Assembly (NCBI GenBank): GCA_964444895.1
Contig: CAYUJK010000001.1
Coordinates: forward strand, 767-64,766
Source: an uncultured Roseivirgaceae bacterium
GTDB lineage: Bacteria; Bacteroidota; Bacteroidia; Cytophagales; Cyclobacteriaceae
Reading direction: 5' to 3'
Length of the DNA: 64,000 nucleotides
Shown here: positions 1 to 64,000 of the stretch, one piece after another
How positions within the stretch are numbered: the first letter of the stretch is position 1
Layout: each line of letters opens with the position of its first letter
Position numbers and translations under genes: made by a program
Notes under the pieces: model-generated
The model's database searches: none
Seen by the model: the letters and a program-made list of their open reading frames with translations, nothing else
What the model was told of the DNA's origin: nothing

Positions 1-1
1 A

Positions 2-526
2 GCAATATTAGCAGAACTGAACGAGTGGGACTTGTCTTGCTCTGAAGAGCCAACACTCAAAACAGAACTCGCGAAAGCATTAGGGAGAATAGTGAAAAAC
101 CATTTTATACCAGAGGTTTGTGTTGAATGGATTGTGTGGCTGGACAGACAGAATTTCAATAGAAGAATCGATATAGAAGAATGGCGTTGGCGCGCATCGA
201 AGCGTAACTTTTGCGACAACTATGGCAGAAACCCAATTGAAGAGCTTAGGTCAGAAATAGAGATAATCGAATCGATAAGTGGCGTATTGGAAAAAATAGA
301 AGCATTAACGAAAGCAGTGAATCAACCTTCCGTGCCCGGCATTAGGTTCACCCCGCCTTCCGATAAACAGATGGTTGAGATTGCGACATTGTTTAATGAT
401 GGAAAGCTCGAAGCAGATAAGCTGGCTGATATGGTGGCTTACGGGCAACTCATAATAGACAGGCTCTACGAAAACGGGGATGTTAGCGTCCCAAGTTCTA
501 AGGAAGAAACGAAATCAAAGAAATGA
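2..526 (+). CDS. hypothetical protein, 5' end probably outside the window
   Basis: The frame of ORF 32..526 stays open back to nt 2 (AILAELNEWD precedes the TTG at 32). No motif recognised. Confidence 0.6.
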   Translation, partial: AILAELNEWDLSCSEEPTLKTELAKALGRIVKNHFIPEVCVEWIVWLDRQNFNRRIDIEEWRWRASKRNFCDNYGRNPIEELRSEIEIIESISGVLEKIEALTKAVNQPSVPGIRFTPPSDKQMVEIATLFNDGKLEADKLADMVAYGQLIIDRLYENGDVSVPSSKEETKSKK

Positions 527-576
527 GTTATAGAGAAATCTAACACCCATATATCAAAATTAAAATTATCCAGGAC

Positions 577-1176
577 ATGACAAACACAAAATCACATGCG
601 AAACGAGAATTGGAGATACTCGCAAAAACAACTCCTGATGCTATTGTAACTCCATTTTCTGATGAGATAATTGCCTTATGCGAAGCGTTTGGCAGGTCAG
701 GACAAAGTGGTGGTTCAGCACCATATACCGCTTCTGCTATTTCACAGGCGGTAAAAAAACTGATGATGTTTGAAACACTTGCCCCGCTTACTGGCGAAGA
801 TGATGAATGGACAGATATTTCTACTATTAACGATGGAAAACCGATGTTTCAAAATAACAGAGATAGCCGTGTTTTCAAAAATGGTAAAGATGGACAAGCA
901 TACTTCATTGATGCTATTGTTTTTGATGGAAATATTGGCGGTCGATTTACCGGAAATGGAAGTGTAACCCATAATGGTGAGAATATTGGGAGCACTCAGT
1001 ACATTAAAGAATTTCCATTTACACCCAAGACATTTTACGTTGATGTGATTGACCATAGATGGGCGGATAAAGAAGAAAAAACACCTGATGAAAATGGAGA
1101 CTGGTGGACACATTCAATTCAGGACGAATCACAACTAAAAGAGGTGTTTGAATACTACGACAAATTGACTTCTTAA
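577..1176 (+). CDS. hypothetical protein
   Basis: ATG-initiated 199-aa ORF, tightly packed with its neighbours. No motif recognised. Confidence 0.7.
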   Translation: MTNTKSHAKRELEILAKTTPDAIVTPFSDEIIALCEAFGRSGQSGGSAPYTASAISQAVKKLMMFETLAPLTGEDDEWTDISTINDGKPMFQNNRDSRVFKNGKDGQAYFIDAIVFDGNIGGRFTGNGSVTHNGENIGSTQYIKEFPFTPKTFYVDVIDHRWADKEEKTPDENGDWWTHSIQDESQLKEVFEYYDKLTS

Positions 1177-1179
1177 AAC

Positions 1180-2271
1180 ATGAGTTATAAAGAAATCTAC
1201 ATCAAGCCCCACACCCCTAAGTGGTACCAGTTCCGAATGAGGGGAATAGGTTCTTCCGAAGCGCCATCGGTGTGCTCCATCTACTCCGAGCCATTGGCCC
1301 AGGAAACCTACGTGTCCGGCGTGAAAACTTTCATGGAGAAAATAGGCGAACCCGTACCCCCCTTCATGGGCAACATCCACACTGAATCCGGACATTTCCA
1401 TGAGCCTCATATGATCGGTCTGTACAGACATTTCGACAAAACCAATGATGACCCTGTCCACGTGTTTATTAATCGCACCAAAGGGCTGAAATTCAACCGC
1501 GTGGTGCGTAGGCAGGCGTATGTGGTCAACAGGAAGTACCCGTGGCTATTTGGATCCCCCGATGCCTTTGGTTACAAAGGTAAAAAGAGGTACGGTGTAG
1601 AGGCTAAGTTCACTAATTCTATTGATGCCGGTAAGTACGTCAACAAAATCAGCCCCAGCTTCATTATCCAGGTAATGACCATATTGATCATCACCGGATG
1701 GGAATATGTGGACGTGTGCATCTTCATAGACGGAAAATGGTTTCACGTACACACGGTAACCCCGGATAAAGAGTGGTTTGATTTCATCATAGAATCCACG
1801 TATGACTTTTGGTCAAAAGTACAGGAAGCCAGAAACATAAAAATAAAATACGGGGTAGAGAGCTATTACGGCGTTCACGAGGACTTTATGCCGGCTGAGT
1901 GGAAGGAGGCTAAAGAAGAGTTAAAGGGTAATTCCCCGGTAGGGGTATTGCAGTCTTTAGAGCCGGAGTTTACGGGGACGGGCGTGGAGCATGAGTTTAT
2001 CAAAAAAATGATCATACCACGGGCTGATGATTCGGTAATGGAGATCACCCAGGAGCAGTGGGAGATACTTATGAAATATAAGGAAAACCTGAATATGGAA
2101 AAGAAGTACGCCAACGAGAAGGCCAAAAGCCAGCACGGGTTGATCAGGTCCCTCGGTGGGTATAACCGAGCTGAGATACCGGAGGACACAAGCTCATACT
2201 TTTCCTACAAAGAGAATAAGAATGGTGAGGCAAGGCTTTATGTGTCGGATAAATTATTGAATCAAATATGA
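1180..2271 (+). CDS. YqaJ-like (lambda-exonuclease fold, PD-(D/E)XK) recombination exonuclease
   Basis: N-terminal W..FR.RGIGSSEAPSV signature. SPDAF...VEAKF (D...ExK) catalytic block. IIQVMTILIITGWEYVDV block typical of the YqaJ family. Confidence 0.85.
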   Translation: MSYKEIYIKPHTPKWYQFRMRGIGSSEAPSVCSIYSEPLAQETYVSGVKTFMEKIGEPVPPFMGNIHTESGHFHEPHMIGLYRHFDKTNDDPVHVFINRTKGLKFNRVVRRQAYVVNRKYPWLFGSPDAFGYKGKKRYGVEAKFTNSIDAGKYVNKISPSFIIQVMTILIITGWEYVDVCIFIDGKWFHVHTVTPDKEWFDFIIESTYDFWSKVQEARNIKIKYGVESYYGVHEDFMPAEWKEAKEELKGNSPVGVLQSLEPEFTGTGVEHEFIKKMIIPRADDSVMEITQEQWEILMKYKENLNMEKKYANEKAKSQHGLIRSLGGYNRAEIPEDTSSYFSYKENKNGEARLYVSDKLLNQI

Positions 2272-2672
2272 AATCATTAGAAGATCAAGTATTAAACCAG
2301 TGCGTCCACTTTACAGGTATTTATGTCAACAAAACCTGTAATGCAGGTATAGCATACGATGAAGTTGTAGATAAATCGTCAAAACCATATAGATTCCCTT
2401 GTTTGAAGGAAGTCCTTTTTACCGGAGGATCATGTGAAAAAGCAACGTTTCCGTCAGAGGAAGAGGCAAAGGATGAGGTTGATAGGATGACCAAATCAGC
2501 ATCAGGGTCGATTAAGGCGCTTATGCTTGTCAAAGAATATTTTCAAAAGACTGGCGAAAGAAAAGGCAAACTAAAGTGTCCCGTGTGCGGAGGACAACTG
2601 TTGTTTATTGTGGCAGAAACAAACAATCACGTCCGTATATCATGTTCCTGCGGCATTTCGGTTATGGAATAA
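2268..2672 (+). CDS. Cys-rich putative zinc-binding protein
   Basis: ATGA overlap with the upstream gene. C-terminal CPVCGG...x16...CSCG zinc-ribbon-like pattern plus further Cys residues. Confidence 0.6.
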   Translation: MKSLEDQVLNQCVHFTGIYVNKTCNAGIAYDEVVDKSSKPYRFPCLKEVLFTGGSCEKATFPSEEEAKDEVDRMTKSASGSIKALMLVKEYFQKTGERKGKLKCPVCGGQLLFIVAETNNHVRISCSCGISVME

Positions 2673-2700
2673 TTTAACTTCAGGCAAATAAAAAAATAAT

Positions 2701-3672
2701 ATGGCAAAGAAAAACTTAGCACAGCAGGCCGTAGAGAGCCAGGCTGAAATGAAAGAAGAGATGTTTCCGGCAGTATCAAAGGAAACCGAAGTAATATCCC
2801 TGGACTTCGATGGGATAAAAGAACAAGAGCTACACCAACTGGCAAAAGACTACGCCAACCTGGTGGTAACCGAAGAGAAAGCATCATTTGATGCCGGTAA
2901 GAAAGCGAGGCTTGCACTCAGGAACGAACGCTACAACATTCAGAACATCGTGAAGGAAAAGAAAGCCATCCTGAATGAAGTGAAGAAAAAGATTGAGGAC
3001 AAAGGAGATAAATACATTTCCATCATACTCCCGGCGGAAGAGCATATAGACTCCCAAATCAAAGAAATCGAAGCTGAACAAAACCGGATCAAAGAAGAAA
3101 AGCGATTGGCTGAGGAAGAGCGTAAAAGAAAGCTCCAGGAAGAGTCCGTGGCTTACGTAGAAGCATGGAGACAAAAGGTCAGGGAGTGCACAACTACATC
3201 CGCCCTCAAAAAGCTCGCTAAAGAGATGGAGAACGCCGTGGTACCGGATTTCGAGGACTATTATAATGGGGTGGTTATCCACATCAACAACATCATTGAG
3301 TCCGAGATACCGGAGAGGTCTCACATCTTACTCAAAGAGTCTGAATTGGCTAAACAACAAGCGGAGAATGAAAAGCTGAGAAAACAGTTGATGGAACTTG
3401 AAAAAGACAAGACCCGCAACGAGACAGTAGAATCGGAAGAGCCTCTTGGATACCAAGGTATCCCTGACGACACTGTTACCTTTTATGTCAAAGAGGCAAA
3501 AAAAACCGAGGAGTTTTTAAGGGATTCCTCAGCAAGTATGCATATTGTGGTTCCTTTTGACCTTGCCACTAATACGGCGGTCACTGACCTTGTTAAAGAG
3601 GTGAACTCGCGACTGGAAGAAGTTCAAAACTTCATGAACAAAGAAATCGACAAGTTGTTCCCAAAAGACTAA
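2701..3672 (+). CDS. Lys/Glu-rich coiled-coil protein of the recombination module, function unknown
   Basis: 323-aa ORF with long heptad-like K/E-rich stretches (EIEAEQNRIKEEKRLAEEERKRKLQEE). Function suggested only by position next to the exonuclease. Confidence 0.6.
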   Translation: MAKKNLAQQAVESQAEMKEEMFPAVSKETEVISLDFDGIKEQELHQLAKDYANLVVTEEKASFDAGKKARLALRNERYNIQNIVKEKKAILNEVKKKIEDKGDKYISIILPAEEHIDSQIKEIEAEQNRIKEEKRLAEEERKRKLQEESVAYVEAWRQKVRECTTTSALKKLAKEMENAVVPDFEDYYNGVVIHINNIIESEIPERSHILLKESELAKQQAENEKLRKQLMELEKDKTRNETVESEEPLGYQGIPDDTVTFYVKEAKKTEEFLRDSSASMHIVVPFDLATNTAVTDLVKEVNSRLEEVQNFMNKEIDKLFPKD

Positions 3673-3710
3673 ATTTATTGCCCATTTCGAAATGCTTAAC
3701 AATAAAAATC

Positions 3711-4250
3711 ATGATTGAAATTCAAAAAGTAAAAATCAAGCCGGGTAACCTGCTAAATGTAGAGTACCGGCAGCTATCCGTAATCGACGGTGAGGCGGTC
3801 AATGTAGGCGATTTCCTGATGGTGGGTGGTTATCCTGCCGCAGACAGCCTCATCGATGCCTTCGAGCCACTGACGCTGCACTTCGCTATGCTGACAGAGT
3901 GCATAGATGAAGGAAAGATGTCCAGGGAAGACTTTGATGAGGTCGACGCCCTTCTGGAAAAGCACGTCGTGTTGAAAAACATGAGCTGCACCAAGTTCGT
4001 GATCTCAGGGTCCAACAACGAGGTGCTCACCTTATGCGGAACCCGTAAGACCCGGTATGGAAAAGCGGTGAACATGAATGGCCAGCTGAACAACTACAAC
4101 CAGGCCGAATGCCCGTATGAGTTCGCTGACATGCTTCGCGATCATATTGACGCGCTCAAGGCGGAGGTGGCACGGTACGTCAACGGGCACGGCAAGACGG
4201 TACAGTTGGAGCTTTTTGCAGCCCCACAGGAATTAGCGGCTGTTGAGTAA
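3711..4250 (+). CDS. hypothetical protein
   Basis: The track ORF 3678..4250 starts at TTG. The first ATG (MIEIQKV) is at 3711. The gene is followed by a terminator hairpin. Confidence 0.6.
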   Translation: MIEIQKVKIKPGNLLNVEYRQLSVIDGEAVNVGDFLMVGGYPAADSLIDAFEPLTLHFAMLTECIDEGKMSREDFDEVDALLEKHVVLKNMSCTKFVISGSNNEVLTLCGTRKTRYGKAVNMNGQLNNYNQAECPYEFADMLRDHIDALKAEVARYVNGHGKTVQLELFAAPQELAAVE

Positions 4251-4271
4251 AGAGGCTGTGTTGATTGATGT

Positions 4272-4304
4272 GCGGGGGCGCTGTATTGGCGCTCCTGCAT
4301 TTTG
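4272..4304 (+). terminator. rho-independent terminator candidate
   Basis: GCGGGGGCGC (4272-4281) pairs with GCGCTCCTGC (4289-4298), including two G-U pairs. 7-nt loop, followed by ATTTTGAATTT. Confidence 0.6.
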
Positions 4305-4326
4305 AATTTGACAACTATTGTTTACA

Positions 4327-4354
4327 TTTGATAAAGCAAATTCTATTACTTTTG
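4327..4354 (+). promoter_or_regulatory. Bacteroidota-type promoter candidate (TTTG ... TAnnTTTG)
   Basis: Perfect -7 box TACTTTTG at 4347-4354 and TTTG at 4327-4330. The 16-nt spacer is shorter than the usual optimum. Confidence 0.45.
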
Positions 4355-4400
4355 TAGGAGAGGGTGATAGAATTCGATAAGGATTCCAAAACCTTAACAG

Positions 4401-4428
4401 CCCGACATCTCCTACTGTCGGGTTTTTT
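4401..4428 (+). terminator. terminator/attenuator hairpin immediately upstream of the 4434 start codon
   Basis: CCCGACA (4401-4407) pairs with TGTCGGG (4416-4422), followed by TTTTTT (4423-4428). The ATG is at 4434. Confidence 0.6.
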
Positions 4429-4433
4429 ATTGT

Positions 4434-5147
4434 ATGATTCAGAAATCAAAGCACTCAGGAAACTATACGGTAATTCCAAACGAGATTAGAGAACAGGGAC
4501 TAAGCCTTACGGCAATAGGATTAATGACGTGTCTTTTAGGCACCCATCATAACTTGACCCCCATCAACAAAAACAAACTATACAAGATGTTCCCTGAAGG
4601 TAGGGCGAGGATAGATAAAGCGTGGGAAGAGTTGGTGAAAAAGGGATATATTGTATCAACACAAAAAGTTGACAGTAAGGGACAGTTTATTGATGTTGAA
4701 CATGTTGTTCATGACAAGCCGATCAATAATCACCACAATGTTATTCTTGGCGGGGTACAGAATAACTATACAAAGCATAAAATCACGCCCTCAAATGGGA
4801 ATTATAAATTATTTATAGAGAAGTGGTTCAATTTTTTTGAGAAACAAGGGTTACCCAAACCCGTCATGAATGGAGTGCAAGGCAAATCTATGAAAGCCCT
4901 TGTCACTTATTTTGAAGCCAGAAGTAAAGAAAAAGGTTCAAACCCGGTAGATGCTTTTGAGTATGTGTTAAACCACTGGCACGATTTAGAGGAATGGATG
5001 CAGACGGCAGCTTTAGATTTAAAGGTGTTCGCCTCAAAATTGAATTCAATATTAAGCCAAATCAAAAATGGATCAAGAACAAAACAATCAGTTGTCCAAG
5101 ACATCGTCTCAAGGGCAAAAGGTTCAGAATACTTTGACAAACTCTGA
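4434..5147 (+). CDS. putative replication initiation/organiser protein with N-terminal winged-helix
   Basis: The N-terminus (GNYTVIPNEIREQGLSLTAIGLMTCLLG) resembles the DNA-binding N-domain of phage replication organiser/DnaD-like proteins. The gene lies directly upstream of the helicase. Confidence 0.45.
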   Translation: MIQKSKHSGNYTVIPNEIREQGLSLTAIGLMTCLLGTHHNLTPINKNKLYKMFPEGRARIDKAWEELVKKGYIVSTQKVDSKGQFIDVEHVVHDKPINNHHNVILGGVQNNYTKHKITPSNGNYKLFIEKWFNFFEKQGLPKPVMNGVQGKSMKALVTYFEARSKEKGSNPVDAFEYVLNHWHDLEEWMQTAALDLKVFASKLNSILSQIKNGSRTKQSVVQDIVSRAKGSEYFDKL

Positions 5148-5190
5148 TAAAGAGGTGTTGATAAGTTCTGTGTCGAAATATGCTTTAGCA

Positions 5191-5412
5191 ATGGATGTCC
5201 CCATGTCCGCCGACAGAATATCCATATTGGTTTCCGACATAGAGGAAGTGTTTGGCCGGGATAAACTGGAAAAGGTATTGACCGTCATCAAAAAGGGGCG
5301 ACAGGGGTATTATGGAGATAATTACCGTAGTCTGAACATGGTGTTGATCCAAAAGTGGTATAAAGAGGAATACCGACAATCTCCCATCTCAGTTTCAATG
5401 AAAGAATATTAA
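5191..5412 (+). CDS. hypothetical small protein upstream of the helicase (start uncertain)
   Basis: Track ORF 5068..5412 overlaps the previous gene by 80 nt. The first non-overlapping starts are GTG 5155 and ATG 5191. Its stop overlaps the dnaB ATG. Confidence 0.5.
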   Translation: MDVPMSADRISILVSDIEEVFGRDKLEKVLTVIKKGRQGYYGDNYRSLNMVLIQKWYKEEYRQSPISVSMKEY

Positions 5413-7868
5413 TGGAACAAACTCAACACACCGAGCATTTTAGCAAACTACCACCACAGGCCGTAGACGTGGAAGAGGCAGTAATAGGGGCTTTGATGCT
5501 TGAGAGCGGGGCCTTTGGGATGGTGGCTGATATTTTAAAGCCAGAGCATTTCTACAAAGACGCCAATAAACTCATCTATTCAGCTATTACGACTTTGTAT
5601 GGAAAATCTGAACCCATCGACATTTTAACGGTAACAGACCAACTCAAGAAAACCAACACATTAGACCTCATTGGGGGGACGTACCATATTTTAGAATTAA
5701 CCGACAAAGTACATTCAGCAGCCAACATCGAGCAACACGCCAGGATCATCCTGGAGAAGAGCATAAAACGATCACTAATAGAAGCCGGCTCCACCCTTCA
5801 GCAAAAAGGGTATGACGACACCGTGGATGTTTTTGAATTGATGGAAGTGGCCGAAAAGACTATCATAGGCATTCATCAAGAATCACACAAAAAGCAAGTA
5901 GAGCATGTTTCAAGTGTTTCTGATAGATATTTTAAGGACATAGCCCATAAAGCCCAACAAAAGCAAGATATTACGGGTGTGCCCTGCGGGATATTGTCTA
6001 TTGACCAAGTTACGCATGGATGGCAAGACGGTGATTTGATTATTATTGCAGCCCGGCCCGGCATGGGAAAAGCGCAGCCGTTTTGGTCAAAAGTGGTCAC
6101 TGAAAACGGATATAAGATGATGGGAGATGTCCAGGTAGGCGATATTGTTTTCAATAGGCTTGGAAAAAAGACAAAAGTCGTTGGGGTTTTTGACCAGGGC
6201 AAAAAACCAATATACAAAATAACATTTAGCGACAACACCTTTACACACTCATGCGACGAGCACTTGTGGTTTGTGCAAAGCAGGCAAGATAGGAGAGTTG
6301 GCCTTCCGGGATCTGTTATGGAGTTAAGTCAAATTAAAAAACAGCTTAGAGTAGGGTCTGATAATCGCCTAAATTATTGTGTTCCGTATTGTGATCCGGT
6401 CGAATTTGATAAAAAATATTTGCCTGTAAAACCTTATTTGTTAGGTGTTTTAATAGGTGATGGATGCTTAAATAAGCGCTCAATTGTAATCAGCAACCCA
6501 GAGGCTGATATAGTTGAAAGATGTTCGGAACTAATACCTGATGGAGAGGTGTTAGTAAAATCCACTAAGATTGATTATAGGCTAATAAAGAGAAAATTAG
6601 GCCCGTATTTAAGTGAAACAGCCATACAACTGCAATCTCTTGGATTGTATAGTTCGGTTTCAGATGAAAAATTTATTCCACACCCTTATCTTCATTCGTG
6701 CGTAGAGGATCGTATTGATTTATTGAGAGGCCTTTTAGATACTGATGGATTTGTGACAAAAGGGCAATCAAACATAGAGTTTTCTACCGTCAGCCGGAGG
6801 CTTAAAGATGACATAACGTATTTGGTAGCAAGCCTTGGTGGAAACGCAAATTTCAAAAAACTAAGTGGAAATTACTTGAAAAACGGAGTTAGGACGCACA
6901 CCAAAGATTACTATAGAATCAACATCGCATTGCCGTCTGATATTTTACCCTTTAATTCCAATAAGAACATATCGAAGTTTAAGCCGCGAGAAAGGCCGTT
7001 CAATAAATTTATAGAATCTATTAGGTACGAAGGAGACCATGACTGTAGGTGTATAATGGTTGATTCCGATGACCATTTATATCTAACTGATGATTTTATT
7101 GTGACTCATAATACTGCCCTATCCCTCACGTTTGCCAGGAACACAGCAGTTAACTTTAAAAAAGGGGTGGCCATATTTTCTCTTGAGATGACCTCCGAGC
7201 AGTTATTCAACAGACTGTTGTCCATAGAGTCGGAGATAGACTCTTCCAGGATTAAACACGGCAAAATACAAGGGCATGAGTGGACGGCTCTATCAAACGC
7301 AAAAGATAAGCTTGATAGCGCCCCCATATTTATTGACGACACGCCGGCACTATCTATACTGGAGCTACGCGCGAAAGCCATGAGGCTCAAAGCAAAAGAG
7401 GGTATAGGGTTGATTATTGTGGATTATGCGCAGCTAATGACCAGTGGAGAAAAATCAGTGAAAAACAGGGACCTTGAATTGGGGATTATAAGCAGGGGAT
7501 TAAAGGCGTTGGCCAAAGACCTACGGGTTCCCGTGATTACTTTATGCCAGCTATCCAGGGCCGTGGAAACCAGGGCAGACAAACGGCCACAGTTATCCGA
7601 CCTCCGGGAAAGCGGTAACTTTGAGAATGATGCGGATATAGTGGCTTTTTTGTATCGGCCTGAGTACTACAATATTCTGCAAGATGATGCGGGGAACAGT
7701 TTGGTTGGGGTGGCGCAATTTGAGATAGCCAAACATCGGCACGGGGCCCTGCACCGGAAGAACATAAGGTTTGTGGATAAGCTCACTAAGTTTATGGACT
7801 TAGCATCACCTTCAATTCCTCCGCCGGTCACACAAACGAACATGTTTAAAAACGATGTCCCTTATTGA
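5412..7868 (+). CDS. dnaB: replicative DNA helicase DnaB, interrupted by an intein in the Walker A P-loop
   Basis: DnaB N-domain (LPPQAVDVEEAVIGALML...). Walker A is split as ARPGMGK / TALSL. Walker B is IIVDYAQLM. CQLSR and RESGNFENDAD motifs are present. The protein is 818 aa including a 347-aa insert. Confidence 0.95.
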   Translation: MEQTQHTEHFSKLPPQAVDVEEAVIGALMLESGAFGMVADILKPEHFYKDANKLIYSAITTLYGKSEPIDILTVTDQLKKTNTLDLIGGTYHILELTDKVHSAANIEQHARIILEKSIKRSLIEAGSTLQQKGYDDTVDVFELMEVAEKTIIGIHQESHKKQVEHVSSVSDRYFKDIAHKAQQKQDITGVPCGILSIDQVTHGWQDGDLIIIAARPGMGKAQPFWSKVVTENGYKMMGDVQVGDIVFNRLGKKTKVVGVFDQGKKPIYKITFSDNTFTHSCDEHLWFVQSRQDRRVGLPGSVMELSQIKKQLRVGSDNRLNYCVPYCDPVEFDKKYLPVKPYLLGVLIGDGCLNKRSIVISNPEADIVERCSELIPDGEVLVKSTKIDYRLIKRKLGPYLSETAIQLQSLGLYSSVSDEKFIPHPYLHSCVEDRIDLLRGLLDTDGFVTKGQSNIEFSTVSRRLKDDITYLVASLGGNANFKKLSGNYLKNGVRTHTKDYYRINIALPSDILPFNSNKNISKFKPRERPFNKFIESIRYEGDHDCRCIMVDSDDHLYLTDDFIVTHNTALSLTFARNTAVNFKKGVAIFSLEMTSEQLFNRLLSIESEIDSSRIKHGKIQGHEWTALSNAKDKLDSAPIFIDDTPALSILELRAKAMRLKAKEGIGLIIVDYAQLMTSGEKSVKNRDLELGIISRGLKALAKDLRVPVITLCQLSRAVETRADKRPQLSDLRESGNFENDADIVAFLYRPEYYNILQDDAGNSLVGVAQFEIAKHRHGALHRKNIRFVDKLTKFMDLASPSIPPPVTQTNMFKNDVPY
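6072..7112 (+). mobile_element. intein (347 aa) with LAGLIDADG homing-endonuclease domain, class-3-like signature
   Basis: The insert sits between GMGK(220) and T(568) of the P-loop. It starts with Ala (GCG at 6072) and ends ...IVTHN (AAT 7110-7112) before Thr+1. Two LAGLIDADG motifs: LLGVLIGDGCL and LLRGLLDTDGFV. Block B is CDEHLW and block F is DCRCIMVDSDDHLYL. Confidence 0.85.
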
Positions 7869-7920
7869 GGGCTAACGTTGAGTGTGACCGCAATAACGAA
7901 TTAAAAACGAAAAATAGATT

Positions 7921-8670
7921 ATGGACAAATTAAACATGAAAAAGCCAATCGTATTCTTCGATATAGAATCGACTGGCGTAAACCCGGAATCAGACAGGAT
8001 AGTAGAACTGTCGATGTTGAAAGTATTTCCCGACGGGAAAACAGAGATTAAAACCAGGAGGCTAAATCCGGGGATACCAATATCGCCGGGGGCAACTGAA
8101 GTGCATGGCATCTCCAACGAAGACGTGAAAGATGAGCCCACATTCCCAAGTGTCGCCAAGTCGGTATGGGGGTTTATGGACGGATGTTCGCTGGCCGCCT
8201 ACAACGGCATCAACTTTGACATTCCGATGTTGGCCAAAGAATTTGAAAGGGCCTCTGTCGCGCACACCATGTATGAGACAGAAATCATTGATCCTTTGGA
8301 GTTGTTCTCTAAAATCCTCCCCCGGACACTTACTTCAGCCTATAAGTTTTTCTGCGGCAAAGACCTGGAGGGAGCACACGGAGCTGAGGCTGACATAGTA
8401 GCAACGAAAGAGATATTTGAGGTTATGGTGGAACAGCATGGCGATGTGATCGGGACTACTATTGAGGAAATAGCGAAGAACTCACGCAAGGAAGGCGCTG
8501 TGGACTTGGCCGGCAAGATAGTGATGGATGACAAAGGCGTGTATGTGTACAATTTTGGCAGAGACAAGGGGAAGTCAGTCAGGATGTTCCCGTCCTTTGC
8601 TTACTGGATGTTTGACCAGTCGTTCATCACCGAGGAAACAAAAATGTGGTTACGTAAAATATTAGGGTGA
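7921..8670 (+). CDS. DnaQ-like DEDDh 3'-5' exonuclease
   Basis: Exo I is FFDIESTG, Exo II is AYNGINFDIPML, Exo III is HGAEADIVAT. Confidence 0.85.
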   Translation: MDKLNMKKPIVFFDIESTGVNPESDRIVELSMLKVFPDGKTEIKTRRLNPGIPISPGATEVHGISNEDVKDEPTFPSVAKSVWGFMDGCSLAAYNGINFDIPMLAKEFERASVAHTMYETEIIDPLELFSKILPRTLTSAYKFFCGKDLEGAHGAEADIVATKEIFEVMVEQHGDVIGTTIEEIAKNSRKEGAVDLAGKIVMDDKGVYVYNFGRDKGKSVRMFPSFAYWMFDQSFITEETKMWLRKILG

Positions 8671-8676
8671 AGGATT

Positions 8677-9024
8677 ATGAAAAAACCAAATATTCCACCG
8701 GGAGAATGGTCTATTGGCCAAGACTTTTCTAATGGCATTATAGATACACTTGAAGCATATCCGATCGTAACAAAAGATGAAGATGGTGAAGAATGGGACA
8801 TCGCAGCAATTTGGAAAGATTGTATAGGCGATACTTCTGAAAATGCCAACGTTGTAATCACAGCCGGGAACTTAACAAACAAGGGGTTTAATATTAGGGC
8901 CATTGAAGAGATGTATGAGGTGCTACAAGACACCCTGGAATGCTTAATTAACATCGGGTGTACTGATGAGTCTGAAGCTGTTAAAAATATCAAACAAGCC
9001 CTTAAAAACGCTAAGTATGAATAA
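8677..9024 (+). CDS. hypothetical acidic protein
   Basis: ATG ORF, 115 aa, no motif recognised. Confidence 0.6.
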   Translation: MKKPNIPPGEWSIGQDFSNGIIDTLEAYPIVTKDEDGEEWDIAAIWKDCIGDTSENANVVITAGNLTNKGFNIRAIEEMYEVLQDTLECLINIGCTDESEAVKNIKQALKNAKYE

Positions 9025-9025
9025 C

Positions 9026-9493
9026 ATGGAAACTAAAAAAACAGAATTATTCACTTCTGACCAGGAGATATTCGCTTTGACCATCAAACAACCTTACGCC
9101 GACCTTATGCTTCACGGTAAGGTTGAGACCCGCACATGGAACACCCATTACAGGGGGTGGGTATTGATTTGTTCAGGAGGCAGGGCGTTTAAGCAGTACC
9201 AGGTTCACAGCATCTCCCGCTTTGAGCAGATGGACAGGATAGCTGAAGTGTTGGGTAAGGACTACATGGCCTATACAAAGGCCCGGTCAGGGATTGCTAT
9301 TGCTGTCGGTAAGATTGTAGATTCATATCCGATGACGAAAGAAGACGAGGACAAGTGCTTTGCCCATTATTATGAGGGTCTGTTCTGCCATGTGTATGAA
9401 AACGTCCGGCCCATAAAGCCTTTCCCGTGGAGTGGGCAGGTCAGGTTTGTGAAAATACCGCAAAAAATCATTAATCAAATAGAGTACGCATGA
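9026..9493 (+). CDS. ASCH-domain-like protein
   Basis: The ATG at 9026 (METKK) follows the upstream stop directly. IKQPYADLMLHGKVETRTWNTHYRGWVLI resembles the ASCH/PUA-like beta-barrel N-terminus. Confidence 0.5.
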   Translation: METKKTELFTSDQEIFALTIKQPYADLMLHGKVETRTWNTHYRGWVLICSGGRAFKQYQVHSISRFEQMDRIAEVLGKDYMAYTKARSGIAIAVGKIVDSYPMTKEDEDKCFAHYYEGLFCHVYENVRPIKPFPWSGQVRFVKIPQKIINQIEYA

Positions 9494-9975
9494 AAACCAT
9501 ACTGAGGGAAGAGGTGATCTCCGGGGCACTACGGAGAATAAAGGCGGTAGCAGACAAGGGTTATTTCGATGGGAAACACCCTGACGACTACTTTATATCA
9601 TGCCACTGGCTGATCATGAAATATGAGTGTAGTTTAATTTTTACACGGGATGTTGGTGCTCATTCGTGTGGATGGAAAAAGAACCCAGATTATGAAAGGT
9701 GCTACCACTTATCGGTTTCGTTTAAGTCAGGGAAAAACAAGAATGCTTTAGAGAAAATCCTTACCGGACTATTCGGGGAGCATAAACGCAAATTATGGAT
9801 TGAGCCACCACACAGTGTAGCGGGGAAAAGGAACGATGTTTGGCATTATAGGTTGTTTTGTGATCAGTTTTGGCAGCCAATCATACCGCGCGGAGAACCT
9901 TACTCAACAGAATTCACAGAATTAGGCTGGAAATCATATTCAGAAGTACAATCAAACAAAATAAAGTTTTTATGA
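9490..9975 (+). CDS. hypothetical protein
   Basis: ATGA-coupled ORF, 161 aa, His/Cys/Trp-rich (HSCGWKKNPDYERCYHLS). No family named. Confidence 0.6.
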   Translation: MKTILREEVISGALRRIKAVADKGYFDGKHPDDYFISCHWLIMKYECSLIFTRDVGAHSCGWKKNPDYERCYHLSVSFKSGKNKNALEKILTGLFGEHKRKLWIEPPHSVAGKRNDVWHYRLFCDQFWQPIIPRGEPYSTEFTELGWKSYSEVQSNKIKFL

Positions 9976-10448
9976 GTGACACAATAACCCTTACTATATA
10001 CGGCGACCCGAAAGCCCAAAAGAGGCACCGACATGCCAAGATAAAATCAAAAAAGGGCCTTGACTTTATCACCAACTACGACCCGTCCAAAAGTGAGAAG
10101 CAGAATTTCCTGCTTACGGTTCAAAACCAAAGGCCGAAAGAGCCTTTTGATGTTCCCCTGTCTGTGGATATGGCCTTCTATTTCTCCAGGCCGAAAGGAC
10201 ACTATGGGACTGGCAAGAATGCAAATGTTCTAAAACCGTCAGCGCCCAAATGGCATACGTCAAAGCCTGACGTAGATAATTTGAGGAAGTTCTACATGGA
10301 TTCACTCAATAAAATATACTGGAAAGATGACAGTGTGATTTGCGCTGGTCAAACCCTAAAGCAGTATAGCAATAGGCCGAGGGTAGAGATTGTGATAAGG
10401 CCCATAAAAGACATAAGTGTACTTTCGATATTTGAAGAACAAACATGA
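9972..10448 (+). CDS. rusA: RusA-family Holliday junction resolvase
   Basis: In-frame ATG at 9972 (MSDTITLTIYGDPKAQKRHR). KPDVDNLRKFYMDSLNKIYWKDDSVI matches the RusA catalytic Asp block. Confidence 0.8.
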   Translation: MSDTITLTIYGDPKAQKRHRHAKIKSKKGLDFITNYDPSKSEKQNFLLTVQNQRPKEPFDVPLSVDMAFYFSRPKGHYGTGKNANVLKPSAPKWHTSKPDVDNLRKFYMDSLNKIYWKDDSVICAGQTLKQYSNRPRVEIVIRPIKDISVLSIFEEQT

Positions 10449-10729
10449 CCGAGATAGAAAGACTACGAACCCGGATATTTGTGTTTTACGGGTCAGAGCC
10501 AGACGAAAAGATATTCCGGTATAAAATCCGGCAATGGGTGTTACAGGGATCTCCCACAACTGTATTCAAGTTGGCGTGGAACCTGGTAAAGGATGCAAAC
10601 AAGATGAGCCTCAAAGACAAATATTTGAGGAAACGCGGGGACAAGATGTTTGTCGAAAGGGCATTCATTAAATGGGTACGCCTTGCTGTGGAAGAAATTG
10701 AGAATGAAGTTGAACTTAAAACGGTTTGA
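10445..10729 (+). CDS. hypothetical protein
   Basis: ATGA-coupled ORF, 94 aa. Confidence 0.55.
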   Translation: MTEIERLRTRIFVFYGSEPDEKIFRYKIRQWVLQGSPTTVFKLAWNLVKDANKMSLKDKYLRKRGDKMFVERAFIKWVRLAVEEIENEVELKTV

Positions 10730-10731
10730 CC

Positions 10732-10890
10732 ATGACGCTATTTGAATACTTAAAAGACACCTGGATCATCAAAATGAAAGACCTGAAAAGTATGGGTATT
10801 GATCCAAATAAAAAATGGGCGGACACGACGGTATCTGATTTGTATATAATATCAGATTTCCTGGACGTGACGGTGAGTGACTTGTTTTAA
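10732..10890 (+). CDS. small protein (52 aa), HTH-like C-terminus; not in the supplied track
   Basis: Own translation: MTLFEYLKDTWIIKMKDLKSMGIDPNKKWADTTVSDLYIISDFLDVTVSDLF. It fills the gap between neighbouring genes exactly. Its tail resembles the end of XRE-type HTH domains. Confidence 0.4.
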   Translation: MTLFEYLKDTWIIKMKDLKSMGIDPNKKWADTTVSDLYIISDFLDVTVSDLF

Positions 10891-10905
10891 CATTAACAGA
10901 AAATT

Positions 10906-11649
10906 ATGGCTCAAAACAGTAAAATACAGTGGACGGACGCCACTTGGAATGTCGCCGTCGGATGCACTAAAGTGGATGAGGATTGTAAATTTTGCTATAT
11001 GTATAGGGATAGTATGGATAAAACCAGATATGACCCATATCGTGTGCGAAAAACAAAGACTGTTTTTAACACCCCGTTGAAGATAAAAGAGCCTTCACGG
11101 ATATTCACCTCTTCGCTTACAGATGTTTTCCATAAAGATATTGATCCATTCAGGCATGAAATGTGGGACATCATAAGAAAATGTCCTCATCATACTTTTC
11201 AAATTCTCACCAAACGCCCGGAAAGAATGATTAAACACCTTCCTGAAGATTGGGGGGATGGATGGGACAATGTGTGGCTCGGAACCAGTGTGGGTTCTAC
11301 AGATGCTTTTTTGGAAAGATATTTCCATTTGTGTGATACTCCTGCAAAAACAAGGTTTTTAAGCATTGAACCTCTTCATTCAAGGGTTCCATTGATGATC
11401 AGTAAAGAGTTCATTCACTGGGTAATTGTCGGTGGCGAAAGCGGAAACGATAGGGGTAAATACAGATATAGGCCGTGTAAACTGGAATGGATTGAGTTAA
11501 TCATTCGCCGGTCTCAGAAAGAAGGGGTGCCTGTTTTTGTTAAGCAATTAGGCACCCATTTAGCAAAAGAAATGGGGCTAAAAGATAGGCATGGCGGTAA
11601 TATGGAAGAGTGGCCGGAACACCTACAAATCAGACAATTCCCAAAATGA
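10906..11649 (+). CDS. phage Gp37/Gp68 family (DUF5131) protein
   Basis: IQWTDATWNVAVGCTKVDEDCKFCY N-terminus with a Cx6Cx2C pattern, plus FQILTKRP and VIVGGESG blocks characteristic of this family. Confidence 0.85.
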   Translation: MAQNSKIQWTDATWNVAVGCTKVDEDCKFCYMYRDSMDKTRYDPYRVRKTKTVFNTPLKIKEPSRIFTSSLTDVFHKDIDPFRHEMWDIIRKCPHHTFQILTKRPERMIKHLPEDWGDGWDNVWLGTSVGSTDAFLERYFHLCDTPAKTRFLSIEPLHSRVPLMISKEFIHWVIVGGESGNDRGKYRYRPCKLEWIELIIRRSQKEGVPVFVKQLGTHLAKEMGLKDRHGGNMEEWPEHLQIRQFPK

Positions 11650-11837
11650 GCGAATATCGGTATTTAGGCGACCGTCTCACATCTCCTGAGCTGAAAGGCC
11701 GGGAGTGCAGTGCTGTACGTAGAGAAGACGGTAAGTGTATCCGGGGAAGGAACGGGCTCATGCTCGTTGACTTCGATGGAGAGAAAAAAACAGTTATAGG
11801 TAGATTATTAAGAAAAACCAATACAGATGAACGCTAA
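11646..11837 (+). CDS. small basic protein coupled to the DUF5131 gene
   Basis: ATG at 11646 overlaps the upstream TGA (ATGA). 63 aa, two Cys residues, Arg/Lys-rich. Confidence 0.5.
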   Translation: MSEYRYLGDRLTSPELKGRECSAVRREDGKCIRGRNGLMLVDFDGEKKTVIGRLLRKTNTDER

Positions 11838-12633
11838 AGAATTCGAACAAATAGTCAATGAGCGCTGTCAGAAGATCAGGGATGTTTTGACCGCCAAAGC
11901 AAAAGAATACGCTTCAGATAAAGACAGGCTCCACAACTTCAATCGTGGCGCCCAAATTACCGGGCAAACAAGGGAGAGGGTGCTTCATGGTTTTATGATG
12001 AAACATTTCATCTCATACCTTGATATTCTTGATAACGTGGACAAGGGGATATACCCCTCACATAGCCTTGTGGATGAAAAGATCGGGGATATTATCAATT
12101 ACTTTATTTTGATGGAGGCATGTCTGAAAGGGTGTAATAAGGGTGAGGATGGGCAGTTGACTCCGGGATACATAGCTTTCTTCTCATCAACAGACTTAAT
12201 GAATTGGAAAAGAGGATGCTGTCAGGACGCTATTGCCGGGCTGACGGGTGAGTTATTAGGTGAGGACGGTCTCATAAAAATAAAGTGGATATATCCGATG
12301 CATAGCGGGTTTGTTTTTCCGGCAATGAGTTTTGATGAGACAGGAACGATACACGTTGTTGATGGAGAGTTTTTTTATGACGCCCATCAAAAATTACAGT
12401 TTCATCTGCCAGAAAGCCGGAGGATAAAAATACACCGACTGTCGTTTGTTGATAGGATATTAATAAAGCTTAAACTAAAGAAAGATATTAGGTATCATGG
12501 CACGGTGGGTGATTTTTATTCACTTGACGAAGTAGGTAAAATATGGAAACCAAACGTCATAGAACGGTTTCAAAAAATGAAAACGTCACTTCAAAAAAAG
12601 CAGCCCAAGCGCCCCGACCCCAACACCCAATAG
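11827..12633 (+). CDS. two-domain protein; N-terminal all-alpha domain resembling DUF1599-type nucleotide-modification-associated domains
   Basis: KAKEYASDKDRLHNFNRGAQITGQTRERVLHGFMMKHFISYLDIL resembles the DUF1599 helical domain, judged from memory. The C-terminal half is unknown. Confidence 0.35.
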   Translation: MNAKEFEQIVNERCQKIRDVLTAKAKEYASDKDRLHNFNRGAQITGQTRERVLHGFMMKHFISYLDILDNVDKGIYPSHSLVDEKIGDIINYFILMEACLKGCNKGEDGQLTPGYIAFFSSTDLMNWKRGCCQDAIAGLTGELLGEDGLIKIKWIYPMHSGFVFPAMSFDETGTIHVVDGEFFYDAHQKLQFHLPESRRIKIHRLSFVDRILIKLKLKKDIRYHGTVGDFYSLDEVGKIWKPNVIERFQKMKTSLQKKQPKRPDPNTQ

Positions 12634-13065
12634 AAACCGTTCATCAAACAATATGAATTTCTTCTTATTGGATTTATTCAACTCTTCCAAGTACCCCAGG
12701 GCCTCTACGTTGATTTCTTTGACCTCAATAAATCCTTGATAAAGAGATTCAATAGTAGAGTCCCTACGGGCTATCCCCTCCATCAATAACTCCATCTTTA
12801 AATTGTTGGCCTCAGCCATATTCCCGAAAGCAGTAAGTATGGAATCCTGGTAAGCAATGATGCCCTTATCGGCCTTTGAAAGCTGATCGTACAGGGCCGC
12901 CCCTTTCCTGATCCCGGAATACGTGGCAAGGTCCATCACGGCAAAGCTGTCCAACGGAATATCGTCTCCACGGTAGTGTTTGGCGATGTAGGACTGTGAA
13001 TAGGAATTATAGCTCAGGCAGGCTAATAGCAGCAGTGAGGCTATCCAGTTGACTTTGTATTTCAT
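12586..13065 (-). CDS. lipoprotein, outer-membrane spanin candidate
   Basis: Signal peptide with lipobox LLAC (Cys16). Its start lies inside the 3' end of the preceding TM/coiled-coil gene. Last gene of the lysis cassette. At 159 aa it is long for an o-spanin. Confidence 0.4.
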   Translation of the reverse strand: MKYKVNWIASLLLLACLSYNSYSQSYIAKHYRGDDIPLDSFAVMDLATYSGIRKGAALYDQLSKADKGIIAYQDSILTAFGNMAEANNLKMELLMEGIARRDSTIESLYQGFIEVKEINVEALGYLEELNKSNKKKFILFDERFLLGVGVGALGLLFLK

Positions 13066-13360
13066 TGCGTTCTCGTTTTAAAGCGTTTACAGACGTTTTA
13101 AGCGACCTTATGTCGTTTTGATACCCAAGTATAGCTGAGTCCATTTTTTTTAATCTGGCGGCCTCTGTGGTGTTGTGGAGGCGGTATGCGGCAAATGTGC
13201 TGTCGGTTTCCGCAACCACGCTGTCCATTCGTGTTTGCATGGCGGTGATCCGCTCCTGCATTTGTTCCCTCAACGCCTTATTCTGCGCCCGTTGAGTGGC
13301 GTACACGTACACTATTGCTCCGAATAGCGCGATGATCAACAATAATCCCCATTTTGGCAT
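13007..13360 (-). CDS. inner-membrane spanin candidate (N-terminal TM plus coiled coil)
   Basis: MPKWGLLLIIALFGAIVYVYA TM segment followed by a heptad-like helical region. Overlaps the downstream lipoprotein gene. Confidence 0.45.
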   Translation of the reverse strand: MPKWGLLLIIALFGAIVYVYATQRAQNKALREQMQERITAMQTRMDSVVAETDSTFAAYRLHNTTEAARLKKMDSAILGYQNDIRSLKTSVNALKRERNEIQSQLDSLTAAISLPEL

Positions 13361-13361
13361 C

Positions 13362-13736
13362 TCAAAATATTATGAACCGAATAATTAAACCAGAAGTAAA
13401 CCATAGAACTCGCAAAGCAAGTTCGGCCTCACACCCAAATCGCCGCCAAAACCTTTCATACCAGTTGGTGTCCGGGTGGTAACATATACTCAATCCTCTT
13501 GAGGTATTCAAGATGGGATCAAATGCAGCCCTGGCACAAAACCCATACAGGATAGGCCAACATGTGCCGATTGTAGCAAACTCTATCAAGCTGACCAAAA
13601 GTATGGCTCCTACATACAATAGGGTTGACCACGGCTTGTCTGATCTGCCTCTACTCCAAAACCACGGATCAACTACGTAGGCTTCCAAGATAAGCACACC
13701 CAACAAGAACGTGGTAATGATCAGGTAGGCTACCAT
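13362..13736 (-). CDS. multi-pass membrane protein (start uncertain)
   Basis: The track ORF starts at TTG 13787. The in-frame ATG at 13736 (MVAYLIITTFLLGVLIL) avoids overlap with the 52-aa ORF. Several hydrophobic helices. Confidence 0.55.
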   Translation of the reverse strand: MVAYLIITTFLLGVLILEAYVVDPWFWSRGRSDKPWSTLLYVGAILLVSLIEFATIGTCWPILYGFCARAAFDPILNTSRGLSICYHPDTNWYERFWRRFGCEAELALRVLWFTSGLIIRFIIF

Positions 13737-13888
13737 ATCTCCCCTGTGATTATCCAGTAAATCACAAATACCAGGCATATAGCCCAAAAGATGTAAATAG
13801 GCAGCCTTGACTGTGGTTTCGCGTATTTAATCACAATGATGCCCAACACGACAGCTACTATCGGTAAGGCCAACAAGTCCCATCTCAT
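13730..13888 (-). CDS. 52-aa two-TM protein (holin/antiholin-like), not in the supplied track
   Basis: Own translation: MRWDLLALPIVAVVLGIIVIKYAKPQSRLPIYIFWAICLVFVIYWIITGEIW. Its ATG overlaps the upstream TGA (ATGA), and its TAG overlaps the ATG at 13736. Confidence 0.45.
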   Translation of the reverse strand: MRWDLLALPIVAVVLGIIVIKYAKPQSRLPIYIFWAICLVFVIYWIITGEIW

Positions 13889-14130
13889 AGTTTTTCTTTT
13901 TTATCGGACATTAAGTCTGTCTTTTCACGCGATCCTTGTGATGATCCGTAAAAGTATTGAACAATACTTCCAAACGACCCTACCAGCGCCCCCAAAAGGA
14001 TATTGAGCACTTCCCGGTTGCTTTCAGGGACAATGTTCATCACCAGCAGGTATAGGATCACAAAAAAACCAACTACGATCACCGTACCCAGCGAATACAT
14101 AAATATGGTGGCAGACTTATCTCTCTTCAT
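13885..14130 (-). CDS. holin candidate (81 aa, two TM helices)
   Basis: IFMYSLGTVIVVGFFVILYLLVM and LNILLGALVGSFGSIVQYF hydrophobic helices, charged C-terminus. Lies downstream of the hydrolase candidate. Confidence 0.5.
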   Translation of the reverse strand: MKRDKSATIFMYSLGTVIVVGFFVILYLLVMNIVPESNREVLNILLGALVGSFGSIVQYFYGSSQGSREKTDLMSDKKEKL

Positions 14131-14193
14131 GTGTTTTGTATTAAAAAGCCCTGACGGTACCGCCAGGGCAAACCCAACTATGTAAAACCCAGC

Positions 14194-14532
14194 TTACTTA
14201 CTCAAAAGCTCTTTACCGGTATCCACGATAGACTTAATCTCTTCTGGCGTTACTTTGTCATCTTTCAGACTGGCCTCCACCTTATTCAGGATAGACACAG
14301 CGATGTCGGTTTTGTTCTTCGCCCACGATGCGGCTTGTTCTGCTTTCGACTCGGCCTTCACCAAGCCTTCCTTCGCTTTCTCCTTCGCGTTGTTCACAAA
14401 GAAAGAAACGGCGGCCAATACAGCGTTCAAAATGTAGCTGATGATGTTCACAGTGTCCGATCCGGCACCACCCTCACCCTGGGCAGGGGACACGACCGGG
14501 ATGATCAGAAACAAAGCCATAAGGCAGAACAA
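14194..14532 (-). CDS. small membrane/secreted protein of the lysis cassette
   Basis: N-terminal hydrophobic segment (LMALFLIIPVVSPAQG), a second hydrophobic helix, then a K/E-rich tail. The start is TTG 14532 or ATG 14520. Confidence 0.5.
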   Translation of the reverse strand: MFCLMALFLIIPVVSPAQGEGGAGSDTVNIISYILNAVLAAVSFFVNNAKEKAKEGLVKAESKAEQAASWAKNKTDIAVSILNKVEASLKDDKVTPEEIKSIVDTGKELLSK

Positions 14533-14567
14533 AAGAATGTTGATTCGTTTTTTAATGATTTCGTATG

Positions 14568-15152
14568 TTAAAGTTTGAATAAAGCATAGTTAAGCGAATT
14601 CCCATGCACGCGGCTATGAACCCTCAATACAGAATACCATATCTGAAAATCCGGTTCGAACTGGATAACCTGGCATCCAGCAGAGTAAGCCCCCACCTTG
14701 TCTATCTTATTGATAAAAGAAGTGGTGTGGCCATTCAGTCCCGTTACATCGGTATATATTTTCCCTGAGTAGTCAAGCTGTCCATCCTTGTTGTTGTCCC
14801 TCCACCCGGTGAATATTCCAAAGCCTTTCTGTTGGATAGCCGGGTAGTCCTTATGTTTCCCTACCTGCCAGCAGTCTATAAATTGCTTGTTGTGCTCCAG
14901 TATGAATGTCCCATCTTTATGGCCCATCCTGTCCTGCCCCAACCAATATAATCCGGGTTTTGTGGTTCCTTTAAAAACAGGACAGTGTGGGTTTCCCCAC
15001 TCGTCTTTGTAGGCTACCCCAATAATATCATTGAACTCATCTACTTCTGGTTCGTTCCTGAACCCGAATGGATTGACTTGCTGGTTTCCTTCAAGAAACA
15101 TGAAGGAACGGTCTTTGAAGAGTGTCTTTATATCATAATATCCGACATCCAT
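14568..15152 (-). CDS. cell-wall hydrolase (endolysin) candidate with YkuD-like His...SxGC motif
   Basis: GHTTSFINKIDKVGAYSAGCQV has the spacing and context of the L,D-transpeptidase-fold His/Cys site. First gene of a cluster of small TM proteins. Confidence 0.4.
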   Translation of the reverse strand: MDVGYYDIKTLFKDRSFMFLEGNQQVNPFGFRNEPEVDEFNDIIGVAYKDEWGNPHCPVFKGTTKPGLYWLGQDRMGHKDGTFILEHNKQFIDCWQVGKHKDYPAIQQKGFGIFTGWRDNNKDGQLDYSGKIYTDVTGLNGHTTSFINKIDKVGAYSAGCQVIQFEPDFQIWYSVLRVHSRVHGNSLNYALFKL

Positions 15153-15213
15153 ATCAAGTAATTTGATACTAATGTACGGTTTTTTTCAAAAAAGCAATAC
15201 TTAATCGTCGGCA

Positions 15214-15939
15214 TCAAAGGTTTCTGATAGGCGCTAACGAGGTGCTACGGTTCATAATATCAATGAAAAGCTCCACATGAAGGTTCATGAAGTTGGCCAC
15301 GGCCATGTCTAATTTGTTAAGATATTCCTGCTTACGAAGCCGGGTTTCCATAGAGGCTTCCCCGTATTGCCTGGAGTACCTGGCTTTTTGCCAATGTATG
15401 TAGTCTATCAGCATATCGGCCACAAAGGGGTGTATCTCTGTCTCAGAATTGGGTTTAAATTTGTTGGACACATACGTCATGTAGGCGGCGTCTATATCGA
15501 GCCTCGCATCAAACTGAACGACCTCTGCCTTGGTGTCAATCATAAAGTATCCTTTCCCCTGGCCGCGCACAGTCTCTATGTTCTCCGATCGAATCATGGA
15601 CACGAGGAAACCGAACTCGTCTTCTACTTCCAGATGGCTCACTGAAGAGTAGGGCTCTCTTTCATCAAAGGAGGGGTCGATGATGCTCTCGTCATACACC
15701 ATGTTGATGAGCCTGTCCCCGGAAAGGACGCTCATGGATGTCCATTTCAGGTAGTCGTTTGGCAACTGTGACTGTTTCTTGAAGTCAATCTCCAATTTAA
15801 CAGTATTGACATCGTATCCCAGGTTTATCTTGGCCTGCTTTAATCCCTGTATGGCCCAATGCAGGTATTGGATGTACCCGTGCAGGGTATTGTTGCCCGT
15901 ATTGCCAATATATGTTCTTATCAAGTGATCGAGGGTCAT
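15214..15939 (-). CDS. hypothetical virion-module protein
   Basis: ATG ORF, 241 aa, ATGA-coupled to the upstream gene. Confidence 0.6.
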   Translation of the reverse strand: MTLDHLIRTYIGNTGNNTLHGYIQYLHWAIQGLKQAKINLGYDVNTVKLEIDFKKQSQLPNDYLKWTSMSVLSGDRLINMVYDESIIDPSFDEREPYSSVSHLEVEDEFGFLVSMIRSENIETVRGQGKGYFMIDTKAEVVQFDARLDIDAAYMTYVSNKFKPNSETEIHPFVADMLIDYIHWQKARYSRQYGEASMETRLRKQEYLNKLDMAVANFMNLHVELFIDIMNRSTSLAPIRNL

Positions 15940-16622
15940 CGTTGTGCTGTTTGAGGTTTGACCTTACTCACATTTGGATTCGCGTTTGTTAACATGTCGG
16001 CCTCTATTTCCTGGCCTTGCCCAAAAATATTCACCACATCCATAATAATGTCCATCTCCAGCTCCTGAGATACCGGTATGGGATCGTTGTCTCCAACAGA
16101 ATTAGGGTCAACAGAAAGCGCCTTAATCTGTACGTGGTTTATCCCCACTTCTTTTAGTGTTTTCCCCATTCTTTTATGGAAACGTATTTTGAATCTGTCC
16201 GGCTCATACGACCACTGCCCCTCCAGGTACCCGGCATCCAATGGCCCGTAAATATCCATCTCATGCGGGCTTATTGGGATCATCGCCGCCCCATAGCCCC
16301 CGGAAACCTTCTTTGGAGCTACCCTTTGTATGTGGGCGTTGTTGAAAAGGAATATGTGCCCGAAATACGGCAGGTCACAATAATTGTCTTTTGTGGCCTC
16401 ATCTACCTTGACCTCTACGTCATTAAATGTGGCGATGTAGTTGTGGTCGGTAACCCTTTCCCCGTTGGCCCACACGGCAGCTATCGACCCGCCTATGCGC
16501 CTTTGTGCAGACTGCCTCAGCCACCTCACAATTACCCTTTCGTCTAATGGGGAATCAGCGGGTTTCTCTCCCTTGCTGATGAGGTCAATGACCTGTTCGG
16601 CCATCGTCATGAAGGTGGTCAT
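15936..16622 (-). CDS. hypothetical virion-module protein (start uncertain)
   Basis: The track start at 16685 overlaps the upstream gene by 59 nt. The in-frame ATG at 16622 lies 4 nt after the upstream stop. Confidence 0.55.
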   Translation of the reverse strand: MTTFMTMAEQVIDLISKGEKPADSPLDERVIVRWLRQSAQRRIGGSIAAVWANGERVTDHNYIATFNDVEVKVDEATKDNYCDLPYFGHIFLFNNAHIQRVAPKKVSGGYGAAMIPISPHEMDIYGPLDAGYLEGQWSYEPDRFKIRFHKRMGKTLKEVGINHVQIKALSVDPNSVGDNDPIPVSQELEMDIIMDVVNIFGQGQEIEADMLTNANPNVSKVKPQTAQR

Positions 16623-16626
16623 TTTG

Positions 16627-17268
16627 CTATAATCCGGCATCTCTCTGCTCTGCTTTAAATCGTTCAAACTGCAACAACCAGTCATCTTTCAGCGGTACCC
16701 CCAGGTATTGCAGCGTTTTGCTCAATATCTCCGGGTGCTCGGCCTCTGGCCACTCTATGTCTGTTGATCCCGACTGGCTGAATTGAATGGTGACGTCATC
16801 AATAACGGTATAGTTGTATACCACCTTGTCCGGCATTTTCAGGTAATACAAAACCGGCACAACCCCAACAGGGGCCACCTCAATTGTATTCCGTATGACC
16901 ATGACCGGGTATTCAAGCGTGGGCCGCTTGATCCTGGAACGCTTTGCGTCCGCCCACCGGCCATGTGGAATGATCTTGCCGGACACCTCAGCGCCATCCT
17001 CCTGCTTGTGTGCAAAAGACACGGCACGGCCATAATTGTCAGGGACAGCGAATATTGTTGATGACTGAGCGGTAAGCTCACTACGGCGCTCAAAACGCCT
17101 CAAACGGTCTGTAACGTCCTGGTCAAGACCGTACAATACTTTCTCTTTATTGAACTTTTCAAACTGAGCGTAGTTCAACGCCTCCTGCTTTCTCTCAGGG
17201 GTAATGAACCCACTCTGCCCTTCCGGGCGCATAAAGTCTATGAACTTGAAAAGCGTATCTATAAACAT
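16627..17268 (-). CDS. hypothetical virion-module protein
   Basis: ATG ORF, 213 aa. Confidence 0.6.
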   Translation of the reverse strand: MFIDTLFKFIDFMRPEGQSGFITPERKQEALNYAQFEKFNKEKVLYGLDQDVTDRLRRFERRSELTAQSSTIFAVPDNYGRAVSFAHKQEDGAEVSGKIIPHGRWADAKRSRIKRPTLEYPVMVIRNTIEVAPVGVVPVLYYLKMPDKVVYNYTVIDDVTIQFSQSGSTDIEWPEAEHPEILSKTLQYLGVPLKDDWLLQFERFKAEQRDAGL

Positions 17269-17329
17269 GGGGCAACGTATTGTTGGGATAAATGTAGAAA
17301 AAAATCAGAATAACCTGCCCGCCGAAGGA

Positions 17330-17782
17330 CTATTTTTGTCGAGACATGATGTCCGATATGAACTGTTTTAAGTCGTCAAACCGCGAGTTGAGCTGAATCT
17401 TAAATTCATGTACCTCCTTTTTAACTCCCTCCATCTCTTTTTTTAGTAATCTAATCTCTGTTTCTGTATTTGCGATGCGATCGTCTTGCTCTTTGTCCTT
17501 GTCCTTTCTGGAATCTATTTTATCATCAAACTTCTTGTCGAGACTTTCTATGCTGGTTTTGATGCCCGTAATCTGGATGGAATCTTTGTTTCTGAGGTGT
17601 ATCAGCAACCGTATAGATGACAGGATCACCCCACCGATAAGTCCAAAGGTGATGTGCCAGTCTAACGGCACGGCCTCGGACACAAGCCCCATTTTTTGAA
17701 GAGTACCTATTACCACAACAAACAGGACGGAACCAAAACCGAACACAAATATGGCTGCGATAACTTTTTTCACTATTTCCAT
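17330..17782 (-). CDS. membrane-anchored coiled-coil protein
   Basis: The ATG at 17782 (MEIVKKVIAAIFVFGFGSVLFVVVIG) overlaps the end of the upstream gene. Two TM helices, then a K/D/E-rich helix. Confidence 0.55.
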   Translation of the reverse strand: MEIVKKVIAAIFVFGFGSVLFVVVIGTLQKMGLVSEAVPLDWHITFGLIGGVILSSIRLLIHLRNKDSIQITGIKTSIESLDKKFDDKIDSRKDKDKEQDDRIANTETEIRLLKKEMEGVKKEVHEFKIQLNSRFDDLKQFISDIMSRQK

Positions 17783-18129
17783 TTGATTATACCAGCAAAT
17801 AAATGTACCACTATTACGATTATCCAAGTAGCCACATCGATATGCCAGTCATTTACGATGGATTCTGCCATATTAAATGTAGGACTCAAACTTGCGACTA
17901 AATTTAAAATAATTCTACAAAGAATAACAAGGATAAAGGTGTATAATGATATTTTTCCCGCCATACTTACATTCGGGGTTATGGAAGTAAACATGGTGTA
18001 TCCTATATACGCATACACCACAATAAACCAGAAAGAGTTCAGGTAGACGCTCCACCCCTCTACGATAAAAATCCTATCGTAGACAGCCAACGACAGCATC
18101 AACAAGTAGATGTGGGCATGTTTACTCAC
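17773..18129 (-). CDS. multi-pass membrane protein
   Basis: GTG start in the track. Four hydrophobic helices across 118 aa. Confidence 0.5.
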   Translation of the reverse strand: MSKHAHIYLLMLSLAVYDRIFIVEGWSVYLNSFWFIVVYAYIGYTMFTSITPNVSMAGKISLYTFILVILCRIILNLVASLSPTFNMAESIVNDWHIDVATWIIVIVVHLFAGIIKWK

Positions 18130-18229
18130 GGATTCTTAGGTGCTGGTCCGCCTGGTGATGTTGGTTGACTTGATGTTTGAGTTTTCCCGCCCTTGACAGG
18201 TCTGCTCGTGGTTTGTTTTTTTGCCATGA

Positions 18230-19201
18230 CTATTTGATTTCGAAATTAGGTTGAATAATTATCACTTCGTTTTCTTTCGTGTAAACTTCATATTGGCCTT
18301 TTCTAACCAATGTTTTGCCTCCGTTTTCAATAGCGCTTTCAAGTGCTTTGTGAAATTCATTATGCTTTGACTTTAAGGTGTATGAAGGATCAACTTTATT
18401 GAAAACTGTATCACAATTATTAACTATCTGAACCACAACGGGAGGCTTGTTCTCTACTTCAATTTTCTTAATAACAAGCCAGGCATTTGTAGCTGCCGGA
18501 TTCTTTTGCCCCGTAGGGGCTATTTTCAAAACGTGCTGTTTATCTTCCAGGTCAGTAATCTCGTAAAGTAATTCAACGGGAGAGCCGTCCCTATCCTGAT
18601 ACTGATCTATCTCTACTTCATTACCATCCAAAGTGAGTTTTGCTATTCCGTGTGTTCGCATTTTCTCTCCGTACACCTTAACTCCGGTACCGGAGAAAAT
18701 CAAATGTATATAACTATTCACATCATTTGAATATTTGCAATTGCATCCTGACCCCCCTTCCCATGTGCCTGAATAGTAAAGATATGGGGAGTTGTAAGTT
18801 AGCGTGTGATTTCCACGTGGGACTATCTTACCTTTCAAAACATCCCCTTGTGGTGTGTGTGTTCCATAAACTCCAAATGCTTTTCCTATCCACTGGTTAA
18901 GAAAAGCAACGTACCCATGTATTTCCAGTATATCAGTAGCGTTTTTTTCGATAGCATATCCAACTTTTGTTTCGTTTTGAAACATCTTGCCGCTATTCGG
19001 TTGCGCTGTTGTTTGTAGCTTCAAAAATCCATACTTATCAAAAAGAATCCCTATGTCTTGTTTCCATGCATCAGGAGATGGATTAAGCATTTTTGTGCTT
19101 CTGTCCAAAATCGTGCTGTCTGTTATCTGCAGATACCTCTGAGCAGAGCATATTGTTGATGTCAACAAAATGATCAAAATCGAGTTTAAGAGTGTTTTCA
19201 T
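18230..19201 (-). CDS. secreted protein with carbohydrate-binding-module-like C-terminal region
   Basis: Signal peptide MKTLLNSILIILLTSTICSAQ. HGIAKLTLDGNEVEIDQY...HVLKIAPTG...AWLVIKKIEV resembles jelly-roll CBM/lectin patterns. Confidence 0.4.
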   Translation of the reverse strand: MKTLLNSILIILLTSTICSAQRYLQITDSTILDRSTKMLNPSPDAWKQDIGILFDKYGFLKLQTTAQPNSGKMFQNETKVGYAIEKNATDILEIHGYVAFLNQWIGKAFGVYGTHTPQGDVLKGKIVPRGNHTLTYNSPYLYYSGTWEGGSGCNCKYSNDVNSYIHLIFSGTGVKVYGEKMRTHGIAKLTLDGNEVEIDQYQDRDGSPVELLYEITDLEDKQHVLKIAPTGQKNPAATNAWLVIKKIEVENKPPVVVQIVNNCDTVFNKVDPSYTLKSKHNEFHKALESAIENGGKTLVRKGQYEVYTKENEVIIIQPNFEIK

Positions 19202-19203
19202 GT

Positions 19204-19470
19204 TTATTTAAGTAAGTCTTGAATTACTTTTTTGTGATCTTGAGCCTCTTCCGGGATTCGCTTAGTGAGTAATTTTCTAACATAAGCGCGGCGGTTTTCC
19301 TGTCTTTCACAATTTGAAATCTCTGTTTTCTTTCTACCGCCATTAGGTCTTACCCGGTATCCACCGTCTTCGTTAAGCGTTATCAAATTCTTTTGATAAG
19401 CTTCGGTTAAGAATCTGCTGACCTCAGATGGGTACTTTGCAGAGATTTTTATCTTTATGTTTTTGATCAT
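19204..19470 (-). CDS. small basic protein
   Basis: ATG ORF, 88 aa, Lys/Arg-rich. Confidence 0.55.
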   Translation of the reverse strand: MIKNIKIKISAKYPSEVSRFLTEAYQKNLITLNEDGGYRVRPNGGRKKTEISNCERQENRRAYVRKLLTKRIPEEAQDHKKVIQDLLK

Positions 19471-19564
19471 ATCTGCTTTATTTGCTTCTCACAAATAATC
19501 AAAACCTTAAACTGAGGGTTGACCGGTTTGGGGACTATTTTAGTCGATATTTGGTTGCAAAAGG

Positions 19565-20812
19565 TCATTTTATCATCTCGATTATATGAAGATCGTTTTG
19601 TTCCGCTCCGTTCGCGACGTTAGTATTACCATTTTTAAATCCACTTGCGAATAATGCAAACTTCCCCCCTTTCGGGATTTCATCAAAATTAAACGGAACA
19701 CTTACTTGTGCGGATAATCCTGTGCTGCTTGTGATTAGTTTTTGTTTGAATTTAAAAATATTATTAAGATTTGTTTCATATAAATTTAAATCGCTCCCAT
19801 CTATTCCGACGCTATAATATTTGTTACCGCTTTTCATAATCGCCCTTACCTTTTCGGAAATGTCTGAATTTGTATTGTAAGACCATCCGTTTTGATAGGT
19901 ATACATTCTAAGTTGATTTTCTATCACATTAATTTGTTTCACAATTCGTCCGTTCACAATTCCCGCACCACCGGGGCCTACACCTGATGTTTCATTATCA
20001 GCAAACTTATAATGCGCATCCAATAAAGTTTCTGTTAAATGTCCCTCTGTATCTACTTTTCTACTATATGTTTCGTCGATATTATACCACCTGTATATAT
20101 CATCAGGGCTTATCTTTACGTGGTAGAATTTCTTATAATGTGACTCTTCTATGAAGACGCGCTTCATAAACCTGAGATGAAACCACCCGTCTTGGGTTGT
20201 AAACCCATTTAACATTCCGTGTGCATAATGACGATAATTAGCCCCTTCTATCGCTGCGGCAGTCGCCTGTACGGGGGTTCCGAAATTCACACCATCGTAA
20301 GGGGTAATTCTTAAATTTGGCAAACCTCTTCTTCCGATTGTGAAGAATGAAGTGTTATTTATTTTAAACAACTTGGGATAATCTCCGATAAGAGGACTCA
20401 ATTGCTGATATTCAAAGGTCGTTATATCGTAAGGAGTTGTGTTTACCCAAATATCACTTTTGTCCAAATCATGTTGTTCGTGAAATAAATATATTTTTCC
20501 CGCCCCATCAGTCGTTATCACGGGGTTATCGTGATAATCAAGCGAACTTGGCCCATTTGGCATAAATTGATTTGTAACTTCTCCTTGATAATATTGAACA
20601 ATCCCCGCCCTGCCATCAATACCACCAACATGACTTTTTCTATGCGCAAAATATGTTCGGCCATTATCATACCAACATGACGGCGCATACAATCCCTGAA
20701 ACGGTACTGCTAAAATGTTTAAATTATTATCATTTCCGTTTATTGTAAAAACCACACCCGTTGCGACCATGTCAGGCTCCCTCCTTCCCATTGATGTGAA
20801 AATATTTATCAT
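19565..20812 (-). CDS. hypothetical tail-fibre-associated protein
   Basis: ATGA-coupled to the 1024-aa fibre gene. Composition is beta-rich. No motif named. Confidence 0.5.
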   Translation of the reverse strand: MINIFTSMGRREPDMVATGVVFTINGNDNNLNILAVPFQGLYAPSCWYDNGRTYFAHRKSHVGGIDGRAGIVQYYQGEVTNQFMPNGPSSLDYHDNPVITTDGAGKIYLFHEQHDLDKSDIWVNTTPYDITTFEYQQLSPLIGDYPKLFKINNTSFFTIGRRGLPNLRITPYDGVNFGTPVQATAAAIEGANYRHYAHGMLNGFTTQDGWFHLRFMKRVFIEESHYKKFYHVKISPDDIYRWYNIDETYSRKVDTEGHLTETLLDAHYKFADNETSGVGPGGAGIVNGRIVKQINVIENQLRMYTYQNGWSYNTNSDISEKVRAIMKSGNKYYSVGIDGSDLNLYETNLNNIFKFKQKLITSSTGLSAQVSVPFNFDEIPKGGKFALFASGFKNGNTNVANGAEQNDLHIIEMIK

Positions 20813-23800
20813 AACCCTAATTCTGCATTTCTTTGTTCCTCAGTTAATGCGGAACTAAATATCTTTATGTACCCTATTTTCCCGTTAAACGGTAAATTAT
20901 TTTCAAACGAGTGGCCAACTCTTAATACCCCATCATAAGTGATTGTCCCAATACTTGTACTGCCGTTTGTTCCTACATTTGTGTTTGTTGAGTCATATAT
21001 TTTCATAACTCCAGACTCATTTATAAATATAAAATCCCTTGCCACGCCATCTTTAAACGTAGTGCCTAATACAAAACTCGCCGTATTGGTTGTTGTTCCG
21101 TCTTTAAGAGCGAAGATAAGTGTATTCCCGTCACCGGAAAGCTGACACGATATACCATGATCTAAACCCTCAGATAATGCGCTCCTGTTATGCAGAATGC
21201 GAAAAGTACCTTCGACATTATCAAAGGACAAACCTTTGATAACTATCGTGAAATCGTCCCCTTGTTGAAAATTAAATGAAGATGTTGTTCTTGTTAATTG
21301 TTTTCGTGAAATAAGGTGAACACCGGCAAACACTATATTATTATTTTCATCTGAATGTGTGGGCCTAAGACCTAACGTAGACTCTACTAAATGTTCATTA
21401 TTCCCCGACTTATCCATCCATTGTGACACCACCGTATTTGGTGTAATTATGGTTGAATTATCAGATGCATCCCAATAAGCTAATAATGTGCTTATCTCAA
21501 CATTGTTTGTTATTTCTGTCGCTGAGAATGCATCTAATGCGTTCGAAGACAAGTCTTCTATATTTGAACCAGTTCCGCTATATGCAATAGTAGGTGTTTC
21601 TGCCTCTATAAAAGCGGCAGAAACAGTAAAATAATGCCCTGTTGTTTGTCCGGCATTGATAAATAGCGATGTTATCGTTCTCGATGGAGAAGCTATTGTA
21701 AACCCTCCGTATGTTGTCCCCGTGATTATTTCAGAACTACTAAAATATACTCTATCAGGATTAGCGTCTTGAACAACAAAAGCGCTTAAAATTGGTGCTG
21801 TAACATCCTCCGCCTCGGTTGTAGCGTTTGCAGTAGTATACTCTGAATTTTGATGTGCTACTGGATTTGCAATTGCTGAAAGCCTATAAAAATATTGAGT
21901 GCTTGCAGTTAATCCCGTATGATTATATGAAGTGCTATTCGCAGCTATTGTTCCTCCGATTTGCGTCCATGTATCTGTTCCGTTAGGCGACCATTCTAAC
22001 ATATAAGACGCTTCATTTTCAACATCATCCCACACAAGGTTTATCTGAGTGTCGTTTATAGGCGTGGCCGTAAAACCAGTTGGAGTGTCAAGGGGTGACA
22101 ACTCTTCTATTTCTGTTACTTTATAGTAATTAACCCTTATGGTTCCATTGATAAAAGCAAACCCGAAAACATAATCTCCTTCCAGAAGAATTTCACCGTT
22201 CATAAAATCTTCTGGTAAATAAAGCTTGTACCCCGATGGTTTTATAAACGTCAACGCATAGGATCCATCGCTCTGTATGGTTACAAAAACAACCTTTCCA
22301 TTTACATGCCCACTTTCTGCAAAAGTTATTAATAAATTTGCCTCTAAAGTGTAATCTGAATAAGAGCCAGATTGATTTATTGTTAGTAAATCACCCAGGA
22401 ATGTTCCAAATGGTGTATAGCCCGCCCCCGAAACATCCAACTCAATCGTTACCTCATCTTCATTCTCTATCGTTCCAACTATCACTAAAGGTGAAATGGT
22501 GTATTTTACATACCCGGTCTCATCTGTCTTTCCGGTTATATCAAACATCCAATAGTTGCTTTCGTCCTTAACTACTTTCAGTATACTCCCGGCATCCCCT
22601 TTATTTAATAAATTTGACCAATCCGTAGTCCCGTCAGAATCGTGGGCGTATGCTTCGGTAGCGAGGTTAGGATCAATATGATTTAACCTTAATTGTCCAC
22701 TTGAAGGGGGTTCTGAGGTTGTTGTGTCATACCCTCTTTTCCCAGCGCCGATTGACACGCCGGACGCCTCGGCAACCTTTGTGTCAACATATACCTTTGT
22801 GGCCCGCTGACTCGCCGGAACCACACTTGAGGGGTCTTCCCCTCCCAACTCCTCGTCATCATCCGAATAGATGTATTTCCTGACAAACTCCCAATATTCT
22901 GCCCCACTCTGTCCCAGCGTACCGATGAACCGGTACACGTTACCATCCTGAAGCACCGCCCATTGTTCATCCGGGTTTATCGTATCCGCATTATCCCTTT
23001 CCGTCAGCGTATCAAACTCCCCTTGTATCCCATCCGAAGCAAGTTGTATCTGCTCCTGAAGGTTTTCGATGATGCTATTGACTTGTGTCTGAGTGTAATA
23101 TTCAGTGTTGAGCGTATTGGTTATCGTATTCAGCAAACCAGTCAAAGACTGATCGTGTTCATCTTTCGAGTACACATAAGCCATGATGGCCCCCACAGTG
23201 GCCACAGCGTCCGGTGTGTCCTCCGAAATGGCATCAACCACTATCGGTATCACCAATTGGTTGATCTGCTCTTGTAGGCTCTGGAAATCCTCCTGGGTGG
23301 CTATCTGTAAAGCACCTGACGCTATGTCAAGTATGATGTTCGGTATCCCGGTGATAAGGTTCCACTGCAAAGCACTTACCTGGGCAAGCCTCCTCCATCT
23401 GGCTCCATCCCATATCACCCAATCGTTCAGGTTAAACACCTGGTTGCCACCGCCGAAATTTGCCGTCCCCGCCTCATTACACACGTAGAACCATCCGTTC
23501 ATCGCATCCACCGGAGACAAAGGATTGTCCCTGATCAACATGCTTTCACCATTCAGCAAGGTTACTGCGCTGAATTGCCCCTTGAAGGTGATGCCGGAAG
23601 GAAAAGACGTGCCTAATGGTATTTTCTGCCAAAAGGCATTGTTTGACAGGTTCGCCACGGTATTGTCCGGGGAAAGCAACCAATACAAAGCAGGCTGCCC
23701 GCCATCGGAATAAACGGACACAATCATCTGCCTGCGGCGCTTCTCCACGGGTATGGCGTGCATGGCGGCCACAGTCATCGTATTACGTGTGCCACCTATA

Positions 23801-23883
23801 CCATACTGCTCATGGTGGGTGCCGTAGGTGTCGTTGTTGGGGTCTTTCGGCCTTATATAGTCGGTGACGGTAGGAAAGCTCAT
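20809..23883 (-). CDS. tail fibre/spike-like protein with fibronectin type III domain and lectin-like C-terminus
   Basis: The FN3 consensus is visible (PTGFTATPINDTQINLVWDDVENEASYMLEWSPNGTDTWTQ...STQYFYRLSAIAN). The C-terminal ~200 aa look like a concanavalin/LamG domain. 1024 aa. Confidence 0.6.
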   Translation of the reverse strand: MSFPTVTDYIRPKDPNNDTYGTHHEQYGIGGTRNTMTVAAMHAIPVEKRRRQMIVSVYSDGGQPALYWLLSPDNTVANLSNNAFWQKIPLGTSFPSGITFKGQFSAVTLLNGESMLIRDNPLSPVDAMNGWFYVCNEAGTANFGGGNQVFNLNDWVIWDGARWRRLAQVSALQWNLITGIPNIILDIASGALQIATQEDFQSLQEQINQLVIPIVVDAISEDTPDAVATVGAIMAYVYSKDEHDQSLTGLLNTITNTLNTEYYTQTQVNSIIENLQEQIQLASDGIQGEFDTLTERDNADTINPDEQWAVLQDGNVYRFIGTLGQSGAEYWEFVRKYIYSDDDEELGGEDPSSVVPASQRATKVYVDTKVAEASGVSIGAGKRGYDTTTSEPPSSGQLRLNHIDPNLATEAYAHDSDGTTDWSNLLNKGDAGSILKVVKDESNYWMFDITGKTDETGYVKYTISPLVIVGTIENEDEVTIELDVSGAGYTPFGTFLGDLLTINQSGSYSDYTLEANLLITFAESGHVNGKVVFVTIQSDGSYALTFIKPSGYKLYLPEDFMNGEILLEGDYVFGFAFINGTIRVNYYKVTEIEELSPLDTPTGFTATPINDTQINLVWDDVENEASYMLEWSPNGTDTWTQIGGTIAANSTSYNHTGLTASTQYFYRLSAIANPVAHQNSEYTTANATTEAEDVTAPILSAFVVQDANPDRVYFSSSEIITGTTYGGFTIASPSRTITSLFINAGQTTGHYFTVSAAFIEAETPTIAYSGTGSNIEDLSSNALDAFSATEITNNVEISTLLAYWDASDNSTIITPNTVVSQWMDKSGNNEHLVESTLGLRPTHSDENNNIVFAGVHLISRKQLTRTTSSFNFQQGDDFTIVIKGLSFDNVEGTFRILHNRSALSEGLDHGISCQLSGDGNTLIFALKDGTTTNTASFVLGTTFKDGVARDFIFINESGVMKIYDSTNTNVGTNGSTSIGTITYDGVLRVGHSFENNLPFNGKIGYIKIFSSALTEEQRNAELGL

Positions 23884-24788
23884 ATTACTTGCATCCGCGT
23901 CGCGGCGTTTTGAAAGTTAGTACTCCTGAAATACCAGAAATTTACATCCACAAATCCATTGTTAAACGTTCTGTCTGTCTGCTGCTGCATCCCATAGGTA
24001 AATAGTGGGTTTCCGGTAGCAATATCTATGTCTATAAAACCAATCCCCGATATACTTATGGTCTTGGGGATCAGCAAATGTGAATAACCACCACCGGGGA
24101 AATTGTTCACGCTTTGCCTTGCGTTCTGAAGTTTTTTACCTGTGAGTTGGTTGTATTGTGTTTGGGTATCAATTGTCAAATCCGGATGCGAACCAAACAC
24201 GATCGGAGCAAACCATGGTAACGACACATTTCTTGCACTTGACTCTCCGTTGATGCCCCTGACTGTCACGGTAATAGTGACATTTCCAGGGGTATTTTTC
24301 GTGTGGCTTGTTACCGATATAACGTTGGGTGTGGCAGGGTTTATCTGCTGTTCTGAAAACAGGGACGGCCCCGATGATATGATCGTAGAGGCCCCTGGGT
24401 TTACGTTCTGTAAATTCGTGACGTTGCATACCACCTGGATAGTCCCGGACAACGCCTGTCCTATTTCCCTTGAAGAAGGACTTACCGTAAAAGAATTTAG
24501 CACCACGGCCTGGTATTCGCTCAATATTTGCTGCAACACGTCGGCCACATCGAGGTCTTTAAGCACACTCCCCGCATTTATTCCCCCTACCTTTACCGTT
24601 GTGGGTTGGTCAAAAGGATATACATGGCTGAGCTGTGGTAAATTACGCATCTGCCTCTGGCCATCGGTGATGAACATCTGGTACCTGTTATCCGGGAGCC
24701 GGGCAATCACAACATTCCCCTCCGGCACCACCAACGTATTGGTGAGCTTGTTTGATTTTGTGCCTTTAAACCACTTGAATAAGCTCAT
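23880..24788 (-). CDS. hypothetical tail/baseplate-module protein
   Basis: Coupled ORF, 302 aa, Ser/Thr/Asn/Gln-rich and beta-like. Confidence 0.55.
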   Translation of the reverse strand: MSLFKWFKGTKSNKLTNTLVVPEGNVVIARLPDNRYQMFITDGQRQMRNLPQLSHVYPFDQPTTVKVGGINAGSVLKDLDVADVLQQILSEYQAVVLNSFTVSPSSREIGQALSGTIQVVCNVTNLQNVNPGASTIISSGPSLFSEQQINPATPNVISVTSHTKNTPGNVTITVTVRGINGESSARNVSLPWFAPIVFGSHPDLTIDTQTQYNQLTGKKLQNARQSVNNFPGGGYSHLLIPKTISISGIGFIDIDIATGNPLFTYGMQQQTDRTFNNGFVDVNFWYFRSTNFQNAATRMQVI

Positions 24789-24791
24789 TTA

Positions 24792-25271
24792 TCAATAGTT
24801 TATCACTTCAAAGTAAACTGTTGGCGCTGCCCAATACGCGTTTCCGTCTTGACCAATGGTCAATATGTAATTGGGCACCCTCCCCTCTGTCGGAAGTCCA
24901 GACCCGGACGGTTGTTGTTCAAATATAGACGATTCGGACTGAACTACCATGTTGTGTAGGGCGATGTCCGAATATGGGTAAACATCCAGCTGAAAGAGGT
25001 ATCGCCAATCAGACAACATTTTCATCATCTCGGCGTCCGTCTTACCAAAGAAGTTCGTAACCGGATTCATGTTGTCGTCAACAATTTTATAACGGGTGTT
25101 GTACACCGCGTCGATGACCCAGTCAAGGAACTCCGTTTTATCGGTTAGTTCCTCATATTCTTTTGTCCGTTCCTGGCCGTTCTCTATGAGCACAACCCTC
25201 CGTTGTCCGTATTCAGCTATCTTATTCCGGGCGGAGATGACGAATTTCACTATTTCTTCATTGATGTTCAT
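24792..25271 (-). CDS. hypothetical tail-module protein
   Basis: ATG ORF, 159 aa. Confidence 0.55.
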   Translation of the reverse strand: MNINEEIVKFVISARNKIAEYGQRRVVLIENGQERTKEYEELTDKTEFLDWVIDAVYNTRYKIVDDNMNPVTNFFGKTDAEMMKMLSDWRYLFQLDVYPYSDIALHNMVVQSESSIFEQQPSGSGLPTEGRVPNYILTIGQDGNAYWAAPTVYFEVINY

Positions 25272-25273
25272 GA

Positions 25274-28200
25274 CTATATGAGTGTCTTTATTCCTGTGGA
25301 CAATTGGAGGTTGGCGGAATCCAATATAGAAACTTCCATAAAAGCGGAAATTAATCGTAACGATCCCGCACTTCCTTGTTGATTCTTGCTTACATAAAGT
25401 TGTATGTACCTCCTGTTTGTGAAGTAGTAATCTGTAATGCTATACTGCGCCGGGGCCCCGGACGACACGCCGTTCGCTATACCTCGGATGCGAAAAGAGT
25501 CTGACATGATTTGAGCGTGTACAAAGTTGTTGCCCGCGGATATAAAGCTCGTCACGGGCAATACTTTCAACACTAAAAAGTCGTCCGCATCATTGTAAAC
25601 GGCGGCGCTACAGTCTATTTTCAGAAGTTTGTTGGAGGTGTTGCCCGTGTCTATTACCCCGCCCACGAAAACGTTGAATGCGGCGTTCTCATTTGGAATG
25701 GCTACCCCCCCAAGATTTCGGTAATGGGAAAATAACTGTTTACTTACACCATCTGTCACTCCTTTGGGGCCTTGTAGCCCTGTTATGGTAGATAAAGCCA
25801 CAACATTTGCCCAAAACCCTGCTGACTGGTGCTTATACTTTGTTTGTATGTGGGTAGAGGTCACCCGAAACTCTGGCTCAAACTGTACTCGGCCTCCAAC
25901 AGTGATTACCGAAAAGTCACTCATGCCCAGCACAATTTGGCCGCTTATAACGGTAGCGCTGATTACCGACAAACCATCTTCTCCCTTCATTCCTGTTGGA
26001 GCGGCATGGACAATAATTTTCCTCAGCGTGCCACTTTGTAATGTGGATGACCAAATATACAACCTTAAATCAGTGGTGGATGACGGTATGTTTTCCACGG
26101 GACACCAGAATATCCTCCATTGGGTTTGCCCGGAAGAGCCGTTAAACAGCCCCAATTCAACAGCATTGCCGGTAGTTGTGCCCACGGCAACCCTGGCTGT
26201 GTTTTGCAGGTTCGTGTGATATATTGCCACCCACAGTCCTCCCAGCTCCGTGGTTTGCACTTTCCCAAGCACGTGTACCCTGGCCCCTGTTATGCTGGTG
26301 TTAAACGGGATCGTCTCTGTCCCTTCCCATGAGTACAGGCCCCCATTAGCGCCATCGGCCCCGTCCTGACCGTCCTCTCCGTCCTCACCGGGTATAGCTA
26401 CCCCGGATGCGGGGTTTATCTTAAATGGGCCTCTCCATGTTGTTCCTCCGTCATGGCTCTGTGCATACCATTTTGAGTTGGATGTTTCTACCTTGTACCA
26501 ACTGTTCAGTCCCGCTGTATTATTGGGGTAGCTGTCAAAATGGTTTACCGGTAAAGGTGGTTGGTTGGTGTGGTCGTTGTTGTTAAATAGCAGCTTCGTG
26601 CTATTGTCGGGCACGTCGTTGATCCTTACCTCATCATAATAAAAAGGGGCGTTGTAGCTGCTGCCTGTTTTTGTCAGGTACGCATAACACCCATATACCG
26701 CGCTGCCGTCTAAATCCTCGTGACTTACCGTTAAAACCTCATCAACAGCATCCACATCAGAAATAACGTTGCCTGCACCCACGCCTTTATACCTGCCCTG
26801 AACCACAACCCACTCGTAATTAAACCCCGCAACAGGCTCGTTCCCGTCTTCCGTATGGCGGGTGAGTAGCGCAGTGAGTTCTATGTCGTTTCTTCCACCC
26901 GGACTGTAATCAAAATTAAATGTCGCCCTATCAGAGATGATGTTAAGCCCTGTGAAGCCTTCCGGTTCAACGGTGGTGCCAATACCTATGTACACTCGTT
27001 TTGTCTCTGTACCGAGTGTAACGTCCAATACCACGAAGCCCTTCTCTTTGGTGTTGTCCCAGCCAATCAAATCTTCGTCGATAGTGATGATTCTTTTATT
27101 CCCCGCGTCATTACCTATCAGCACCCCGTTGGTATCGGTAAATACACCGCTCACAGACACTACATCAATAGTGTAGTCGTCCCACGGCCTTACAGAGCTA
27201 CCCTTACGGACTTCAATCCGTGAGTCAATATCATCAAGCTGGCCTTCAATCGGATCCTTTAGTCCATCTACCCGTACCAAATGAAACGGGTTTTCCACAT
27301 GTACATCGAAAGCACTTTCCCCCGCCGCTAAATCAGCCTGTTCCCGCCGGGATACCATCACCCAATCTTGCAAAACCGGGAGTATCCCTACGGCAGGTAT
27401 CTCCGCTTTGAAATACACGTCGTTGCCGACAAGGTCAAATATATCCGTAGCGGTAATTTCTTCGCCTCCTACAAGCACCAAATCATTGTTGGCATTCTTG
27501 TACAGATGTTTGGGGGCGCTACTGTCTGAGTTCGTTGTGGCTGTTATTTCTACCCACGTATCAGTTGTCGGGTCATCTCCGTCGAGATAATACCACTCCA
27601 CATTTGCTTTTATGGCGTTGTCCACTTCTGCCCGTATAATGATCGTGTTTGGCAAAAGAACTACACCAGAGCCCTCACCTGCCCGGATAAAATACGGCTG
27701 TGTGGGGTGTGCGGAAAGCGTCCTCCCGTCTCTGCCATCTACCTGGTCTTTGATGCTGATTTCTTCCACAAACAGCGGTGGCCCGTCAATCACCCCCTCG
27801 TCAATAGCAGATTGTATGTCGTTAAAGCCGTCAGCATCTTCAATGGTGACCTCAACCCTGAATATTGCTCTTCCAGTAATGTCACTATGAAGAACCTGTA
27901 TGTCGCGATTTGTCCCTAAATCTTCTGGAACAGTTAAAAACTCACCATCATCAAATATCTTGTACCACTGGTAGGTCGCCTCTATTTCTTCTCCTGCCAA
28001 CACATCATTGTTGCCCAAAAACAATTGTGCCCTCAGCCATAGCTTTTCCGGGTCTCTGGTTTCCACGCCGCCCGTCAGCCTACGGATGATTGTATCATCG
28101 ATTTCACGTGTGGCATCAATGGCATCGCTGTCATCGGGGTGTATCGATATGTAGTCCTGGTAGGTTAGTTGTGAAGTGAATGGCACCGGCGCTGACCAGT

Positions 28201-29545
28201 CTTGCTTAATGGTGTTGTCGGCATAAAAAACTGCTTCCGACACAAAGTTCACCATAAAGCTTGTTTCTGGCTGTATTTCCCTCAGCCATCGTTGGTTGGA
28301 CGGGTCCGATCCTACTGGTCGGTGTTCATTTACCCATAATGGGTCGTCATAATCCACCAACCTGGGGAACAGTTTATACACCCTCTTGGTAATGTCCGTT
28401 TCCTGTGGCGTGATCCGCTCCACCTTCCATACGGTCCAGTTTAAAGAAGACCCTGTACGGGTAGCAATATAATTGTGTATGGTAGGGTCATAGTCTAAAG
28501 ACGGTACCCACCCCGCAGCAACAAGGTCGGCCTCGTTGTCGTCATCTGCTACGTCCGCATTTTGTGGAACGATAACTTCAGGGTTTGGCTTCCCGGTAGC
28601 GGAATATCTTGTCGTTTCATTGTCCTCGTTGACGAGCGCCGGCCTGGACCATCCCACCTGTGTGTTTATCTCTCCCTTCAGTTCCCTTAGTCCGCGTATC
28701 CTCCATAAGTATTGAGTTGAGGGTGACGATGGCGGGGTGTTTTCCCATCCAGCAGGATTGTTGTTTGGCCTGCCCTGGCTATCAAATGGTGGTGGTGTCG
28801 CGGGGATAACATCAGCCGGATTGTCTGTGTCTTTAAGCCCTTGCCGGCGGTATTTGAATACCTCTATTACAAAGGTGGTAGAATCCTGACCGATAGGAAT
28901 AGGGGGTGAAATCCTGCCCACCACGGGATTATTTTCCTCGTCATAGTCCACGAACTTGATTCGGTACCAACGGTGCCGCTCAGTGTACTGTATGGTCTCC
29001 CACAGGGCATCAAATTCAGCGCCTTCCGGGTATTCTCCCGTGCCGCTGTCATAAGGCGGCCTCCCCGGTGTTGGCCATCCGGCGATGGACCCATCGTATT
29101 CTTCTGCAAATTCAAGTATCTGTGCCCCATCTGGAATAAACCGGTTGGTAATCGTCCAGTACAACCTCCAATTGTCTTCAGTAATCTCTCCGTCCAATAT
29201 GAAGGACGGGTTTCTCGTAAGCACAACCTCTATCCGCTCAAACCCTTGCTTGAAGGATACCTGCATGTTCTCTTGCATCACGTTGGGATGCAAGTCAAGT
29301 AGTCCGGGCGCCCTTCGGTATGGCGGTAAATAATCGGGATCAACCGGCTGCCCCCCGGACATCACAGGTTCCTTCGCCTCATCATCCCATTTCGTGGGAT
29401 CGCTGGCTGGGGCTTTTAGGTATGGCAGCGAAAAAGTGCCGCCCTTCACGTGGTGCCCAAAAGCAATAAAGCCCTGCTCGTTCAGGTTATACGGGATCAG
29501 CGCCGCTCCAACTTCTCCGTAAAGGGTTTTGTCAATTGCTTCCAT
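25274..29545 (-). CDS. very large (1423 aa) tail/baseplate or fibre-like structural protein
   Basis: Long uninterrupted ORF in the virion module with a short collagen-like run, GEDGEDGQDGADGANGG (about nt 26340-26400). Confidence 0.55.
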   Translation of the reverse strand: MEAIDKTLYGEVGAALIPYNLNEQGFIAFGHHVKGGTFSLPYLKAPASDPTKWDDEAKEPVMSGGQPVDPDYLPPYRRAPGLLDLHPNVMQENMQVSFKQGFERIEVVLTRNPSFILDGEITEDNWRLYWTITNRFIPDGAQILEFAEEYDGSIAGWPTPGRPPYDSGTGEYPEGAEFDALWETIQYTERHRWYRIKFVDYDEENNPVVGRISPPIPIGQDSTTFVIEVFKYRRQGLKDTDNPADVIPATPPPFDSQGRPNNNPAGWENTPPSSPSTQYLWRIRGLRELKGEINTQVGWSRPALVNEDNETTRYSATGKPNPEVIVPQNADVADDDNEADLVAAGWVPSLDYDPTIHNYIATRTGSSLNWTVWKVERITPQETDITKRVYKLFPRLVDYDDPLWVNEHRPVGSDPSNQRWLREIQPETSFMVNFVSEAVFYADNTIKQDWSAPVPFTSQLTYQDYISIHPDDSDAIDATREIDDTIIRRLTGGVETRDPEKLWLRAQLFLGNNDVLAGEEIEATYQWYKIFDDGEFLTVPEDLGTNRDIQVLHSDITGRAIFRVEVTIEDADGFNDIQSAIDEGVIDGPPLFVEEISIKDQVDGRDGRTLSAHPTQPYFIRAGEGSGVVLLPNTIIIRAEVDNAIKANVEWYYLDGDDPTTDTWVEITATTNSDSSAPKHLYKNANNDLVLVGGEEITATDIFDLVGNDVYFKAEIPAVGILPVLQDWVMVSRREQADLAAGESAFDVHVENPFHLVRVDGLKDPIEGQLDDIDSRIEVRKGSSVRPWDDYTIDVVSVSGVFTDTNGVLIGNDAGNKRIITIDEDLIGWDNTKEKGFVVLDVTLGTETKRVYIGIGTTVEPEGFTGLNIISDRATFNFDYSPGGRNDIELTALLTRHTEDGNEPVAGFNYEWVVVQGRYKGVGAGNVISDVDAVDEVLTVSHEDLDGSAVYGCYAYLTKTGSSYNAPFYYDEVRINDVPDNSTKLLFNNNDHTNQPPLPVNHFDSYPNNTAGLNSWYKVETSNSKWYAQSHDGGTTWRGPFKINPASGVAIPGEDGEDGQDGADGANGGLYSWEGTETIPFNTSITGARVHVLGKVQTTELGGLWVAIYHTNLQNTARVAVGTTTGNAVELGLFNGSSGQTQWRIFWCPVENIPSSTTDLRLYIWSSTLQSGTLRKIIVHAAPTGMKGEDGLSVISATVISGQIVLGMSDFSVITVGGRVQFEPEFRVTSTHIQTKYKHQSAGFWANVVALSTITGLQGPKGVTDGVSKQLFSHYRNLGGVAIPNENAAFNVFVGGVIDTGNTSNKLLKIDCSAAVYNDADDFLVLKVLPVTSFISAGNNFVHAQIMSDSFRIRGIANGVSSGAPAQYSITDYYFTNRRYIQLYVSKNQQGSAGSLRLISAFMEVSILDSANLQLSTGIKTLI

Positions 29546-30372
29546 TACACTGTTTGTATTAAGGCCCCGCGTAGCGCGCCCTGCTTGGACACGTAAATAT
29601 TGTATGAATACTCCAAGATACCATTGGAAAGGTTAATGGTCTTCAGCAGACGCATTGGGTTGATAAGAATAGGGGAATTGGCGTCCCGGAATTCTGTGGC
29701 TCCAAACTCTGCCGGTATCGCTATGTACGAGTACACAAAAGGCGATAACGATTCGGGAGAAAAGCTCGTGTTTTTATTCTGACGTATCTCAAAGCCCCCA
29801 CTGAGCAACATACTGGCCAGCGTAAGGTCATCGTCTTCGATCAAAGGCCCCTCTACCTTGTATATTTTGTTCCCAAAATTCAATACCACAGACAGGTTGA
29901 CGGAACTTCCTGGGTTGCCCAGCCCATCATCGGCTACCAGGGTAAATGTCCTGTCCGCCAATAGTGAGTCGTGCTCCAGGTCAACATCCTCAAAAGTATA
30001 GTCCCGAAGTGTGTTGTCAATGGGCTCCCCGCGCAATGCCTGTGAGGCTACTTGTGCTGCTGATCCTGCTTTGGTTAGCGTCCACACAAGGGATATATCG
30101 TTGACAAGAGCGCCCTTTAGCGGCAACACGCCGGACAGATAAGCTGAACCCGACGGTGTTGTGACCACATTGCTTATGCTCAATGTGCCAGCTAAAGCCA
30201 CTACTTCAAGGTAGCTGATTGTGTATCGAGTGATTGATGAAAGTTGCTGAGTTTGGACAAAAATGGGTGGATTGCCAATTATTTCTATGTTGGCAGCACC
30301 CCCTGCGGCTCCACCTTGTGACGTGCCGGGGAGCAAAAAAGGTGTATTACATCCACATCCATTATTTGCCAT
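29545..30372 (-). CDS. hypothetical virion-module protein
   Basis: Coupled ORF, 275 aa. Confidence 0.55.
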   Translation of the reverse strand: MANNGCGCNTPFLLPGTSQGGAAGGAANIEIIGNPPIFVQTQQLSSITRYTISYLEVVALAGTLSISNVVTTPSGSAYLSGVLPLKGALVNDISLVWTLTKAGSAAQVASQALRGEPIDNTLRDYTFEDVDLEHDSLLADRTFTLVADDGLGNPGSSVNLSVVLNFGNKIYKVEGPLIEDDDLTLASMLLSGGFEIRQNKNTSFSPESLSPFVYSYIAIPAEFGATEFRDANSPILINPMRLLKTINLSNGILEYSYNIYVSKQGALRGALIQTV

Positions 30373-31060
30373 CTATGGTTTTGATAATAGCGTTGATCAA
30401 AAATCTTGATGTGTCTTTTGATGAAACAAAATTGTTGAAAGCCTCTGTAAGCAGCGCTTTTATGTCGCGTATCATGTTGATTAAATTAACGTCACGCTGC
30501 TTTTTGGGTGAATACGCCCGGTGTACAGCTTCATTTTGCCATCGTATGATTCGTATTGGAAACAGGTACTCACAAACCCTGGCTGAAGAAATATTCTCTA
30601 TTTCATTCAGTGTCTCTCCGGTGATGAAATTCCACCCGGCCCCATCGTGGTAGTAGGCCCTGTCGTCTCCCACGTTGTAGTACACGTCTCCCGCACTACC
30701 GGAGAATCGTGTGCTGTCTTTTTCTAAATGGATCAAATACACGATGTGGTGGCCGTCGTTCGGCGACTTCATGGTGAACACGCTTCTGTCAGTGTTCGCC
30801 AATCCGTTCCCGTCCGCCAAACCATGAGTCCTGTCATCTATATTTGGGAACTGGTTAACATGCTCCAGGTAGGAAGATATTCCTGCATGGTTGATGTATT
30901 TCACAAAACACAACAGGACATAGTCTTCCCTGTTTATAGGGGTGTCTCCTTTTCCCCACCCCCAAAAGTCGTCCTGTTGGTAGTCCAACGTGTCGTCGTA
31001 CACGAAAAGGATGCTTCCGTCCTGGTTGTGTGTTGTGTCTATTTTCTTCCTGAAGGACAT
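30362..31060 (-). CDS. hypothetical virion-module protein
   Basis: ATG ORF, 232 aa. Confidence 0.55.
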   Translation of the reverse strand: MSFRKKIDTTHNQDGSILFVYDDTLDYQQDDFWGWGKGDTPINREDYVLLCFVKYINHAGISSYLEHVNQFPNIDDRTHGLADGNGLANTDRSVFTMKSPNDGHHIVYLIHLEKDSTRFSGSAGDVYYNVGDDRAYYHDGAGWNFITGETLNEIENISSARVCEYLFPIRIIRWQNEAVHRAYSPKKQRDVNLINMIRDIKALLTEAFNNFVSSKDTSRFLINAIIKTIDGK

Positions 31061-31063
31061 GGT

Positions 31064-31966
31064 TTATGCGGTTTCTGGTTCTCCTTTTGTGGCCGCGGCA
31101 AGGGATATAACTATCGCCTCATGTAGCTTCTCCCCATCATCAGTTGAGAAAAATATGACAAGGCTTTCTTCCGGTTTCTTTTTGGGAGCCACGTGGTGGA
31201 TGATCTGTCCGGTATCCGCCCACAGCACTTTTGTGCCATCCTCACTATACTTGATGAGTCCCATCTTAACCGCTTTACGTATTTCCCTCCTCACGCTGAG
31301 CTTGTAGTCCTCAGAAAACAGCTTAACCAAATTCATGTTCGCCGGCTTTTCTACCCAATCCATCAGGTAGGCACGCTTTTCTTGTGTGCCGAAATGCTTT
31401 GTTTTGTGCGACAAATGCATATCGCACAGGATTGACACGTCCTCTTCGCTCATTTTCTCAATAAGCTCTTCCATGTCCCTCCTCATTTTCTTGATGGCCA
31501 TCTTATCCTGGGCGCTCTTCGCAGGCTCCAAGAGCCTGTATAAATACCCTACATTCAGTTTAATATGCCCTTTTTGTTCTTTTGCGTTCTCGTTGCACGG
31601 GTGAAAAAACAGGAACTCGTCTTTATCGATGCTGGATGGAACGTCGCCGGAACAAATGATTTGTCCCTTTTGGTCTTTGGTGAACTGTAAGTCCCCGTAA
31701 ACAGGGTCAAAATCCCTGTCGGAATCCCTCGGTGCCGGATTCTGTCCGGTGATGTATGATATGGTCTTTGTCACCATTTCATTGCTGTTTTCACTCACGT
31801 AATCCCGGATGGAATATTGATTGACAACGTTTTGCTGCGCGGGACACCTGAACCGACCGGTTTCTTTGTCGGTGCCTATATTGATAAGCTGATACACCCT
31901 GCGCTGACCTGGTGCAAGCGGGACGAAACCCCACTCCTTCTTGAGTTTTTTCGTGATTTTTTGCAT
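31064..31966 (-). CDS. hypothetical virion-module protein
   Basis: ATG ORF, 300 aa, directly downstream of the capsid candidate. Confidence 0.55.
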   Translation of the reverse strand: MQKITKKLKKEWGFVPLAPGQRRVYQLINIGTDKETGRFRCPAQQNVVNQYSIRDYVSENSNEMVTKTISYITGQNPAPRDSDRDFDPVYGDLQFTKDQKGQIICSGDVPSSIDKDEFLFFHPCNENAKEQKGHIKLNVGYLYRLLEPAKSAQDKMAIKKMRRDMEELIEKMSEEDVSILCDMHLSHKTKHFGTQEKRAYLMDWVEKPANMNLVKLFSEDYKLSVRREIRKAVKMGLIKYSEDGTKVLWADTGQIIHHVAPKKKPEESLVIFFSTDDGEKLHEAIVISLAAATKGEPETA

Positions 31967-32029
31967 AAGAATATGTTTATGGTGAAAAAACCCTACCGGA
32001 GAGTTCCCCGGTAGGATAATTTAATATGC

Positions 32030-33454
32030 CTAAGAAGAAGCGGTTGCTTTCGTTGACCTTACGGCGAGGTGAAGCATTGCCTGCTGCCACCCCATCTCTG
32101 ATCGGTGCCAGAAGTAGAACTTGTCTACGCCGTCGGTTTTCCAGTCCTTAACAGTGTACTGCATAAACCTGTTCTCCCTGTCGGACGCTTTATACCTGAT
32201 CTGGCAAAGCTCCATAGACTCGGTTTCCCCGGTCATCGGGTCTTTGCTGGTATATTTGTCCATCGGAAGGAAATACATGGTGTCGGGATAAGGTTTCCCC
32301 GGCGCGCCGGTTATTTGCTTGTAGTACAAGAAAGGTTCTTTTTTCATGTAGAACGACCTGCCGAAAAGATACACGCCTTTATATCCGAGGTGAAGCATCT
32401 GTTCTTCTGGTGATGCATGTCCCCATCGGGTATAGTCGTTACCGGCAAAAGCGCCAAATGTCGGCGGTATCCCTTTGTCGAAGAATATTTTCTCGGCTTC
32501 ATAGTACGCGCGGTTTCCGGCAATCACACAATATTCAGCCGGAGCGTTTTGAGCATCCAGCCCTACGTTGATTTTTTGGAGTTCGTCAAAATCAAACACA
32601 GAGTGAATGTTGTTCAGACCATAGTTTTGGATTTTCCAATCCATACCCTCTGTACGCCTTACGGTTCCCCCGTCAGCGTTCGGGTCAACGTTATCCACGA
32701 CGGCATTTGTTCCCTGGCCTAATCCCAAAGCTAAGGCTATGGCCATCTTGTGACGCGTGTATGCCTGATCTACGCCACGGTAGTATGCGAACTTCTTTCC
32801 AGACTTTGTCACTACTACATCGCTCATGTTTGCTGCGGCAGATCCGTTTGAAACGTAAGTAGTCGCCATGATTTGGGTGCGACCGGTGAATTTTACCGGT
32901 TTGTTGTGCATACCGTCAGGCTGACCGGTACCGTCCGCTTTCGCGGTACCTCTCCATGTGATAAACTCACCCACTACGGCAGCGCCTACTATATTTACGG
33001 CGGGATCGGGAGTAAGCACCACTTCATGCTCTCCGTCTGTACCGTCCGCGGTAATGTCAGCATCACTCTTGATCCAGCCCTCTACGCCACCAACTTCCCA
33101 TACGTCCCATTTTTTGAAAGGCATTGTCTTATCGTTTACCGCCTCAATGGTGATGGTGACGGCGTTTCCAGCGCCTGGTGTTCCCGCTATACTCTTTATT
33201 TGAGGTACCGGTATTAAAGGCGTTTCTTCGTGATGGTGAAACTCTGATTGCCCGGTGATGGTGCGTCCTGTTTGAACAAAGAAGTCGAAAAACTCATCTT
33301 CTTTCAGGTGGGGAAATATCGCCTTGCGAACGTCGGGCCTCATAATGAGGTTGTCGGCATTCACTACATACACCCCTTCTTTGAAATATGCTTGCTCCAA
33401 AGGCCCGCTGTTGTCGTATGCCAGTGGAGGGGTATTTATATCAAATTGTGCCAT
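32030..33454 (-). CDS. major capsid protein candidate
   Basis: 474-aa ORF immediately downstream of the scaffold-like gene. The call rests on position and size only. Confidence 0.5.
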   Translation of the reverse strand: MAQFDINTPPLAYDNSGPLEQAYFKEGVYVVNADNLIMRPDVRKAIFPHLKEDEFFDFFVQTGRTITGQSEFHHHEETPLIPVPQIKSIAGTPGAGNAVTITIEAVNDKTMPFKKWDVWEVGGVEGWIKSDADITADGTDGEHEVVLTPDPAVNIVGAAVVGEFITWRGTAKADGTGQPDGMHNKPVKFTGRTQIMATTYVSNGSAAANMSDVVVTKSGKKFAYYRGVDQAYTRHKMAIALALGLGQGTNAVVDNVDPNADGGTVRRTEGMDWKIQNYGLNNIHSVFDFDELQKINVGLDAQNAPAEYCVIAGNRAYYEAEKIFFDKGIPPTFGAFAGNDYTRWGHASPEEQMLHLGYKGVYLFGRSFYMKKEPFLYYKQITGAPGKPYPDTMYFLPMDKYTSKDPMTGETESMELCQIRYKASDRENRFMQYTVKDWKTDGVDKFYFWHRSEMGWQQAMLHLAVRSTKATASS

Positions 33455-33465
33455 TTTAGATCACT

Positions 33466-34638
33466 TTAATTGTTTCTTGCTCTCCCTTCTTTTTGTGCCA
33501 ATAGATGTGCCGCCTCGGCAAGCTCGTCAGAAAACTCATTCATGTTGGCAGGCACCCTTGTCGTGGTGGTTTTTCCGTTTTCAAGTTTGTTGGTGACTAC
33601 TTTTTTGTTTTTCATTTCAATCTTGTGGGTAGCTATCTTTTCTGGTAGGGTGTCCCGGAGTGCAAATAAGGACACGAATTGGGCAAACTTCTGCTGATCC
33701 ACCTTGTCATTGGTGATGCCTATTTCTTTAAGGAAAGACATTGGGTCTTCCAGGGATTTTTGGACAAACTGAAGCTCATCCGGTTTCATGGCGATATTGT
33801 ATGGGTTGTCGCCTATTTTCACCGTCAGGTGTTTGAGTCCCGACATTACCCTCTTGGTTTCAAGTTGGTACGTCTTGACCATAGCGTCAATTTCTTCCTG
33901 GGAAGGCCCTGACTTTTCGGGCTGCAAGGCTTTTTCTTTCCATGTGGCGATGCCTGATTTTGCTTTTGATGCTTCGCTGGCCAGCATCTTTTCCGCGAAT
34001 AGTTTCTCGCGTTGAAAATTACGCCACTCGGCTTCATTATCAAAATCTTCCTCAGTACGCTTGTCATCAAGGATTGAATACTTGGCATCATAGTCTTTTT
34101 CAAATTTCATTTGCATGAACTCCGGGTCTTGTTCAGAGTCTTCAGGATTGCTCAGCATAAAGTGTTGCCGTAGCAATTCTTTTTTGTTCATGTTTTCCGG
34201 GTTCATGGAGGTTACCGAAAAAAACTTCGATGGTGGGATGCCTTGCTTTTCAGCTTCTATGGCAGCTTTTATCTGGTTGCTGATACCGAGAGCCTGGTAA
34301 GGATCTTTCTTGAGGCGTGATGCCTCGCTGAGCACGTCCACCACATCGTTAATTGATTTCAATTCAAGCCCCGTGATCTGACTGAGGTCTTGAAGGTAAT
34401 CTGATTGTGGTGCTGGTGGCTCTTCGCCGCCCTCGACTGAAGGTTCTGGTTCGTCCTGGACTGGCGGTTCATCCCCTTCGATTGGCCCACCCTCTTCACC
34501 TTCTGGCTCTTCTCCTTCCGGCTCTCCCTCTGGTTCTTCTTGCGGGGGATCGCTTGCTGGTTGTGCCTCTGGCGGTTCGGGTTGTTCTCCCGGTTTCAGG
34601 ATGTCTTCAGGTCTCAGGATTTCATCAGGAAGCTGCAT
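33466..34638 (-). CDS. scaffolding-like protein
   Basis: Extremely acidic Pro/Glu-rich N-terminus (PEPPEAQPASDPPQEEPEGEPEGEEPEGEE) followed by helical K/E-rich sequence. First gene of the minus-strand head operon. Confidence 0.5.
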   Translation of the reverse strand: MQLPDEILRPEDILKPGEQPEPPEAQPASDPPQEEPEGEPEGEEPEGEEGGPIEGDEPPVQDEPEPSVEGGEEPPAPQSDYLQDLSQITGLELKSINDVVDVLSEASRLKKDPYQALGISNQIKAAIEAEKQGIPPSKFFSVTSMNPENMNKKELLRQHFMLSNPEDSEQDPEFMQMKFEKDYDAKYSILDDKRTEEDFDNEAEWRNFQREKLFAEKMLASEASKAKSGIATWKEKALQPEKSGPSQEEIDAMVKTYQLETKRVMSGLKHLTVKIGDNPYNIAMKPDELQFVQKSLEDPMSFLKEIGITNDKVDQQKFAQFVSLFALRDTLPEKIATHKIEMKNKKVVTNKLENGKTTTTRVPANMNEFSDELAEAAHLLAQKEGRARNN

Positions 34639-34656
34639 ATTGTAGAAGTTTAGTTT

Positions 34657-34746
34657 TTGTCAAAATGACAATTATTGTCGTTTTAGCAATTATTGTCGAA
34701 ATGACAATGATTGTCAAAATGACAATATTTGTTCAAAAATATATAA
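34657..34746. repeat. tandem array of 18-bp units built on the palindrome TTGTCAAAATGACAA (4 good units plus 1 degenerate)
   Basis: Units start at 34657, 34675, 34693, 34711 and 34729 (degenerate). Sequences: TTGTCAAAATGACAATTA / TTGTCGTTTTAGCAATTA / TTGTCGAAATGACAATGA / TTGTCAAAATGACAATAT / TTGTTCAAAAATATATAA. Confidence 0.9.
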
Positions 34747-34769
34747 ATTGGCGAATAAAAAACATTTTC

Positions 34770-36656
34770 ATGAAGAAAATATTGGTGACCATCGCCAGCT
34801 ACGGCATCTCCCAAAACCTATTCCTTCGAAAATTAGTAAGGGAATTCAAGTCTTTTTCGAAGTATCATGTTGACATTATTGTTCATTCCGATTTAGATGA
34901 TGTGGGGGATAGTTATGTGATGAAAAATGTGTCGGTCAAAAAAGTATTGCTTGACGATTATCAATATTTGCCGTTCTCATGCCGGGAAACGATATTGGAG
35001 AATAAGGATGGTTACGACCTGCTTATATACACCGAAAACGACATTCTGTACACCGAAAGGAATATAGACGCTTACATAAAAGCTTCTGAAGTTTTAGATG
35101 GCACTCGCTTTATCCCTGGCTTTCTAAGGTTTGAGGTTCATAATGGGAAAAAGACGTTTCCCGACTTCCACAAGAATTATAGGTGGGACCCATCGGTTTT
35201 TTATCAGAGCCAACCCTATATGTTTTTTCACTTCACTAACGAACACCACGGCGGAATTTGCTTAACCCGAAAACAACTATCAGACATATCATCGAAATTT
35301 GATTTTATGTCGAGACAGTTTGCCGACAGATATAAAAGGAATACCCCGAAGGTACATGCTTGTACCAACGTTTACACTGAAGCTGGCTTCGTAAAAGTCA
35401 TAGCCATATCTCATTTTAATGATTTTCTCCTACATCATCTCAGTAATCGCTATGATAAACTCGGTGTTGACAATGATTATATGCAGGCCAACCTGATAGA
35501 CTTAATAAAGCCAAAAACCCATGTCAAAAGAATTGATGTGCTGAGGAAATTAATTTCCGCGTTTGGATACAAAAGCTACCTGGAAATAGGCTGTGATAAA
35601 AATCAGGTTTTTGATCAGATAGGATTAAAAGACAAGACCGGGGTTGATCCTGTAAGGGGCGGGAATATTAGGGCTGATTCTGACGCGTTTTTTTTAAATA
35701 ACAATCGCAAGTACGATATAATCTTCATAGATGGGCTCCACGAGCGAGCACAGGTGTTGATGGATATTGAAAATGCACTTAAATGCCTCAATCCTGGCGG
35801 GGTAATAGTTTGCCATGATGTTTGTCCGTACACTGAGGATATGGCCGAAGTCCCCAGGGCCACAAAGATGTGGACTGGAGACTGCTGGAAAGCGTGGGCC
35901 GACCTCCGGTCATCAAGAAAGGATTTGTCGATGCTGGTCGTTGATGCCGATTATGGTATTGGGATTATTACAAAAGGGAACCAGGAGCTTTTGGAGAAAA
36001 AAGAATGGACGTATACTGATTTTATAAACAACAAAAAGCACATTCTTAACCTCATACCTGTCAGTGATTTTTTTAACTCAAAACGTCCTATTGATATAAA
36101 AAAAGATTTTAAAATACAGTACGTGATCCCGTATAGCCTTGAGAAGAAAATAGGCAGGGCGTACAACGAAAGCTGTGCTATTGTGCCGGATGAATATTGG
36201 ATTGGCATTACCGACGGCGATATAGCGTTTCTTAATCCAGATTGGGGACACACGATAGCAAACACAATTGCCGCCAATCCTGAATATACTGTATTCACGG
36301 CCTACGCTTCGAGGATAGGCAACAAACAGCAAAGATATAGGGGTGTGATAAGCGAAAATCCTAACATCATAGATCATTACAACATAGCCATCCAAGAATC
36401 CGCGAAAAACAGTACGCGGGTAATCCCCATGAAGGAATGTATGTCGGGCTTCTTGATGATATTCCCGAAATGGCTGTGGAAGAAAATCCCATTTCCAGAA
36501 AAATCTGACGAGGGTACTATGCTTGGGATAGATAAAGCGTGGTCTAAAAAGGTGTTGGCAGCCGGATACAAGATAGGTATTATAGAAGACCAGTATGTGC
36601 TTCACTACTATCGATTGAAAAACGGAAAAACCGATAAATCACATTTGTTATGTTGA
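34770..36656 (+). CDS. three-domain sugar-tailoring enzyme: GT-A-like N-domain, class I SAM methyltransferase, GT2-like C-domain
   Basis: Real start taken as the ATG at 34770 (MKKILVTIASYG), because the upstream part of the track ORF is antisense to the scaffold gene. Methyltransferase motif I is YLEIGCDKN, with IIFIDGLH and GGVIVCHD. C-domain has WIGITDGDIAF (DxD-like). N-domain has LIYTENDI. Confidence 0.6.
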   Translation: MKKILVTIASYGISQNLFLRKLVREFKSFSKYHVDIIVHSDLDDVGDSYVMKNVSVKKVLLDDYQYLPFSCRETILENKDGYDLLIYTENDILYTERNIDAYIKASEVLDGTRFIPGFLRFEVHNGKKTFPDFHKNYRWDPSVFYQSQPYMFFHFTNEHHGGICLTRKQLSDISSKFDFMSRQFADRYKRNTPKVHACTNVYTEAGFVKVIAISHFNDFLLHHLSNRYDKLGVDNDYMQANLIDLIKPKTHVKRIDVLRKLISAFGYKSYLEIGCDKNQVFDQIGLKDKTGVDPVRGGNIRADSDAFFLNNNRKYDIIFIDGLHERAQVLMDIENALKCLNPGGVIVCHDVCPYTEDMAEVPRATKMWTGDCWKAWADLRSSRKDLSMLVVDADYGIGIITKGNQELLEKKEWTYTDFINNKKHILNLIPVSDFFNSKRPIDIKKDFKIQYVIPYSLEKKIGRAYNESCAIVPDEYWIGITDGDIAFLNPDWGHTIANTIAANPEYTVFTAYASRIGNKQQRYRGVISENPNIIDHYNIAIQESAKNSTRVIPMKECMSGFLMIFPKWLWKKIPFPEKSDEGTMLGIDKAWSKKVLAAGYKIGIIEDQYVLHYYRLKNGKTDKSHLLC

Positions 36657-37252
36657 TCATTACCGGATTAGGCAGGACCGGAACAAGTTTTATCGCAAGG
36701 TGTTTTCACGACTGCGGATTTGACATGGGGGGGCAATGGTTTGATGATAAAAATGCGGGCATGGAATTGTTTAAGGTTGTTAAACTAAATAGGAAAATAG
36801 AGGGGGGTGTGTTATCAGGAAAGGTTTGTCAAGATAAAATAAAGGAAATTTTCGAAAGGCACCCTATCGTTAAAGACCCTCGGTTTGTGTTTGATAAATC
36901 TCATGGTAGAGTAATAAATGAGTGGACAAAGGCCCTTAAACCAAAAAACATACGAGTCATGTTAACCACAAGGAATATTAGCGAGGTCTCTATGTCAAGA
37001 AAATTAATGATCGACTCTAAAGACGTGGGTGCGTATATGGAAGGGGCTTTGTGTGTAATGTTGGCAAGCTTTATTAATAACTTGTCCGCACACAACATTG
37101 TGTTTGAAACGTTAAATTTCCCCGATTTCCTTTATTACGACTTCAATGTGATAAGAAAGAAATTTAAAAGGATAGGGTTTGATTTGCCGATAGGGTTTGA
37201 GGATGTTTGGGAAAGAAACAAAGATTTTTCAAAAATACATCATGGTGGGTGA
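36650..37252 (+). CDS. sulfotransferase-like P-loop protein
   Basis: MLIITGLGRTGTSFIARCF resembles the 5'-phosphosulfate-binding loop. TTRNISEVSMS resembles the 3'-phosphate-binding region. Overlaps the upstream gene by 7 nt. Confidence 0.4.
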   Translation: MLIITGLGRTGTSFIARCFHDCGFDMGGQWFDDKNAGMELFKVVKLNRKIEGGVLSGKVCQDKIKEIFERHPIVKDPRFVFDKSHGRVINEWTKALKPKNIRVMLTTRNISEVSMSRKLMIDSKDVGAYMEGALCVMLASFINNLSAHNIVFETLNFPDFLYYDFNVIRKKFKRIGFDLPIGFEDVWERNKDFSKIHHGG

Positions 37253-37949
37253 GAAAATAGATATTGTGTACCCGTTGGGGGAAGGCTCAACCTGGAACGA
37301 TAACGAACTCAGGTATTCTATTCGCTCCCTGGTAGAGTTTGTCAACATAAACCGGATCATCGTCGTCGGGAAAAAGCCGTTGTGGGCTTCTGACGAAATC
37401 ACACATATCGATATGGACGACCCTTTTCAGCGAAAAAAAAACCTGAACATCATCCTGAAAACATTGCGTGGGGCTGAAGAGGTGCATACACCGCGGTTTC
37501 TGAGGCTCTCCGATGACCACGTGATTAACAGAACCCCTGACTTCTCCCCTTATCACCGGGGCCGTCTGCCCGACACAGCAACTGTAAGCCAGGGTGATTT
37601 TATCCGTTCTTGCCACGAGACGTACAAATTCTTAAAAGGCAAGGGTCTCCCCACCTATGATTACGAGGGGCATTACCCCGTTATCGTGGACACCAAAAAG
37701 TTTATTTCGGCATTTACCGGGATGGATATGGTGTCGGTTATAGGGTATGCTATCAACTCCACCTATTTCAACCAAACAGGCGTATTTCCGCCTGAACCAG
37801 CTTACCACGTTCTCAGGCTCCGGGACAGGGGGTTTGATGGGGAGGCGTGGAAGTACACATTCCTAAATTATAGCGAATTTTCATTATCTGACCAATTAAA
37901 GGCATATTTGCAAAAAAGGTTCCCTAACAAGACGATATATGAAAGATAG
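37242..37949 (+). CDS. Stealth-family-like sugar-1-phosphate (hexose-phosphoryl) transferase
   Basis: In-frame ATG at 37242. IDIVYPLG is CR1-like, NDNELRYSIRSL...IIVVGKKPLW is CR2-like, FLRLSDDHV is an NDD-like block, and EGHYPVIVD is CR3-like. Confidence 0.55.
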   Translation: MVGEKIDIVYPLGEGSTWNDNELRYSIRSLVEFVNINRIIVVGKKPLWASDEITHIDMDDPFQRKKNLNIILKTLRGAEEVHTPRFLRLSDDHVINRTPDFSPYHRGRLPDTATVSQGDFIRSCHETYKFLKGKGLPTYDYEGHYPVIVDTKKFISAFTGMDMVSVIGYAINSTYFNQTGVFPPEPAYHVLRLRDRGFDGEAWKYTFLNYSEFSLSDQLKAYLQKRFPNKTIYER

Positions 37950-38541
37950 CGCTACCTCATCGATGCGTATCGACATTCTCTCGCACTACAAGGCGAAGGA
38001 CGTGTTCGTGTCACTGCCAACACTCCGGCAGTTTCACAGTTTTGTGGAGTATAATAAATCACCTACTAAAGGGCTTCCCCCTAATATGGTGATTGCCTAC
38101 GTTGTGTTGTTGTACAGCGAGGATAGTGTCTTAAATAAACAACCCATGCCGGCCCTGGAGCAAAGACAAATTATGGCGGCAGAGCTTGCAGGGTTCAAAC
38201 CTAAGAAAGGCAAACATGACAATGTCGTGGTCAACGGGTTGTTTAACCTGGAAAACGAAGGGATTTTTTCTATGGCTTTTGAGTACCTCATGTTTCAGAA
38301 GCAAGCGGAATGGCAGTTATTGATTGCCACTGAGACATTACGGGTGTCATACCTTCGGGATATGATGAAACCTACCCACAACACCAAAGAGCTGGAAGCG
38401 AAATCTAAACTGAAGTCTCTGGTGAAAACCTACAACGACGACATCGCCGAGCAGATAAGAGAGATATTCAGTGACCACAAGAAGCTGGAAGACTTTGGGA
38501 AAGAGAAGCTTTGGGGCGATACCATTGAAACTATAATTTGA
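37939..38541 (+). CDS. possible small terminase subunit (position only)
   Basis: 200-aa ORF coupled to both neighbours and directly upstream of the large terminase. No motif recognised. Confidence 0.3.
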   Translation: MKDSATSSMRIDILSHYKAKDVFVSLPTLRQFHSFVEYNKSPTKGLPPNMVIAYVVLLYSEDSVLNKQPMPALEQRQIMAAELAGFKPKKGKHDNVVVNGLFNLENEGIFSMAFEYLMFQKQAEWQLLIATETLRVSYLRDMMKPTHNTKELEAKSKLKSLVKTYNDDIAEQIREIFSDHKKLEDFGKEKLWGDTIETII

Positions 38542-38545
38542 TACC

Positions 38546-40786
38546 ATGCATAAAGACCAAGGCGGAGATTGTGTTGAGTTACAGGGGATAAAGTGCTATT
38601 TACCCAAAAGACCTCCTTTGCATGAAATACAAGGGTTTCACCTGCCTAAACGCGAACAGAAATGGTACCGCACACCCCTTCCTGTACTGAGGGGTTCTGA
38701 TATAGAAGTTTTTTCGGGGGCAAAATATAAGCCCAACCAAATAGTTTCCTGGGAGCAAGCCAGAAGGGAAGAGGAAATAAAAAATACCGGATATGACCCG
38801 TGGTCGGTCAACAATGTGGGCCGGATGACAAAAGTAATGGGAGTTGAACCCGACATTTCATACCGGATGCCCGTGTTATCAAAATTCAGAATACAGGAAT
38901 TGGACAGGGTCATCAATGGCCACTGGTTCATGAATAATGGAGAGCCAACCTACCTCACAGGGATAGGATACATGTATTTTAACTGGTGGAAACTTGACAT
39001 AGGGTATCCTAATTACAGAAAGTACATACGTGAGATTTTGTATGTAGTCGAGGTAGTCCGGGGAGACCCTGTTTTGCTTGGCGTCTTGCTTGCCTCTATG
39101 CGTGGGGCCGGCAAGACCTACATGGCTTGTTGTATTCTCTACACCATAATGATATTCTCAAGGAATGCGCTGGGGGGTATGCAGTCAAAGACTGACGTGG
39201 ATGGGAACAGTATGTATTCAAAGAAGCTGGTGCAGCCGGTACTTGCGCTTCCTGACTTTTTAGTCCCAATACACAACTGGCTTACTACTGTGCCTGATAA
39301 AGAGATGAGCTTCTCTTATCGCACAAAAGCACACCCCAATTTTGAGTATGACCGGATTATGAGGGAGTTGGAACTCAAATCTATCATAGACCACAGAAAC
39401 GCCTCCGACAGGGCTTATGATGGGGAAACAACTACCGTGTTATTACAGGATGAGGTCGGGAAAATAACGAAAAAAGTAGGAAATGTGAAGCGTAGGGTCA
39501 ATGTTAACAGACATTGTGTGCAGCGCGGCGGGGACAAAAGGGGTATCTTGTTTGGGTTCACCACGGTAGGGAATATGGAGAGGGAAGGCGGCATGGAGTT
39601 TAAAGAGGTTTTTAATGATGCTGACCAAAACAACCGGAATGAGTTAGGATACACCAAAAACGGCTTTGTCAATTATTTTGTTTCAGCGCTGGAGGCCACC
39701 GTGTTTGATGAATGGGGCAACCCGGTTATCGACATACCAAAAGACAAGCGGACAATTGATTTTATCACAAAAGAACAAGGCCCCCAATATGCTAAAGGTT
39801 CCCGATTTTTCCATGACACACAAAAGGCCACCCTGTTCGCTGACGGCAAGGCCAAAGGGGATTTGAGCGACTACTTTGATTATTGCCAGAACAATCCTTA
39901 TACCCTGAAAGACGCTTTCAGTTTTAGCGGCAAGGAATGCATATTCAACCAAACCATCCTCCAGGAAGCCCAGCACGTCATCAATTCGATGGAGCCAAAA
40001 AGGGTACGCCTGAGCGGGTATTTTGAATGGGTAGTGAAAGACAAAGAGGTGAAATTCGTGGAAGACCCCATGAACGCCAGGTGCCACGTTACCATGTTCC
40101 CTGACGGGAAAGTATGGATACCCAACCGGGTAAATTCGTGGACAGACCACAATGGGAAAACCTTTTATTATCCCGTGAATGAACGCTTTGCCAGCTCCGG
40201 GTTTGACCCCTTCTCACATAAAGATGTGGTGGACAAAAATAAAGCTTCAAAAGCGGCATTCACGCTGAGGACGCGGTTCAACTACCATTTTCCTGAAGAC
40301 TTGTGTGAAACGCCTATTGTCCACTATAAGTTCAGGAGGGATGACCCTGAGGACAGTTTTGAGGACATCATTATGATTTGTTTCTTTTATTCCATCCCGG
40401 TGCTGATAGAAAGTGTACAGGGCGGGCAGGCGGCCATATCGTATTTTGACAAGCGTGGATATGGGAAATTTGTCATGAGAAGGCCAAAGAGTACGTTCAC
40501 CCGTAAAGATGATGCCCAGGACAAACCCGGAACGCCTATGAATGCAGGGGTTATTGAGCAGATGTCCAACCTTGCGGCAAGCGACATAAATAAGAATGGC
40601 CGTAAATTCCGGCAAATAGAAATTGTGGAGGACGCTTTGGCGTTTAACCCTAATAGTACACAAAAATTTGACTCTTTCATGTCTTATGGTCTATCTTTAA
40701 TAGCCGCAGAGAAAGAACCCGCACAGGAAACTAAATCTTTTGAACTGGGCGGACTTATTCCGACATATAATACTCAACAAAAATGA
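38546..40786 (+). CDS. terL: terminase large subunit
   Basis: Walker A is LASMRGAGKT, Walker B is TTVLLQDEVGK. The C-terminal RNaseH-like nuclease region carries acidic residues (ASSGFDPFSHKD). Confidence 0.85.
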   Translation: MHKDQGGDCVELQGIKCYLPKRPPLHEIQGFHLPKREQKWYRTPLPVLRGSDIEVFSGAKYKPNQIVSWEQARREEEIKNTGYDPWSVNNVGRMTKVMGVEPDISYRMPVLSKFRIQELDRVINGHWFMNNGEPTYLTGIGYMYFNWWKLDIGYPNYRKYIREILYVVEVVRGDPVLLGVLLASMRGAGKTYMACCILYTIMIFSRNALGGMQSKTDVDGNSMYSKKLVQPVLALPDFLVPIHNWLTTVPDKEMSFSYRTKAHPNFEYDRIMRELELKSIIDHRNASDRAYDGETTTVLLQDEVGKITKKVGNVKRRVNVNRHCVQRGGDKRGILFGFTTVGNMEREGGMEFKEVFNDADQNNRNELGYTKNGFVNYFVSALEATVFDEWGNPVIDIPKDKRTIDFITKEQGPQYAKGSRFFHDTQKATLFADGKAKGDLSDYFDYCQNNPYTLKDAFSFSGKECIFNQTILQEAQHVINSMEPKRVRLSGYFEWVVKDKEVKFVEDPMNARCHVTMFPDGKVWIPNRVNSWTDHNGKTFYYPVNERFASSGFDPFSHKDVVDKNKASKAAFTLRTRFNYHFPEDLCETPIVHYKFRRDDPEDSFEDIIMICFFYSIPVLIESVQGGQAAISYFDKRGYGKFVMRRPKSTFTRKDDAQDKPGTPMNAGVIEQMSNLAASDINKNGRKFRQIEIVEDALAFNPNSTQKFDSFMSYGLSLIAAEKEPAQETKSFELGGLIPTYNTQQK

Positions 40787-43167
40787 GAAGCTATAAAAAT
40801 CAATTAACGCCCCGTGCTGTCAGCGCCTTTCCGAATCCACTGGCGCACCCGAAAGTGAAGGCGGACAAAAAAAAATGGGGGCTTCCGCTCGCATGGGCCA
40901 TCTACACGAATTACCAGATGACGGGCTACAAAACCCTCTTTGGGGACAGTGTGGTATACGACAACTATCTTAGCTATGCCTTTGGCGAGCAGGACAAAAG
41001 CAAGTATGCGCCGGGAACGGACGGGGATCCAAAAGATGTGTTCCATCAATTCATTCCCCGAATAAAGGACGACATTAAAAACTACGCATCAAAACGCATA
41101 CGTATTGTATGCGAAAAATTGGAAAACAACCGGTTCGACCCGATAGCCAATGTAACGGATTCTTCTGCTATCGACCGGCGCAAGGACTACGAGTCCAGGT
41201 TGCGGCTATCTATGGAGCAGCAGTCGTTCCTCGCTGAGCTAACCGAGATGACCGGGGTAAACCAGTTCCCGGAGGGTGTTGATCCCAAGAACCTACCCTT
41301 TGACGAAGACGACCTTCGTATTGATATGGAACTCAATTACAAAGACAAGATTTCCATGAAACTGGAAAAGGGCATGTCGTACCATCTGAGCCATAACGAC
41401 TACGAAACCGCAAAGGCAGAGATAGACTTTGATTTAGCTGTAATTGGGGGGGCCTGCCTTCATGTCGGGATGGATCAAAACTATCGCCCCACAATAAAAC
41501 GCATCCGGCCTGACCTGGCCATTGTGCCTGAAGCGTCAGACCCTTTTTACCGAAACATGCCGTACGGCGGATACATAGAGTACATGAGCGTCCACGACTT
41601 CAGGATGCACCACAACGGAGAACTCAGTAAAGAAGAGGAAGAACATGTGATAAGGACATATTCGGAAAGCCCTTCTGCCCCATACGTGAAGAACATGGGG
41701 TCAAATGTTGATTTACGGGACGCCAATACCATTCCGGTGATGTATTTTGAGTACAAAAGCACCAATGAGGAAGTCCACCTTGAATATAAAGACTCCAACG
41801 GTAATGACCGGTTTATCGAGAAGGACTACAATTACTACAAAACATTCCCGCAGAGGAATAAATTTAAGGAAAAATACGGGGCCAGCAGGAAACTCCACCG
41901 CAAGCCATATCCCGCCATTTATAAGGGGTATTGGGTAGTGGGCACAGATTGTATCTATCAGTATGGCCCTAAAGAATTTACGGTGTATGACAGGCAGGGC
42001 GGCAAGATCGGAGACCCGATGATCGGATTTATCGTTTGCACACCCGGCGTCAGGGACGGTAGGTCTGCCGGCCTGATAAAACAAATGATCCCTGTTCTTG
42101 ATGATTTACAGTTCATTGAACTAAAAATACAGGAGACCCTTGCCAACCCTTTCCCTGGTGGGGCTGTGATAGATTTGTTTGCACTCAGAAAGGCAAACTT
42201 TACGCTTGGGGGAAAGGCTTTAAAGCCTGAAGACCTGATTAAAATGGCCTTCAAAAACAAACTTGTACTCATTGACACACAAGATGGAAATTACGCCGCG
42301 GGGAGCAACTACACCGCCGTTCAGGAGATGAACCTGGGTGTCCCGCTTGCGGACCAACTTCAGCTTCTTCAGCATAGGCTTATTGAGCTTGATGAAATAA
42401 TCGGGTACAACCAATCCACCAATTCTTCACCAACGCTTTCCGACCGAACCCCTGTCCGTGTGGCGAACATGCAGCAACAGAATACCGACCTCGCTTTGGG
42501 ATTCTTGTACAGAGCTGACTACTTCATGTTTAAGCAGACGTGCAAGCTATTGGCGGGACTACACCTGCTGGCACTGAAGTACGATCCAGAGCACTACTCA
42601 CATATCTTTGGTGAGGATACCGTGGAGTTCCTGAATAGCGATGAGTTCGACCCGGACGAAATTGAGTATGGTATAGAGATAGAGCCGCGGCCAACGGATG
42701 ATGAGTGGAACATTTTTTATGCCCGGCTGGAAAAACTTGAATCTGAGGGGCGGTTGTCGGCTTCCGACATAATCCAAATACAAAGGTTCAACAATCTCAA
42801 ACAGGCGCAGACCTATATGCGTGTGCTGGAGAAACGCCGAGAAAGGGAAGCCCATCAAAGGCAGATGGAGTTAGTGGACGCCCAAACAGCTGGTAACATT
42901 GAGGCTGTTAAAACGCGTGGCCAGCTAATCCATGAAACGGAGTCCGCCAAACAAGAAACCGAACGAGTCAAAGGCGAACAGGAACGGCAAAACTTGCTGT
43001 TGAAGCATAAGCTTATGATGGAACAGATTGAGCGCCGGGAATCCCTGGGCGGCTTCACAAAAGACTTCCTGCAAGACAAGAAAGGTCAGGTTGATGTTCT
43101 GTTAAAAGCGATGGAGCTTGCTGGTGCAAAAGCCCTGGCAGACTCAAAACCCAAGAAAGACGATTAG
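40783..43167 (+). CDS. portal protein candidate
   Basis: 794-aa ORF ATGA-coupled to terL with a charged helical C-terminus. The call rests on synteny and size. Confidence 0.55.
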   Translation: MRSYKNQLTPRAVSAFPNPLAHPKVKADKKKWGLPLAWAIYTNYQMTGYKTLFGDSVVYDNYLSYAFGEQDKSKYAPGTDGDPKDVFHQFIPRIKDDIKNYASKRIRIVCEKLENNRFDPIANVTDSSAIDRRKDYESRLRLSMEQQSFLAELTEMTGVNQFPEGVDPKNLPFDEDDLRIDMELNYKDKISMKLEKGMSYHLSHNDYETAKAEIDFDLAVIGGACLHVGMDQNYRPTIKRIRPDLAIVPEASDPFYRNMPYGGYIEYMSVHDFRMHHNGELSKEEEEHVIRTYSESPSAPYVKNMGSNVDLRDANTIPVMYFEYKSTNEEVHLEYKDSNGNDRFIEKDYNYYKTFPQRNKFKEKYGASRKLHRKPYPAIYKGYWVVGTDCIYQYGPKEFTVYDRQGGKIGDPMIGFIVCTPGVRDGRSAGLIKQMIPVLDDLQFIELKIQETLANPFPGGAVIDLFALRKANFTLGGKALKPEDLIKMAFKNKLVLIDTQDGNYAAGSNYTAVQEMNLGVPLADQLQLLQHRLIELDEIIGYNQSTNSSPTLSDRTPVRVANMQQQNTDLALGFLYRADYFMFKQTCKLLAGLHLLALKYDPEHYSHIFGEDTVEFLNSDEFDPDEIEYGIEIEPRPTDDEWNIFYARLEKLESEGRLSASDIIQIQRFNNLKQAQTYMRVLEKRREREAHQRQMELVDAQTAGNIEAVKTRGQLIHETESAKQETERVKGEQERQNLLLKHKLMMEQIERRESLGGFTKDFLQDKKGQVDVLLKAMELAGAKALADSKPKKDD

Positions 43168-46100
43168 ACCATTATATTGCCAGAGACTTTTACATACCGG
43201 GTATTGAGGTGGCGTATTCGCACCTCCCCGGTTTCACTATTCTCCAACGTGACTTCTATGGATGGCCCCGCCATTTCCCGCCCAAACAAAAGTTTTGGTT
43301 TGCCTGCCGGCACAATGGCGTCAGGGGTGTTTTGGTCCCTGAGCACGTCAGCCACATAGTGATCTCCCCTTTTGATAAACTTGCTTGCCGGGATGTAACT
43401 CTCCTGTCCCGCCGGGGTGGTGATGCTGGTAATTTCCCATTTTGAATTAGACTCAATCCCCAATGCCTTGAAAATTTTATCGTTCGAATACTCGTTGTTT
43501 ACCAACACTTTAATTCTTGCCGGATATGTTGTCCCGTAAAAGCTGCCGCGCGTCTCGTTGGAGTGGTGGAGCCACGGTACGCCGTTTTTAAACGTCACCA
43601 TGCTGTTTCCTACATACCCGTATCTTTCAGGAATGAAGTTATAAAAGCCTACCCATATATTGTACTTCTCACAGAACCCTACGGTGATAGCGGGTTCCGT
43701 GTCAAGTGCCGGGAATGTTATGTAGTAAATGTGGAGGTACGGGTCGTATCCGCCTATTATCTTTACGTCTTGTCCTAAATATTTGGCACACTTGTCCACG
43801 AACCATTTTTTGGTGCCGTATGTGGTGGCCAGAGGGGTAACCCCGTCTGTGCTCCTGCGCCACGGCTCTGCCCTTAGTCTGTCGAGGCCATATACTTTGC
43901 CGTCATGCTCTACAATTGATCCGGGGTCTTGACTTCCTAATCCACCGGCCAGCTTATTATCCTGGCGCATGAACTCATCGGTGATCACCCATGATAGTTC
44001 GTCGCCTTGCCGCATATATGCCTCGCCGGGATACATAGTGGATATGTTATGTTCATGTACGCTAACCACTACATCATTTGCCGCCACCCATTTCACCACT
44101 GATCCCCGGTCATACGGCAACACATATATATTGGTCGCCTCATAATTATGAAGTCCATTTATTTGCGTGTTGGCCATATAAACATTTGAGGCTATCATCA
44201 GGTTGGGCATAGACAACTCTCTTTCGTTATCGAGAATGATGATAGTTCTGCCGTGATTATTGGTTGGCCTTGAATAATCAAGCGCCTGAGAAGGTGGTTT
44301 TGAGAAAAATTTATACCCTTTAAATACCCACGGTGGTGGCTTTTCAAAAAATTGATACATGGCCCCCTTCAGAAAGTTGAATTTTATTGGCCCTAAGTTT
44401 ATGGTTAAGTTTTCTTGTATCCACTCGTCAAGCCCGTTGTAATATTCCTTCTTTTTTTCGACCTCAGCCTCTACCGCAGTCGATATGTTAGCTGACGACG
44501 TCGTGCTTGTTGGGGCTTCTGCGTTTAAATCGGACGTTGTATATTTTAGATTTGTTATGTATGGCGCACTCGAAGTCGGAAACCCAATGCTTTTCCCTTC
44601 AATATTGTCAAACACATACCACGACCCGAAAAAATGATAGTTTGTGTCGCCGCCTATGTATTTGGTGCCCGTAAATTCGGAAATCGGGTATATTCTGCCT
44701 TGTTCATAAAACTCTTCGTCGATAATTTGTTTGGGTCGGTAAATCTCTACGCTAAGCTTGACCTCTTGAAACACGTTGAAAATCTGCCAATTGTCAATAC
44801 CAAAAGTGTCAACAACGAGCATGTTTCCCCTTACCTCTATAATGGGCGATTCTCTTAACTCTAAAACCGGAAATGGGGTTGTCATTTTTAATCTGACTAT
44901 AAAAGATGAGTCTGGAACAAAAGGTATGTTGAGCGGCATTAGTAGGTGTATGCGAGAGGCAAAAGAAGCAGCAAATGAGGACGGGGCCTCCTCAAGGTAA
45001 ACGGCACCGTTATAAGCAAACGTATTACTCGGCATTCCATCTTCCGGGTTATATTCGGAAACGTAAAACAGAGGCATTACCGGTATCTGCATGTATAAAT
45101 CGAAGATAGACTCTTGTGTGATAGGAATGGAAAAGTAATGTGCGTAAGACGGGGGAGTGCCTGTCAGGCCTATTCTTGCTAAATGGCGCTTTGGCGCCCC
45201 CTGTTCGGGCCGTTCTGGCGGGGTGATAGATATTTTCTTTTTTACGGATGTAATTCTGTGATACTCGTCATAAAAACACAACGCCACGGTATAGCTGCCC
45301 CCGGATTTAAGGTGGTATTGTAAGTTTTCACTCGACCTGACTGAATTGTACGTCTCCTCATCATCTAAATTGTTGATCAACCCATCCAAATAAAGGTTGT
45401 AATTAAAATCGTCGTCGTTGTGTCCGTTAATGAATGAATTAATGATGTTCCGGTTTTTAATAAACACTTGTGCAGAAGACCTTTTTGGAATAGGCTCGAA
45501 GAGTTTTATTTCGTCATCACTCAATGATATAAGTGCAGTTTGAGCGTCAAAATTACGGGTCATGGTAGACGATGTTCCAATGTTTTTTTCCGTAAAAAAA
45601 ATCTTCCATGCCCCCAGTTTGTTTTCGTCTACCAAAAAATCTACTTCACTTACGTAGTCCCGAAGGTTTGGCGGTATCTGAACAGTAACATTTATTGATC
45701 TGGCATTGAATGCCAAGTTGGGGAATTGGTATGCTGGTTGTGTTTTTGAGTGAGGTGACGGTACGCTATGGGTGCCATCTTTGTACTTAAAGCGATAAGC
45801 AAATTGGTAATTGTTAAAACAAACCTTGTTTGTAGCTAATTGAGCGTCTCTTGATGTTGTAAATACCGATGTTGGTGGTATGGCGGGGCCTTTTTTAGCA
45901 AGGTCTATATCTATTTCTTTGTCTACATAATCTCCTTCTAACGCCCGTTTTATATTCAAACACCGCTGTGCGTTTGATGGTTCCACCCAATACAGTAAAT
46001 CATCCACTATGAACGCGTGCTCGATGGGGTATGCGGGTGAAAAATCAAGCCCTTCCCACTCAAATATTTTGGTGGCTCCGGTCGTGCCGGATTGCCACAT

Positions 46101-46373
46101 ATAGATAGCGTCTACCCCGCCCGGCTTGTGTATGAAGAAAACAAGCCTGTTCCTTCCATTGTCCGAACACGCCCCTATACAAATATTTCCTTCCGTCTCG
46201 TTAAAATCTATGGTAAGCCGGGTATTTCCTTTTACCTTTTGGCGGGAAGGGTTTGAGGTTACCTCGTTGCCTGGGACCATGTTCCACATCTCCCTGTAAA
46301 ATCCTTTGTTGGTATCCAGGAATTCGTCGGTATCGTCGGTATTGAGAGCAAAGAAAAACTGTTTCGAGTTCAT
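43164..46373 (-). CDS. large (1069 aa) virion-associated protein, function unknown
   Basis: Uninterrupted ATG ORF convergent with the portal gene (stop codons overlap). Beta-rich composition. Confidence 0.6.
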   Translation of the reverse strand: MNSKQFFFALNTDDTDEFLDTNKGFYREMWNMVPGNEVTSNPSRQKVKGNTRLTIDFNETEGNICIGACSDNGRNRLVFFIHKPGGVDAIYMWQSGTTGATKIFEWEGLDFSPAYPIEHAFIVDDLLYWVEPSNAQRCLNIKRALEGDYVDKEIDIDLAKKGPAIPPTSVFTTSRDAQLATNKVCFNNYQFAYRFKYKDGTHSVPSPHSKTQPAYQFPNLAFNARSINVTVQIPPNLRDYVSEVDFLVDENKLGAWKIFFTEKNIGTSSTMTRNFDAQTALISLSDDEIKLFEPIPKRSSAQVFIKNRNIINSFINGHNDDDFNYNLYLDGLINNLDDEETYNSVRSSENLQYHLKSGGSYTVALCFYDEYHRITSVKKKISITPPERPEQGAPKRHLARIGLTGTPPSYAHYFSIPITQESIFDLYMQIPVMPLFYVSEYNPEDGMPSNTFAYNGAVYLEEAPSSFAASFASRIHLLMPLNIPFVPDSSFIVRLKMTTPFPVLELRESPIIEVRGNMLVVDTFGIDNWQIFNVFQEVKLSVEIYRPKQIIDEEFYEQGRIYPISEFTGTKYIGGDTNYHFFGSWYVFDNIEGKSIGFPTSSAPYITNLKYTTSDLNAEAPTSTTSSANISTAVEAEVEKKKEYYNGLDEWIQENLTINLGPIKFNFLKGAMYQFFEKPPPWVFKGYKFFSKPPSQALDYSRPTNNHGRTIIILDNERELSMPNLMIASNVYMANTQINGLHNYEATNIYVLPYDRGSVVKWVAANDVVVSVHEHNISTMYPGEAYMRQGDELSWVITDEFMRQDNKLAGGLGSQDPGSIVEHDGKVYGLDRLRAEPWRRSTDGVTPLATTYGTKKWFVDKCAKYLGQDVKIIGGYDPYLHIYYITFPALDTEPAITVGFCEKYNIWVGFYNFIPERYGYVGNSMVTFKNGVPWLHHSNETRGSFYGTTYPARIKVLVNNEYSNDKIFKALGIESNSKWEITSITTPAGQESYIPASKFIKRGDHYVADVLRDQNTPDAIVPAGKPKLLFGREMAGPSIEVTLENSETGEVRIRHLNTRYVKVSGNIMV

Positions 46374-46387
46374 TCGTGTAGATGTTT

Positions 46388-46420
46388 TTTGTCAAAATGA
46401 CAAAAGTTTCCATAAATTTG
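46388..46420 (+). promoter_or_regulatory. Bacteroidota-type promoter (TTTG - 21 nt - TAAATTTG)
   Basis: TTTG at 46388-46391 lies inside the palindrome. Perfect TAnnTTTG box at 46413-46420. The ATG is at 46438. Confidence 0.6.
46389..46403. promoter_or_regulatory. operator-like palindrome TTGTCAAAATGACAA, identical to units 1 and 4 of the 34.66-kb array
   Basis: Exact 15-mer in the 64-nt divergent gap between 43164..46373(-) and 46438..47139(+). Confidence 0.8.
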
Positions 46421-46437
46421 GTTAAAAGATTCCTGTC

Positions 46438-47139
46438 ATGAAAAAGATTCTCTCCAAAATAATTTCCAGCAGGCTCCATGAAGCCCGTGAATTTTACGCC
46501 AACATCAACCCTCATGAGTATCTGTGGGCGTGGCCTATGTTGGTTTTGGGTGCAATACAGCTCATATCTGGACTTTCATCCGCTAAAAACAACCAGCGTC
46601 CCGTCATGCCTGAAACGACAGGTGCCACAGGAGAAGCTACCGCTATGAGCCGTCTTCTTGCCCAACAAACTACTGATCCCATACTTTCCGGCCAGGAAAC
46701 GGCTATTGAGCAAGGCCGGGCGCAGGGCATACAAAATTTAAAAAGGACGCTGAAAGACCCCGGACAAATACTCTCCGGTGTTTCACAGATTACCGCTGGG
46801 GGCAACCGGGCCAGACAGGAGGCGCTCATGGACTTTGGGGCCCGTAAGATGAACCTTCAGCAAAGCTACATAGGGCAACTCGCTAATGCCGCCAGGGAAC
46901 AGAGGGAGGCCTTTTACTACAATGAGGTGGAGAAGCATAGGGAAAAGGCTGCGGCCAGCTCCGCTCTTATACAAGGGGGTATTTCCAATATTGCGGGAGG
47001 TATATCAGAAGGGCAGTTAGCAAAACAGAATAAAGAATTGGAGCGCTATGTGTATGGAGGCAACCAGTCGTTTAACTTGTCGGCCCTGGAGCAGCAGGTA
47101 TATGGTACCAAAATAAATACACCAACAATAGGTCGTTAA
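46438..47139 (+). CDS. single-TM protein with Gln/Ala-rich helical ectodomain, function unknown
   Basis: ATG ORF, 233 aa. TM segment is LWAWPMLVLGAIQLISGL. It is a lone plus-strand gene between two giant minus-strand genes. Confidence 0.6.
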   Translation: MKKILSKIISSRLHEAREFYANINPHEYLWAWPMLVLGAIQLISGLSSAKNNQRPVMPETTGATGEATAMSRLLAQQTTDPILSGQETAIEQGRAQGIQNLKRTLKDPGQILSGVSQITAGGNRARQEALMDFGARKMNLQQSYIGQLANAAREQREAFYYNEVEKHREKAAASSALIQGGISNIAGGISEGQLAKQNKELERYVYGGNQSFNLSALEQQVYGTKINTPTIGR

Positions 47140-47140
47140 A

Positions 47141-50100
47141 TCACTGCCTAAGATACTTTTTATAAATCTTCACCTTCGCTATGTCATAAGCCCTTGACCG
47201 GTAGTAATCCAAAGAAGCTTGTAATTCCAGCGCATTCATTTCATTGAGGGAATCATATTTCTTGTTGATGATCTCCCTGAGTTCAGTCCCCGCTGTTTCC
47301 AGAAACTCCCTGTGGTATTCTTCTTTGAGTTTCTTTTTGTCAATGAAGCGCGGCACAGAGAAGGGCTTCATAATTACATCTGGATACTTATGAACAAGCT
47401 GCCATTCTTTGAGGCCTTCCCTGTAATCTATATTATCTTTCACCCGTTGTAGCACTACTTCCGGTACCATAGGTACGTCAAACCTCCTGACTATCGGGTA
47501 ACCGAATACGTCCACGTCATGATCGCTCAGAACAGATTCTATTAGTGGTGTTCCTTTGGCCATCCGCTCCAGTGTGGTTTTGGCGTATTTTTCCGGGATG
47601 TCCAGGTACGATTTTCCATAGTTGTAGAGCTGCTGGTATTGGTTGGGTGCGAGTATTGTTTTGATGGGACGTAGCGCTATTGCTTCCAGTTTGTCCCCCG
47701 ACTTGGTGTAGTCGTTGTTGTAGGGCAATACAGCATCCTTTACGTCCCTCATGCCTTGTTTGTATGATTGAGACATTAAAAACTCTAATGTTCCATTCAT
47801 CATCAGCGCTGCATAGAATTTCAGGGTGTGGTCGGGTATCTCGTATTCCCTTCCTTTAACCTTCTTCTGGAAGTCGCGTAGCCGTATTTCATCCGAAATC
47901 ATCGCTGCCGGGGCCAGCATCGCCCCTATCGGGTTGTCTTTGAATGAATAGAATCCAGACCACTTGTCTTTCCCTAAGCGGAACTGGATGCTCCACTCCT
48001 TCCAGTCGGGTGCCTGGCTGTAATTGTCTTTGTATTTACGCGCCCCCGCACCATGTAGGCGTATTGGCGCGTCCTCATCGAGGATCAGCCCCTCTTCGTC
48101 ATCCAAATCAAAAAGCATCATCATTGTCGTCGTGCCAACAAGCGTTCCTGCGGTAGCCATAATGAGGTGCTTCCTGCGCTCTTCCGGTGTCATTTTGTAG
48201 ATGCCTTCCCTGTATTCCAGCGTCCCTCGTAAAGCCCTGATAAAACCAAAGGGGCTGTAATTGATGTTCATGTTCAGAAAGTTTGCCGGAACCCTCATAA
48301 TCAAAAATACCGACCGCCCAAGTAATTTAGCTAAAGCGGTCATTTTGCTGTCTGTCATTTGGCTTTGGAGCCTGCTTTCCCCTAATGTATTTTGCAGCCA
48401 CCGGTAAAACACCCCCGCCCTTCCATAAGGGTCGGACATCAACACACCCTCTGTGGAGCGCTGGTAGATTCTGTTGACCACATTTTGTTCCATGAGGTTT
48501 TCCCTCAACTCTTCCACCCTTCTGTCCAGGTACCCGTATGGAATCTTCTCACCTATGCTTCTCAGGTGTTCCAAGTCCCGCTTGGCTTGCTCTTTAAGCC
48601 GGATGTCGGTTTCTTCGGAATAGATGCGATAAGCCTCTTTTGCTCCCGACCCCATGTCTTTGTTGTAGTTGATCATAAACCCGTGAAACCGCTTGTTTCC
48701 CGCCTTCAGTATGGCGTCCCATGCGGCAAGCGCTCGTAGTCCGTATCCGGGGGCGGTATAAAAGAATTTTGCAGCTACGCCGGGCCAATCCTTTTTCTCT
48801 ATTAATTTGGCGAGTGGGGTATTCATCTTTTCCGCCACGTACGAGTCTCCAGAAGGCTTAAACTCCTTAAAGTCGTCGGCCTTAAACCCTGTGAGCATAG
48901 TATCGGCTGCTGTTTTCACGCCGTTTGGTAGCCCCTTCATGTATTGGCCCCACGCCTTCATGGCCGCTTGTGGGGTGGCTGCGGTTGTTACAAGCATAGA
49001 GGCGATGTTGGTCATCAAAGAACCTTTTGTTGAACGGGCAAACGTCGTTCCTCCCGATAATGCCCCGTGGTACAGTAGGTCCAAATAAACCGATGATATG
49101 GTGTGCTTATCTACTCCTAAACTTTTCAAGTCATTCCAGAACTCATTGGCTACCCTGTTGTATATCTCCTGGTAGTCGGCGAGCCTCTCCATCCGGTCGG
49201 CGTAGTGCATCATAAGCCGCCTGGCTTCCGGTGTCAGCCGCTTAAATCCATAGAAGTCGGCAAACAAATCAGCAAACAGGTCATCGGTAAGAGCACCCCG
49301 GTTGATGTCTGTGATGATTTGGTCGAAAATTTCTTTCTTCTTTCTTTTTTGGCGTTCCACGGGGAGCTTCTCGCTGCCCAACCTTTCAGAGAGCAGTTTC
49401 ATCTGCCTTTCCCCCGCGATGGATTTCAGCGTGTTAATTACGTCGGCTTCCAGACTTTTGGCGGTTTTGGCATCCAGCCCCATCTCATTGATAAAACGGT
49501 CAGACAGCCTTTTCCCTACGTTCTCTATTTGTGAAAAGTGGGAGTCAACGATTTCATTGAGCTTCACCCCCATTTCTTTGATGCCTTGTTTTATAGACGA
49601 TATAAGTTCTTTTCGGAAAAAAGGCATGTCAAAAATATCTTGTATATCAGAAGTGTCTATACCCTCGTTATCCAGTTCCCTTTTTAAATCTTTGAGTACG
49701 TCGCGATATTTATCAATATTAGACAAAACCTCATTAAGCACCTCTCCCTTCGGCTTCCCTTTTAGTTTTCTGTTTGTTTTGACCATCCTGTTTACAAGTC
49801 TTTCATAAAATTCTTGTATAGCTGGTTTTGGCTTTCCTTTCTTCCCGCCCGTAAGTAGCTTTTCTTTTATTTTCTTTACCGCGTCCTGGCGTTCGGCTAC
49901 CACTATAATGGGGGTAATCCTGGACTGCCTTTCGATCTCCTGAAGGCTTGGTATATCACCTAACATAACTTCCATGTATGCCCTGAACCCGTCTTCGTCC
50001 CACGGGCCTTTGTGGTTTTTCTTGATGGCGGTGATGGCGTTGTCTATGGCGTTGGCCACCGTCACCCCTGCGTCCAAAGAGGTGTTGATGGCATCAATAC

Positions 50101-53100
50101 CGGCATTCCACGCTTTTGCACCTATGACCTGGGATATGTCGTTAAGCTGGCCGTCTGTCTTTATTTTTAGGGCGTTGAGCTTTTTCTTTACCTCGGCAAC
50201 TTTTGCTTTCCGCTGTGCCGCTCTGGTTTTGAAGGCTTTCTCCGGGTCAGACATCTGTTGCTCCAGTTGCTTTACCTTTTCTTCCAGGCGTTTCTTCAGT
50301 TGGTCGATTTCCTCTTTATTGGCCTTAATTTCATTATGGAGCTTTTTGATCTTTTTCTCCGTATCACGGCCCATCTTTTCTGTTTTTTCCTGGGCGTGGT
50401 CACCTAATATGTCTTTCACCGTTTTGGCTACCTCTCCCCTTCCGGTATCCAGCCCCTTTGCCAGCCGGCCTCCTAAGCCTGCGATGTCTTTTTTGATGAT
50501 GGAGGACAACACACTCATCTTTTCATCATCAAAAGTGGTAGCATAGTGATCCATAAGATTTTCCACCATGCTTCCCTTCATAAGGGCGGGTATCGAGTCG
50601 AAATTACTGATCACCTCATCATACAGCCGATCAACATCGTTGTTCTTTTTGGCTTCCTGGACAAGCTCGCTGCTGATCTTTATTGCCTTTTTCAGGGATT
50701 GTTCTTCATAAGTAGGGTCTTGGTTAGCAAGCACGTCCCCTATTGTGGGGTCTTTCACCATTCTTTTGAAATACTTGGAAGTTTTGACTTCCCCGGTTTT
50801 CAACTGTTCTTCCAGGTCGTTTTTAGGCGTTGTGCGGGACTTTTGTGTTTTTGGTATAGTTGTGGTCGTCTCAGCGGGAGATGTTGCTGCCACGGCCTCC
50901 CCTGGCCTTACAAGGCTCCCTTCCTCATTGAACTCATAACCTTCGGGTCTGAAAAAGTTTTCGTTGGCAAACGCCACCTCTTCCGGGGTGAGCTTTTGTC
51001 CATATTCCATTTTTCCCTCTATAATGGCCTGTACCCTGTCCCCTTCGGGTAAGCTTTTTTCGAGTTCTGCCCTTCTTTCTTCGAATTCTTTATTCAGGAT
51101 GGCGGTTTCCTCTTTAGATTTTTCCTTTTCCTTGCGGGAAAGTTCCGGGAACTCTGAGATGGCCTCTTGCGCTATCGCATCCCTCTCTTTGGAAAGAGCC
51201 ATGTACGCGGGAAACACCTTGCTGTTTTTCTTTGGCATCCCATCCTTTCGGAATTGGTCGGGGTTTTCCTCCCTGATTTTATTGAGTTCTTTATTGACTT
51301 CGGCAAGTCTTGCTGTTGTGTCTATCGGAGAAACTGTACTCTGTTCACTGGTGGGGCCGGGGCTGATTCCAGTACTTTCGTACCTTGTTTTTCTATGGCT
51401 GAAATAAACTCCTTCCGTCCCATATTCGGTCTGTTGTTTGATTTCTGCGTCTGCGGTGAGAACGCTGTAGTAGAAGTCACTGACTTTTTCATTTATTTGT
51501 TCCTGTGTTAAGTTTTCTGTAAAAATCTGAGGGTCTACGCCATCGATGTGTATAATGCCGTTTGCCTGATCAATGTCAAAATTTGAGATGCCGTTGTTTT
51601 TAAGTATTGCCTCAATGTCTTTAACTTGGTTTTCTGTAAAATTGTTTCCAAAAGACTTGATGCTCACAAATGGAGTGGCTACGGTTCCATCATCAAACTT
51701 TTGATAATCGTCGATACCGCTGGCTTGCATATCTTCCGGGATAGGTTGCTGAATGACCACGGCCTTTTCACCGCGTTCCCTGGCGATATTGAGCAAACCG
51801 GCAACTTTATCCTCGTCTATCGTTTCGTTAAAATCCACTTTAGTTACTTCCTCTGTTGCGGTAACTTTTGTGGCCGTTATGCCAACGCCTTCTATTTTTT
51901 TGACGATTTCTTGTGAGCTTTTTTTGTCTTGTTCAGCGTCCCGAACACGTACTTGTTGTACCTCTTGCTGCCCTTGCTGAATCCCTTCTGCCGGGCTTTC
52001 CGGGCCAATTTGTTGTGTAGTTCTTTCGGCATCTGTTGGTATGTTGGTTCGAATGTTTTCGCGTGATGCGGGCTGTATTCTTCCCCCCCCCTGAAAAGCT
52101 CCTGACAACGCAGTTCCGCCTATTGCTCCTGCAACACCTTCTTCAAGCGTTTCCATCGGGTCAATGGACACGTCTCTGCCTAATCCTATTGCCGTACCGG
52201 CCTGTGACACCATGCTTTGCAGCGCCTCTGTGCTGCCCTCCGCCGCACCCCCCGTCAAGATTTTGAGTGCTTTGCCGCGGATGGAGTTCCTGACCATGCT
52301 TTTGGTCATTACTCCTGTTACTTTGCCGATACCCATGAGGTCCAACATCATATTGATGCTGCCTATGGCTTCGGCTGCTTTACGCGACTTCTCATCATGG
52401 CCACCTTCAATTACCTCCTGTGGAGTAATTCCCATCTCCTGGGCTATTTCATTCACCCCCTCTAAATAGGCGGCCCCATGCTCTTGCACCAGTGTCGAAG
52501 TTCCAAACGACGCTAACGAGGTTGGTATTTGCGCGACACTTTGCCCTATGGCGCTAAAAACATAGTTTAATGCATCGACGGGGTCTCGTATTTCAGCAAG
52601 GGTGTTTACGATATTTTCGTCGGCCATCTTATTCTGATAGTATTGGGACTTGGCCAGCCCCTTTACCATCTGCTCATGTGTTTTTTTGATTTTATTCCGG
52701 TAGTATTCCTTGTGAGCGCCCGCTGTTTTGTCTACCCCCGGAACCAACTCCGTTTTCCAGTCCACGGTTTTGCTGTCGTCTGGATATTTGTCTTCGAGAT
52801 TTTTTAGGCGCTTGCTGGCATCCTGGTATATCTTCGCGGTCTCCGCGGTCATGAAAGACTGATAGCCTCCGGGTATTTGGTGGGCCAGCGTGTTGTACAT
52901 GGTTTCCGTAAAAGCCACAACGGGGTCTCTTTCACGGCCTATGGCCTGAATGTCTTTATCAAAGGCTTTCCCGTATTTCTCTTCAAATAAACCGCCCAGC
53001 TTGCCTGAATACTCTTCCTGGAGGCGTTTGCTTATTCCCTGAAGCTCTTTCTGGGCCATCTGCCCGTACCTGTCCATCAGACTGCCCCGCTGAGACACCG

Positions 53101-53734
53101 TTTCCGCGTCAAGTATTCCCTGGGCTTTTTTCTCATCAAGGGTGCCTGAATCGACCTGCTTTTGGAGTTCATCTAACCGTGTTTGGTGCCACTTGCTAAA
53201 ATCCGTCTCTGTTTTTTGCTGGTATCGGCCAAGTATCTCGTTCTGAAACGTAGCAAGCTCTCTGTCGTACTCGGACTTTATTCCCTGCGCGTCCTGATCC
53301 TGCTCGAACATCTGGTTATACTGCTGCTCTACGCGTTGTTTTGGATCCGGTGTTCGTTCCCTGTATTGCTGTCTTTGCTGTAATTCCGCTATGGTCTTGG
53401 GGTCGAGCCCTAACTGTTGGTGTCGTTGTTGTTGAATCTGTTCGGGGGATGGCAGCACGCCGGGCTGTTGTGGTTGTTCTTCCGGGCCTCTTAATTGACG
53501 AAGCAGTTCTTCAGGTATTTCCACCCGCTCAGGGCCAGGCTGGGCTTTTGAGCCATCTGACGAAGGTGGTCCAGTAACTTCTTTTTTTTTTAAATCGACC
53601 TTGTCCCTGTATTCTGGATATTTATCGATGATTTTAGTTGCCAACTCTACATCGTCCATATCCTTATACTCAGGATATTTGGCTTTTATCCTCTTGGAGA
53701 ATTCTTGTGTCGATAGCTTGGTTCCGTCTGGCAT
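47141..53734 (-). CDS. giant (2197 aa) virion-associated protein, tape-measure-like or ejection/internal protein
   Basis: Uninterrupted ORF with long K/E/Q-rich helical regions and several hydrophobic segments in the C-terminal third (e.g. VFLIMRVPANFL, IMATAGTLVGTTTMMMLF). No catalytic motif recognised. Confidence 0.5.
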   Translation of the reverse strand: MPDGTKLSTQEFSKRIKAKYPEYKDMDDVELATKIIDKYPEYRDKVDLKKKEVTGPPSSDGSKAQPGPERVEIPEELLRQLRGPEEQPQQPGVLPSPEQIQQQRHQQLGLDPKTIAELQQRQQYRERTPDPKQRVEQQYNQMFEQDQDAQGIKSEYDRELATFQNEILGRYQQKTETDFSKWHQTRLDELQKQVDSGTLDEKKAQGILDAETVSQRGSLMDRYGQMAQKELQGISKRLQEEYSGKLGGLFEEKYGKAFDKDIQAIGRERDPVVAFTETMYNTLAHQIPGGYQSFMTAETAKIYQDASKRLKNLEDKYPDDSKTVDWKTELVPGVDKTAGAHKEYYRNKIKKTHEQMVKGLAKSQYYQNKMADENIVNTLAEIRDPVDALNYVFSAIGQSVAQIPTSLASFGTSTLVQEHGAAYLEGVNEIAQEMGITPQEVIEGGHDEKSRKAAEAIGSINMMLDLMGIGKVTGVMTKSMVRNSIRGKALKILTGGAAEGSTEALQSMVSQAGTAIGLGRDVSIDPMETLEEGVAGAIGGTALSGAFQGGGRIQPASRENIRTNIPTDAERTTQQIGPESPAEGIQQGQQEVQQVRVRDAEQDKKSSQEIVKKIEGVGITATKVTATEEVTKVDFNETIDEDKVAGLLNIARERGEKAVVIQQPIPEDMQASGIDDYQKFDDGTVATPFVSIKSFGNNFTENQVKDIEAILKNNGISNFDIDQANGIIHIDGVDPQIFTENLTQEQINEKVSDFYYSVLTADAEIKQQTEYGTEGVYFSHRKTRYESTGISPGPTSEQSTVSPIDTTARLAEVNKELNKIREENPDQFRKDGMPKKNSKVFPAYMALSKERDAIAQEAISEFPELSRKEKEKSKEETAILNKEFEERRAELEKSLPEGDRVQAIIEGKMEYGQKLTPEEVAFANENFFRPEGYEFNEEGSLVRPGEAVAATSPAETTTTIPKTQKSRTTPKNDLEEQLKTGEVKTSKYFKRMVKDPTIGDVLANQDPTYEEQSLKKAIKISSELVQEAKKNNDVDRLYDEVISNFDSIPALMKGSMVENLMDHYATTFDDEKMSVLSSIIKKDIAGLGGRLAKGLDTGRGEVAKTVKDILGDHAQEKTEKMGRDTEKKIKKLHNEIKANKEEIDQLKKRLEEKVKQLEQQMSDPEKAFKTRAAQRKAKVAEVKKKLNALKIKTDGQLNDISQVIGAKAWNAGIDAINTSLDAGVTVANAIDNAITAIKKNHKGPWDEDGFRAYMEVMLGDIPSLQEIERQSRITPIIVVAERQDAVKKIKEKLLTGGKKGKPKPAIQEFYERLVNRMVKTNRKLKGKPKGEVLNEVLSNIDKYRDVLKDLKRELDNEGIDTSDIQDIFDMPFFRKELISSIKQGIKEMGVKLNEIVDSHFSQIENVGKRLSDRFINEMGLDAKTAKSLEADVINTLKSIAGERQMKLLSERLGSEKLPVERQKRKKKEIFDQIITDINRGALTDDLFADLFADFYGFKRLTPEARRLMMHYADRMERLADYQEIYNRVANEFWNDLKSLGVDKHTISSVYLDLLYHGALSGGTTFARSTKGSLMTNIASMLVTTAATPQAAMKAWGQYMKGLPNGVKTAADTMLTGFKADDFKEFKPSGDSYVAEKMNTPLAKLIEKKDWPGVAAKFFYTAPGYGLRALAAWDAILKAGNKRFHGFMINYNKDMGSGAKEAYRIYSEETDIRLKEQAKRDLEHLRSIGEKIPYGYLDRRVEELRENLMEQNVVNRIYQRSTEGVLMSDPYGRAGVFYRWLQNTLGESRLQSQMTDSKMTALAKLLGRSVFLIMRVPANFLNMNINYSPFGFIRALRGTLEYREGIYKMTPEERRKHLIMATAGTLVGTTTMMMLFDLDDEEGLILDEDAPIRLHGAGARKYKDNYSQAPDWKEWSIQFRLGKDKWSGFYSFKDNPIGAMLAPAAMISDEIRLRDFQKKVKGREYEIPDHTLKFYAALMMNGTLEFLMSQSYKQGMRDVKDAVLPYNNDYTKSGDKLEAIALRPIKTILAPNQYQQLYNYGKSYLDIPEKYAKTTLERMAKGTPLIESVLSDHDVDVFGYPIVRRFDVPMVPEVVLQRVKDNIDYREGLKEWQLVHKYPDVIMKPFSVPRFIDKKKLKEEYHREFLETAGTELREIINKKYDSLNEMNALELQASLDYYRSRAYDIAKVKIYKKYLRQ

Positions 53735-53736
53735 GG

Positions 53737-55092
53737 CTATAATATACCTAATCTGTCATTAGGGTTTGCTTGTTCCTGCTGTTGCCCACCACGTCTCCGT
53801 TGAGTGGCGGTCTTCCGGTATTCGTCGTTGTATTTTCTGAGTTTCTCCCACGGTATTTTTTGTCCGCTTTCTTCACTCAAGGCCTGGTTGAATATCGCCA
53901 TTATAGCGTCTCCGTCCTCAGCGTTGTGTATGTCGAAGTTTCTGGTGACTTCCTCTGTGTCTTTCTTGCCTGCCACCGTGGTCTCTTTGGTGAATGTGAT
54001 GTTGAATGACTGGAAGTTTTGTGACGGCTCTATATCGGAGATAACGCCATAACTCGTTTTCCTGCCCACCATTCTGGAAAGTTCCGTGGAATCCCCTTCT
54101 ACGGCTCGCACGATGGAGTTGAATCTTTCCGATGCGTTTTGCTGTCTTTCGGTGGCTTCGGTGTTACCCGTTGGCTGGTTCTCTACGTTCCTTTTCGTGA
54201 TGTCGTATTGCGCATAGCTTGCCAAGATGGGCTTGATCGCCGCCTGCTCAGCTTCCCCGATAGTTCCTTCGAACCCCTGGTCATACATTTCCTGCACTAT
54301 TGCCCTGATAAACGGCTCACCGCCTTCTATACTTTTGAAAACATCAACCACTTCAGGGGTGCTCTGTATAGCCGGGAGCCCGTTCTCGTCATAGCGCTGC
54401 ATTCCTGTCTCAGGGTCAACGTCCAGAAACCGATATTTGATGCCTATTTCCTCCCTGGTATCCCGGCCATGCTTGACGACGTTTAATTCGGTGCTTTTTA
54501 CCTGGTCAATAAATGACTTGATCACTTTTTCCTTATTGTAAACGGTGTGGTCTTGCTTCAAGTCTTCTATCATCTGGTAAACATCTACCTCATTGGGGTC
54601 CACCATGCCGCCTTTTTCATCAACAAATTTTTTGGACAGCGCGTTTGCGAAGGCGGTTTTGTCAATTGATGAGTCTTTATCAAAACTGGTGAGAGCGGTG
54701 TTCACCTGTTGTTCCACGGCATCTATGGCTGTTTTTTTTCTTTGCAGGTCACTCCATGTGTTGGCTATTTTGGCTTTTTCTTCGGCTGGAATGTTGGCGC
54801 CATACTTATTAAGCGCCGATATATGTTGTTGTTGGGCCTTAAAACTCATGTCGGAGATGGCCTTCCTGTATGGCTGGTAATTGACGGATATGTGTTTGTC
54901 CATCGCATCTTTGAATTGCCGGGACAATTCTTCCTGTTGCTTTGCTGCCGCGGCCCTTTCTTGTTCTTCTTTTTGTCCTTTAAGTTGTGCCAGCACGGTT
55001 AGTTGCTGGAACTTTTGCATCTGGGTTCCGGTGGGGATTATGGTGGCGAGCCCCGTATTGCCTGGTCCGTAATATGTTGATAAAGCGTCCAA
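53737..55092 (-). CDS. hypothetical protein upstream of the giant ORF
   Basis: ATG ORF, 451 aa, 2-nt gap to the giant gene. Confidence 0.6.
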   Translation of the reverse strand: MDALSTYYGPGNTGLATIIPTGTQMQKFQQLTVLAQLKGQKEEQERAAAAKQQEELSRQFKDAMDKHISVNYQPYRKAISDMSFKAQQQHISALNKYGANIPAEEKAKIANTWSDLQRKKTAIDAVEQQVNTALTSFDKDSSIDKTAFANALSKKFVDEKGGMVDPNEVDVYQMIEDLKQDHTVYNKEKVIKSFIDQVKSTELNVVKHGRDTREEIGIKYRFLDVDPETGMQRYDENGLPAIQSTPEVVDVFKSIEGGEPFIRAIVQEMYDQGFEGTIGEAEQAAIKPILASYAQYDITKRNVENQPTGNTEATERQQNASERFNSIVRAVEGDSTELSRMVGRKTSYGVISDIEPSQNFQSFNITFTKETTVAGKKDTEEVTRNFDIHNAEDGDAIMAIFNQALSEESGQKIPWEKLRKYNDEYRKTATQRRRGGQQQEQANPNDRLGIL

Positions 55093-55127
55093 TAGGGAAA
55101 ATTTTAATCAAATATGTGAAAATATTT

Positions 55128-56162
55128 TCAATTAATCGTAGCCATCAAATCTTCCTTGTGTACGAGCATCTTGTTTTCACCCTCAAAATAGATGTTTTCC
55201 TTGCTTTTGTTGTTGAAGAAAACCTTCTCTCCGGCAAGAAATCCTTTCTCTACAACGCCGGTGTTGAGTAATAGTTCCTTATTGAATTGAATAAGGCCCC
55301 TGCTCCCGACCTTGTCAGGAACCAGCAGGACATACGGGTCTATCGGCTCCAATGGGTCGAATTTAGCGACGATGTCCCACTCCCGTAGGATGTATTTCTT
55401 TTGACCCTCGATAAGCTTCTCGTTCTCTTTGTTGAATTTCTCGTCGGTGCTGGCCCTGTAAATGATTTTTTCGCCATTATATCGGCCCTTCCGGTATTCC
55501 GGGGCATCTTTAACGGAAGCGACCAGTCCCGATGGAGTCAGTTTTGCGCGTGTTTTGAATTTTCCCGCGTCGATCTCTTCATAGGCCTCGTCAAAATACG
55601 GGTCAATAAAGATGTGTCCATTCAGCATTCCTATGTTTCCGTCCCTGACAAAGCAGTAGAGCTGTTCATAGCGTATTTTATAGATTTTCCCGCCATCGGA
55701 ACGTCCCATCCAGTTGTAGTCATTGATTGACATGAAATGGAAGTACACCCTGTCGCCCTTTTTGATCTTGATTTCTTTTTCATAGATGTACTCATACTCC
55801 CCGCCACCGCAGTTGTATTCTTCCCGGATGTATTTCTGTTGCTCTGCGGTAATTTTTCTGCCAACTTCTCCTACGATGGATTTTTCCATGCGCTTAAGGA
55901 TGTCGTGACCGGTGAATATTTGTGGGCGTGGTGATCCGAGATATTTTTGGCGTATGGGTATGGTGTTTAGTTTGGCGGGAACGCCCACTACTGTGCCGTA
56001 TATGCGGTTGTTCTGATAAGTGTCCACGTGCCCCTTTCTATTGTACAGGTGGATTATTTTGTCCCCGGCCTTGTGTGTTTCGTCTTTTTCGCTGTCCACC
56101 TCAACGAGCACGTAATTGTCGTTTGATTTCAATCTTGTAACATTTTTTTTGCCAAGATACAA
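55128..56162 (-). CDS. hypothetical protein (start codon uncertain)
   Basis: The track start at 56162 is TTG and lies inside the T-tract of the upstream terminator. The next candidate is TTG at 56132. No in-frame ATG occurs until far downstream. Confidence 0.55.
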   Translation of the reverse strand: MYLGKKNVTRLKSNDNYVLVEVDSEKDETHKAGDKIIHLYNRKGHVDTYQNNRIYGTVVGVPAKLNTIPIRQKYLGSPRPQIFTGHDILKRMEKSIVGEVGRKITAEQQKYIREEYNCGGGEYEYIYEKEIKIKKGDRVYFHFMSINDYNWMGRSDGGKIYKIRYEQLYCFVRDGNIGMLNGHIFIDPYFDEAYEEIDAGKFKTRAKLTPSGLVASVKDAPEYRKGRYNGEKIIYRASTDEKFNKENEKLIEGQKKYILREWDIVAKFDPLEPIDPYVLLVPDKVGSRGLIQFNKELLLNTGVVEKGFLAGEKVFFNNKSKENIYFEGENKMLVHKEDLMATIN

Positions 56163-56192
56163 AAAACCCTCTCATATTTCTACAAGAGGGTT
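56161..56192 (-). terminator. rho-independent terminator
   Basis: AACCCTCT (56165-56172) pairs with AGAGGGTT (56185-56192). 12-nt loop, T-run on the minus strand. Confidence 0.7.
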
Positions 56193-56410
56193 TCGATGTT
56201 CAATTCAAGATTAAGGACAAATAATGCCGGGAGGCATTAGGTGTGTATGAATAAAGACGTGCAAATGTAGTAAAGGTTTCAGGAATTATTGCAAATTATT
56301 TTTTCTTGTTTCGCTACCCCTTGTGTTTTCGCCTGCGATCAATAACTGTCGCTATCAGTAGTTCTCCTTCGTCGAACAACAGATAGCTTTGAGTTGTAGG
56401 CAATTGCAGC

Positions 56411-56659
56411 CTATATGCCATCTATAACATCACAGACACAACCGTAACAATTACACCTTTTACATCTATTGACTTCTTCGTCAGGCTGCAACTGTTCGCT
56501 TTGCCCTACAACAGCAGGTATAGCCAATAATTTTGATTCAAGCCACAGCACATAATCAATGTCTGGTTCTCCTTGCGAGTTTTCCCAGTTATCACCAGTT
56601 TCAGTTTTGAACTTTTCACGTAGTTCCACACGTTCTTTTATGTTTTCAAACCCATTCAT
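56411..56659 (-). CDS. small acidic protein with C-terminal Cys cluster
   Basis: ATG ORF, 82 aa, with CKRCNCYGCVC near the C-terminus. Confidence 0.55.
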   Translation of the reverse strand: MNGFENIKERVELREKFKTETGDNWENSQGEPDIDYVLWLESKLLAIPAVVGQSEQLQPDEEVNRCKRCNCYGCVCDVIDGI

Positions 56660-56710
56660 AAGTTATCTTTTTTTCAGCCATCAAAATTACATTGCTATAC
56701 CTGCGTGACG

Positions 56711-56890
56711 TTATTGACCACTCCCCAATAACCCCACCACCAGCTTGTAAATCATATAGCCCCACAGCCCGGTAATAACCAATACTGCCGACCATGCCCA
56801 TATCTTGAGCATCTGATAGTTGGTCTCTACTTGTTTTTTGCTGCGCCCCTGGTAGTCCATAGGGTCGAAGTCGTCAAAATCTTCATTCAT
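56711..56890 (-). CDS. 59-aa single-TM protein, not in the supplied track
   Basis: Own translation: MNEDFDDFDPMDYQGRSKKQVETNYQMLKIWAWSAVLVITGLWGYMIYKLVVGLLGSGQ. Confidence 0.45.
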   Translation of the reverse strand: MNEDFDDFDPMDYQGRSKKQVETNYQMLKIWAWSAVLVITGLWGYMIYKLVVGLLGSGQ

Positions 56891-56941
56891 AGTCTTTCAG
56901 TAATTCGTAAAAACTGATTTTATATTTGTCTCTTGTCACAT

Positions 56942-57289
56942 CTAATTATGTGTGCGGGTGTATTCATCCTCCACACATCTTAATAAATGTTCCAAAGAAT
57001 GTCCCATATCATATCCTGATCCGGCCAAACTCTTTTTCTGCATTAAATATGTTTTTGTGTAACAGCTCTTTAATTCCTCCAGAGTGGAATTATCCCAACA
57101 ATAGTCGCAAGTAGCAAACGTACCCTTGTTGTTGTTGTGTTTTACCGCTTTAGATTCACACCAATTCCACGGTAGTCCACATTTTTCACAACTACTGTAG
57201 TTTGGGTTAAAAAATCGCAAAACAGGAGGCACTATAATGCGTAATATAGGCTTACTCCTCATTATGCTTATAAATTCTTTTCGCGTCAT
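56942..57289 (-). CDS. Cys-rich zinc-finger-like protein
   Basis: ATG at 57289 overlaps the TGA of the HTH gene (ATGA). Contains CEKCGLPWNWC ... CDYCW. Confidence 0.55.
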   Translation of the reverse strand: MTRKEFISIMRSKPILRIIVPPVLRFFNPNYSSCEKCGLPWNWCESKAVKHNNNKGTFATCDYCWDNSTLEELKSCYTKTYLMQKKSLAGSGYDMGHSLEHLLRCVEDEYTRTHN

Positions 57290-57492
57290 AGCTTCAATAA
57301 TTTGTCTGCGGTTTCCTTTACATCGGTGATCAGCCACGTTTTGATCCGTTCGGCAGTCGTCTTTCCAATCTTGCCCCCATTGATGAACCGGGAGATGGTG
57401 AACTCACTAAGCCCAAGCTCTTCAGCAAGTTCCCTTTGTGACATCATCCGGGACTTGAGAAGTTCCCTGATTTGGATTATTTCTTTTTCCAT
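57286..57492 (-). CDS. XRE/Cro-CI family HTH transcriptional regulator
   Basis: MSQRELAEELGLSEFTISRFINGG is a canonical HTH_XRE core. The start is taken at ATG 57492 (MEKEI) because a TAGATTTG box lies just upstream, at 57498-57505. Confidence 0.75.
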   Translation of the reverse strand: MEKEIIQIRELLKSRMMSQRELAEELGLSEFTISRFINGGKIGKTTAERIKTWLITDVKETADKLLKL

Positions 57493-57497
57493 AGATA

Positions 57498-57555
57498 CAA
57501 ATCTAAATATTTCCATATCAAAACGAGCAAACTTTTTGCTTTTTTGTTAGATTTG
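57498..57555. promoter_or_regulatory. divergent promoter/operator region
   Basis: TAGATTTG on the minus strand at 57498-57505 and on the plus strand at 57548-57555. Inverted repeat AGCAAA-CTT-TTTGCT at 57526-57540 lies between them. Confidence 0.55.
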
Positions 57556-57577
57556 GAAACATAAAATTTACCTATCT

Positions 57578-57913
57578 ATGATACCAGGATACGACGATTG
57601 GAAATTGGATAACCCCTACAACTGCCAGGACGAGCTGGAAAGCGTTGAGTTTGTGGAAATAGATGGCGAACATGCGGTATTCACTGTGTGTACCCGGAAG
57701 GGCGCTCAATACACGTCGCGCATCGGCACAGAAGACATCCTCCCGGATATATTGTTGGAAGGACCGGAGATCAACACTTCTGACTGCGGGATCATCGGGT
57801 GTGAGGACGACGAACTCATTGTTGCCATCAATGAAGAATACCCTGAATACGGTACAATTAGGATACCTCTAAACAGCATTGAAAATGAAATATTTGAGAA
57901 AATTGATGTTTAG
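57578..57913 (+). CDS. acidic hypothetical protein
   Basis: ATG ORF, 111 aa, 22 nt downstream of a TAGATTTG box. Confidence 0.6.
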   Translation: MIPGYDDWKLDNPYNCQDELESVEFVEIDGEHAVFTVCTRKGAQYTSRIGTEDILPDILLEGPEINTSDCGIIGCEDDELIVAINEEYPEYGTIRIPLNSIENEIFEKIDV

Positions 57914-58253
57914 CGTAAAGCCTGTGCATTGGTTTGTCGCCGGGTCATCGTGCCTGGTGCTCTCCTTGTTTTTTGCCGATGCAGTGCTTACGGTTATTGG
58001 TGGGGTCTTTTTTTGGTGTTACTATTACCGCATGTCTAATGCAATAAGTTCACACAAAGAGATTATGGTTGCCCGTGTCCACGATAAGATATGGTCATGC
58101 CGGAAGGACCATCAAACCAATGAGTACGTGTGGTACAACAAGACGGATGAACACCGGTTTCCGGCAGAGGAATACAGCCAGCGTGAATCCGAGGAAGAGT
58201 TAAGGCAATTGGTAAAATGGGTTACCCCGCTGAAGGTGTTTAAAAAAAAATAG
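57879..58253 (+). CDS. two-TM membrane protein
   Basis: Hydrophobic helices WFVAGSSCLVLSLFFA and VLTVIGGVFFWCYYY. Confidence 0.5.
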   Translation: MKMKYLRKLMFSVKPVHWFVAGSSCLVLSLFFADAVLTVIGGVFFWCYYYRMSNAISSHKEIMVARVHDKIWSCRKDHQTNEYVWYNKTDEHRFPAEEYSQRESEEELRQLVKWVTPLKVFKKK

Positions 58254-58284
58254 TTAAATGTGGATATTCTCTCTGTGCAAATTC

Positions 58285-58458
58285 CTACCACCAAAAAATT
58301 CCTGCCCAAATCAGTACAAATGCTATCAGGGCTATGGCCAACAAAGGTGATTCCAAATCCCATGTGTAATCACCATAGGTGTTTCTGCTATTGTACCATA
58401 TCCGGCCTATAACAGCCGCTATGACGATGACGAAAATAATCCAACTCCAGTGTATCAT
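58285..58458 (-). CDS. small two-TM protein
   Basis: In-frame ATG at 58458 (MIHWSWIIFVIVIAAVIG) follows the upstream stop by 2 nt. Confidence 0.5.
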   Translation of the reverse strand: MIHWSWIIFVIVIAAVIGRIWYNSRNTYGDYTWDLESPLLAIALIAFVLIWAGIFWW

Positions 58459-58460
58459 AT

Positions 58461-58736
58461 CTATCTGATTTTTGGTGCATGAAACCATTTTTCCCGGCCA
58501 CAATGCCTGCATATCGTTGCTGAACTCGTGATCACGACAGGCTGAAAATTATCACACAAGGTTTGTGGCTTATCTTCTACGGCGTTGAGTTCCTTTATTC
58601 TTTTCATTACCCACTCTACGCCCATTTGGAAGTGTTTTTGTGATAAGCGGTGATAATCTGTCCCATCATACGGGACTGTGAACGGATGGCTGGATATGGC
58701 GTTTTTTATTTCTTCTTCTGAGGGGAGTTTCATCAC
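58461..58736 (-). CDS. hypothetical protein
   Basis: ATG ORF, 91 aa, with CRHC near the C-terminus. Confidence 0.55.
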   Translation of the reverse strand: MMKLPSEEEIKNAISSHPFTVPYDGTDYHRLSQKHFQMGVEWVMKRIKELNAVEDKPQTLCDNFQPVVITSSATICRHCGREKWFHAPKIR

Positions 58737-58850
58737 AGTGTTTGCTCGTTAGTAAGTTGGAAAACAAATAAGAAAGATGTGGGCATTCACCCACACCTTA
58801 ATCACCACGCCGTGAAGGATTGTTAGTCCCTGCGAAGGCCCCAGGCCGTC

Positions 58851-58880
58851 GGTGAACCATCTGGACTCGAACCAGCTCCG
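58851..58880 (-). other. isolated tRNA 3'-half-like fragment (T-arm plus acceptor-like strand)
   Basis: Minus strand reads CTGG-TTCGAGT-CCAG-ATGGTTCACC. It begins 5 nt after the 3' end of the adjacent tRNA-like gene, and no matching 5' half was found. Confidence 0.4.
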
Positions 58881-58951
58881 TGGGAAGTAAGAGACTCGAA
58901 CTCTTGTGCCTATGATTTACAGTCATTGCCCACTACCCTGGTGTCCTTCCC
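58881..58951 (-). tRNA. tRNA-like gene, anticodon GUA (Tyr), non-canonical
   Basis: Hand fold: acceptor GGGAAGG/ACTTCCC (7-66 mismatch). Anticodon loop CTGTAAA on the stem ATGA/TCAT. T-arm AAGAG-TTCGAGT-CTCTT. The D-arm is weak and the variable loop is short. Confidence 0.45.
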
Positions 58952-59202
58952 AAAATATAGAAATGAGACCACCGCGGTTCCTAAGGCCGGTGCCAGCTTC
59001 GCCGCTTACGGTACATGACAGGCTGGTGGTCTCAATTTCTTTAAAAGAGGGGAGACCTTCTCTCCCCTCTGATCTGTCTTGCGCTGGCGGGTTGGGCCAC
59101 ATTCTCGGACATCTCAAGTTAAGATGAACTTGGAGGGTTATCCCAACTGTACCCCTCCGAAACACCTCACGCCATTTAAGCGCTATCTGCTTGGGTGGTA
59201 TG

Positions 59203-59275
59203 TAGCGGCGGCTGGAATCGAACCAGCGTACCCAACAGGTTATGAGCCTGGGAGGAAACCAACATCCTCGCCGCG
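59203..59275 (-). tRNA. tRNA-like gene, anticodon CAU (Met, initiator-like 1-72 mismatch)
   Basis: Hand fold: acceptor CGCGGCG/CGCCGCT with C1-U72 unpaired. D-loop contains TTGGTTT. Anticodon loop CTCATAA. T-arm GCTGG-TTCGATT-CCAGC. The junction geometry is slightly non-canonical. Confidence 0.55.
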
Positions 59276-59451
59276 ATATAAGGGGCCGTCGCCCCCTAAT
59301 TCACACTGTTTCGCGATATCCCTTCGGTTTCTTGTTTACCCGCCTGGGACAATTTAAGGCCGTGTGCGCCTTCGTTTCTTTAAAACAGAGGCTTTTCGCA
59401 AATAAGCTTACCGGCCTCTGTCCTTTCGTCTGATGAGGACACTGCTCTTCA

Positions 59452-59483
59452 AAAAGGAGAGGCCCTTATGACCTGCTCCTTTT
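59452..59483. terminator. bidirectional terminator-like hairpin
   Basis: AAAAGGAG (59452-59459) pairs with CTCCTTTT (59476-59483). It lies 16 nt downstream of the end of 59499..59681(-). Confidence 0.55.
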
Positions 59484-59498
59484 AAACCCTAAACCAAC

Positions 59499-59681
59499 CT
59501 ATATAAAACGTTTTTCAAGTTGTATTTCTGAAATATCCTTCAAATCTACTAAATCACCTTTCTCTTTGATCTTCTCGTATAACGAAATCAATCCAGATAA
59601 ATCCTGTCTTGATAGATTCTGTCCTAAAACAAACCTTTGTGCGTTTTGAAGGATGTCGATATGTTCTTTTTTAACGTTCAT
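59499..59681 (-). CDS. small hypothetical protein
   Basis: ATG ORF, 60 aa, followed by a terminator-like hairpin. Confidence 0.5.
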   Translation of the reverse strand: MNVKKEHIDILQNAQRFVLGQNLSRQDLSGLISLYEKIKEKGDLVDLKDISEIQLEKRFI

Positions 59682-59697
59682 TAATTCAAATTTACCT

Positions 59698-60117
59698 TCA
59701 ACTCAATAATTTTTGCTTAACATCTTGAAACCTCTCATACAAAGTCTCCCCGGTATTACTTACCATAAAGGGCATTAGCAACCCCTCCATGCTCGCTTGT
59801 CCAGATTCTATAATTGCCATCTGAGCTGAAATCCAATCCTTAATAATCCTCCAACTCACCCTCAATGCCTGATCGCTGTTTTTTAGGCTATTTGGTATCT
59901 TTTGTGATTTCATCACCTTCAATACCCCAATGTAGTTGCATGGGAGGCGGTAGTTAATAGGATACCCATCTACAGTCATAGCGAAAGTAAGCGCCACGGG
60001 CTGACCGTCTTGGTAATCTATCATTATATGAGAAGCTTTATGGTATGAAAGTACCTTTTGTATCTCCATTAGAGTTTTCTCAGGTGAGATTGTTGTTGAA
60101 TATTTTATTATAGCCAT
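59698..60117 (-). CDS. hypothetical protein
   Basis: ATG ORF, 139 aa. Confidence 0.6.
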   Translation of the reverse strand: MAIIKYSTTISPEKTLMEIQKVLSYHKASHIMIDYQDGQPVALTFAMTVDGYPINYRLPCNYIGVLKVMKSQKIPNSLKNSDQALRVSWRIIKDWISAQMAIIESGQASMEGLLMPFMVSNTGETLYERFQDVKQKLLS

Positions 60118-60122
60118 CTAAC

Positions 60123-60251
60123 TCAATTCAAATTCATCTTAACCTCAATCAACTCCCTGCTCACCACCGGACGCACCTCCCTCACCCTGCGGGTTAATTC
60201 CCCCATAGACTTCTTCCGTAGGTACATCAATATTTCCTCCCTGGTTAACAT
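60123..60251 (-). CDS. 42-aa basic helical protein, not in the supplied track
   Basis: Own translation: MLTREEILMYLRKKSMGELTRRVREVRPVVSRELIEVKMNLN. It fits the gap between its neighbours, leaving 12 nt and 5 nt. Confidence 0.4.
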   Translation of the reverse strand: MLTREEILMYLRKKSMGELTRRVREVRPVVSRELIEVKMNLN

Positions 60252-60263
60252 CTCCTCTTACTG

Positions 60264-60521
60264 TCATCCGTTTTTTGACTTATAAGTACGAACCATCTCC
60301 AAAAACGATGCATAATCAGCACGAACCGTATACGTGCCCCCATCATAAGACTCCAACAAAGTGTGCTCCCCATCCCGGTCAGGGTAAAACAACTTTATCC
60401 CACTAACCATAATACAAGCAGGCCTCCACTCCCATCCCTCATCGTAGTCCTTCAAACTGCCACGCAAATCATCCGAAAGTTCTCCACCACCAACTGAACA
60501 CTTTACCTCAACTTCTATCAT
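60264..60521 (-). CDS. hypothetical protein
   Basis: ATGA-coupled ORF, 85 aa. Confidence 0.55.
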   Translation of the reverse strand: MIEVEVKCSVGGGELSDDLRGSLKDYDEGWEWRPACIMVSGIKLFYPDRDGEHTLLESYDGGTYTVRADYASFLEMVRTYKSKNG

Positions 60522-60934
60522 AACCTATTATTTACCGTATCTAAAAACCTGTCAAACTCAAATAAACTCAAATCCCCAACATCCAACTTCCTAACCAACC
60601 TCTCCAACGATCCCTTATACATGATCGGAACCTCCAACCTAAACACATCCACAGCAGGAACCTCATCCAACAACCTATACCCCATAGCCCTCACCTCATT
60701 TTCAGCAAACACCCTCTTGTCATTATCAACCCTCACAATATCTACATCACCAACACCATTCCTTTTCACCATCTCCTGAAAATACCTAAACTTACCCCCT
60801 CTATTGTAATAACCCAACCTAAGCCTGCTTCGGTAAACATGAACAACCTTATTACTGCACTCCAACAAATAAGCCTCCTTATCTGTTTTCCCTATTATCG
60901 CGTAAAAACCCTTTTTGTCCACTTTTTTATCCAT
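60518..60934 (-). CDS. hypothetical protein
   Basis: ATG ORF, 138 aa. Confidence 0.55.
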   Translation of the reverse strand: MDKKVDKKGFYAIIGKTDKEAYLLECSNKVVHVYRSRLRLGYYNRGGKFRYFQEMVKRNGVGDVDIVRVDNDKRVFAENEVRAMGYRLLDEVPAVDVFRLEVPIMYKGSLERLVRKLDVGDLSLFEFDRFLDTVNNRL

Positions 60935-61444
60935 GATAACAAATATACAGTTATTTTACGGTATTTAACAACAGAAACCCAGTTATTTACAACAGGCTTT
61001 AGTTATCACTAAAAACACAGTAGCATTAAAACCTATAAAAACCGAAAGAAAAAACCCTTTGCCCAAATCGGATATACAGGGGTAGATGGGGGGCTGATCT
61101 ATATTTACCCCCCCCTCGAATCCTAATGGGAAATCGCTTTTTCTAACCCCAGGGGGCTTGTTTTGCAATATGGGACCCTTTTTTTTATAGAAATAGCATG
61201 GTGGATGCCGGCCTCAAACAAACTAATTACACTATCCTGAATTGCATTAATCAAAGAAAATTTGCTTTCTTCATGTAAAATGTGCTTATATTGCGTGGAA
61301 AATGGGTTTTTGGATAATAAATATTATCGAAAATGAAGTCGGCCAGGGCGGGACAAATGTCCTTGCGCCGCGGAACAAATGTCTATTTATGGGCGAAGCT
61401 GACGACCTATCTACAAACCTAATCTCCTGCATGTAGGTATTTTT

Positions 61445-61897
61445 ATGGGTTTTTCACACAAATCAATCCTTAATTTCACATGTTTATTTGTTGAAGGCCG
61501 CCGCAAAAACCGTATTTTCCGATCTTTTAAGGAGAAATACGGAGTACCGGCGAGTGATATAAACTTTTTGATCGTCTGTTTACAGTTGCGCGAGCATATT
61601 GGTTATATCCACAAAGTTGATCTCAGGAGTGTTTTGCATTGGTACTCTGATGGCGGTTATTACAAACGCCTGCGGGCAATACGTCTTAAAGGTTGGCTTT
61701 CGTTAGGTGTTGGCAATACTATTGTGATTACTGAGGCTGGGGAAATGGTAATATCGAATTATTGCAGGTTTGTGGAGGGTGAATTTTTCAAACACATTTG
61801 CAGGATTAGCGCGCTTGCGCGGTCCCCGCGCCGGGCTGGTCGGGTCTCCTCTCTTCTTTCTTCTCTTCCCAGTAGTGGTAAGGGGCTTATTGATTGA
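61445..61897 (+). CDS. winged-helix (MarR-like) DNA-binding protein candidate
   Basis: The pattern ...LIVCLQLREHIGYIHKVDLRSVL...YYKRLRAIRLKGWLS...IVITEAGEMV follows a wHTH layout. The C-terminus is Ser/Arg-rich. Confidence 0.4.
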   Translation: MGFSHKSILNFTCLFVEGRRKNRIFRSFKEKYGVPASDINFLIVCLQLREHIGYIHKVDLRSVLHWYSDGGYYKRLRAIRLKGWLSLGVGNTIVITEAGEMVISNYCRFVEGEFFKHICRISALARSPRRAGRVSSLLSSLPSSGKGLID

Positions 61898-62071
61898 TGT
61901 AGGGCTTCCGGGTGGGGCGTATTCAATTATCTATCTATTAGTAGTGTGATTACCTTATTTGATGCTTGCGTGTCTTATAGGGCTTTAAAATGGCTCGTTT
62001 GAGATGGACAATAAAAAACCCTGAAAGCCTTATACCTTCAGGGATTTTTGCAAATTCAGATTGAAAAAACA

Positions 62072-62503
62072 TCACAGACCGCCAAATATATTTATTCCTG
62101 ATTGAGGAAACACGAATATAAATTCATTTTTCCCGGTGTTAAGGTCCATTAACAGGTATGTGTTTTCGGTGATCCTGAGAATTGGCGTGCTGATAATCGG
62201 GAACATGTTAACGGTCCTGAACGTTGTAGTCTGGCTTTGCGCTTGCGTGGTCCTGTCCGCATGCCATGCCGCTTTTCTTTGCACCAGGATTTCCTGCCAC
62301 TCCGGGCCCAAGTCCCACCCGGCCCAGCTTGGTGCCTGGTATTCCTCGTCCTCGTCCTCGTCCTCGTCGCCTTCCATCTCTGAGATGCAGCACCATTCTA
62401 CATATTGATGCTGAATGCGTTGTATTGACTGCGCATGTGCCCCCAGGGTAGCTATTACGAACAATATGAGTAATAGCACATTCTTGATTTTCTTTTGTCT
62501 CAT
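62072..62503 (-). CDS. secreted protein with poly-Asp/Glu tract
   Basis: Signal peptide LLLILFVIATLGAHAQ. The GDEDEDEDEDEEY tract is encoded by a (CCTCGT)n repeat on the plus strand. Confidence 0.55.
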   Translation of the reverse strand: MRQKKIKNVLLLILFVIATLGAHAQSIQRIQHQYVEWCCISEMEGDEDEDEDEEYQAPSWAGWDLGPEWQEILVQRKAAWHADRTTQAQSQTTTFRTVNMFPIISTPILRITENTYLLMDLNTGKNEFIFVFPQSGINIFGGL

Positions 62504-62628
62504 AATCTTGAAATTTGTTTGTTTAGAGTGGTTTTACGGGCAAAGGCAAAAAATAGTTTTGGTTTGCGCAACTATTTTGTGTAACGTCGCGTTACAAGAA
62601 TTATAAATGTTCAACAAAAGATTAAGAC

Positions 62629-62823
62629 ATGAAAAGCAGAAATCAAATTTATCTTCAGGTAATTGAGGAAATGCCTTATGCTTCGGAAGCAGAGGTGAGT
62701 GAGCAAGTTGATATTCGTATTAACGAGCAGTATGAAAGAACCGAAAGGCATGACGATGACGCGACGCAAGAAAACATGCACTACCCCGACGCGTACGGCA
62801 CCGGCTCCATATTTGACTATTAG
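62629..62823 (+). CDS. small acidic protein
   Basis: ATG ORF, 64 aa. Confidence 0.45.
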   Translation: MKSRNQIYLQVIEEMPYASEAEVSEQVDIRINEQYERTERHDDDATQENMHYPDAYGTGSIFDY

Positions 62824-62843
62824 TGTGGTGGCGATGACCTCAA

Positions 62844-63014
62844 ATGGCTATGTTCAATTCAAAATTCAAGACGATGAAAACTTTAGTAGAATTTTACATG
62901 AAAGGCAAACCGCGACAAACAAAAGAGTTTGATACTCAAAAAGAAGCTTTTGCCTTCATGAGTGCACTTGCTGAAAATGAAGAGTGCGAAGCGTACGGGA
63001 TAGTAAGGCGGTAA
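62844..63014 (+). CDS. 56-aa protein, not in the supplied track
   Basis: Own translation: MAMFNSKFKTMKTLVEFYMKGKPRQTKEFDTQKEAFAFMSALAENEECEAYGIVRR. A strong terminator follows 18 nt downstream. Confidence 0.4.
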   Translation: MAMFNSKFKTMKTLVEFYMKGKPRQTKEFDTQKEAFAFMSALAENEECEAYGIVRR

Positions 63015-63031
63015 TTATTTTGGTTAAACAG

Positions 63032-63064
63032 AAAAATCCGGGATGAGAGCCCGGATTTTTTTTT
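63032..63064. terminator. bidirectional rho-independent terminator
   Basis: AAAAATCCGGG (63032-63042), loop ATGAGAG, then CCCGGATTTTTTTTT. Flanked by convergent genes. Confidence 0.8.
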
Positions 63065-63101
63065 GGCATTATGAAAACTGCAAAATGAAAGAAAGGTAGT
63101 A

Positions 63102-63338
63102 TTATTTGCGTGTACGCTTCGCCTGCTTGCTGCTCCCGGCGGCCTTCGGTACATGTCCCTTATACTTCGGGTACTTTTTCGCCACCGTTGCATAACCCGC
63201 CTTACGGGTCGGGCTGACCTGCTTCAGGGCCGGCTTTCCGTAGAGCCGGGTAGGCGGGGTTTTCGCTGACTCATTCAGCTTTTTAGCGGCCTTCTTAGCG
63301 GCCCTGGCTTGCTTTCTGCTATTGTCGTACATCGCCAT
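63102..63338 (-). CDS. histone H1-like Lys/Ala-rich basic protein
   Basis: 78 aa, with KQARAAKKAAKK...KAAGSSKQAKRTRK, a composition typical of bacterial H1/HC1-like DNA-binding proteins. Confidence 0.5.
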   Translation of the reverse strand: MAMYDNSRKQARAAKKAAKKLNESAKTPPTRLYGKPALKQVSPTRKAGYATVAKKYPKYKGHVPKAAGSSKQAKRTRK

Positions 63339-63437
63339 TTATGTTTAGATGCTGCAATTCTTTTTTATGATCAAGTATAAAGGAAATTATTTTTTTTTGC
63401 TTTTCAAAGAAATAGTATTTTCAGTATAGGAACAAAA

Positions 63438-63839
63438 CTACGTGTTTATTCTTTTCATTCCCGCAAATTCCCTCCTTTCGTTCCACGTTGAACATGTTTT
63501 TATGAAATAAATCACGTGAAAAGCCTCTGCCTCATTGAAGTTTTTGACCCTAAAAATTAATATCCTGCTCCTCACCCATTCTTTTTGATCCCTAATTAAA
63601 TCCTCATTGTAATTGTGTTCAGGTCCATCTATTTCTATAGCTAACCCTAATTCATGATTCCAGAAATCAAATATTCTAAACCCCCAACGGGCCTGCCTGG
63701 TCCATTTTCTGCCCGTTGTAAATAGTTTTGTTTTGAACCAATTTTCCGCTTTATTGGTTGAACAAATCGCCCTGTTTTGCGCCTGTCTCATAGCCATGTA
63801 TGCATGTTCTTTGGCTGTTGTAGTGTAATCTTTACTCAT
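63438..63839 (-). CDS. DUF559 (Vsr-like, PD-(D/E)XK) endonuclease-domain protein
   Basis: LGLAIEIDGPEHNYNEDLIRDQKEWVRSRILIFRV matches the DUF559 core (xEhDG..H....D..RD......G..hhRh). Confidence 0.65.
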   Translation of the reverse strand: MSKDYTTTAKEHAYMAMRQAQNRAICSTNKAENWFKTKLFTTGRKWTRQARWGFRIFDFWNHELGLAIEIDGPEHNYNEDLIRDQKEWVRSRILIFRVKNFNEAEAFHVIYFIKTCSTWNERREFAGMKRINT

Positions 63840-64000
63840 AATTATTACATCTTTTTGTTAGATTCAGATTTTTGGTGCAGGTCTCAAAAAACAAGTCAAC
63901 CCCTCCCCCCTCCCCAGGTAGAGAGATCGACTTTTTTTGAGGCCGTATAAATTATCTTCCCGTTGAGTTCGAGTTTCCGTATGCTGTGGCTGAGGGTGGG

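Follow-up and report, generated by a model that had tools for sequence, protein, structure and literature searches.

The origin of phage lambda holds four dyad-symmetric iterons of about 19 bp, which are bound by the O protein and lie next to an AT-rich region, and in phage phi29 the sites of protein p4 are placed between the divergent early A2c/A2b promoters and the late A3 promoter. For phages of Bacteroidota, almost nothing is known about late-gene timing or about the sites at which replication starts. Host-RNAP promoters have been documented in crAss-like phages upstream of the gene between portal and capsid (bioRxiv 10.1101/2020.03.07.982082), and the promoter consensus of Bacteroidota themselves is TTTG / TAnnTTTG, with the start site assigned by the rule that G falls at -5 (PMC6847099).

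Here, we describe an array of short palindromes between two divergent late gene units of an uncultivated phage of Bacteroidota, found in a stretch of 64,000 nucleotides (hereafter the window, which is the whole stretch of DNA that was analysed). The array is most likely a binding array for a putative protein controlling late gene expression. Its units, and the remainder of the gap in which they lie, are as follows:

34657 to 34674, unstranded: unit 1, perfect TTGTCAAAATGACAA followed by TTA, 18 nt from the ATG of the scaffold-position gene (34638, minus strand)
34675 to 34692, unstranded: unit 2, TTGTCGTTTTAGCAA followed by TTA, degenerate, with an inverted centre
34693 to 34710, unstranded: unit 3, TTGTCGAAATGACAA followed by TGA, with one mismatch from TTGTCAAAATGACAA
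34711 to 34728, unstranded: unit 4, the perfect palindrome followed by TAT
34729 to 34769, unstranded: AT-rich tail of the gap, 41 bp, 19.5% GC, containing predicted back-to-back core promoter elements

An earlier note on this DNA had described units at exact 18-bp intervals, perfect in the first and fourth and variant in the second and third, in a gap of 131 nt between the gene starts at 34638 and 34770, and these observations hold. The unit starts are spaced by 18 bp in the window sequence (34657, 34675, 34693 and 34711, with the four units spanning 34657-34728), TRF independently detects a repeat of period 18 at 34657-34738 (4.5 copies, score 85), which is both the top-scoring repeat and the sole multi-copy tandem array in the window, and the gap measures 131 nt (34639-34769), with a GC content of 24% compared to 44.7% window-wide. 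The palindrome core of the units is TTGTCA-AAA-TGACAA, and the 6-bp arms TTGTCA/TGACAA are perfect in units 1 and 4, as well as in a further copy at 46389, with one mismatch in unit 3. Unit 2 differs from TTGTCAAAATGACAA at 6 of 15 positions, of which 3 are in the arms. Across the units, the arms are conserved and the orientation of the centre can be flipped, as in unit 2. The hexamers TTGTCA and TGACAA alternate every 9 bp along the array, which is thus palindromic in both registers. The degenerate fifth unit proposed at 34729 cannot be upheld as a site, as it carries 7 arm mismatches and the position holds a minus-strand -7 promoter box instead. The pattern put forward in the earlier note for a wider search, TTGTCRNNNTRRCAA, has 8 matches in the window compared to 0.13 expected, all of them within the array or at 46389, and none of 100 shuffles reaches 8; the occurrence of the array is far beyond chance.

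The genes and other elements around the array and around the second copy of the palindrome are arranged as follows:

31990 to 32017, minus strand: strong intrinsic terminator just after the capsid gene, with a 12-pair stem and a T-run
32030 to 33454, minus strand: major capsid protein, whose family profile matches the major capsid protein of PDB 9in6 (E 2e-10)
33466 to 34638, minus strand: scaffold-position gene (putative scaffold), 390 aa, first gene of the leftward late unit
34770 to 36656, plus strand: methyltransferase/glycosyltransferase, 628 aa, first gene of the rightward unit
38546 to 40786 and 40783 to 43167: TerL and portal, with which the rightward unit ends
43164 to 46373, minus strand: muzzle-like protein with a crAss_MUZ_C domain
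46389 to 46403, unstranded: single exact palindrome, 15 nt upstream of the ATG of the muzzle gene (46373, minus strand)
46438 to 47139, plus strand: 233-aa protein, all-helical with a hydrophobic N-terminal helix and no recognisable DNA binder

The label "scaffold" reflects the portal-to-capsid position of the gene at 33466-34638, whose product has no Pfam, PHROG or PDB match, and is 50% identical to its homolog in the related phage L002 and 26-31% identical to the others. The terminator at 31990-32017 is predicted to delimit a short unit of scaffold and capsid genes. The replication module lies at 1-12.6 kb, with an initiator/loader-like gene at 4434-5147. The capsid of the phage has no detectable match among deposited phages or IMG/VR, and no close relatives were found by capsid protein or by DNA in IMG/VR, GenBank phages and GTDB genomes. 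The nearest deposited relatives infect Flavobacteriia, and the relatives compared below come from Logan, ENA and JGI contigs.

The exact copy at 46389-46403, which had also been pointed out before, extends to an identity of 18 nt between the two loci (34654-34671 and 46386-46403). No copy of the motif had been noticed in those early intergenic gaps that were read; we find it in no other intergenic gap of the window, and roughly 10 kb of additional sequence from this phage (contigs L019 and L020, beyond the window) has none either. In about 74 kb of the 76.7 kb of this phage, it is therefore limited to two late divergent gaps; the structural block has no other divergent gaps that are AT-rich. 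A similar density of the motif throughout coding regions, which the earlier note had named as evidence against a regulatory role, is not what we observe: the half-site hexamers are at background genome-wide (27 and 21 observed compared to 20.5 and 16.9 expected) and cluster solely at the two junctions. We also considered a host regulon carrying the exact 18-mer, and rejected it, as the 107 matches in GTDB genomes are single and taxonomically scattered and look like chance.

Candidate promoters of the Bacteroidota primary-sigma type (TAHHTTTG, with TTG 19-21 nt upstream) are present at both loci, and the array units themselves are not such boxes:

34734 to 34741, minus strand: exact Bacteroidota -7 box TATTTTTG, directed at the scaffold and capsid genes
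34744 to 34751, plus strand: imperfect -7-like box TAAATTGG, placed 18 nt before the ATG (34770) of the glycosyl/methyltransferase
46388 to 46420, plus strand: perfect consensus promoter TTTG-N21-TAAATTTG for the gene at 46438-47139, 17 nt from its ATG

Strict matches to TTG-N19-21-TAnnTTTG number only 4 in the window, and the last of these promoters is among them. The -7 box of the minus-strand promoter at the array is exact, but its -33 element is reduced to aTG, and the box TAAATTGG mismatches the nearly invariant T at -6. At both loci the sites abut a promoter predicted by consensus, and their placement relative to it differs. At the array, the predicted +1 of the minus strand lies near 34729, which would place units 4 to 1 at about +2 to +73 of a leader of 91 nt; because the predicted promoter is distal to the array, the latter probably belongs to the transcribed leader or forms roadblock territory. 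The palindrome of the second locus overlies the -33 element and spacer of the plus-strand promoter of gene 46438 (-35 to -21), a classic position for a repressor. The promoter TACATTTG at 56262-56269 (minus strand), predicted upstream of the gene block at 47-56 kb, has no palindrome, and so the motif marks a subset of the transcription units. We note that the promoter distal to the array, the promoter box in place of a fifth unit and the reading frame through the array (discussed below) had all been missed previously.

Arrays on an 18-bp lattice lie directly upstream of the same gene in three other phages of the lineage (L002, L007/L012 and L129). Their half-site is TCCCAA/TTGGGA, and thus differs from the TTGTCA/TGACAA of the window phage. 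L007/L012 has 2 copies of TCCCAAATTGGGA at 18 bp, and L129 has the same cores and spacing, with differences confined to spacers and central bases. L002 has four units on the lattice, with scores of 8-11 of 12 that none of 2000 shuffles match, and some of these units retain one half-site only, still in register. In the window phage (TATTTTTG), in L002 (TAATTTTG) and in L007 (TACATTCG), the distal end of the array carries a -7 box, in each case with (T)TG exactly 21 nt upstream, although the boxes are imperfect in L007 and in array-less relatives. The distance from array to scaffold ATG is conserved at 18-28 nt, and that from box to ATG is 72-95 nt in phages with arrays compared to 29-41 nt in relatives without them, an extra length for which the arrays account. 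The array thus has the look of an insertion within the initial ~75 bp of a predicted scaffold-capsid transcription unit. L002 and the distant L007, whose capsids are 42% identical, share a half-site from which the closer window phage differs, which fits a host factor or a module swap as well as it fits co-evolution. The L002 equivalent of the junction at 46389 has a gap of only 36 bp, in which no copy of the L002 motif was found. In L007 and L129 the units have changed in concert, and recent slippage or concerted evolution may explain part of the exact periodicity.

Taking these observations together, the explanation that we prefer, if tentatively, is that the array is an operator lattice for a dimeric DNA-binding protein, itself putative, that gates late transcription. 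Each of the four tandem dyad sites (6-bp arms, A/T centre, 18 bp from centre to centre) would fit one dimer, and dimers would be bound side by side, probably cooperatively. A dimer that recognises two half-sites would be expected to leave conserved arms around a flippable centre, which a directional promoter element would not. The lattice would directly follow the predicted late promoter that serves the scaffold-capsid(-tail) unit (-7 box from 34741 to 34734, minus strand), and would lie upstream of a weak divergent promoter of the glycosyltransferase-terminase-portal unit, such that bound protein could block promoter clearance and elongation into the capsid genes while covering the DNA upstream of the divergent promoter. 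At the second locus, this protein would cover the -33 element and spacer of the gene 46438 promoter. Most likely, the lattice would serve to gate when, or how strongly, the late (virion) genes are expressed, and the direction of regulation that we favor is repression, relieved late. The cooperative array of dimers suggested in the earlier note fits all of these findings, including the arrays in three other phages and the copy on a promoter at 46389; the protein that it calls for was not recovered.

Specifically, no cognate binder was found among the candidates examined from the window and from the DNA of relatives. Further points against the operator reading are the differing placement of site and promoter at the two loci, the missing motif at the L002 equivalent of the second junction, the distribution of half-sites among L002, L007 and the window phage, the imperfect -7 boxes and the possible share of slippage in the periodicity. 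The only recognisable HTH in the window (57286-57516, XRE) lies beside a different palindrome and has no link to the array motif, and the initiator-like protein (4434-5147) has no detectable homolog outside this phage. No protein exclusive to array-bearing phages was found in the available DNA of those phages, and the small genes that flank the arrays of L007 and L003 encode no DNA-binding domains. The 233-aa neighbor of the second copy was considered as an autoregulated binder and discarded: its AF2 model (pLDDT 84) shows an all-helical coiled-coil whose N-terminal helix is hydrophobic, it has no DNA-binding fold and no PDB fold match at E <0.4, and none of the 63 proteins scanned among its 76 remote relatives has a Pfam domain.

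Among the alternatives, we consider a replication origin to be unlikely, although several points speak in its favor. In such an origin, the four units would be iterons for a phage initiator, the 41-bp stretch of 19.5% GC would be the unwinding element, and the copy at 46389 would have an auxiliary or regulatory function. The lambda-type anatomy is matched in unit number, dyad symmetry, A-tract centres and a flanking AT-rich block, with four 18-bp units where iteron origins have at least three direct repeats of 17-22 bp beside an AT-rich region (here 34729-34769), and L002 keeps direct repeats of one half-site in register, as iterons would be. The window has no other multi-copy tandem array, and no iteron array was found in or near the initiator/loader-like gene. 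An origin was among the functions that the earlier note had left open, and it gains some support from relative L006, which at the homologous position has eight DnaA-box complements (TGTGGATAAC) in two clusters, as well as from the 600-bp non-coding gap of L007 at that position. The window, on the other hand, has no such cluster (23 matches to the DnaA box TTATCCACA with at most 1 mismatch, compared to 18.7 expected, none clustered). The array does lie at a strand switch and at the cumulative GC-skew minimum, but the skew tracks the coding strand and has other turning points, and we therefore set it aside as uninformative. Moreover, the array (at 34.7 kb, between virion genes) is not adjacent to initiator or replication genes, with the replication module 30 kb away; the 131-bp gap must hold two promoters as well; L007 and L129 have two units only; the copy at 46389 is on a promoter, in a context that is not origin-like; and an origin needs neither the tight placement at 18-28 nt from the scaffold ATG nor the apparent insertion between promoter and ATG.

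Somewhat less probable again is an element acting at the RNA level, where hairpins in a transcribed 5' leader would serve the stability or processing of capsid mRNA or bind a translational regulator, with the same hairpin at 46389 lying 15 nt upstream of the muzzle start codon. The predicted +1 is distal to the array in three phages, giving leaders of 69-92 nt compared to an average of 33 nt in F. johnsoniae (PMC6847099). The minus-strand leader has a predicted fold of -22.4 kcal/mol (z = -5.3), both minus-strand loci have a hairpin 15-18 nt before the ATG and then AAAA(A)C, and the changes from L007 to L129 fall at loop and spacer positions, leaving the 5-bp stems unchanged. Independent hairpins would nevertheless need no strict 18-bp register, and units 2 and 3 of L002 cannot form local hairpins and yet keep one half-site in register. 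In the window phage, the scaffold-sense strand of unit 2 makes a poor hairpin, the variants of units 2 and 3 give wobble pairs only on the opposite (plus) strand, and the 6-bp stems are weak and A-U-rich. The palindrome at 46389 lies upstream of the predicted start of gene 46438, and hence would not be transcribed with that plus-strand gene. Finally, Rfam 15 gives no matches in the window at gathering score, with only sub-threshold generic hairpin matches, so that no Rfam family accounts for the array; tRNA explanations do not fit either.

An improbable combination of the operator and origin readings is that a phage origin is embedded in the capsid-operon leader, where an initiator-like protein (or host DnaA in the lineage of L006) on the 18-bp lattice would couple replication to late transcription, with half-site specificity swapped as a module of protein plus site. 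If true, the array would be a late-gene gate specific to this lineage and of a kind so far undescribed in phages of Bacteroidota, and coupling of origin and late promoter would be a new solution to the switch from replication to late transcription.

We give still less weight to reiterated core promoters, in which the 18-bp periodicity would provide tandem elements that directly recruit RNA polymerase for very high capsid expression with no dedicated regulator. A sigma-70-type scan of the minus strand gives TTGACA-17-AATAAT (11/12) and TCGACA-17-AATAAT (10/12), both arising from adjacent units and directed at the capsid genes, and each unit reads TCATTTTG on the minus strand, one mismatch from TAnnTTTG. 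The middle promoters of phi14:2, which E. coli RNAP uses in vitro, also look like -35/-10 elements (bioRxiv 10.1101/2020.03.07.982082). However, the hosts of the nearest deposited relatives are Flavobacteriia, and the Bacteroidota primary sigma factor recognises promoter elements other than TTGACA/TATAAT (PMC6847099). In addition, unit 2 is flipped, the element at 46389 is too near the muzzle ATG for a -35, and the TCCCAA/TTGGGA arrays of L002, L007 and L129 resemble no promoter element.

A packaging site (pac or cosB-like), bound by a small terminase and heading the operon with the large terminase, was another option that had been raised before, and we now regard it as highly improbable. The array does head the plus-strand unit that ends in TerL and portal, and in lambda cosB repeated terminase-binding sites lie next to the terminase genes, but the TerL block is inverted only in the window phage and L002. 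The array comes after the scaffold gene, rather than the terminase, in both L007 and L129, which weakens this explanation, and in L007 portal and other genes separate the array from TerL. Furthermore, a second copy is unexpected for a unique pac site, and no small terminase was found, the 200-aa protein upstream of TerL having no matches. Least credible of all is a neutral product of slippage or a 6-residue N-terminal coding repeat of a predicted 663-aa ORF, the coding form being very unlikely: the period is a multiple of 3, the frame of the downstream gene is open through the array from an ATG at 34665, the Logan annotation calls the 663-aa form, and the concerted changes in L007 and L129 imply that slippage or conversion acts on the arrays, but the same palindrome at 46389 is in frame with nothing, the arrays of relatives are in non-coding gaps (that of L007 with no adjacent divergent gene), the stretch has 24% GC compared to 41% for the gene and would encode a hydrophobic repeat ahead of the canonical MKKILVTIASYG start, and the diverged in-register units of L002, together with the conserved arms of L007 and L129, point to selection. 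Annotators should be aware that gene callers start the 663-aa ORF inside the array.

An operator lattice, or whatever else the array proves to be, places a sharply defined short element at the head of about 30 kb of virion genes. The array offers a concrete bait sequence for finding the regulator or initiator, and TTGTCA and TCCCAA form a natural specificity-swap pair among related uncultivated phages.

The array shares with the origins of lambda and iteron plasmids its four tandem units of 18-19 bp, which are palindromic with an A-tract centre, and the adjacent AT-rich block, and with those of plasmids, which have an inverted-repeat operator at the rep promoter, a lone inverted repeat that overlies a promoter at another place in the genome; it differs from the lambda origin in lying 30 kb from the replication module, with no linked initiator, in the leader of a capsid operon. 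The sites of phi29 p4 resemble it as multiple inverted repeats for one phage protein at a divergent junction that switches late structural genes, whereas the host phylum, promoter type, site structure and spacing are different, and no p4-like or p6-like protein was found in the window phage. Units 1 and 4 and the copy at 46389, which can fold in single-stranded DNA as a 6-bp stem with a 3-nt loop and lie 15-18 nt before minus-strand starts, have the geometry of the N4 virion-RNAP hairpin promoters (5-7-bp stem, 3-nt loop). N4 promoters, however, drive early genes, whereas the genes at these sites code for virion proteins, and such hairpins are not formed by units 2 and 3 or by most units of L002, so that the likeness is confined to these three copies. 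We considered a 2197-aa protein as a virion RNA polymerase, and this assignment is not supported, as the protein has no DFDxD motif and no polymerase or PDB sequence match.

The tripartite promoter motif of crAss-like phages (phi14:2, upstream of gp092 and the portal homologs) is alike in its position upstream of the gene between portal and capsid, its Bacteroidota hosts and its host-RNAP-type boxes; it functions as a promoter, and its description does not mention a tandem array of palindromes (bioRxiv 10.1101/2020.03.07.982082). The lambdoid operators (OR1-3/OL1-3, and those of 434 and P22) are also tandem dyad sites, of 15-17 bp, in a short divergent region, bound cooperatively by repressor dimers, with overlap of core promoters and with specificity that differs between related phages. 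They are found in the immunity region, whereas the window array lies at late structural operons with no adjacent repressor gene, downstream of a predicted start and not over -10/-35, and has four sites on a strict 18-bp lattice with hexamers alternating every 9 bp. As it stands, the array is a familiar kind of element, well supported and mechanistically ordinary.

The 131-nt gap between the scaffold-position gene and the glycosyl/methyltransferase gene (34639–34769) has a GC content of 24%, against 44.7% for the window, and carries a tandem array that can be read directly from the sequence:

34657, 34675, 34693 and 34711: starts of the four array units, 18 bp each.

In units 1 and 4 the palindrome TTGTCA-AAA-TGACAA described in the earlier note is perfect, and units 2 and 3 are variants, as it reported, unit 3 with one mismatch and unit 2 with three arm mismatches and an inverted center, its outer arm bases being retained. 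With seven mismatches in its arms, the degenerate fifth unit proposed at 34729 does not qualify as a site. TRF independently recovers the array as the best repeat of the window (period 18, 4.5 copies, score 85). Given the 6+3+6+3 layout of the units, the array also strictly alternates TTGTCA and TGACAA hexamers every 9 bp, and is thus palindromic in both registers. The additional copy noted at 46389 is exact, and its identity with the array extends over 18 nt (TTTTTGTCAAAATGACAA). When the window was scanned with the degenerate pattern suggested for the search, eight matches were obtained where 0.13 were expected, each of them falling within the array or at 46389, while the 15-mer with up to three mismatches gave 12 matches against 4.5 expected, a count reached in none of 100 shuffles. 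The half-site hexamers occur at a background rate across the genome, with clusters at these two loci alone, and no palindrome copy lies in the ~10 kb of the same phage beyond the window (L019 and L020). The original observation is confirmed and extended.

The window is part of the genome of an uncultivated tailed phage, in which the following were identified:

1–12.6 kb: replication module (YqaJ, intein-containing DnaB, exonuclease, RusA).
32017→31990, minus strand: strong intrinsic terminator directly 3′ of the capsid gene (12-pair stem with 7 G-C pairs, T-run).
Capsid protein: family profile matching a solved phage major capsid protein.
34770–36656, plus strand: glycosyl/methyltransferase.
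TerL: PHROG match, E 3e-64.
Portal: PHROG match, E 1e-51.
Muzzle-like protein: crAss_MUZ_C match, E 1e-11.

Matches to the capsid are absent from GenBank phages, IMG/VR and GTDB genomes. The closest deposited phages, as ranked by TerL (23–29% identity), are 60–77 kb podophages of Flavobacteriia, from which we infer a Bacteroidota host. The palindrome-bearing loci are the sole AT-rich divergent gaps within the virion-gene block. The 34.7-kb gap heads a leftward unit comprising the scaffold-position gene, the capsid gene, the terminator and then nearly gapless tail genes reaching ~12.6 kb, as well as a rightward unit that begins with the glycosyltransferase and ends with TerL and portal; between the muzzle gene and a 233-aa gene lies the 46.4-kb gap.

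We note several further features of this region. There is no space for a fresh promoter between the capsid terminator (31990–32017) and the next gene, and the tail genes beyond it probably rely on read-through. Compared to relatives L003, L006 and L007, the window phage and its relative L002 have the glycosyltransferase-TerL-portal block (34770–43167) in inverted orientation, and it is this inversion that gave rise to the divergent junction at 34.7 kb. In the public annotation, the methyl/glycosyltransferase gene (L001:1087–3078, window 34665–36656, 663 aa) is called from an ATG within array unit 1; the true start is likely 34770 (628 aa, MKKILVTIASYG...). Genes for tRNA-Tyr(GTA) and tRNA-Met(CAT) lie on the minus strand at 58880–58951 and 59202–59275, and the ORFs mechanically called across them are spurious. 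A 2197-aa protein (47141–53734, minus strand) has the size and position of the crAss-like virion RNA polymerase; neither a DFDxD motif nor a PDB sequence match was found for it, and its 2265-aa L002 homolog, only 28% identical, also lacks DFDxD.

The primary sigma factor of Bacteroidota recognizes TTTG/TAnnTTTG; in F. johnsoniae, the −7 element extends from T−12 to G−5, the mean leader length is 33 nt, and the −33 element is weak (PMC6847099). All transcription starts discussed here are predictions from sequence, based on these elements:

46388–46420, plus strand: predicted promoter at the 46389 copy (TTTG 46388–46391, 21 nt, TAAATTTG 46413–46420, 17 nt, ATG).
34741→34734, minus strand: exact −7 box TATTTTTG, a consensus match in the 34.7-kb gap.
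34744–34751, plus strand: box TAAATTGG of the glycosyltransferase unit, imperfect at a nearly invariant position.

Strict matches number only four in the window, of which the first listed here is one; the palindrome overlies the −33 element and spacer of this promoter. The second, of a kind (TAHHTTTG) that we roughly estimate to arise by chance in ~10% of cases per strand given the length and base composition of the gap, predicts a +1 at ~34729, and thus places units 4 to 1 between about +2 and +73 in a leader of 91 nt.

Relatives found in other samples via capsid homologs provide a comparison. L001 and L005 are the window phage itself, with identical sites. L002, whose capsid is 63% identical to that of the window, likewise has the divergent junction; L007/L012 and L129, whose capsids have 44–45% identity with that of the window and 85% between themselves, share with L003 and L006 the colinear TerL-portal-gap-scaffold-capsid order, which we call ancestral. 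L007/L012 carry two TCCCAAATTGGGACAA copies exactly 18 bp apart directly upstream of the scaffold-position gene, where L129 has the same cores at the same spacing. These two sequences are identical for 68 nt through the end of the first palindrome, further substitutions fall at two central bases of unit 2, and the 3′ spacers of both units have changed alike, CAA to ATT (L007 6637–6672, L129 56–91), between otherwise identical flanks, which indicates concerted evolution by conversion or slippage. The L002 gap fits the L007-type unit on an 18-bp lattice (four units, matching at 8, 10, 9 and 11 of 12), a score equalled by none of 2000 shuffles, and two of its units have a single half-site left yet remain in register. 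Taken together, dyad sites on an 18-bp lattice thus recur in the same place in four distinct phages, with two half-sites across them. Their distribution departs from the capsid phylogeny: L002 and L007 both use TCCCAA/TTGGGA, with capsids only 42% identical. Such arrays are absent from six lineage members (L003, L006, L011/L015, L013, L016 and L130) and from the more distant L017.

The promoter layout recurs in L002 (TTG-N21-TAATTTTG, overlapping the distal array unit) and L007 (TTG-N21-TACATTCG). The distance from box to ATG is 72–95 nt with arrays, compared to 29–41 nt in array-less relatives with TACATT-type boxes, such that the arrays look like insertions between the predicted late promoter and the start codon. 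In array-less L003:8560–8602, L006:6570–6610 and L011:2620–2672, a T-run, a CTACATT box and a AGCAAGCAAA leader precede the scaffold-position gene and probably represent the late promoter and leader in their ancestral form.

As for a binding protein, Pfam and PHROG scans of most predicted proteins of the window returned one Cro/C1-type HTH (57286–57516, minus strand, 76 aa) and one initiator/loader-like protein (4434–5147), for which no homologs were found outside the window phage. The 233-aa gene was considered as an autoregulator beside the single site and rejected, its product being a helical coiled-coil with a hydrophobic N-terminal helix; none of 63 scanned family members has a Pfam domain, and no fold match was found. 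In the contig DNA compared, no protein is common to the array-bearing phages alone, and the exact 18-mer is enriched in no bacterial genome searched. The divergent gap of the HTH gene holds a different 15-bp palindrome, AGCAAACTTTTTGCT (57526–57540), followed after 7 nt by a −7 box, TAGATTTG (57548–57555), and this junction (57286–57577) may be a separate early switch.

The early region offers observations of its own. The initiator/loader-like gene encodes 237 aa in the window and L021, but its call in L020 (11753–12313), a contig of the same phage that derives from another sample and has additional upstream sequence, is 186 aa long, a difference that points to variation of the replication module between strains. 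The DnaB-type helicase (5412–7868, plus strand) is interrupted by a LAGLIDADG homing-endonuclease/intein-like insert that splits DnaB_C (LAGLIDADG_3 at residues 437–484). The protein at 577–1176 (plus strand) strongly matches Tad3, a type I Thoeris inhibitor (Pfam E 1e-27), and is a candidate anti-defense gene at the beginning of the replication/early block. Left of the window start, the same phage encodes a tyrosine recombinase (Phage_integrase, 339 aa, L020:2468–3487) and RecT (L020:4055–5239), and may be temperate or use site-specific recombination.

The earlier proposal of sites for a dimeric regulator, a packaging site or a replication iteron is supported in part, in that a protein-binding lattice fits most of the evidence. 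A lattice acting at the DNA level would explain the conserved arms and free center, the strict register despite decayed half-sites, the restriction to two late junctions, the architecture kept with changed specificity, and the copy on a promoter's −33 element. Its bound protein could then gate late-gene transcription, a role that we favor tentatively. A replication origin is unlikely, despite the lambda-like anatomy of the array and the lack of other iteron arrays found in the window, as it leaves unexplained both why the array is tied so closely to the start codon of the scaffold-position gene and the promoter-overlapping copy, and the replication genes are distant. It also draws on L006, which instead has eight copies of TGTGGATAAC, a sequence containing the complement of the DnaA-box consensus TTATCCACA, in two clusters (6066–6152 and 6508–6549) in a 620-bp noncoding gap in the same position upstream of the scaffold-position gene, likely a DnaA-dependent origin or a DnaA-regulated late promoter. 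Somewhat less likely still are RNA hairpins in the leader, with which the predicted geometry and fold agree, but which are at odds with the lattice, the decayed L002 units and the copy at the 46438 promoter. An origin within the capsid-operon leader, coupling replication to late transcription, is improbable. Reiterated sigma-70-like promoters are more doubtful again, being probably a by-product of periodicity with a consensus that the host does not use. A pac site is very improbable, since across the lineage the array tracks the scaffold gene and not the terminase, and a neutral or coding repeat is the least probable, with composition, the noncoding second copy and the conservation pattern all counting against it. 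The array belongs to a familiar class, that of tandem operator or iteron arrays, here in a poorly known phage lineage.

Follow-up and report, generated by a model that had tools for sequence, protein, structure and literature searches.

A three-gene glycan-tailoring cassette between the capsid and terminase genes of a crAss-like phage, with a possible role in capsid glycosylation

Three overlapping genes between the capsid and terminase genes of a crAss-like podophage, whose host phylum is probably Bacteroidota, encode a protein with methyltransferase and glycosyltransferase domains, a predicted sulfotransferase-like protein and a predicted Stealth-family sugar-1-phosphate transferase homologue. 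We lean towards the view that this cassette serves late, cytoplasmic glycosylation of the C-terminus of the phage capsid, which would yield a methylated, sulfated glycan containing sugar-1-phosphate. We infer the donors, the acceptor, the product and the sequence of steps, and the choice of target rests on a correlation between capsid tails and the Stealth gene. If true, this would be phage virion glycosylation with a type of coat chemistry so far undescribed in phages; we found no description of a Stealth or sulfotransferase-like enzyme in phage virion glycosylation in the literature searched.

Operon layout and predicted enzymes

Within the window (the whole 64,000-nucleotide stretch of DNA analyzed), the cassette occupies positions 34770-37949 on the + strand, flanked by a divergent scaffold/capsid operon and by the TerS-like, terminase large subunit (TerL) and portal genes. 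The overlapping stop and start codons reported by the first-pass annotation are present throughout: genes 1 and 2 share 7 nt, genes 2 and 3 share 11 nt, and gene 3 shares 11 nt with the TerS-like gene (37939-38541, +, 200 aa), which was assigned from its position as the relatives' small gene upstream of TerL and is 53% identical to its counterpart in a related locus, L006. A 4-nt gap then leads to TerL (38546-40786, +; phrog_6681, E=3e-64; tblastn matches to TerL of Cellulophaga, Flavobacterium and Maribacter phages), which overlaps the portal gene (40783-43167, +; phrog_6547, E=1.4e-51) by 4 nt, giving a chain from gene 1 to portal. The same annotation had the genes running straight into terminase and portal; the overlapping chain bears this out, but the run is not direct, as the TerS-like gene precedes the terminase. 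Because the cassette genes overlap one another, coupled translation is suggested, and the layout likewise suggests coupling to the terminase and portal genes and fits a late-operon reading.

The annotated divergence from the capsid operon was also confirmed, with both a scaffold-like gene (33466-34638, 390 aa) and the major capsid protein (MCP) gene (32030-33454, 474 aa; phrog_13704 'virion structural protein') on the - strand. The scaffold-like gene, the first of that operon, was assigned from its position as the relatives' scaffold/structural gene and is 50% identical to its L006 counterpart. In the 131-bp divergent intergenic (promoter) region (34639-34769), repeat analysis revealed an 18-bp palindromic unit, TTGTCAAAATGACAA(T), present four times in tandem at 34657-34725; elsewhere in the 64 kb an exact copy occurs just once, at 46389-46403, in the other divergent intergenic region beside structural genes. 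Terminator-like sites were not enriched relative to shuffled sequence. GC content was 0.41 for gene 1, 0.38 for gene 2 and 0.47 for gene 3, the last resembling the structural genes. In public gene calls, gene 1 begins at 34665 and gene 3 at 37203; the homologues, however, favor starts at 34770 (ATG) and 37242, respectively.

Gene 1 (34770-36656, +, 628 aa) is tri-domain, as indicated by Methyltransf_24 and phrog_14179 matches and domain-wise homologues: an unclassified N-domain (aa 1-250, 34770-35519), a SAM-methyltransferase (~aa 251-440, 35520-36089) and a small DxD glycosyltransferase domain, GTc (~aa 447-628, 36108-36653). The class I SAM-methyltransferase core noticed at first reading matches Pfam Methyltransf_24 well above the cut-off (E=3.6e-11; 44.3 bits, cut-off 26.3); among its relatives, those with solved structures are O-methyltransferases of small molecules or sugars. 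Two flanking GT-A-like regions had also been proposed. The C-terminal one stands as a DxD glycosyltransferase (aa 448-623 match phrog_14179 'glycosyltransferase', E=4.3e-33), its 'GITDGDIAF' containing D42-x-D44 with DGD invariant in 16 homologues. The N-terminal one stays a putative call: although E89/D91 in 'LIYTENDI' are invariant (in three homologues only), the N-domain had no sequence match in Pfam, NCBIfam, PHROG or PDB, and its AF2 model (pLDDT 49) matched GT-A folds at TM ~0.3 only. In many gene 1 homologues the methyltransferase is fused to GT2, GT8, TOD1_MUCI70 or Caps_synth domains. PHROG labels the methyltransferase families 'DNA methyltransferase', and GTc family members also occur in Phapecoctavirus, in a four-glycosyltransferase cluster beside replication genes (primase/helicase, DNA methylase).

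Gene 2 (36650-37252, +, 200 aa) is, on family profile, fold match and motifs, a predicted compact PAPS-type sulfotransferase-like protein, in line with the PAPS-loop-like motif originally called in it. Although the protein itself had no direct Pfam match, 226 homologues were found at E<=1e-3, Sulfotransfer_3 was matched by 28 of 63 homologues, and the family profile matched CurM sulfotransferase (E=5.7e-4) and TPST1. The AF2 model (pLDDT 94.8) had as its best Foldseek matches the tyrosylprotein sulfotransferases TPST1/2 (prob 1.00, TMq 0.51-0.58), with P-loop kinases ranking lower. Both PAPS-binding motifs are present: GRTGTS within 'GLGRTGTSF' is 5'-PSB-like and lacks the Walker-A Lys (G8, R9, G11, T12 and S13 near-invariant), and R108-x7-S116 is 3'-PB-like. 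Gene 2 thus shares with TPST, CurM-ST and Sulfotransfer_3 proteins the 5'-PSB (TPST GVPRSGTT), the R-x7-S 3'-PB and the fold, but those proteins span ~270-330 aa and the TM reaches just 0.5-0.58.

Gene 3 (37242-37949, +, 235 aa) is a predicted 'mini-Stealth' hexose-1-phosphate transferase homologue, and the Stealth-like call was upheld by a family profile match to the GNPTAB catalytic domain (7s6n, E=1.2e-11), to Drosophila GNPTAB (7dxi) and to CpsY (8j2n, E=2.8e-4), by Stealth_CR2 in 7/7 and CR4 in 2/7 homologues, and by a full-length match to phrog_7999 (E=5e-19). Because profile E-values against solved structures reach 1e-11, the motifs quoted are far beyond chance; D7, Y10, E22, S26, R28, S29, D91, D92, H144 and P146 of the Stealth blocks are invariant. 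As in human and Drosophila GNPTAB and M. tuberculosis CpsY, CR2 (ELRYS.RS), CR3 (DD) and CR4 (H.P) are recognizable; unlike these enzymes, gene 3 is a bare, phage-encoded catalytic core in which CR1 and CR2 are almost contiguous, without spacer, Notch, DMAP or membrane domains. Of the five domains called at first reading across the three genes, four are upheld.

Conserved slot and capsid tails in related phages

In the same slot, L006 and a second relative, L177, carry a GT25-methyltransferase fusion, a Rhamno_transf-like glycosyltransferase and a Stealth gene orthologous to gene 3 (55-56% identity), which is the sole ortholog common to the slot in all three phages, the other enzymes being swapped. 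The first-pass annotation knew of no phage late operon with this enzyme combination; the exact four-activity set was indeed found in this phage only, but its parts recur: IMG/VR has at least 80 loci with mini-Stealth and ~20 with a full-length sulfotransferase-like gene, frequently close to head or packaging genes. GTc adjoins Stealth in 19/80 viral Stealth loci, the two are fused in L013, L018 and L050, a sulfotransferase-Stealth fusion occurs in L071, sulfotransferase and methyltransferase genes are neighbors in 8/26 loci, and L119 has an APS kinase, a methyltransferase-GTc fusion and a Stealth gene in succession. In L116 and the A8 family, protease and MCP genes are followed by Stealth/glycosyltransferase and then a terminase-like gene; in cluster K (K4) mycobacteriophages the mini-Stealth homologue gp6 lies immediately upstream of TerS; and in Cellulophaga phage phi18:1 a methyltransferase-glycosyltransferase pair has a head morphogenesis gene on one side and protease/MCP genes on the other. 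The nearest homologue contexts among those retrieved were phage-like rather than bacterial polysaccharide loci.

The window MCP ends in STKATASS (encoded at 32033-32056), the most S/T-rich C-terminus among the 55 window ORFs checked, and shares 65% identity with the L006 MCP, whose C-terminus reads ...DETASS. The MCPs of 32 cassette-less relatives end ...ANNFVLFKG(x), with a ...TASS-type end in 0/32, the crAss-like clade comparison including two cassette-bearing MCPs only. In an unrelated ~322-aa MCP family, all 13 Stealth-bearing loci end ...TGSGS[VNI], ...PTGS[NI] or ...PTGEGSN, vs 0/4 loci without it. Other MCPs end ...LNASS (L116) and ...TAVSS (L118). The Stealth-positive actinophage Fionnbharth ends ...DAGSGS; among actinophage controls, a tail containing Ser occurs without Stealth in Ekdilam (...PGGGS), Angelica (...PPTSGE) and Ramsey (...VPDGS), and TM4 and Unicorn have no such tails. 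Across three unrelated capsid lineages, Ser/Gly-rich MCP tails appear to go with the Stealth gene, with mixed actinophage controls, a correlation based on counts that ignore phylogeny in capsids that are, where cassette-bearing, related among themselves.

Proposed pathway and alternatives

Under the capsid reading, the acceptor would be the Ser/Thr-rich C-terminal MCP tail (...STKATASS) of the phage's own virion. Mini-Stealth would transfer sugar-1-phosphate from UDP-hexose or UDP-HexNAc, forming a phosphodiester link either to a tail serine itself or to a sugar that a glycosyltransferase has put on first. Established Stealth acceptors (GNPTAB, capsule polymerases) are glycans and not protein serines, which counts against this reading; the meningococcal capsule polymerases CsaB/CsxA are family members. 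Gene 1 would then extend the glycan through its glycosyltransferase domain(s) and O-methylate a sugar through its Methyltransf_24 domain, and gene 2 would add sulfate, with host PAPS as donor. Within the lineage, the Stealth gene would be the fixed core and the tailoring genes interchangeable, so related phages would show different glycans.

Unlikely, though deserving real weight, is that the infecting phage instead uses the cassette to alter an envelope glycan of a Bacteroidota host, whether capsule, LPS/O-antigen or some other surface polysaccharide. The substrates would then be lipid-linked intermediates of the inner membrane, and one purpose could be receptor masking that spares progeny loss to debris or already infected cells. 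Bacterial polysaccharide loci are where Stealth enzymes, Methyltransf_24-glycosyltransferase fusions and small sulfotransferases are typically found, the gene 1 homologue fusions agree with this, the differing cassette content of close relatives resembles serotype-tracking diversity, and low GC in genes 1 and 2 points to outside acquisition. However, the phage-like contexts of the closest homologues and the translational coupling to terminase and portal speak against it, and it leaves the co-variation of Ser-rich tails with Stealth in independent MCP lineages unexplained. Seroconverting phage genes (gtrABC, Oac and similar) normally occupy lysogeny-associated moron positions in temperate phages and encode membrane flippases and transferases acting on host O-antigen. 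Like them, the cassette is phage-encoded and would put small substituents on a glycan; unlike them, its enzymes seem to be soluble and are encoded within the head/packaging operon, and Pfam matches of 47 other window ORFs (64 kb of the 76.7-kb contig) included no integrase, repressor or lysogeny domain.

The divergent promoter region is a natural moron insertion hotspot, and position alone is therefore no proof of virion function. That three unrelated morons collected at this permissive module boundary, forming no single pathway or being partly inactive, seems improbable: insertions are tolerated between two divergent operons, the GC of genes 1 and 2 departs from their surroundings and the exact combination is unique, but the catalytic and binding motifs are all intact and conserved, fusions or neighboring placements of the domain families recur elsewhere, and the gene overlaps suggest coupled translation. 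Hypermodification of phage DNA (glycosylated or decorated modified bases evading restriction) is very improbable. No DNA substrate is known to us for Stealth or PAPS-type sulfotransferase chemistry, the methyltransferase is of the Methyltransf_24 type, the genes lie in the head/packaging and not the replication module, and Pfam matches of 47 other ORFs included no thymidylate-synthase-like hydroxymethylase or other base-modifying enzyme. Such a role would accord with the PHROG methyltransferase label, with the Phapecoctavirus setting of GTc, and with the DNA-glycosylating phage glycosyltransferases, a well-known and diverse group (Pyle 2024, as cited in PMC12619734).

For capsid glycosylation, the closest phage parallel is in mycobacteriophages: as recounted in papers citing Freeman 2023 (Cell Host Microbe; via PMC12619734, PMC11256854, PMC10877033), virions of Corndog, Myrna and cluster F1 phages including Che8 are glycosylated, with glycans attached to capsid and tail-tube subunits at their C-termini (via PMC12619734). 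By those accounts, phage-encoded glycosyltransferases modify the phage's own capsid there, as they would here, where the Ser-rich MCP tail co-varies with the cassette; the systems differ in host phylum (here probably Bacteroidota), in phage type (here a crAss-like podophage) and in the addition of a Stealth sugar-1-phosphate transferase and a sulfotransferase-like enzyme. Chlorovirus PBCV-1 A064R (638 aa, two rhamnosyltransferase domains and one methyltransferase domain acting on the capsid Vp54 N-glycan; PMC9614988) is a eukaryotic giant virus enzyme of N-glycans with no known Stealth or sulfotransferase partner, its domain order is GT-GT-MT vs (GT?)-MT-GT in gene 1, and PDB searches with gene 1 gave no sequence similarity to the solved A064R-D1. 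Like gene 1 (~630 aa), A064R has three transferase domains, its two glycosyltransferases and sugar O-methyltransferase building and methylating a capsid glycan; GNPTAB, too, works on protein-attached glycans.

Enzyme families encoded by the cassette

The last gene of the 34770–37949 (+) cassette (gene 3, 37242–37949, +) had been described in the first-pass annotation as carrying Stealth-like blocks, a description upheld by comparison at the family level. Searched as a single sequence, the gene 3 protein had no match in PDB, where only family profiles gave matches, and a weak match to Pfam Stealth_CR2 (E = 0.014, below the cut-off). Across its seven-member family, CR2 was matched by all seven sequences (best E = 2.7e-9) and Stealth_CR4 by two (E = 1.3e-3). 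The family profile matched the catalytic domain of human GlcNAc-1-phosphotransferase (GNPTAB; E = 1.2e-11), together with Drosophila GNPTAB and M. tuberculosis CpsY, and the ELRYS.RS, DD and H.P blocks were aligned in the profile–PDB matches. The CR2 block (NELRYSIRS; E22, S26, R28 and S29 invariant) aligned to GNPTAB, as did CR3 (LRLSDDH; D91 and D92 invariant, aligned to 'YLNDD'), which had no separate Pfam match, and CR4 (GHYP; H144 and P146 invariant, aligned to 'HMP'). The upstream stretch IDIVYPLG (D7 and Y10 invariant) may correspond to the CR1 consensus D-x-V-[YF]-T-W-V; it had no Pfam CR1 match, and the PDB alignments begin after it. A C-terminal 'FP.k..YE' resembles GNPTAB 'FP.pSqFE', below threshold only. 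Profile comparison thus places the gene 3 family unambiguously among the predicted Stealth hexose-1-phosphate transferases. The protein is a minimal Stealth core, with CR1 and CR2 nearly contiguous and no accessory domains (hereafter mini-Stealth), and corresponds to phrog_7999 ('unknown function').

For gene 2 (36650–37252, +), a word-indexed search returned only the protein itself, tblastn against phages and a single-sequence PDB search gave no match, and the window protein matched no Pfam or NCBIfam family. Exhaustive HMMER searching recovered 226 relatives, mostly of about 200 aa. Among 63 aligned homologues, Pfam matches were to Sulfotransfer_3 (28), Sulfotransfer_4 (16) and Sulfotransfer_1 (13; best E overall = 4e-6), and the family profile matched the CurM sulfotransferase domain (E = 5.7e-4) and TPST1. 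The alignment-based AF2 model was confident (pLDDT 94.8), and 12 of its 14 Foldseek matches at E ≤ 1e-3 were sulfotransferases (TPST1/2, tick TPST and Stf1), with fold matches at probability 1.00 and TMq of 0.51–0.58. P-loop kinases also appeared in the list, YorR within the 14 and Fap7 and adenylate kinase just below.

The GLGRTGTSF stretch previously likened to a PAPS loop shows the conserved pattern of a sulfotransferase 5'-phosphosulfate loop: G8, R9, G11, T12 and S13 of TGLGRTGTS are at least 90% conserved in the 63 sequences, and the loop aligns to TPST1 'GGVPRSGTT' without a Walker-A lysine. A 3'-phosphate motif, R-x7-S, follows (R108 invariant, S116 at least 90% conserved, 7 residues apart), and aligns with the equivalent region of the CurM sulfotransferase and TPST1. 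A P-loop kinase was considered and rejected because of the loop pattern, the missing Walker-A lysine and the Arg108/Ser116 motif, and sulfotransferase matches dominate the list. Sequence and modelled fold support a PAPS-type sulfotransferase-like protein, whose acceptor may be a sugar or tyrosine. Glutamates serve as catalytic bases in TPST and the CurM sulfotransferase; by analogy, the invariant E39 of gene 2 is a candidate for this role.

The 628-aa product of gene 1 (34770–36656, +) consists of three modules that BLAST against 93 homologues found separable and reordered elsewhere: N-domain with methyltransferase (MT) in proteins P0010, P0011 and P0080, MT with C-domain in P0012 and P0013, and the reverse order, C-domain then MT, in P0017, P0019, P0022 and P0023. 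The middle module matched Pfam Methyltransf_24 (PF13578; E = 3.6e-11, 44.3 bits against a cut-off of 26.3), and its core motifs (YLEIG, DPxxxG, IFIDGLH, and HD after GG.IV) show little or no variation among 16 homologues. The earlier recognition of a class I SAM-methyltransferase core therefore holds, and the module is assigned to Methyltransf_24 on these motifs and the Pfam match. Its nearest solved relatives are of O-methyltransferase type (6g7d, E = 2.3e-4; 5f8c; 3cbg; MycE 3ssm), the first of which we take to be a mannoside O-methyltransferase, and the subfamily is very often fused to GT2, GT8, GT92, TOD1_MUCI70 and Caps_synth domains. Given these fusion partners and solved relatives, the PHROG label 'DNA methyltransferase' is probably a misnomer. 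DNA methylation was accordingly rejected as the module's activity, having that label alone behind it, while Pfam family, glycosyltransferase (GT) fusion partners and solved relatives point to O-methylation.

Of the two GT-A-like regions proposed to flank the methyltransferase, the C-terminal one is kept as a putative glycosyltransferase and the N-terminal one is unproven. The C-domain (~180 aa) matched phrog_14179 (E = 4e-33) and phrog_26101 (E = 3e-27), both annotated 'glycosyltransferase', and its D42-G-D44 is invariant in 16 sequences. Weak Pfam GT2-type matches were found in only 2 of 16 homologues (best 1.6e-4), and a PDB profile search detected no solved relative by sequence. We assign it, with moderate confidence, as a putative small DxD glycosyltransferase. 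The N-domain has only three homologues. An E89-N-D91 motif, invariant in the four sequences, sits where the DxD of a GT-A enzyme would be expected, but no match was obtained in Pfam, NCBIfam, PHROG or PDB (profile search), and hhalign against the C-domain family was negative. The best Foldseek matches were GT-A enzymes (BoGT6a, SpsA, AvpGT) at a TM of only ~0.3; they are only a hint of a GT-A fold, because the AF2 model built from four sequences was poor (pLDDT 49.4). All motifs quoted in the first-pass annotation fall on invariant or near-invariant columns of the homologue alignments.

Operon layout and exchange of tailoring genes

The window belongs to a 76.7-kb phage contig found in NCBI and Logan. 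Its terminase large subunit (TerL) matched phrog_6681 (E = 3e-64) and its portal phrog_6547 (E = 1e-51). Both are distant relatives (23–29% identity) of those of Bacteroidota podophages, among them Cellulophaga phi38:1, the Flavobacterium 'elemo' phages and Maribacter Panino, and a 1069-aa protein downstream contains a crAss muzzle C-terminal domain. In the phi38:1, elemo and Manatee Spring relatives (L001–L003), a TerS-like gene, TerL, portal, scaffold and major capsid protein (MCP) genes are collinear on one strand. In the window, the scaffold/MCP/structural block (29545–34638) is inverted relative to these and lies upstream on the minus strand, and is thus divergent from the operon bearing the cassette.

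The ORF map confirms three plus-strand genes with overlapping stop and start codons: gene 1/gene 2 at 36650/36656 and gene 2/gene 3 at 37242/37252, with gene 3 overlapping a TerS-like gene in turn at 37939/37949 (all +). The three genes had been said to run straight into the terminase and portal genes; the operon does continue to both, with the 200-aa TerS-like gene intervening, after which come TerL (4-nt gap) and portal (4-nt overlap). Terminator-like sites across the operon stretch showed no enrichment over shuffles.

The start codons at 34770 (gene 1) and 37242 (gene 3) are backed by homologues, in preference to the longer public calls of 663 aa (adding 34665–34769) and 248 aa (adding 37203–37241), respectively. 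The public N-terminal extension of gene 1 is a mere translation of a palindromic repeat array (MTIIVVLAIIVEMTMIVKMTIF…). The 18-bp unit, TTGTCAAAATGACAA(T), occurs as four tandem copies at 34657–34725 in the divergent intergenic region between scaffold and gene 1, and a fifth exact copy lies at 46389–46403 in the other divergent intergenic region, between the muzzle gene and the ORF at 46438–47139; no further exact copies were found in the 64 kb. The unit resembles an operator or a late-promoter element. In a related phage (L006), the corresponding position (7930–8000) is taken by another repeat, TTGGGA/TCCCAA.

When the cassette was compared by blastn with 50,697 phage records, no match was obtained. 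Two contigs from related phages, L006 (63 kb) and L177, have capsid and packaging genes 50–63% identical to those of the window. Their corresponding slot holds a GT25-Methyltransf_24 fusion, a Rhamno_transf/GT2-like gene and a mini-Stealth orthologue (55–56% identity). Gene 3 has a GC content of 0.47 and GC3 of 0.57, like the structural genes, compared with GC of 0.41 for gene 1 and 0.38 for gene 2. From slot content and composition, the Stealth gene is core to the lineage and the tailoring genes are exchangeable.

IMG/VR has at least 80 mini-Stealth loci and about 20 full-length sulfotransferase-like loci, and association of the parts was assessed by local HMM searches across them. The C-domain family adjoins Stealth in 19 of 80 loci and is fused to it in three (L013, L018 and L050), and 8 of 26 loci have a sulfotransferase-like gene beside an MT gene. 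Because of such Rosetta-stone fusions and neighbourhood links, these predicted activities arguably belong to one pathway of which sulfation is a recurring part. The enzyme combination had been thought novel for a phage late operon; the exact four-activity combination was indeed found only in the window phage, while its parts recur in other viral loci.

In L071 (6771–9400), the first part of Stealth follows a sulfotransferase-like domain within a single ORF, with the remainder in neighbouring frames; this is either a fusion protein broken by a frameshift or an assembly error. In the phage-like contig L119 (1290–3710; ENA k141_451588), a canonical APS kinase gene (Walker A GLSGSGKTT) immediately precedes a Methyltransf_24-GT fusion and mini-Stealth; APS kinase makes PAPS, which suggests a phage-encoded PAPS supply for such a pathway. 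When the ten largest clusters of mini-Stealth neighbours in the 80 viral loci were scanned with Pfam and PHROGs, most had no known function, and those identified were a portal/Mu-F protein, a polysaccharide pyruvyl transferase, a phrog_14179 glycosyltransferase and a phrog 'endonuclease'. The pyruvyl transferase gene (PF04230, E = 2e-14) lies immediately upstream of mini-Stealth in L039 (340–1038) and five similar loci, which links a further acidic glycan substituent to mini-Stealth. In Escherichia phage nieznany (L179, 6022–9166; gp197–gp200), a C-domain homologue is first in a cluster of four annotated glycosyltransferases, which adjoins primase/helicase and DNA adenine methylase genes outside the structural module.

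Capsid protein tails and the proposed target of the cassette

The nearest homologue contexts of the cassette genes are phage head regions. Viral loci L116 and L118 combine a ClpP-type prohead protease, an MCP-like gene (whose Microcystis phage homologue is annotated major capsid protein), Stealth, GT and N-domain-MT genes and a terminase-sized gene. An MT and GT pair lies between the head-morphogenesis gene and the protease/MCP genes of Cellulophaga phage phi18:1, and mini-Stealth (gp6) is just upstream of TerS in Cluster K mycobacteriophages. As PMC12619734 summarises Freeman 2023, mycobacteriophage glycans are located at the C-termini of capsid and tail-tube subunits, and we therefore compared MCP C-termini.

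In the crAss-like lineage, the window MCP (32030–33454, −) ends …AVRSTKATASS (tail 32033–32056, −) and that of L006 …WYYDETASS, whereas the 32 relatives without a cassette all end at the conserved …ANNFVLFKG motif or no more than a few residues from it, and none has a Ser-Ser ending; this test sets two MCPs against 32 distant relatives. The window MCP had the most Ser/Thr-rich C-terminus of 55 ORFs checked, and no close relatives of it were found in JGI metagenomes or IMG/VR. In a second, unrelated family of ~322-aa MCPs, all 13 with Stealth downstream end …TGSGS[VNI], …PTGS[NI] or …PTGEGSN, and the four without it end …DETV, …LELNP, …DGAA or …LETV. The L116 and L118 MCPs end …LNASS and …TAVSS. 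Among mycobacteriophages, the third lineage, the Stealth-positive Fionnbharth MCP ends …TPDAGSGS. Actinophage controls were mixed: TM4 and Unicorn show no tail of this kind, and Ser-containing tails are found in Ekdilam, Angelica and the F1 phage Ramsey, which have no Stealth gene and may use other transferases. A Ser/Gly-rich MCP tail together with mini-Stealth was recorded in the window, L006, L116, L118, L153–L170 and L171. Ser/Gly-rich MCP tails thus co-occur with mini-Stealth in three unrelated MCP families and are lacking in most cassette-less relatives, by counts that ignore phylogeny. This recurrence across independent capsid families is, we infer, the strongest available pointer to an MCP-tail acceptor, and the association is a new, directly testable lead.

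Considering the enzyme families, operon coupling and co-occurrence observed, we think it somewhat probable that the cassette carries out late glycosylation of the MCP C-terminal tail, target and chemistry being the conditional parts. The cassette would be expressed late, alongside the packaging genes, and a short glycan would be built in the cytoplasm on the exposed tail. A priming sugar, or serine itself, would receive a sugar-1-phosphate from the conserved Stealth enzyme. Extension of the glycan would fall to the GT domain(s) of gene 1, its O-methylation to the MT domain and its sulfation, with host PAPS, to the gene 2 enzyme. The product would be an anionic, capped glycan coat, which exchange of tailoring genes between relatives could diversify.

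Remodelling of a host envelope glycan, the other target envisaged at the outset, would suit the enzyme families and the variability of the cassette, but it fits poorly with the coupling to terminase and portal genes and with the capsid-tail correlation, and no lysogeny domains were detected in the 64 kb; we consider it rather unlikely. Hypermodification of phage DNA could draw on the C-domain family, which lies beside replication genes in Phapecoctavirus; yet no base-hydroxymethylating enzyme is among the detected domains and Stealth or sulfotransferase enzymes have no known chemical precedent in that role, leaving this reading very improbable. That the genes are unrelated morons collected at a permissive boundary is contradicted by the domain fusions and intact motifs, and seems improbable as well.

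A bolder form of capsid-tail glycosylation, which we offer as doubtful speculation, is that mini-Stealth phosphoglycosylates an MCP-tail serine directly (Ser-O-phospho-sugar), starting a methylated, sulfated, strongly anionic glycan, and that mini-Stealth with a Ser-rich tail marks a widespread, previously unrecognised capsid-modification system. To our knowledge, Ser-O-phospho-sugar modification of proteins occurs only in a few eukaryotes (Dictyostelium and trypanosomatids). If the direct-serine reading were true, crAss-like phages would have the system in common with environmental siphophages and cluster K mycobacteriophages, and its exchangeable tailoring enzymes would diversify the coat.

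Relation to known systems and other window genes

Phage virion glycosylation has to date been demonstrated only in a small number of actinobacteriophages, in which it protects the particles from antibodies. The closest functional analogues of the cassette are mycobacteriophage virion glycosylation and A064R of chlorovirus PBCV-1. Che8-type glycosylation combines phage-encoded transferases with glycan on the C-termini of capsid or tail-tube subunits; the window has transferases of its own, and attachment of a glycan to its MCP tail would be the counterpart. Host and phage type differ. A064R (638 aa) has two GT domains and a methyltransferase domain and finishes a capsid glycan (PMC9614988); its domain order differs from that of gene 1. 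Compared with both analogues, the window cassette has two further enzymes, a Stealth sugar-phosphate transferase and a sulfotransferase-like one. The literature searched gave no description of either enzyme type acting on phage virions, and no papers on phage Stealth enzymes.

Apart from the putative GT C-domain and the N-domain of gene 1, the enzyme-domain calls are solid, and it is the target and product that we infer. If both are correct, capsid glycosylation would reach crAss-like and other Bacteroidota-type phages, and the coat of a phage could bear sugar in phosphodiester linkage along with sulfate and O-methyl groups, a chemistry that would alter particle charge, adhesion to mucus and polysaccharides, recognition by the immune system and, possibly, resistance to host defences. 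The combination of a Ser/Gly-rich MCP C-terminus and a mini-Stealth gene next to head or packaging genes would then be an easily scored genomic marker, with which glycosylated phages could be picked out in metagenomes and phages for therapy chosen or engineered. The compact Stealth core (235 aa), sulfotransferase-like protein (200 aa) and GT domain (180 aa) are also possible glyco-engineering tools.

Elsewhere in the window, Pfam detected Tad3 (type I Thoeris inhibitor, E = 1.4e-27), DUF5131 (E = 1e-58), RusA, YqaJ recombinase, RNase_T exonuclease, Cpn10, BNR_4 and fn3 domains, and detected neither an integrase nor a thymidylate-synthase-like hydroxymethylase among ORFs outside the cassette. 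DnaB N- and C-terminal helicase domains and LAGLIDADG_3 were each detected once among the window ORFs, and the 818-aa ORF at 5412–7868 (+), assigned by size, probably encodes an intein-bearing DnaB-like helicase.
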